A stretch of 13,374 nt of DNA, taken from assembly GCA_050290485.1 (NCBI GenBank), contig JBNKHS010000073.1, positions 1-13,374 of the forward strand, read 5' to 3'. Below are positions 1 through 13,374 of the stretch, in pieces. The stretch is from Candidatus Promineifilaceae bacterium. Its GTDB lineage: Bacteria; Chloroflexota; Anaerolineae; Promineifilales; Promineifilaceae. Position numbers and translations under genes: made by a program. The notes under the pieces are model-generated. The model was not told where the DNA came from, searched no databases, and saw nothing but the letters and a program-made list of their open reading frames with translations. Positions within the stretch are counted from its first letter, which is position 1; every line of letters begins with the position of its first letter.

Positions 1-776
1 CTTCTATTTCTGCTGTTGAGCAAGAACCTTTGATTGAGGAGCATACAGAGCAAGATGCTGTTGGCCCAACACCAACTCCAAACATATTACCTAGTCCAAC
101 GATTGACCAATCAATTTTAATCATCACACCTATACCATTGCCTACAACAGTTCCAAACCAACCCGAATTACTAAGAGAATTAAGCGAAGATCGAGGAATT
201 AGATCTGTTGATTTTGTAATAGATACAACTATTTTGGAAGCAGGAAGAACACCATTTCAATTTCTGGGTGGTGAAAATTGGTATAAATATAGTTCACCAG
301 ATGGGAGCTTTTCACTTTTGATACCCGGAGGTGCGAATCCTGATGAAACCAGTGTCGTTTTGGACAAGTATGGGGTTGAACTAGAAGGACAGATGGTAAA
401 TGCTAATTCTACAGTGCAATTAGAGCAACATGGTCTCACTTATTTCGATCTGCCTACTTTAGCTTCTGGCGAGTTGAAAGTCACTGATTTTTTGGATGAT
501 TTTGCTGAGCTTAAATTTTTCGATGATGGGATTGCTGAAAAATTTGATTTAAAGATGGTTGAACAAACGGAAATTCAGTTAGATGGATTTCCTGGTTTGG
601 ATATTAGAGTGAAAGCAATTGATAAAGAACATTCTGAGTTTGAAATGGAACTACACATTCGTATTTATATTGTCGAAAATACAGTTTATCAATTAACTTC
701 TGTGGGATCTTGGGGTTTAATTGAGGATGATTCTCAATTTATGAATTCATTTACCCTAAACAGAAGTTTAAATTAA
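1..776 (+). CDS. Hypothetical protein, 5'-partial. The N-terminus lies outside the window. It has a Pro/Thr-rich low-complexity linker followed by a ~200-aa globular domain of unknown function.
   Basis: The reading frame (phase 3) is open from the first base of the window to TAA at 774-776. The ORF-track 'start' at 30 is a TTG with nothing special about it, so the gene very probably continues upstream. The PT-rich stretch 'GPTPTPNILPSPTIDQSILIITPIPLPTTVPNQP' looks like a linker or secreted-protein spacer. I recognise no known catalytic motif. Confidence 0.55.
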   Translation, partial: SISAVEQEPLIEEHTEQDAVGPTPTPNILPSPTIDQSILIITPIPLPTTVPNQPELLRELSEDRGIRSVDFVIDTTILEAGRTPFQFLGGENWYKYSSPDGSFSLLIPGGANPDETSVVLDKYGVELEGQMVNANSTVQLEQHGLTYFDLPTLASGELKVTDFLDDFAELKFFDDGIAEKFDLKMVEQTEIQLDGFPGLDIRVKAIDKEHSEFEMELHIRIYIVENTVYQLTSVGSWGLIEDDSQFMNSFTLNRSLN

Positions 777-817
777 GGAATGAAATAATCAACTTTGGAT
801 TATATCCACCAATTCCT

Positions 818-984
818 CCACATGACGACAGTAGAATTCATCATAAGGAAATGAGGTGCTGGTTTTAGCGCCTTTTTCGTTGATAGAGCTGATGCGTAAA
901 TGCCAATGGCAGACATTGCAATTGTCTCGTTTGGAGGAGTTGGACATGCTGGTTACCCCATGGCGATCATTTAAAAACGGCCGT
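818..984. repeat. Copy A of an imperfect direct repeat that brackets the GNAT gene. It ends in the palindrome ACGGCCGT (977-984).
   Basis: Region 818-960 aligns with 1591-1732 at ~85% identity with two 1-3-nt indels. Both copies are followed by AAAAACGGCCGT. Confidence 0.7.
977..984. repeat. ACGGCCGT iterated palindrome, copy 1. It is non-coding or in the remnant, and homologous to the copy at 1768.
   Basis: Exact octamer. Flank is aaaaACGGCCGTatac. Confidence 0.9.
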
Positions 985-1008
985 ATACAATAACAATATC
1001 TTCACACT

Positions 1009-1012
1009 GGAG
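1009..1012 (+). promoter_or_regulatory. Ribosome-binding site (GGAG) for the GNAT gene.
   Basis: GGAG lies 6 nt upstream of ATG 1019. Confidence 0.5.
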
Positions 1013-1018
1013 AATATA

Positions 1019-1540
1019 ATGATTGAAATTAAGGCAGCAACAACAGAGACAGATTTTGAAAATGCAGGCGAGTTTTATCGTGCTTTTGGTAATTGGCTTG
1101 AACAAACTTACCCTGAGATTATGTTTTTTATGGAACCGATGATTAAGGAACTGGACATTGAAAGTAAATCTTTGCAATCTGTTTATGCGTCACCTACCTG
1201 GAAGTTGCTGATCGCTACATTGAATGGCCAGCCAGCGGGAACTGTAGGATTGTCTGATTTAGGGAATCAGGTGTGTGAAATGCGGCGCATGTTTGTTGAT
1301 CCGAACTTTCGTGGGCATGATATTGGCCGTCAATTAGCGCAAGCCATTATTGCCGAGGCACGGGAAATGGGTTACGAGCGTATGAAATTGAGCACAGGCC
1401 CGCGCCATTACGCGGCATTGGGGCTTTATGAATCGCTTGGGTTTAAGGATGTATCGCCTAAAACAGATGGGGCTGAAATTCCAGAAAACATTCCTGCAGA
1501 TTTGGCGCGAGGGGTTGTCACGATGGAGTTGGACTTATAG
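1019..1540 (+). CDS. GNAT-family N-acetyltransferase (173 aa).
   Basis: It has the acetyl-CoA-binding motif of the GNAT fold: 'VCEMRRMFVDPNFRGHDIGRQLAQAIIAEAREMGYERMKLST', i.e. R/Q-x-x-G-x-G/A after beta-4. The ATG has an upstream GGAG. The stop TAG is at 1538-1540 and is convergent with, and overlaps by 6 nt, the gene on the other strand. Confidence 0.9.
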   Translation: MIEIKAATTETDFENAGEFYRAFGNWLEQTYPEIMFFMEPMIKELDIESKSLQSVYASPTWKLLIATLNGQPAGTVGLSDLGNQVCEMRRMFVDPNFRGHDIGRQLAQAIIAEAREMGYERMKLSTGPRHYAALGLYESLGFKDVSPKTDGAEIPENIPADLARGVVTMELDL

Positions 1541-2242
1541 GCCTTGAAGCTCATTTGATAACCATTGGTCCATTCTTTCTGTTAACTGATCCACATGGCG
1601 ACATTGAAATTCATCATAAGGAAATGAGGTGCTGGTTTCAGCACCTTTTTCGTTGATATAGCTGATGCGCAGATGCCAGTGGCCGATGTTGCGATTGTCT
1701 CGTTTGAGAAAACTTGAGGTGCTAATTACGGCCGTTTTATGCCAAAACATCTCACGCTTACTCAAAAACGGCCGTGTTGGTAACCGTATCGCCAATCCTT
1801 CATTTGTAAGTAACATCCCATAATGGCAAATGCCTCGTGCCTGTGCCGCCTGTTCTTGTCGTTGTCCGATAAGCAAAACAATGCGGGCAATTGACTCATA
1901 CAGTAAATAAGCAATACCAATATACCAACCGCAGATAAGGGCAATTAAAAGTAATGAAGATGGCCAATTGTCACGGATAATTGTGAGGTTTGGCCAAATG
2001 GGTTGGGTGATTGCTTCATAAATCATCAGGAAGACAATGCTTAGCAAGACGACACTCCAAAAGATGCGTGACCACAATTGATACATTACATTGCTTGCAA
2101 TCAACTGCTCGTCGTGTAAGAAGATTCCATCTATGAATTGTTGGCGAGTGGATGCTGGTAAAGGTTCCATCTGCAAATTATGCCATCCCCTGCTAACATT
2201 GACGAAGTGAATCAGGAGACCGATAATAACGGCCGTCTTCAA
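1535..2242 (-). CDS. Membrane protein with two N-terminal TM helices and a ~110-aa soluble C-terminal domain. It may be a bacterial PH-like (YdbS/YdbT-type) membrane protein. The start is uncertain.
   Basis: Hydrophobic segments are 'IFWSVVLLSIVFLMIYEAI' and 'SSLLLIALICGWYIGIAYLLY', followed by a hydrophilic C-terminus. The ORF-track start at 2242 is a TTG without an SD. An internal ATG (complement of 2168-2170, 'MEPLPAST...') follows an AGGGGA ~15 nt upstream and would give 1535..2170. Its C-terminal ~66 codons are duplicated at 789-1001. Confidence 0.65.
   Translation of the reverse strand: MKTAVIIGLLIHFVNVSRGWHNLQMEPLPASTRQQFIDGIFLHDEQLIASNVMYQLWSRIFWSVVLLSIVFLMIYEAITQPIWPNLTIIRDNWPSSLLLIALICGWYIGIAYLLYESIARIVLLIGQRQEQAAQARGICHYGMLLTNEGLAIRLPTRPFLSKREMFWHKTAVISTSSFLKRDNRNIGHWHLRISYINEKGAETSTSFPYDEFQCRHVDQLTERMDQWLSNELQGL
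1728..1735. repeat. ACGGCCGT iterated palindrome, copy 2.
   Basis: Exact octamer, aattACGGCCGTttta. It lies in the membrane-protein CDS and is read as K-T-A-V-I. Confidence 0.9.
1768..1775. repeat. ACGGCCGT iterated palindrome, copy 3.
   Basis: Exact octamer, aaaaACGGCCGTgttg. It lies in the membrane-protein CDS but in a different frame (T-R-P-F-L). It is the only coding copy not read as Thr-Ala-Val. Confidence 0.9.
2229..2236. repeat. ACGGCCGT iterated palindrome, copy 4.
   Basis: Exact octamer, aataACGGCCGTcttc. It lies in the 5' region of the 1535..2242 ORF and is read K-T-A-V-I if the TTG start is real. Confidence 0.9.
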
Positions 2243-2267
2243 ATAATAATAGGACGCAGATCATACG

Positions 2268-2315
2268 GATGAACCTGATTTACCTGATCTTTTTTATCTT
2301 GAAATCAGGTTCATC
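2268..2315. promoter_or_regulatory. Perfect 14-bp inverted repeat with a 20-nt spacer in the divergent intergenic region. It is a candidate operator or stem-loop.
   Basis: GATGAACCTGATTT (2268-2281) is the exact reverse complement of AAATCAGGTTCATC (2302-2315). CCTGAT is also directly repeated inside. The element lies between the divergent starts of the membrane gene and the dehydrogenase gene, so it is not a terminator. A possible -35 TTGAAA (2299-2304) overlaps the right arm. Confidence 0.4.
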
Positions 2316-2391
2316 AGGAATATCTGCGAGCGACCGCAGGAAGCAATCAGCGTTCTATTTTAAATACATGTTCCCAAACGGAGAGAATAAC

Positions 2392-3285
2392 ATGAGCGAA
2401 GTAATTGGATTTGTTGGTTTAGGTATTATGGGGCGTGGGATGGTGCGCAACTTGCTAAAGGCGGGTTTTGAAGTGCGTATATGGAATCGTACTGTCAGCC
2501 GTATGGATCCACTCGTTGAGGCTGGCGCATACCCAGCGACAAGTCCTGCCGATGTTGCCGCGCACAGCAGCATCATCTTTATCTGTGTCAGCGATACACA
2601 TGATGTGGAAGAAGTTATCTTGCGTGAAAATGGGATCATCTTCGGAGCAGAAGCAGGTGACTTGGTAGTCGATTGCAGTACCATCAGCCCTCAAGTGACA
2701 CAGCGTATTTCTGATATTTTGGCGCAAAAAGAGGTCAAAATGCTCGATGCTCCCATTAGTGGTGGCAGCGAAGGCGCCGCCAACGGCACCTTAAGCATTA
2801 TGGTTGGTGGCGATGCCGATCAATTTGAACGCGCTTTACCGGCATTTCAGGCTATGGGCAAGACGATTACCCATGTTGGGGGCACAGGTGCGGGGCAAAC
2901 TGTCAAGTTAGTCAATCAAATATTGGTTGTGATCAATATGTTGGCGGTTAGTGAAGCACTGCTCTTTGCCGAAGCGGGTAATCTCGATTTGCAAAAGACG
3001 CTGGAAGCGGTTTCTGGGGGCGCGGCAGGTAGCTGGATGCTGTCTAATCGGGGACCGCAAGTCGTGGAACGAGATTGGCGACCTGGGTTTACGATTGATT
3101 TGCAGCAAAAAGATTTGCGTCTTGTGCTGGATGCAGCGAATGCGATGGGTGTGCCAATGGTAGGCACAAGTTTGGTTTTCAATTTGTACCGTGCATTGCA
3201 ACAACAAGGTTTAGGTGCTGAAGGGAATCATGCATTGGCAAAAGCTTTAGAGAATTTAGCTGGTTTTCAAATAGCAGCTGATTAG
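2392..3285 (+). CDS. NAD(P)-dependent oxidoreductase of the 3-hydroxyisobutyrate dehydrogenase / 2-hydroxy-3-oxopropionate (tartronate semialdehyde) reductase family (297 aa).
   Basis: The N-terminal Rossmann motif is 'IGFVGLGIMGRGMVRNL'. The family-typical motifs 'DAPISGG' and 'GAGQTVKLVNQ' (catalytic Lys region) are present. The ATG at 2392 is preceded by GGAGAG, 7 nt upstream. The ORF-track start at 2269 adds 41 unlikely residues across the palindromic intergenic region. The stop TAG is at 3283-3285. Confidence 0.9.
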   Translation: MSEVIGFVGLGIMGRGMVRNLLKAGFEVRIWNRTVSRMDPLVEAGAYPATSPADVAAHSSIIFICVSDTHDVEEVILRENGIIFGAEAGDLVVDCSTISPQVTQRISDILAQKEVKMLDAPISGGSEGAANGTLSIMVGGDADQFERALPAFQAMGKTITHVGGTGAGQTVKLVNQILVVINMLAVSEALLFAEAGNLDLQKTLEAVSGGAAGSWMLSNRGPQVVERDWRPGFTIDLQQKDLRLVLDAANAMGVPMVGTSLVFNLYRALQQQGLGAEGNHALAKALENLAGFQIAAD

Positions 3286-3339
3286 GTATTCGCTATCTAT
3301 CGAGTAGAAGCTTAATATTTATACACAAGGAAAAGGAGC

Positions 3340-4095
3340 ATGTTTGATTTAAGTGGACAGGTTGCCCTTGTTACTGGCGGCTCGAAGGGGTTGGGCTTGG
3401 AGATGGCAACGGCGCTTGCGGAAGCAGGGGCGGATGTTGTTTTGGGGGCGCGGACAAAAGCAGAAGTAGAAACGGCCGCTTCTGAGCTTGCCGCCAAAAC
3501 AGGACGAAAAGTTGCTGGTTGGGTGATCGATGTGACGCGAAAACGGTCTGTGGAGCAGTTTGTACACCAGACGATGCAGATGTTTGGGCGCATTGATATA
3601 TTGGTGAATAATGCGGGTGTTAACATTCGCGAACCTATTACGGAAATAAGTGATGAGCATTGGCGACAAGTGCAGGGTGTGAATGTAGATGGTGTTTTTT
3701 ATATGTGCCGTGCGGTTGTGCCTCATATGCAAGCGGCGGGATATGGCCGTATCATTAATGTTGGCTCGGCGTTGAGTCATGTCGGGTTGGCAGAGCGGGT
3801 TAGCTACTGCACCTCCAAAGGGGCGGTTTTGCAACTAACGCGCACTTTGGCGCTTGAGTTGGCACAAACAGGCATTACGGTGAACTCAATTAGTCCCGGT
3901 CCGTTCAAAACAGAAATGAACACCCCGTTGATTGGCACAGAAGCGGGTGATGCTTTAATCAAGCAAGTTGTCCCCATGAATCGTTGGGGTGAACTTCATG
4001 AAATTCGCCCGGCAATTCTCTTTTTGGCTAGCCCTGCGGCTGGGTTTGTGACGGGAACGGCCGTTAATGTCGATGGTGGCTGGACCGCCGCGTAG
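3340..4095 (+). CDS. Short-chain dehydrogenase/reductase (SDR), gluconate 5-dehydrogenase / 2-deoxy-D-gluconate 3-dehydrogenase-like (251 aa).
   Basis: It has TGGSKGLGLEMA (TGxxxGxG), NNAG, the catalytic S...YCTSK (YxxxK) and PGPFKTEM. By recall, the overall sequence is close to Ga5DH/IdnO-type SDRs ('SPGxFKTEM', 'RWGxxxEI..A..FLAS'). An AAGGAAAAGGAG RBS lies upstream of ATG 3340. It lies 55 bp after the preceding dehydrogenase gene, so the two are probably an operon. Confidence 0.9.
   Translation: MFDLSGQVALVTGGSKGLGLEMATALAEAGADVVLGARTKAEVETAASELAAKTGRKVAGWVIDVTRKRSVEQFVHQTMQMFGRIDILVNNAGVNIREPITEISDEHWRQVQGVNVDGVFYMCRAVVPHMQAAGYGRIINVGSALSHVGLAERVSYCTSKGAVLQLTRTLALELAQTGITVNSISPGPFKTEMNTPLIGTEAGDALIKQVVPMNRWGELHEIRPAILFLASPAAGFVTGTAVNVDGGWTAA
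4057..4064. repeat. ACGGCCGT iterated palindrome, copy 5 (full 10-mer AACGGCCGTT).
   Basis: gggAACGGCCGTTaat, inside the SDR CDS. It is read G-T-A-V-N. Confidence 0.9.
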
Positions 4096-4113
4096 CAGTG
4101 TTCAGAAGCCTGT

Positions 4114-4148
4114 AATCAGTTTTCAGTTACTTTCACTGAAAACTGATT
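4114..4148. terminator. Hairpin between convergent genes. It is a candidate bidirectional terminator.
   Basis: AATCAGTTTTCAGT (4114-4127) is the exact reverse complement of ACTGAAAACTGATT (4135-4148), with a 7-nt loop. A third copy of ACTGAAAACTG follows at 4149-4159. The hairpin lies 19 bp after the SDR stop and 20 bp before the SPFH-gene stop. The stem is AT-rich and no clean U-run follows, so intrinsic-terminator strength is doubtful. Confidence 0.35.
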
Positions 4149-4167
4149 ACTGAAAACTGGCTCCGAA

Positions 4168-5529
4168 TTACGGCGTTGCTGTTGGAGAAACGGCCGTTGC
4201 CGTTGGCTCAACTGTTGGTGTTGGTTCAATGACGGCCGTCGGCTGTGGTGTGGCTTCAATGGTTGCCACAGGCGCATTATCTACATCCGAATTCATCAGA
4301 AACGCAAAAGGAAGACTCCCCTCTCCCCCAGAGATGACAAGTGTGTTGGGCACGAGCCCTTGTGATCGTTGCGCTAATTCATAATCGGTCAATGCTGGAT
4401 ATTGCGACAGTTGTTCGCCGCTTGCTCTAAGATTTTCAGCGGCGGCGTTCCCTGCTACGACGGTTGCTGTTGCTGCTGCCTGTGCTTGGTCAACCAACGT
4501 CATGTTTTCAATGCTTTGCGCCGTCGCATATGCTTCTGCCTGCACTTTGCGTTGTTGCGAAGCAAAGTTGTCATTAATCACCGCTTGCACATTTTTGTCG
4601 GAATAAATAAGCCCCTCTGATCCCCCCAGAGATGTAATTGTAATGCCCAATGGTTCAAACTGTGCTTTGGTCCGTGCGTATACGTTTTCAAAGATTTCTC
4701 GTTTATCGGCACGCCCTTCTTCTAAGGTACGTGAGCCAAATTCGTTAAACAGTTCCGCTTGTACAAAGCCACGAATATTTTCATCGATGACCTCTGGCAA
4801 GCTTTTTCCGCTAAAGTAGTAGAGGAATTTGGCCGCGTTTTGCTCTTCGACAAGGGCACTACAGGTCGCACCAACAGCAAAATCAATTGATTCTCTTGAT
4901 TCGACGCGAAAGGCTTGGTTTGATATCGATGTGCCTGTGTCATTGGCAGATGTCCATTCGCGGGTGACTGGCGTACGATCAACAATGATCACGGCGACAG
5001 AAGGAATGAACTCAATTTGCCAAGGCATACGCCCAATGCGATGTTCACGCATCGAAATTTCTACTTGTTTGGAAGCGACTTGTTTTCCTTCTAAAAATTC
5101 AATTGATTGAAATTGCAGTTGCGTCGTTGCGTCCCCAACTAACGGGACGACAAACGCGGTTTCATTTGGTTTGATTTCGATGATTTGTGTTGCACCGTAC
5201 GGTTTGCAAGCGGTCAACAAAATTACCGAGAATCCACCTATAAAGAGTAAATATTTGCTTGTTTTTAAGGTTTGTCTCTCCTGTACTTTTTTCCATAGCA
5301 CGGGGAGCCAAATTAAAGCAAGAATGATGAGAGAAACGGCCGTAACAATAATCGTCACGACATCGTAGCGAACAAAAAATTGAGAGCCAGCAGCCACAGA
5401 ATTGCTGTTTAGTAGCTGAGATGGGGCAGCTTGCGCTTGCGCAACTGCACGTAAATTATCACTATAAATCCAATGAAAAAGGCCATAGCCAATTACAATT
5501 AGAATCGTTAACGAAGCACGAATAAACAT
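4168..5529 (-). CDS. SPFH-domain (band 7 / stomatin-prohibitin-flotillin-HflKC superfamily) membrane protein with a C-terminal Pro/Thr-rich repetitive tail (453 aa).
   Basis: It has N-terminal hydrophobic helices (MFIRASLTILIVIGYGLFHWIY, VVTIIVTAVSLIILALIWLPVLW, YLLFIGGFSVILLTA). The SPFH-like core is '...IRGFVQAELFNEFGSRTLEEGRADKREIFENVYARTKAQFEPLGITITSLGGSEGLIYSDKNVQAVI' followed by an Ala/Gln-rich helical region. The tail is 'IEATPQPTAVIEPTPTVEPTATAVSPTATP'. I chose the ATG at the complement of 5527-5529 because it has a strong GGGAGG SD 7 nt upstream. The ORF-track start at 5592 has no SD. Confidence 0.8.
   Translation of the reverse strand: MFIRASLTILIVIGYGLFHWIYSDNLRAVAQAQAAPSQLLNSNSVAAGSQFFVRYDVVTIIVTAVSLIILALIWLPVLWKKVQERQTLKTSKYLLFIGGFSVILLTACKPYGATQIIEIKPNETAFVVPLVGDATTQLQFQSIEFLEGKQVASKQVEISMREHRIGRMPWQIEFIPSVAVIIVDRTPVTREWTSANDTGTSISNQAFRVESRESIDFAVGATCSALVEEQNAAKFLYYFSGKSLPEVIDENIRGFVQAELFNEFGSRTLEEGRADKREIFENVYARTKAQFEPLGITITSLGGSEGLIYSDKNVQAVINDNFASQQRKVQAEAYATAQSIENMTLVDQAQAAATATVVAGNAAAENLRASGEQLSQYPALTDYELAQRSQGLVPNTLVISGGEGSLPFAFLMNSDVDNAPVATIEATPQPTAVIEPTPTVEPTATAVSPTATP
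4190..4197. repeat. ACGGCCGT iterated palindrome, copy 6 (AACGGCCGTT).
   Basis: agaAACGGCCGTTgcc. It lies in the PT-rich tail coding region of the SPFH gene and is read A-T-A-V-S on the coding strand. Confidence 0.9.
4232..4239. repeat. ACGGCCGT iterated palindrome, copy 7.
   Basis: aatgACGGCCGTcggc. It lies 42 bp from copy 6 in the tandemly repetitive tail and is read P-T-A-V-I. Confidence 0.9.
5337..5344. repeat. ACGGCCGT iterated palindrome, copy 8.
   Basis: agaaACGGCCGTaaca. It lies in the SPFH gene TM region and is read T-A-V-S. Confidence 0.9.
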
Positions 5530-6071
5530 CGTAAAACCTCCCGTTTTGTATACAAAAAACGCGAAACAAAGCCGCATTGCAGTCAATTGCATTGCAACTT
5601 AAGTCAACCTGTTCAAAGATACATTTGGCCAATACAAGCAAACCAAAAAGAACCTGTTGAAGAAGGTTGAGAATTTAATATTTAACTAAAAACAAGGAAA
5701 AAGGTTTTACGCGATAGGGGGAGACGTATTTTTAAGCATGTCCAAATCCAGCCTTTCCACCGGGGCGTTTTCTACTCAGTGAGACATCGGTCGTAGCCCC
5801 TGCGCCGACCCATGCAGTTCATGAAATTTGTTGATTTTTAGGCTCTTTTACGAGATGTTCGAATCAACCGAAATTATCTTACTCCTAGAGAAATTTCTTG
5901 TCAATATGAATTCGCTGGTTGCAGACCTTGATCAAAGTACAAAAATCTTAACGCAAAGAACGCGAAGGATGGAAGATGCAAAGCTTTTTCCTTTGGCTTT
6001 TTTTGTCTCTTTGCCACTTTGCGTTGAAAATCGATTTTGTAAAAGTGTGCACGGGTTTGGCTACAACCCCA

Positions 6072-6656
6072 TTATTGCTTGATGTTTTCTTGATAATAAG
6101 CAATCTCTGCCTTGGCTTCACGTCGAATAAGCGCGTGGATGCCGCCCAGCAGCGCGTACAAGATAGCAAGGATAATGAGCAAGAATTTGATTGCGGCACA
6201 CCAATAAGCAACTGTGGCCCACAGGTCGTTGTTTGAACCGAGTAAGAGTTGAATTAAGGAGACATTTTCGATGTAGTCAAATACGGCTGCCACCCAGACG
6301 CCCCAAGCCAGCCCTGTGCCCAAGTTGTTCATCCAACCCACAAAGCGCCCGGAAGCGACAACAACAGCTAGTGAGATGGCTAATGCATAAATAATGGGAT
6401 ATAAAAAGTCGAGCCCCATGCTCAAACCAGCATGAATTTTTGCTTGTGTATCCCATGAATCGATCATCGCCTGTGCATTTACGGCCGTTCCTGCAAATTC
6501 AAAAGAGATGATGCCCGATGGAGCGGCTGCAGTTGTCAATGGCGCACCGACTCGCGTCATGATCATCGACATCAACAAGGCTAAGGCGATAAAAACCCAC
6601 ATCCAGCGTTTCCGTATTTTGGGTTCCATTTTGGCAAAAGGTGGTGTAAGGTTCAT
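6072..6656 (-). CDS. Hypothetical integral membrane protein, ~4 TM helices (194 aa).
   Basis: An AGGAG SD lies 6 nt upstream of the ATG (complement of 6654-6656). Hydrophobic helices are WMWVFIALALLMSMIM, FLYPIIYALAISLAVVVA, LAWGVWVAAVF and AIKFLLIILAILYALLGGI. The stop TAA is the complement of 6072-6074. I do not recognise a family. Confidence 0.75.
   Translation of the reverse strand: MNLTPPFAKMEPKIRKRWMWVFIALALLMSMIMTRVGAPLTTAAAPSGIISFEFAGTAVNAQAMIDSWDTQAKIHAGLSMGLDFLYPIIYALAISLAVVVASGRFVGWMNNLGTGLAWGVWVAAVFDYIENVSLIQLLLGSNNDLWATVAYWCAAIKFLLIILAILYALLGGIHALIRREAKAEIAYYQENIKQ
6481..6488. repeat. ACGGCCGT iterated palindrome, copy 9.
   Basis: atttACGGCCGTtcct. It lies in the membrane-protein CDS and is read G-T-A-V-N. 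Confidence 0.9.
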
Positions 6657-6689
6657 AAACTACTCCTGTGTAAATAAACGTATTGTAGG

Positions 6690-6735
6690 GGCGAACCGAT
6701 GTGTTCGCCTAGGGCAGACATACAGGTCTGTCCCT
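6690..6735. promoter_or_regulatory. Two adjacent dyad symmetries in the divergent promoter region between the membrane gene and the Crp-family gene. They are candidate operator sites.
   Basis: The first is GGCGAAC-cgatgt-GTTCGCC (6690-6709), a perfect 7-bp inverted repeat with a 6-bp spacer. The second is AGGGCAGAC-atacag-GTCTGTCCCT (6711-6735), an inverted repeat of ~9-10 bp with one inserted base. They lie 35-80 bp upstream of the membrane gene start and ~130-170 bp upstream of the regulator start. Confidence 0.35.
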
Positions 6736-6785
6736 ATCCAATGAATTTTCATTTATGGTGGCTATGGCGTGTCGATGAAGTCTCC

Positions 6786-6813
6786 TTGTATGAAAAGTAA
6801 GAGATTCTATAAT
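6786..6813 (+). promoter_or_regulatory. Sigma-70-like promoter for the Crp/Fnr-family gene.
   Basis: TTGTAT (6786-6791), a 16-nt spacer, then TATAAT (6808-6813). A predicted transcript start near 6820 leaves a ~43-nt leader before ATG 6863. Confidence 0.4.
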
Positions 6814-6862
6814 GGGTGCGTCGTAAATATAAACCTGATCTCAAAAAAGGGAAAGTCAATTT

Positions 6863-7549
6863 ATGCCACAAACCGATTCTTCCAGCAAAGTTGGTTATTT
6901 GTCGAGTATTCAAGTGTTTCGTGATTTAACACCAGAAGATTTGGCAATGATGGACAAACAAACCACAATGTCCACTTGTCAATCGGGTAAGATTTTTTAT
7001 ATGCCTGAAGATAGTGGGGAAGTGTTGTTCCTGTTGAAAAAAGGACGTGTGCAGTTGTACCGCATTGCCCCCAATGGGAAAAAACTGGTTGTGGCGACAT
7101 TAGGCCCTGGGGCAATATTTGGTGAAATGTCTTTGGTAGGCCAAGGCATGCACAATACCTTTGCGGAATCCATTGACGAATGTTTGTTGTGTGTGATGAG
7201 CCGTTCTGATGTGGAACGGCTGGTCCGCGAGAAGCCAGAAGTTGCCTTTCGTTTTGTTGAGGCGATGGGAAATCGTTTGACCCAATTGGAGGCGCGTTTA
7301 GAGGATATTGCTTTCAAAAGTATTCCTGCGCGTCTTGCTAACTTATTGCTCGATTTGGATAAAGAACAGGGAAACAAAGATATTGTCAAAGGGTTTACGC
7401 ATCAAGATTTAAGCGAGATGTTGGGCACGTACCGCGAAACGATTACACAGACTTTGAATGATTTCAAAGCCGATGGCTTAGTCGATATTGGCCGTAAAAA
7501 AGTGTATTTAGTGAATAGAGCCGCCTTGCAAGAGATGGCGGAACTATAG
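6863..7549 (+). CDS. Crp/Fnr-family transcriptional regulator (cNMP-binding domain plus C-terminal HTH), 228 aa.
   Basis: The cyclic-nucleotide-binding beta-roll is 'GKIFYMPEDSGEVLFLLKKGRVQLYRIAPNGKKLVVATLGPGAIFGEMSL'. The C-terminal HTH is 'FTHQDLSEMLGTYRETITQTLNDFKADGLV'. The recognition-helix residues are R-E-T-I-T-Q, so it is not a canonical CRP/NtcA-type recognition helix. Confidence 0.9.
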   Translation: MPQTDSSSKVGYLSSIQVFRDLTPEDLAMMDKQTTMSTCQSGKIFYMPEDSGEVLFLLKKGRVQLYRIAPNGKKLVVATLGPGAIFGEMSLVGQGMHNTFAESIDECLLCVMSRSDVERLVREKPEVAFRFVEAMGNRLTQLEARLEDIAFKSIPARLANLLLDLDKEQGNKDIVKGFTHQDLSEMLGTYRETITQTLNDFKADGLVDIGRKKVYLVNRAALQEMAEL

Positions 7550-7557
7550 CCATGAGT

Positions 7558-7651
7558 GCCCATTCACAGAATAAATGCTTCGCTTGCGAATTGGTGAATG
7601 GGCTTAAAGTAGCCGTTCGGTTCAAAACTGCTAAGTTAATTCCCAACGGCT
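7558..7651. other. Two long-loop hairpins between convergent genes. They are possible transcription-termination or RNA-stability structures.
   Basis: GCCCATTCAC (7558-7567) pairs with GTGAATGGGC (7594-7603) across a 26-nt loop. AGCCGTT (7611-7617) pairs with AACGGCT (7645-7651) across a 27-nt loop. No U-tract follows. I call this region weakly. Confidence 0.25.
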
Positions 7652-7668
7652 ACTAAGCGACTCACAAT

Positions 7669-9081
7669 TTATGCTTTGGCATAGCGCAAAGATAGGTTTG
7701 TTTTAATGACATTTGCCAGGATGTCGGGGCGCATGAGCAGGGTTGGTGGCGCGATCATGTGTTGCACCCGGAAAAAGGCATCGGTAATTTTGATGTTATG
7801 CGGCATTGCTTTGAGCACCATTTTGAAGTAACGACCAATCAATTTGGAGGCAGGGTCTAATTCCTGTTTGCCTTCTGTGTTCGGCCAGCGCATATCTTCA
7901 TTGGTTGCGGTTTGCCAGGGGATGGCCAGTTCTTTTTTGAGTTGTTTCTGGAATTTTGCGGCCAATCCAGCCAGTTCGTTGTCATTAGCTTGTTGTGTTT
8001 GCTCGCTGAGGCATTGGTCCAGGAGTTGGCTGGCAACTGCGGCTAGGGTCATGCCTTGACCGTATACTGGATTGAGGGCGTAGACGGCATCGCCTACAGC
8101 GACGAAGCCTTCCAGGTAGCGATCAAGTTTGTCGTAACGGCGCAGCCGATTTTCTGCATTGCGATACCCCCAGATGGGTGAAACGGCCGTTGCTTCTTTG
8201 ATGGCGTCGTACACAGCTGGGGAGACGAGGGATTGGGCAAATTCCAAAAATCCAGCTTCATCGGTGGGTGGGTGATCGCCATTCATGCCGATGAGGGAAA
8301 GATGCCACAGATTACCTTCCATGGGGAGGATGATTGCACCGCGTGTAACTTCTGGCGGGTTGGGCATGATGTACAATGTTTTCCACTCTTCGGTGAATGT
8401 TGGCGGAATTTCGTAGATGCGGGTGGCGTAACCAGGAAAGGCGTTAACACTTTGTTCTGCTGGTGGTGTGTATCCCAGTTGGGTAAACCATTGGGGTGCT
8501 TTTGAGGATCGCCCGCTGGCATCGACAACAAGTTCGGCAGGGATATCTTGAATACGGCCGGTTACGCGATTACGAATTTGGATACCAATAACGCGCTGAT
8601 CGCCATCATCGGTGCAAAGCGATTCAACTTCGCTGTTTGCTTTGAAGGTAATGTTCGGATTTTCAGCCACACGTTGGTAAATAGTGTAATCGAGCAGACG
8701 GCGGCTGGCAGCAATGGCTTCCATGGGTGTGTCGTAATGCGGGAGCCAACCATCGGGAAAGCGCATTTTAAGGTCGTTGCCAAAGTTCAAGCGGTTGGCG
8801 CCACCGGCGAGTAAATTTTGCCGGAAGCCAGGAAAATGTTCTTCCAAAATTCGTTCGCCCCGCAGCAGCAGGATGTGTGGGTGGCGGGCTTGCGGAACAC
8901 CTTTGGAAAATTCGGCACCGTTTGCTAGCTCGCTGCGTTCGATGATGGTCACTTGGGCAAAATGTTTAGATAGGACATGGGCAGCTGTTAAACCAGCCAC
9001 GCTGCCACCAATGACGACGGCACGCGCAAAGGGTGCTTCTGTGTTATTTGGGGTGAATGGGGATGGGAATTCGCTAGACAT
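7669..9081 (-). CDS. FAD-dependent oxidoreductase / monooxygenase of the PHBH (p-hydroxybenzoate hydroxylase) fold, 470 aa.
   Basis: The N-terminal dinucleotide-binding motif is 'AVVIGGSVAGLTAAHVL' (GxGxxG). A later motif 'FVAVGDAVYALNPVYGQGMTLAAVAS' (GD...P..GQG) is typical of flavin monooxygenases. An AAGGAG SD lies 8 nt upstream of the ATG (complement of 9079-9081). The stop TAA is the complement of 7669-7671. There is no WxWxIP halogenase motif. Confidence 0.85.
   Translation of the reverse strand: MSSEFPSPFTPNNTEAPFARAVVIGGSVAGLTAAHVLSKHFAQVTIIERSELANGAEFSKGVPQARHPHILLLRGERILEEHFPGFRQNLLAGGANRLNFGNDLKMRFPDGWLPHYDTPMEAIAASRRLLDYTIYQRVAENPNITFKANSEVESLCTDDGDQRVIGIQIRNRVTGRIQDIPAELVVDASGRSSKAPQWFTQLGYTPPAEQSVNAFPGYATRIYEIPPTFTEEWKTLYIMPNPPEVTRGAIILPMEGNLWHLSLIGMNGDHPPTDEAGFLEFAQSLVSPAVYDAIKEATAVSPIWGYRNAENRLRRYDKLDRYLEGFVAVGDAVYALNPVYGQGMTLAAVASQLLDQCLSEQTQQANDNELAGLAAKFQKQLKKELAIPWQTATNEDMRWPNTEGKQELDPASKLIGRYFKMVLKAMPHNIKITDAFFRVQHMIAPPTLLMRPDILANVIKTNLSLRYAKA
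8183..8190. repeat. ACGGCCGT iterated palindrome, copy 10 (AACGGCCGTT).
   Basis: tgaAACGGCCGTTgct. It lies in the FAD-oxidoreductase CDS and is read A-T-A-V-S. Confidence 0.9.
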
Positions 9082-9171
9082 ACAAATAACTCCTTGTTGT
9101 TATAAATGTGGTGCAATAGGTTGCACAGGTTTATTATCCAGTTAAACATCCCTTAATCGTCCCACTTCTCG

Positions 9172-9189
9172 ATTTAAGCGTAGATCAAT
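9172..9189. repeat. 18-bp direct repeat with a palindromic core, copy 1 (ATTTAAGCGTAGATCAAT).
   Basis: It matches 9761-9778 (ATTTAAGCGTAAATCAAT) at 17 of 18 positions. The core ATTTA-agcg-TAAAT is a 5-bp-arm dyad, perfect in copy 2. Copy 1 lies ~90 bp upstream of the FAD-oxidoreductase start codon on the minus strand. Confidence 0.45.
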
Positions 9190-9197
9190 CTGGGATA

Positions 9198-9230
9198 GGT
9201 TTAGTCCAGCTTTTGCCTTTTTTAGTCCAG
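9198..9230. repeat. Tandem direct repeat TTTAGTCCAG x2, spaced 21 bp centre to centre.
   Basis: TTTAGTCCAG occurs at 9200-9209 and again at 9221-9230, two helical turns apart. It is a candidate regulator-binding site upstream of the FAD-oxidoreductase gene. Confidence 0.3.
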
Positions 9231-9320
9231 AATTTGGGGAGATAGCTGTTAGCGAGGGATGGGAAACAGAGAATATTCAACGCCAAAAACCGTTTTCGAT
9301 TACCCGTGAACCATTTGAAA

Positions 9321-9328
9321 ACGGCCGT
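9321..9328. repeat. ACGGCCGT iterated palindrome, copy 11 (AACGGCCGTT), intergenic.
   Basis: ttgaaAACGGCCGTTcca. Confidence 0.9.
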
Positions 9329-9474
9329 TCCAAGAAAAACGCATCCAAGAGTATACAAACAAAAATGCGCCTCTACCCAATTACACTATAACTATTGAGC
9401 AAACGCGCTAGCATTTTGTAATGACCAAATCAATTTACGGAATTATTATCACTATCCCATGGCCAAGAGATCCG

Positions 9475-9645
9475 CTACACGAATTGCCCATATCGGCTAC
9501 AAATCTTTACTAACCAACGATCCTTCATAAGCGGCCAGATGAACATTGTGACCATGTTGGTCATTGCTTTCAAAATAATAAAAATAAACGTCATCCTGAT
9601 ACAAAACGCGGTGGCCCAACCAGCGACAACGAACAACTTTTTCAT
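9475..9645 (-). CDS. Possible small hydrophobic protein (56 aa from the MKK start, 66 aa from the first ATG), unknown function.
   Basis: This is the only ORF in the 880-bp intergenic region. The product 'MKKLFVVAGWATAFCIRMTFIFIILKAMTNMVTMFIWPLMKDRWLVKICSRYGQFV' has two hydrophobic stretches. A weak GGAAG lies 4 nt before the MKK ATG (complement of 9643-9645). I see no homology, so it could be a chance ORF. Confidence 0.25.
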   Translation of the reverse strand: MKKLFVVAGWATAFCIRMTFIFIILKAMTNMVTMFIWPLMKDRWLVKICSRYGQFV

Positions 9646-9760
9646 ACGCTTCCACTTCACTAGATCACTTCTCATCCTTTATTCGATTTGATCTAATCCA
9701 CCTCTGCCAATTATTGATTTGCAAGTTAAACGTGCTCCCTTCTAGAGCCATGCGGATTGA

Positions 9761-9778
9761 ATTTAAGCGTAAATCAAT
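9761..9778. repeat. 18-bp direct repeat with a palindromic core, copy 2 (ATTTAAGCGTAAATCAAT).
   Basis: See copy 1. Copy 2 lies ~200 bp upstream of the TPR-peptidase gene start. Confidence 0.45.
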
Positions 9779-9944
9779 ATATGTGTATCCCCAGAAAGTG
9801 ATGATTGTTCAACAAGCAAAATTTAATAACCAATGTATTACATAAAGCAAACGTAATTGCCACTGCTCGCATTTTATCGAACGACTTGATCCAGCTTACT
9901 TATTTATGGTATGTTCCTGTGAAAAAATCCAAATTAGTTGATTA

Positions 9945-9952
9945 ACGGCCGT
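9945..9952. repeat. ACGGCCGT iterated palindrome, copy 12 (AACGGCCGTT), 26 bp upstream of the TPR-peptidase start codon.
   Basis: attAACGGCCGTTtta. Confidence 0.9.
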
Positions 9953-9977
9953 TTTATTGGGAGCTGAAAGTAGAATC

Positions 9978-12900
9978 ATGAAAATCGAATCTCATCAATT
10001 AACGCCCATTCGGGAGCTTTATAACAGTGGATCCTATCTGCAGGCCTATCAGGTTGCTGAAAAACGAGGTCCATTAAATGAATGGGAAGGAAGCGAAGCA
10101 CGCATATTAGCAGGAAGATTAGTTGCCCATTTAGGAGCACCTCGTTTAGCTCATTACCATTACTTAAAAGCGTATCGGGAAACGCCAGCTGAGCCAGAAG
10201 TACGCTATTACTACGCCCTATACCAGCTGCATCGACGTGGACCATACGCCACTTGGCAAACATTGAAGCAATTTGATGATTTAGATAGCGAGCCCGACGA
10301 CATCCTCGCCTCCAGATACGCTTTAGTTGCGGAAACAGCGGCAATCCTGCGTGATTTTACAACAGCGGAAACATGGATAATGCGTGCAAAAGAGATCACA
10401 CCAAACTCTCCTTGGGTATATCAAACCTATGCTCAAGTTAGGCATTATGCAGATAAGCATCAAGAATCGCTCGACTTACTGCAGCACGCCCTGACTTTAC
10501 ATCCCTGGTATCGCCCAGCAGTGCAAGCCACGGCACACACCCTCACCCTGTTGGGACGAGATGATGAAGCAATCGAATTTTTAAAACAAGCCGATCAACA
10601 TATCGAATGTAGCGGCGTCGTTGCCCAATTAATAGGACTACAAATCGAACAAGAACAATACGAGGATGCACACCTTCATTTGGAACGTGTTTTGCAACTC
10701 ATGCCCTTGATGGAAAAACAGATGGGGCAATGGATAGCTGGCGTACAATCCACTTTAGCATACTTTCAAAATGACATTGACGCGGCCATCATGTATGCTC
10801 AAAAAACGGGGGATTCGTTTCATGAAAAAATTGCCCACCATTTAATGGAAACGAAAGACAAACCAACAGAACGCAAGGTATTACCTGTTGGTTTTGTACG
10901 CCAACATCATATGACTTGTGCTCCAGCAACACTTTCCGCAATCAGTGGATATTGGTCAATGCCTGCTGAGCATCTACAAGTTGCAGAGGAAATATGCTAC
11001 AACGGAACATCTGCTTACAACGAACGACGTTGGGCAGAAGAAAATGGTTGGTATGCACGGGAATTCACGATCACAGCCGCCAACACAAAAACATTAATTG
11101 ATCATGGCATTCCCTTCACATTCGCAACTGTCGATCTAGGTAATGCCCATTTACAAGCAGTTTTAGGCTACGATGAGCGTCGGCAAACATTATTGGTTCG
11201 CGATCCTTATAGTCGCCACTCTCGCGAAGGCTTGACCACCGCGCTTTTAGAAAGATACGCGGCAACTGGGCCTCGGGGAATGGCCTTGGTCCCTACCCCA
11301 CAAAAAGAGGTGCTCGCCCAAATCGATTTATTGGAAAGTGATATTTGGGATCTTCTTCATCAGTTTGATGGCGCACTTGAAACCCATAAACTGAAACAAG
11401 CGACAGCGATACTTGAAGAAATGAAGCATAAGGACACAACAGGACGCCTCACTTTAGACGCAACCTATCGCCTAGCTATTTATAACAGTAATCCAGTGGC
11501 CATGTTAGCTGCTGTGGAAGATCTGTTGGCGCTTTACCCCGAAGATGAACGTTTGCAATTCAGTCGTTTAAAACATTTAAAGGATTTAACGCGACACAGC
11601 GACCTGCTTTCAGCTTATGCACAAATATGCCAAAAGCCAAATGTTCATCCCATCTTCTTAGAAGGATACGCCCAGGAAATTACCCATGATGCCCGTACAC
11701 AAGAGAAAGCAATTTCTTTATTACGAAAAGCATTGCAAAGGTGGCCCACAAAAGAATCAATCTATATCGCTTTAGCCGATGCGCTCTGGAATCAACGTGA
11801 ATTTGACGAGGCATTAGAATTGTATCGTTTCGCCGCCTGCCTGAATGATAAGGATGAATTCTTGGCACGATCCTACTTTACGGCAGCCCATTTCAGAAGA
11901 GAAACGGCCGTTGCCCTAAACTTTTTACAACTTCGATATCAACGTCTTGGCCAACAATCGAATTTCCCTGCCAGAACGTTGGTTTGGGCTTACGAACGCA
12001 TTGATCAGCGCATTGATGCCTTACAAGTTATTGATGAATCCTTGCAGCATTGGTCAGATAATGGGGACTTCCTTCTTTTTGTTGCTGATTTCTATGGCCA
12101 TTTAAGTAATGAATATCGAAAACGTGCCTTTGCGTTATTAAAAAGGGCAAAGAATAACTCCAAGCAGCAAGAATGGCTACGAACTGCCGCTCGGATAACG
12201 GCCGTAAATGCAGATTTACCACGCTCATTAAGCTTATGGCAAGAAGTATTAAAACAACAACCCTTAGCAATGGATGCGCATGAATCTATTGCCAATTTAT
12301 TGCTCAAAATAGAAGGGCGCGAGGCAGCTATTGCCCATCTCCAACAGGCAGTGGATGCCTATCCATACCATCACCCGCTTCATCGTTTATGGCTATATTG
12401 GCTACGAGATGCACCAGCGGAGGTTGCTGCCCCCGCATTTCGTCGCGTTATCGCGATGGACAATTCCGATGCGTGGGTACAGCGACAATATAGCTATTTT
12501 CTTATTGAGCAGCGTCAATTTCAAGAAGCAGCACAAGTGGCCGAAACTGCATATGAGCTTGATCCAGTCCACCCGGCTTATCATCATTTACAAGGATTGC
12601 TATTAAAAAAACAAGGCAATTTAGAAGAGGCAAAGCAAGCTTTTTACCAATCCATTCGGTTGGCGAGTAACATCGAACCCTCAGTTGCCGACTTGCTCAG
12701 TTGTTGTGACTCAGCAGATGAACAGCGGAATGCACTTGAGTTTGTGCGCAAAGAATTGATGAGCAAAGTCCTTTTAGGCGATGAGATGCTAATGTATCGT
12801 GCTTACGGCTCTCGTTTGCTAGATCCCCAGGAGATGTTGTCCCAATTACATGATGTCTTGTTGGCTCAGCCAGGATTAGCACAAACGTGGTCAGCCTACA

Positions 12901-13374
12901 TCAAGCAGTTATTGTCCGTTAACTCAGTGGACAAAGCCAAAGAATATGCAGAAAAAGCGACAAAACGCTTTCCCCTTACACCCCTTGTTTGGACTGACTT
13001 GGCTCATGTATGTGCTTTGCAAATGGACACGGAAGGCGAACGCAAAGCATTGGAGCGAGCGTATACGATCAACCCGCAATGGCAAGACATTATTGTCATG
13101 TTGAGCAATGTTCATGCGCGTGCAGAAGAATGGGAAAAATCAAAAGCATTATTGGAAGAAGCAATCGGCCGTGATCCATTAAATGCACGTTATCAGGCGT
13201 TATTAGCTGATGTACGTTGGCACTTAGACGAAAAAGAAGCAGCTTTAGAACAAATGCAATATGCCTTAACATTAGAACCTAACTACGACTGGGCATGGGG
13301 CACATTAAAAGATTGGGCATTCGCATTAGAACGTCCTGAAATCGTTATTGATACCGCAAGAACATTAACCAAAC
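9978..13374 (+). CDS. Large TPR-repeat protein with an embedded papain-like cysteine peptidase domain of the C39 / C39-like type. It is 3'-partial, with more than 1132 aa inside the window.
   Basis: It is a continuous open frame (phase 3) from ATG 9978 to the window end. An in-frame TGA at 9939-9941 fixes the upstream limit. It is missing from the supplied ORF track because no stop occurs in the window. Residues ~1-290 and ~450 onward are TPR-like helical repeats (recurrent W/Y-x-x-A-x-x-L patterns, e.g. 'AHTLTLLGRDDEAIEFLKQA', 'ALADALWNQREFDEALELYRFAACL', 'YHHLQGLLLKKQGNLEEAKQAFYQSIRLA'). Residues ~300-440 are 'VGFVRQHHMTCAPATLSAISGYW...GNAHLQAVLGYDERRQTLLVRDPYS'. These match the C39 catalytic arrangement Q-x4-C-[GA]-x-A-x-L ... 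H-x(17)-D-P. The candidate residues are Q309 (10902-10904), C314 (10917-10919), H391 (11148-11150) and D409 (11202-11204). Confidence 0.85.
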   Translation, partial: MKIESHQLTPIRELYNSGSYLQAYQVAEKRGPLNEWEGSEARILAGRLVAHLGAPRLAHYHYLKAYRETPAEPEVRYYYALYQLHRRGPYATWQTLKQFDDLDSEPDDILASRYALVAETAAILRDFTTAETWIMRAKEITPNSPWVYQTYAQVRHYADKHQESLDLLQHALTLHPWYRPAVQATAHTLTLLGRDDEAIEFLKQADQHIECSGVVAQLIGLQIEQEQYEDAHLHLERVLQLMPLMEKQMGQWIAGVQSTLAYFQNDIDAAIMYAQKTGDSFHEKIAHHLMETKDKPTERKVLPVGFVRQHHMTCAPATLSAISGYWSMPAEHLQVAEEICYNGTSAYNERRWAEENGWYAREFTITAANTKTLIDHGIPFTFATVDLGNAHLQAVLGYDERRQTLLVRDPYSRHSREGLTTALLERYAATGPRGMALVPTPQKEVLAQIDLLESDIWDLLHQFDGALETHKLKQATAILEEMKHKDTTGRLTLDATYRLAIYNSNPVAMLAAVEDLLALYPEDERLQFSRLKHLKDLTRHSDLLSAYAQICQKPNVHPIFLEGYAQEITHDARTQEKAISLLRKALQRWPTKESIYIALADALWNQREFDEALELYRFAACLNDKDEFLARSYFTAAHFRRETAVALNFLQLRYQRLGQQSNFPARTLVWAYERIDQRIDALQVIDESLQHWSDNGDFLLFVADFYGHLSNEYRKRAFALLKRAKNNSKQQEWLRTAARITAVNADLPRSLSLWQEVLKQQPLAMDAHESIANLLLKIEGREAAIAHLQQAVDAYPYHHPLHRLWLYWLRDAPAEVAAPAFRRVIAMDNSDAWVQRQYSYFLIEQRQFQEAAQVAETAYELDPVHPAYHHLQGLLLKKQGNLEEAKQAFYQSIRLASNIEPSVADLLSCCDSADEQRNALEFVRKELMSKVLLGDEMLMYRAYGSRLLDPQEMLSQLHDVLLAQPGLAQTWSAYIKQLLSVNSVDKAKEYAEKATKRFPLTPLVWTDLAHVCALQMDTEGERKALERAYTINPQWQDIIVMLSNVHARAEEWEKSKALLEEAIGRDPLNARYQALLADVRWHLDEKEAALEQMQYALTLEPNYDWAWGTLKDWAFALERPEIVIDTARTLTK
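11904..11911. repeat. ACGGCCGT iterated palindrome, copy 13 (AACGGCCGTT).
   Basis: agaAACGGCCGTTgcc. It lies in the TPR-peptidase CDS and is read E-T-A-V-A. Confidence 0.9.
12198..12205. repeat. ACGGCCGT iterated palindrome, copy 14.
   Basis: ataaACGGCCGTaaat. It lies in the TPR-peptidase CDS and is read I-T-A-V-N. Confidence 0.9.

Follow-up and report, generated by a model that had tools for sequence, protein, structure and literature searches.

ACGGCCGT, a HIP1-like highly iterated palindrome of a Chloroflexota clade

The window analysed here, 13,374 nt in length, is an entire MAG contig of a Promineifilales/Ardenticatenia-like Chloroflexota lineage. It carries an ORF followed by a GNAT gene bracketed by a direct repeat, two membrane ORFs, an SDR gene, an SPFH/Band-7 gene, a FAD monooxygenase gene and a TPR/peptidase-C39-like gene, and copies of the palindromic octamer ACGGCCGT lie both inside genes and in the spaces between them. 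The features are as follows; octamers and their one-off variants are listed without strand, and labels such as L212 denote other loci used for comparison.

817..984, + strand: direct repeat copy 1, flanking the GNAT gene; homology ends with ACGGCCGT at 977-984
977..984: ACGGCCGT, intergenic, with ORF 30-776 on one side and the GNAT gene on the other; closes repeat copy 1 on the right; kept in L212
1590..1775, + strand: direct repeat copy 2; homology ends with ACGGCCGT at 1768-1775
1728..1735: ACGGCCGT in hypothetical membrane ORF 1535-2242 (- strand), phase ACG-GCC-GTn (Thr-Ala-Val)
1768..1775: ACGGCCGT in ORF 1535-2242 (- strand), phase 2, unlike all other coding copies; closes repeat copy 2 on the right
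2229..2236: ACGGCCGT at the 5′ end of ORF 1535-2242 (- strand), phase 0 only if the start is TTG at 2242; not kept in L214
3472..3479: ACGGCCGC, outer-base one-off variant in the SDR gene; identical variant in L001
3743..3750: ATGGCCGT, decayed site in the SDR gene; synonymous TAT/TAC
4057..4064: ACGGCCGT in SDR gene 3340-4095 (+ strand), phase 0; kept in L001 and L212
4190..4197: ACGGCCGT in SPFH/Band-7 gene 4168-5592 (- strand), phase 0
4232..4239: ACGGCCGT in the SPFH/Band-7 gene (- strand), phase 0; ACCACTGT in L212
5336..5343: ACGGCCGT in the SPFH/Band-7 gene (- strand), phase 0
6481..6488: ACGGCCGT in membrane ORF 6072-6656 (- strand), phase 0
8183..8190: ACGGCCGT in FAD monooxygenase gene 7669-9081 (- strand), phase 0; kept in L003 and L210
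8554..8561: ACGGCCGG, one-off variant in the FAD gene; exact octamer there in L002, L003, L004 and L210
9321..9328: ACGGCCGT within AACGGCCGTT, intergenic
9945..9952: ACGGCCGT within AACGGCCGTT, 26 nt before the TPR/peptidase-C39-like gene, which starts with ATG at 9978; kept in L210
11904..11911: ACGGCCGT in the TPR/C39-like ORF (9978 to beyond 13373, + strand), phase 0; kept in L210
12198..12205: ACGGCCGT in the TPR/C39-like ORF (+ strand), phase 0; kept in L210
13165..13172: TCGGCCGT, outer-base one-off variant in the TPR/C39-like ORF

A recount agreed with the earlier note that the window holds 14 exact copies of ACGGCCGT, with one start shifting from 5337 to 5336, against 0.08-0.13 expected: a second-order Markov model from which the sites had been masked gave 0.08, and 200 dinucleotide-preserving shuffles of the window gave a mean of 0.12 and a maximum of 2. 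The runner-up palindromic octamers have 3 copies each, and the HIP1 word GCGATCGC, already said to be missing, was indeed found in the window 0 times, as was CGATCG. The 10-mer AACGGCCGTT was again counted in 6 copies and A at position -1 in 11 of the 14 octamers (11 copies of AACGGCCGT). There are 17 CGGCCG hexamers, 14 of them with A..T flanks and 3 stray, and the 5′ base is A at 31 of the 34 CGGCCG half-sites. The three one-mismatch copies named previously (ACGGCCGC, ACGGCCGG and TCGGCCGT) do exist, two of them at corrected positions (8554 for 8553 and 13165 for 13168), but a fourth, ATGGCCGT at 3743, had been overlooked.

The copies are independent octamers with unrelated flanks, as had been argued, and not one dispersed repeat family, since beyond position -1 the flanks are without information (relative entropy at most 0.12 bit). 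In orthologue alignments, the comparison that had been suggested as a check, the sites arise through substitution, without indels. What recurs is the octamer alone, which extends only weakly, by A/T, to AACGGCCGTT.

Of the 14 copies, eleven fall within ORFs and three (977, 9321 and 9945) are non-coding. As described before, 10 of the 11 share the phase ACG-GCC-GTn and 1768 does not (10/0/1 over the three phases), with the proviso that 2229 counts as coding only when the true start codon is the TTG at 2242. This strong frame bias had been put forward as a defining property; it exists in the window, but it is passive and not special, because codon shuffles predict it (59/33/8% over the three phases, compared with a pooled observation of 64/27/18) and every phase is enriched (55-, 42- and 110-fold for phases 0, 1 and 2). 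ACG-GCC-GTn dominates because Thr-Ala-Val is the cheapest encoding of the word, and use of each frame is proportional to the ease of encoding it there. The octamer also occupies non-coding DNA at ~1 per kb, a density equal to that of coding DNA, in keeping with the claim that it is present in both. Selection on the protein for a Thr-Ala-Val motif, or an artefact of codon usage, could be read from the 10 of 11 coding copies that encode this tripeptide. It is refuted by the non-coding density and the enrichment of phases 1 and 2, as well as by the use of a single encoding, ACGGCCGTn, in 64 of 67 Thr-Ala-Val tripeptides where codon usage predicts ~10%, and we see practically no chance that it holds. 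The tripeptide itself is ~6-fold over-represented (67 versus 11.6 expected), so that it is the DNA word that drives the peptide. The force behind ACGGCCGT acts on DNA, not on protein.

The two repeat copies share ~82% identity with an 18-nt indel, and copy 1 partially duplicates the 3′ end of ORF 1535-2242. The repeat brackets the GNAT gene with octamers at its ends, as first observed, and the right-hand ends of both copies coincide exactly with ACGGCCGT at 977-984 and 1768-1775. The repeat pair is also found in L212; L214 has no repeat pair and carries another cassette in place of GNAT. That the palindromes act as recombination or deletion hot spots gains from the repeat ending on octamers, but a single repeat boundary is the only support, and the proposal is suggestive only.

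The excess is not confined to the window. Loci of relatives, picked by protein similarity rather than by the motif, contain 0.7-1.5 ACGGCCGT per kb and are all equally rich, with 129 copies in 112 kb against 1.8 expected, and 32 copies in the 21 kb of L087. Among 80 loci of GTDB species representatives, 77 had 2 copies or fewer and three were rich (15, 15 and 11 copies), all of them Chloroflexota MAGs; the cyanobacterial loci in this set, which served as a positive control, had HIP1 at 7-22 copies, and TGGCGCCA was the top palindrome in two Calothrix loci. The SRP54 of one relative indicates a clade near Ardenticatenaceae, Ca. Leptofilum and Promineifilaceae, and the clade carrying ACGGCCGT is broad, spanning 45-65% GC. 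In a metagenome contig, L164, the word lies inside a 12-nt tandem repeat, which is unrelated. Viral contigs with the same signature provided 40 stretches as rich as the bacterial loci, and the density is equal in independent assemblies (NCBI, ENA, JGI and Logan). A dispersed mobile repeat of REP or MITE type, a local cluster due to chance or an artefact of assembly, for which nothing speaks beyond the initial local count, is refuted by this lineage-wide density together with the unrelated flanks and the indel-free alignment of orthologous sites; its probability is negligible. ACGGCCGT is truly a hyper-abundant palindrome, conserved over a whole Chloroflexota clade and common in viral contigs of the same signature, and we found no prior report of it in the literature.

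Copies are made singly by point substitution, and some of these substitutions change amino acids. In the FAD monooxygenase, sites were gained by the change of AEPV to ATAV and of DQR or NER to NGR; the copy at 8183 encodes A-T-A-V in place of the A-(E/K/Q)-P-(V/I/A) of more distant orthologues, and it was therefore gained through amino-acid-changing substitutions. Since L212 has ACCACTGT at 4232, that site was gained or lost through several substitutions, and the site at 3743 was lost from the window when its position 2 went from C to T, because L001, L212 and L214 all have ACGGCCGT there. Once formed, copies persist in place far longer than their surroundings, synonymous sites included: between L212 and L214, whose nucleotide identity is 79%, conservation extends to 22 of 23 sites but to only 18% of octamers matched for GC (p ~6e-16), and four-fold third positions within sites agree in 44 of 45 cases (98%) versus a background of 47%. 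The sites of the window itself are kept in 8/9 cases relative to L212, 4/5 relative to L214 and 4/4 relative to L210. Conservation by itself cannot distinguish purifying selection from site-protective repair. Spacing between sites is near random overall (CV 0.99, and 0.65-0.8 in some loci), and therefore nothing clearly points to selection for even coverage; no spacings below 26 nt were seen. For HIP1, a periodicity of 10-90 kb has been described.

Outer bases differ by lineage around a constant CGGCCG, from A..T to W..W (A or T in L002) to N..N, the last in L085 and L086, where a roughly 10-fold CGGCCG excess comes with no flank preference. One-off variants pile up at the outer base, where T exceeds expectation 6.1-fold and G 2.6-fold; inner transversions are at or under expectation. 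C-to-T variants are raised at C5 (16 versus 4.5 expected) and C2 (23 versus 13.9 expected), with no elevation at C6; going by sequence alone, this may be a hint of cytosine modification. Neither a cognate DNA methyltransferase nor a Vsr-like gene could be identified, and a link between ACGGCCGT and a methyltransferase or repair system remains an inference. In ~0.5 Mb, m5C methyltransferases were found in no bacterial HIP-rich locus and in one viral stretch, a sample too small to show absence. This stretch, L415 (= L443), holds the only m5C methyltransferase found in CGGCCG-rich DNA; the enzyme is without close relatives, and homologues sharing ~50% identity with it lie in phages that are not CGGCCG-rich.

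The population biology of ACGGCCGT is the same as that of cyanobacterial HIP1, with a different word. Both are palindromic octamers at ~1 per kb (HIP1 enriched 15-300-fold, ACGGCCGT ~70-170-fold, or roughly 100 times chance) that are found in every reading frame as well as in non-coding DNA, spread via substitution rather than insertion, and are conserved between genomes above background. In both, the inner hexamer is hardly over-represented outside the octamer, the palindromes are nested (GGCC in CGGCCG in ACGGCCGT; GATC in CGATCG in GCGATCGC), and one-off variants concentrate at the first and last base, as Elhai noted for HIP1. They differ in belonging to Chloroflexota and cyanobacteria, respectively, and in their outer bases, A..T as opposed to G..C, so that ACGGCCGT has no flank G-meC dinucleotide; moreover, HIP1 has the cognate methyltransferases DmtC and DmtA, whereas none has been identified for ACGGCCGT. 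Alternate cyanobacterial HIPs (GGGATCCC, TGGCGCCA/GGCGCC, CAGGCCTG and TCGATCGA) are likewise lineage-specific replacement words on a methyltransferase recognition core, which for CAGGCCTG is GGCC as in ACGGCCGT, but they are found in sporadic strains or small groups with only moderate enrichment, whereas ACGGCCGT extends over a broad clade. As a non-cyanobacterial, independent counterpart of HIP1, it offers a test case for why such palindromes exist.

In E. coli, the frequency of the Dcm methyltransferase site is shaped by the coupled Vsr repair system, CCWGG being up and CTWGG down, by less than 2-fold and with T-variants depleted; set against this, the effect for ACGGCCGT is ~100-fold and T-variants are mildly enriched. 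ACGGCCGT could be a functionless by-product, in which a methyltransferase with mismatch or very-short-patch repair turns near-misses into the word until a mutational equilibrium is reached without any selected function. For HIPs, a ratchet of this kind was put forward by Elhai; viral DNA is enriched too, as expected if whatever DNA replicates in the cell is subject to the process, and one-off variants cluster at the outer positions. This reading is opposed by the extreme positional conservation reported above, which in the case of HIP1 was held by Xu et al. to favour selection over continual replenishment. Elhai's G-meC ratchet accounts for the G..C flanks of HIP1; as it stands, it cannot explain ACGGCCGT, because A/T outer bases cannot make the G-meC of the published model. 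Vsr-type T:G repair is disfavoured as the driver because T-containing one-off variants are enriched rather than depleted. We give the by-product reading little weight and regard it as distinctly improbable.

Neisseria DUS and Pasteurellaceae USS occur at ~1 per kb, are clade-specific and conserved, and are tolerated in coding regions in their cheapest frames; they are asymmetric 9-12-mers, and a receptor is known (ComP for DUS). ACGGCCGT resembles them in density, clade specificity, frame use set by codons and conservation, and, together with its even spread over coding and non-coding DNA, the analogy suggests that it may tag self-DNA for natural transformation or recombination as a palindromic uptake-type signal. 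The octamer, possibly methylated, would be read by the machinery of competence or recombination, and selection would maintain it because its carriers would be preferentially taken up or integrated. Recent HIP1 work, in which transformation was stimulated in a methylation-dependent manner and HIP1 was proposed as an uptake sequence, could by analogy point the same way, and the equally rich viral contigs would fit. DprA and a gene with a TfoX_C domain are present in the fetched loci, yet both are widespread. However, the uptake sequences known so far are asymmetric, whereas ACGGCCGT is palindromic with no uptake receptor identified, competence in the clade is without any data, and the lineage-varying outer bases are more suggestive of a site recognised by an enzyme whose flank preference drifts. 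A self-DNA tag is unlikely, although it keeps some claim to consideration, and it overlaps with the explanation that we prefer without excluding it.

The suggestion that ACGGCCGT is a highly iterated palindrome resembling HIP1 but differing from it in the word is supported, having survived the chance-cluster and repeat-family tests. We favour, with moderate confidence, the explanation that ACGGCCGT is a lineage-wide HIP of the Promineifilales/Ardenticatenia-like clade, built on an EagI-type CGGCCG core and probably linked to methylation, its mechanism being inferred. Under this explanation, the hexamer CGGCCG would be the primary recognised element, marked by a resident cytosine DNA methyltransferase, none having been identified, which would probably be an orphan derived from CGGCCG restriction-modification systems seemingly common in the phylum. 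A second component, perhaps methylation-coupled repair or nicking or a self-DNA recognition or recombination factor, would read the outer A..T and give a directional advantage to site gain and retention until a density of ~1 per kb is reached. CGGCCG is the specificity of EagI/XmaIII-type restriction-modification. Several sister Chloroflexota loci have 0 CGGCCG versus 10-17 expected, with normal GGCC counts, which looks like the avoidance expected under restriction, and, judged from these counts only, CGGCCG would be a recognised word within the phylum. The clade studied here, for which no such enzyme was identified, reverses the EagI/XmaIII-type expectation, with a ~10-fold CGGCCG excess in place of avoidance.

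The octamer ACGGCCGT, a palindrome consisting of a CGGCCG core with an outer A and T, occurs 14 times in the window as exact copies, compared to a mean of 0.12 and a maximum of 2 in 200 dinucleotide-preserving shuffles, and to 0.08 copies expected under a second-order Markov model with the sites masked. It is the top palindromic octamer of the window, where the runners-up have 3 copies each, and both the cyanobacterial HIP1 word GCGATCGC and CGATCG are absent there. Thirteen of the positions listed for these copies in an earlier note were confirmed, and the remaining one, placed at 5337, is at 5336. The related words AACGGCCGT and AACGGCCGTT are present 11 and 6 times, respectively, and the window also holds four one-mismatch copies:

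3472: ACGGCCGC
3743: ATGGCCGT, overlooked in the earlier note
8554: ACGGCCGG
13165: TCGGCCGT

CGGCCG occurs 17 times in the window, 14 of these within ACGGCCGT, leaving only 3 copies outside the octamer versus about 1.7 expected; 31 of the 34 CGGCCG half-sites have a 5′ A, and GGCC outside CGGCCG is at expectation. The 3′ third of the window, which at first seems to lack ORFs, is a single long TPR/peptidase-C39-like ORF that continues past the window end, and scans of the window with Rfam and for tRNAs gave no matches.

The possibility that the window merely contains a local chance cluster was tested with orthologue loci of the FAD monooxygenase, which were picked by protein without using the motif. 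The named relatives of this protein are Anaerolineales, Chloroflexota and Ardenticatenaceae MAGs, and the orthologue loci were as rich in the octamer as the window, indicating that the excess extends beyond it.

Copies of ACGGCCGT in protein-selected loci
L002 (2.1-Mb contig): 21 in 21.4 kb
L003: 27 in 21.0 kb
L004: 26 in 17.9 kb
L087 (GCA_020634415.1): 32 in 21.4 kb

Pooled, the protein-selected loci contain 129 copies versus 1.8 expected in 112 kb. The sample behind this enrichment consists of ~10-20 kb pieces of ~10 genomes and includes no complete genome; in the loci sampled, ACGGCCGT meets the threshold for a highly iterated palindrome (HIP), that is, a palindromic octamer at least 15-fold over Markov or compositional expectation. 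The SRP54 protein of L214, a syntenic relative of the window, has 82-89% identity to proteins of Ardenticatenaceae, Candidatus Leptofilum, Candidatus Promineifilaceae and Anaerolineales, and the NCBI taxonomy places these matching taxa in Chloroflexota, Ardenticatenia and Promineifilales.

The control set comprised 80 loci of GTDB species representatives with distant homologues (at most 51% identity) among the matches listed. ACGGCCGT was the top palindrome in three Chloroflexota MAGs of these 80 loci (15, 15 and 11 copies), and the other 77 loci among the matches listed had at most 2 copies. The cyanobacterial loci of the set contained GCGATCGC at 7-22 copies, except that in two Calothrix loci (L057 and L076, from NIES-4105 and PCC 7103) the top palindromic octamer was not HIP1 but TGGCGCCA, at 10 and 7 copies, consistent with the published alternate HIP of Calothrix. 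The counting method thus recovers known HIPs. A pattern scan of metagenomes yielded ~30 further contigs with many copies (HIP-rich), at GC contents of 36-67% and densities up to 3.8 per kb, together with many two-copy chance matches in high-GC contigs; the metagenome pool took in only loci reaching 4 or more copies and a density of 0.7 per kb or higher. Since this pool was chosen by the motif, the unbiased enrichment figure is that of the protein-selected loci. The top density was observed in L148 (1-12463, 65% GC; 47 copies in 12.5 kb), which encodes Baseplate_J, Tail_P2_I and DUF6519 proteins in a baseplate/contractile-injection-like cluster. In another, unrelated metagenome contig (L164 689-1634) the octamer lies inside a 12-nt tandem repeat, (ACGGCCGTGTAC)n, a different phenomenon.

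Another reading of the copies is a dispersed repeat of the REP or MITE type, and the earlier note had stated that membership of a single repeat family would refute its claim. Such a repeat needs shared similarity of at least 20-40 nt, a mainly intergenic location and insertions, and none of these was met. Across the flanks of 129 sites, position -1 is A in 62% (0.43 bit), while the information is no more than 0.12 bit at -2 to -4 and no more than 0.06 bit farther out; with flanks uninformative beyond -1 and no indels at the sites, the copies are independent octamers. Their density in the pooled loci is equal in coding and non-coding DNA, at ~1.1 per kb.

The other reading of the copies within genes is that they reflect a peptide motif. 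As claimed in the earlier note, 11 copies in the window lie within ORFs and 10 of these 11 read ACG-GCC-GTn (phase 0, Thr-Ala-Val), the sole out-of-phase copy being that at 1768. Among the pooled sites, 64, 27 and 18 are in phases 0, 1 and 2, and 20 are non-coding. Shuffling codons predicts a split of 59/33/8% across the phases, so that any departure is towards over-use of the phase least compatible with the word (chi-square p = 0.004), and the 10/0/1 split of the window is just mildly more skewed than this null (p = 0.02). Because the codon shuffles reproduce the phase split, the frame bias, although present in the window, is a passive consequence of codon compatibility and not a special property of the word. 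Enrichment over codon-shuffled genes is 55-, 42- and 110-fold in phases 0, 1 and 2, and with all three phases and non-coding DNA enriched, an origin in a peptide motif was ruled out. Instead, the DNA word measurably distorts protein composition: Thr-Ala-Val occurs 67 times versus 11.6 expected, a ~6-fold excess, and 64 of the 67 occurrences are written ACGGCCGTn.

The codon alignment of the FAD monooxygenase revealed how sites come and go. At the site at 8183, the window and L003 encode A-T-A-V and the other orthologues A-(E/K/Q)-P-(V/I/A); a gain in L004 reads N-G-R (AAC GGC CGT) where the others have D-Q-R, N-R-R or N-E-R. The sites in this alignment come without indels and arise by nucleotide substitution. 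Loss was seen at position 3743, where the window has ATGGCCGT, whereas ACGGCCGT is present in L001, a strain of 97% identity, as well as in two relatives at greater distance, indicating that the window lost the site by a C-to-T change.

Once present, the sites are strongly conserved. Syntenic relatives were obtained via cluster members, with nucleotide identities of ~88-90% (L210 and L212) and ~79% (L214). Between L212 and L214, 22 of 23 sites were kept, compared to 18% of equal-GC octamers (binomial p about 6e-16), and 44 of 45 four-fold degenerate third positions within sites were identical, compared to a background of 47%. For the window, 8 of 9 sites were conserved against L212, 4 of 5 against L214 and 4 of 4 against L210, including the non-coding sites at 977 and 9945. 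The key HIP1 result of Xu et al., site conservation, is thus reproduced here for another word.

The preference at the outer bases varies with lineage. Most lineages prefer A..T, while L002 half-sites take A or T (75 A and 42 T of 134). L085 and L086 (GCA_029979785.1 and a near-identical ENA contig) are ~10-fold enriched in CGGCCG, with 59 and 37 copies, and show no A..T flank preference, having 8 and 1 octamers; this lineage may show the same system at an earlier stage or in an alternative form. For HIP1, the G-meC ratchet of Elhai requires a G 5′ of the methylated C and explains the G..C flanks; with A..T as its outer bases, ACGGCCGT does not allow this ratchet to be transferred directly.

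One-base deviants were counted in 232 kb of pooled, motif-selected HIP-rich bacterial DNA. At the outer base, deviants to T were 6.1-fold and to G 2.6-fold over expectation, with those to C at 0.86-fold, the same outer-position pattern that Elhai reported for HIP1, while inner transversions were about or below expectation (at most 1.1-fold). Among inner transitions, C-to-T at the fifth position of the octamer (ACGGTCGT/ACGACCGT) was found 16 times versus 4.5 expected (3.5-fold, p = 2e-5), and at the second position (ATGGCCGT/ACGGCCAT) 23 times versus 13.9 expected, a mild increase (1.65-fold, p = 0.016); C-to-T at the sixth position was not elevated in this pool. A repair-driven bias of the Dcm/Vsr type would deplete the C-to-T neighbours of the word, and both kinds are enriched instead, which argues against a Vsr-type driver. 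The pattern of transitions hints weakly that the cytosine C5 (GG-C-C), and perhaps C2, is modified and prone to deamination.

In many other Chloroflexota loci the same hexamer is absent or nearly so:

L023: CGGCCG 0, expected 10.5
L033: CGGCCG 0, expected 16.9
L056: CGGCCG 0, expected 16.8
L022: CGGCCG 0, expected 11.7
L088: CGGCCG 3, expected 12.3
L011: CGGCCG 1, expected 8.8

L006 and L058 also lack CGGCCG, and apart from L088 and L011 these loci have 0 versus 6-17 expected. GGCC counts are normal in these loci, and the absence of CGGCCG with normal GGCC suggests restriction avoidance of the EagI type; the avoidance indicates that CGGCCG is a word recognised by enzymes in Chloroflexota. Separately, L084 has no GGCC versus 68 expected, suggesting avoidance of the HaeIII type.

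The word is shared by viruses. Two IMG/VR pattern scans yielded 225 motif-selected stretches, of which 40 were HIP-rich. These 40 span 299 kb at 46-62% GC and contain 597 copies where 10.3 are expected, and 65% of their half-sites have a 5′ A. One of them, L327, contains 31 copies in 15 kb and carries a phage head module at 3102-12917 (terminase large subunit, portal, head-morphogenesis protein and major head protein). Viral contigs of the same signature are therefore also subject to, or make use of, whatever drives the word. That the hosts belong to the clade carrying the octamer is inferred from the shared motif, and prophage and lytic states were not distinguished.

In two viral stretches the hexamer reaches ~20 times expectation and full octamers are a minority: L415 (= L443, IMGVR_UViG_3300049045_000044), with 80-93 CGGCCG versus 4-4.5 expected, and L407, with 71. 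L415 encodes a 447-aa m5C DNA methyltransferase of unknown specificity (1253-2596, = L443 7001-8341), the PDB matches of which are confined to the catalytic half, the target-recognition half being without a characterised match. Its nearest homologues, at ~50% identity (L440-L442), are from phages that are not CGGCCG-rich, and none of its 79 viral homologues lies in CGGCCG-rich DNA. A tie between this enzyme and the CGGCCG excess is thus a lead rather than evidence, a single anecdote.

We searched all fetched DNA for methyltransferases by regular expression and tblastn, with M.HhaI and Vsr queries. The bacterial HIP-rich loci yielded neither a methyltransferase nor a Vsr-like gene, which is uninformative for ~0.5 Mb of HIP-rich DNA sampled at 1-2 such genes per genome. 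Matches to m5C enzymes came only from non-HIP-rich loci and the viral stretches L415 and L361, and the candidate N4/N6 methyltransferase motifs (DPPY and similar) of HIP-rich loci proved spurious. An Mrr-like gene (Mrr_cat/NA-iREase1), a putative methylation-dependent restriction enzyme, adjoins the FAD gene in L002 (7579-8685). DprA and TfoX_C genes were seen incidentally in the fetched loci, and there are no uptake data for ACGGCCGT.

The data demonstrate that sites are gained by substitution and conserved in position, that the force acts on the DNA, that the core is a hexamer whose outer bases differ between lineages, and that viral DNA carries the word; the mechanism that we propose is inferred. 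CGGCCG may be marked by a resident cytosine methyltransferase of EagI-type specificity, for which no cognate enzyme was identified and which would plausibly descend from restriction-modification systems of the kind that the avoidance in sister lineages points to. A-CGGCCG-T would then be recognised by a second reader that favours gain and retention of sites, acting perhaps in methylation-coupled repair or nicking, or in recognition of self DNA or recombination, as is now proposed for HIP1. On this basis we put forward, as a tentative proposal that falls somewhat short of probable, a second independent origin of a HIP: a word avoided in sister lineages and ~10-100-fold over-abundant in a Promineifilales-like clade, whose orphaned methyltransferase and A-CGGCCG-T reader were domesticated into a genome-wide, selectively maintained mark shared with viral contigs of the same signature. 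If this is true, the A/T outer bases would rule out the current model of HIP1 origin in its G-meC-specific form, and the clade would be a natural replicate in which to separate the repair, uptake and nucleoid-structure hypotheses.

ACGGCCGT shares with HIP1 its over-representation, its presence in all frames and in non-coding DNA, spread by substitution, conservation and outer-base deviants. It is not HIP1 itself, since both the word and the taxon differ (Chloroflexota rather than cyanobacteria). In the searchable literature, which does not cover subscription-only papers, those on highly iterated palindromes concern cyanobacteria only, and within the same limits there is no earlier report of ACGGCCGT, of HIPs in Chloroflexi, Anaerolinea or Promineifilum, or of relevant CGGCCG methylomes. 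We rate a HIP with a new core, a new flank logic and a new phylum as what is new here. HIP1 has remained unexplained in cyanobacterial genomes for thirty years. Here an unrelated phylum has a HIP of its own, built on another word, which is likewise gained by substitution, conserved even at synonymous positions and accompanied by one-off variants at its outer bases; this indicates that HIPs are a general phenomenon rather than a peculiarity of cyanobacteria. It also offers an independent test bed: its A..T flanks contradict a G-meC-specific ratchet, its flanks vary between sister lineages (A..T, W..W or none), neighbours avoid CGGCCG, and viral contigs share the word. Long-read activated-sludge metagenomes are the source of many genomes of the clade, so that methylation of the motif could be called directly from existing raw data. 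For these abundant wastewater filaments, ACGGCCGT is in addition a strong compositional marker for binning, for assigning viral contigs to hosts and for recognising recently acquired DNA.

Spacing between sites was near-exponential at short range (CV 0.99; stretches of at most 21 kb), and the pooled HIP-rich loci gave no evidence of regular short-range spacing, although none of 153 inter-site spacings was below 26 nt versus about 5 expected if random.

In the window, the GNAT gene (1019-1540) is bracketed by a ~170-nt direct repeat, in which 817-984 is a partial copy of 1590-1775, the 3′ end of the neighbouring minus-strand ORF, at ~82% identity with an 18-nt indel. In both repeat copies, homology stops at the final base of a ACGGCCGT. 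The earlier note had suggested that such octamers act as recombination or deletion hot spots; the repeat does end on them, but one case cannot establish a role in recombination. The arrangement echoes the HIP1-flanked smtB deletion known from the HIP1 literature. The repeat pair was found in L212 and not in L214, which has a peptidase-M78/DUF4411 cassette in place of the upstream ORF and GNAT, and the region looks like a variable cassette site.

A synteny break was observed at 7550-7654 of the window, between the end of the Crp gene (7549) and the stop of the FAD gene (7669). It is unique to this MAG contig and reflects either a genuine rearrangement or a chimeric assembly. Positions 1-7550 match L212 and 7654-13374 match L210, two different large contigs of one relative. 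A P450 gene follows FAD in L210, L003 and L004, and a bPH_2 gene follows Crp in L212 and L214.
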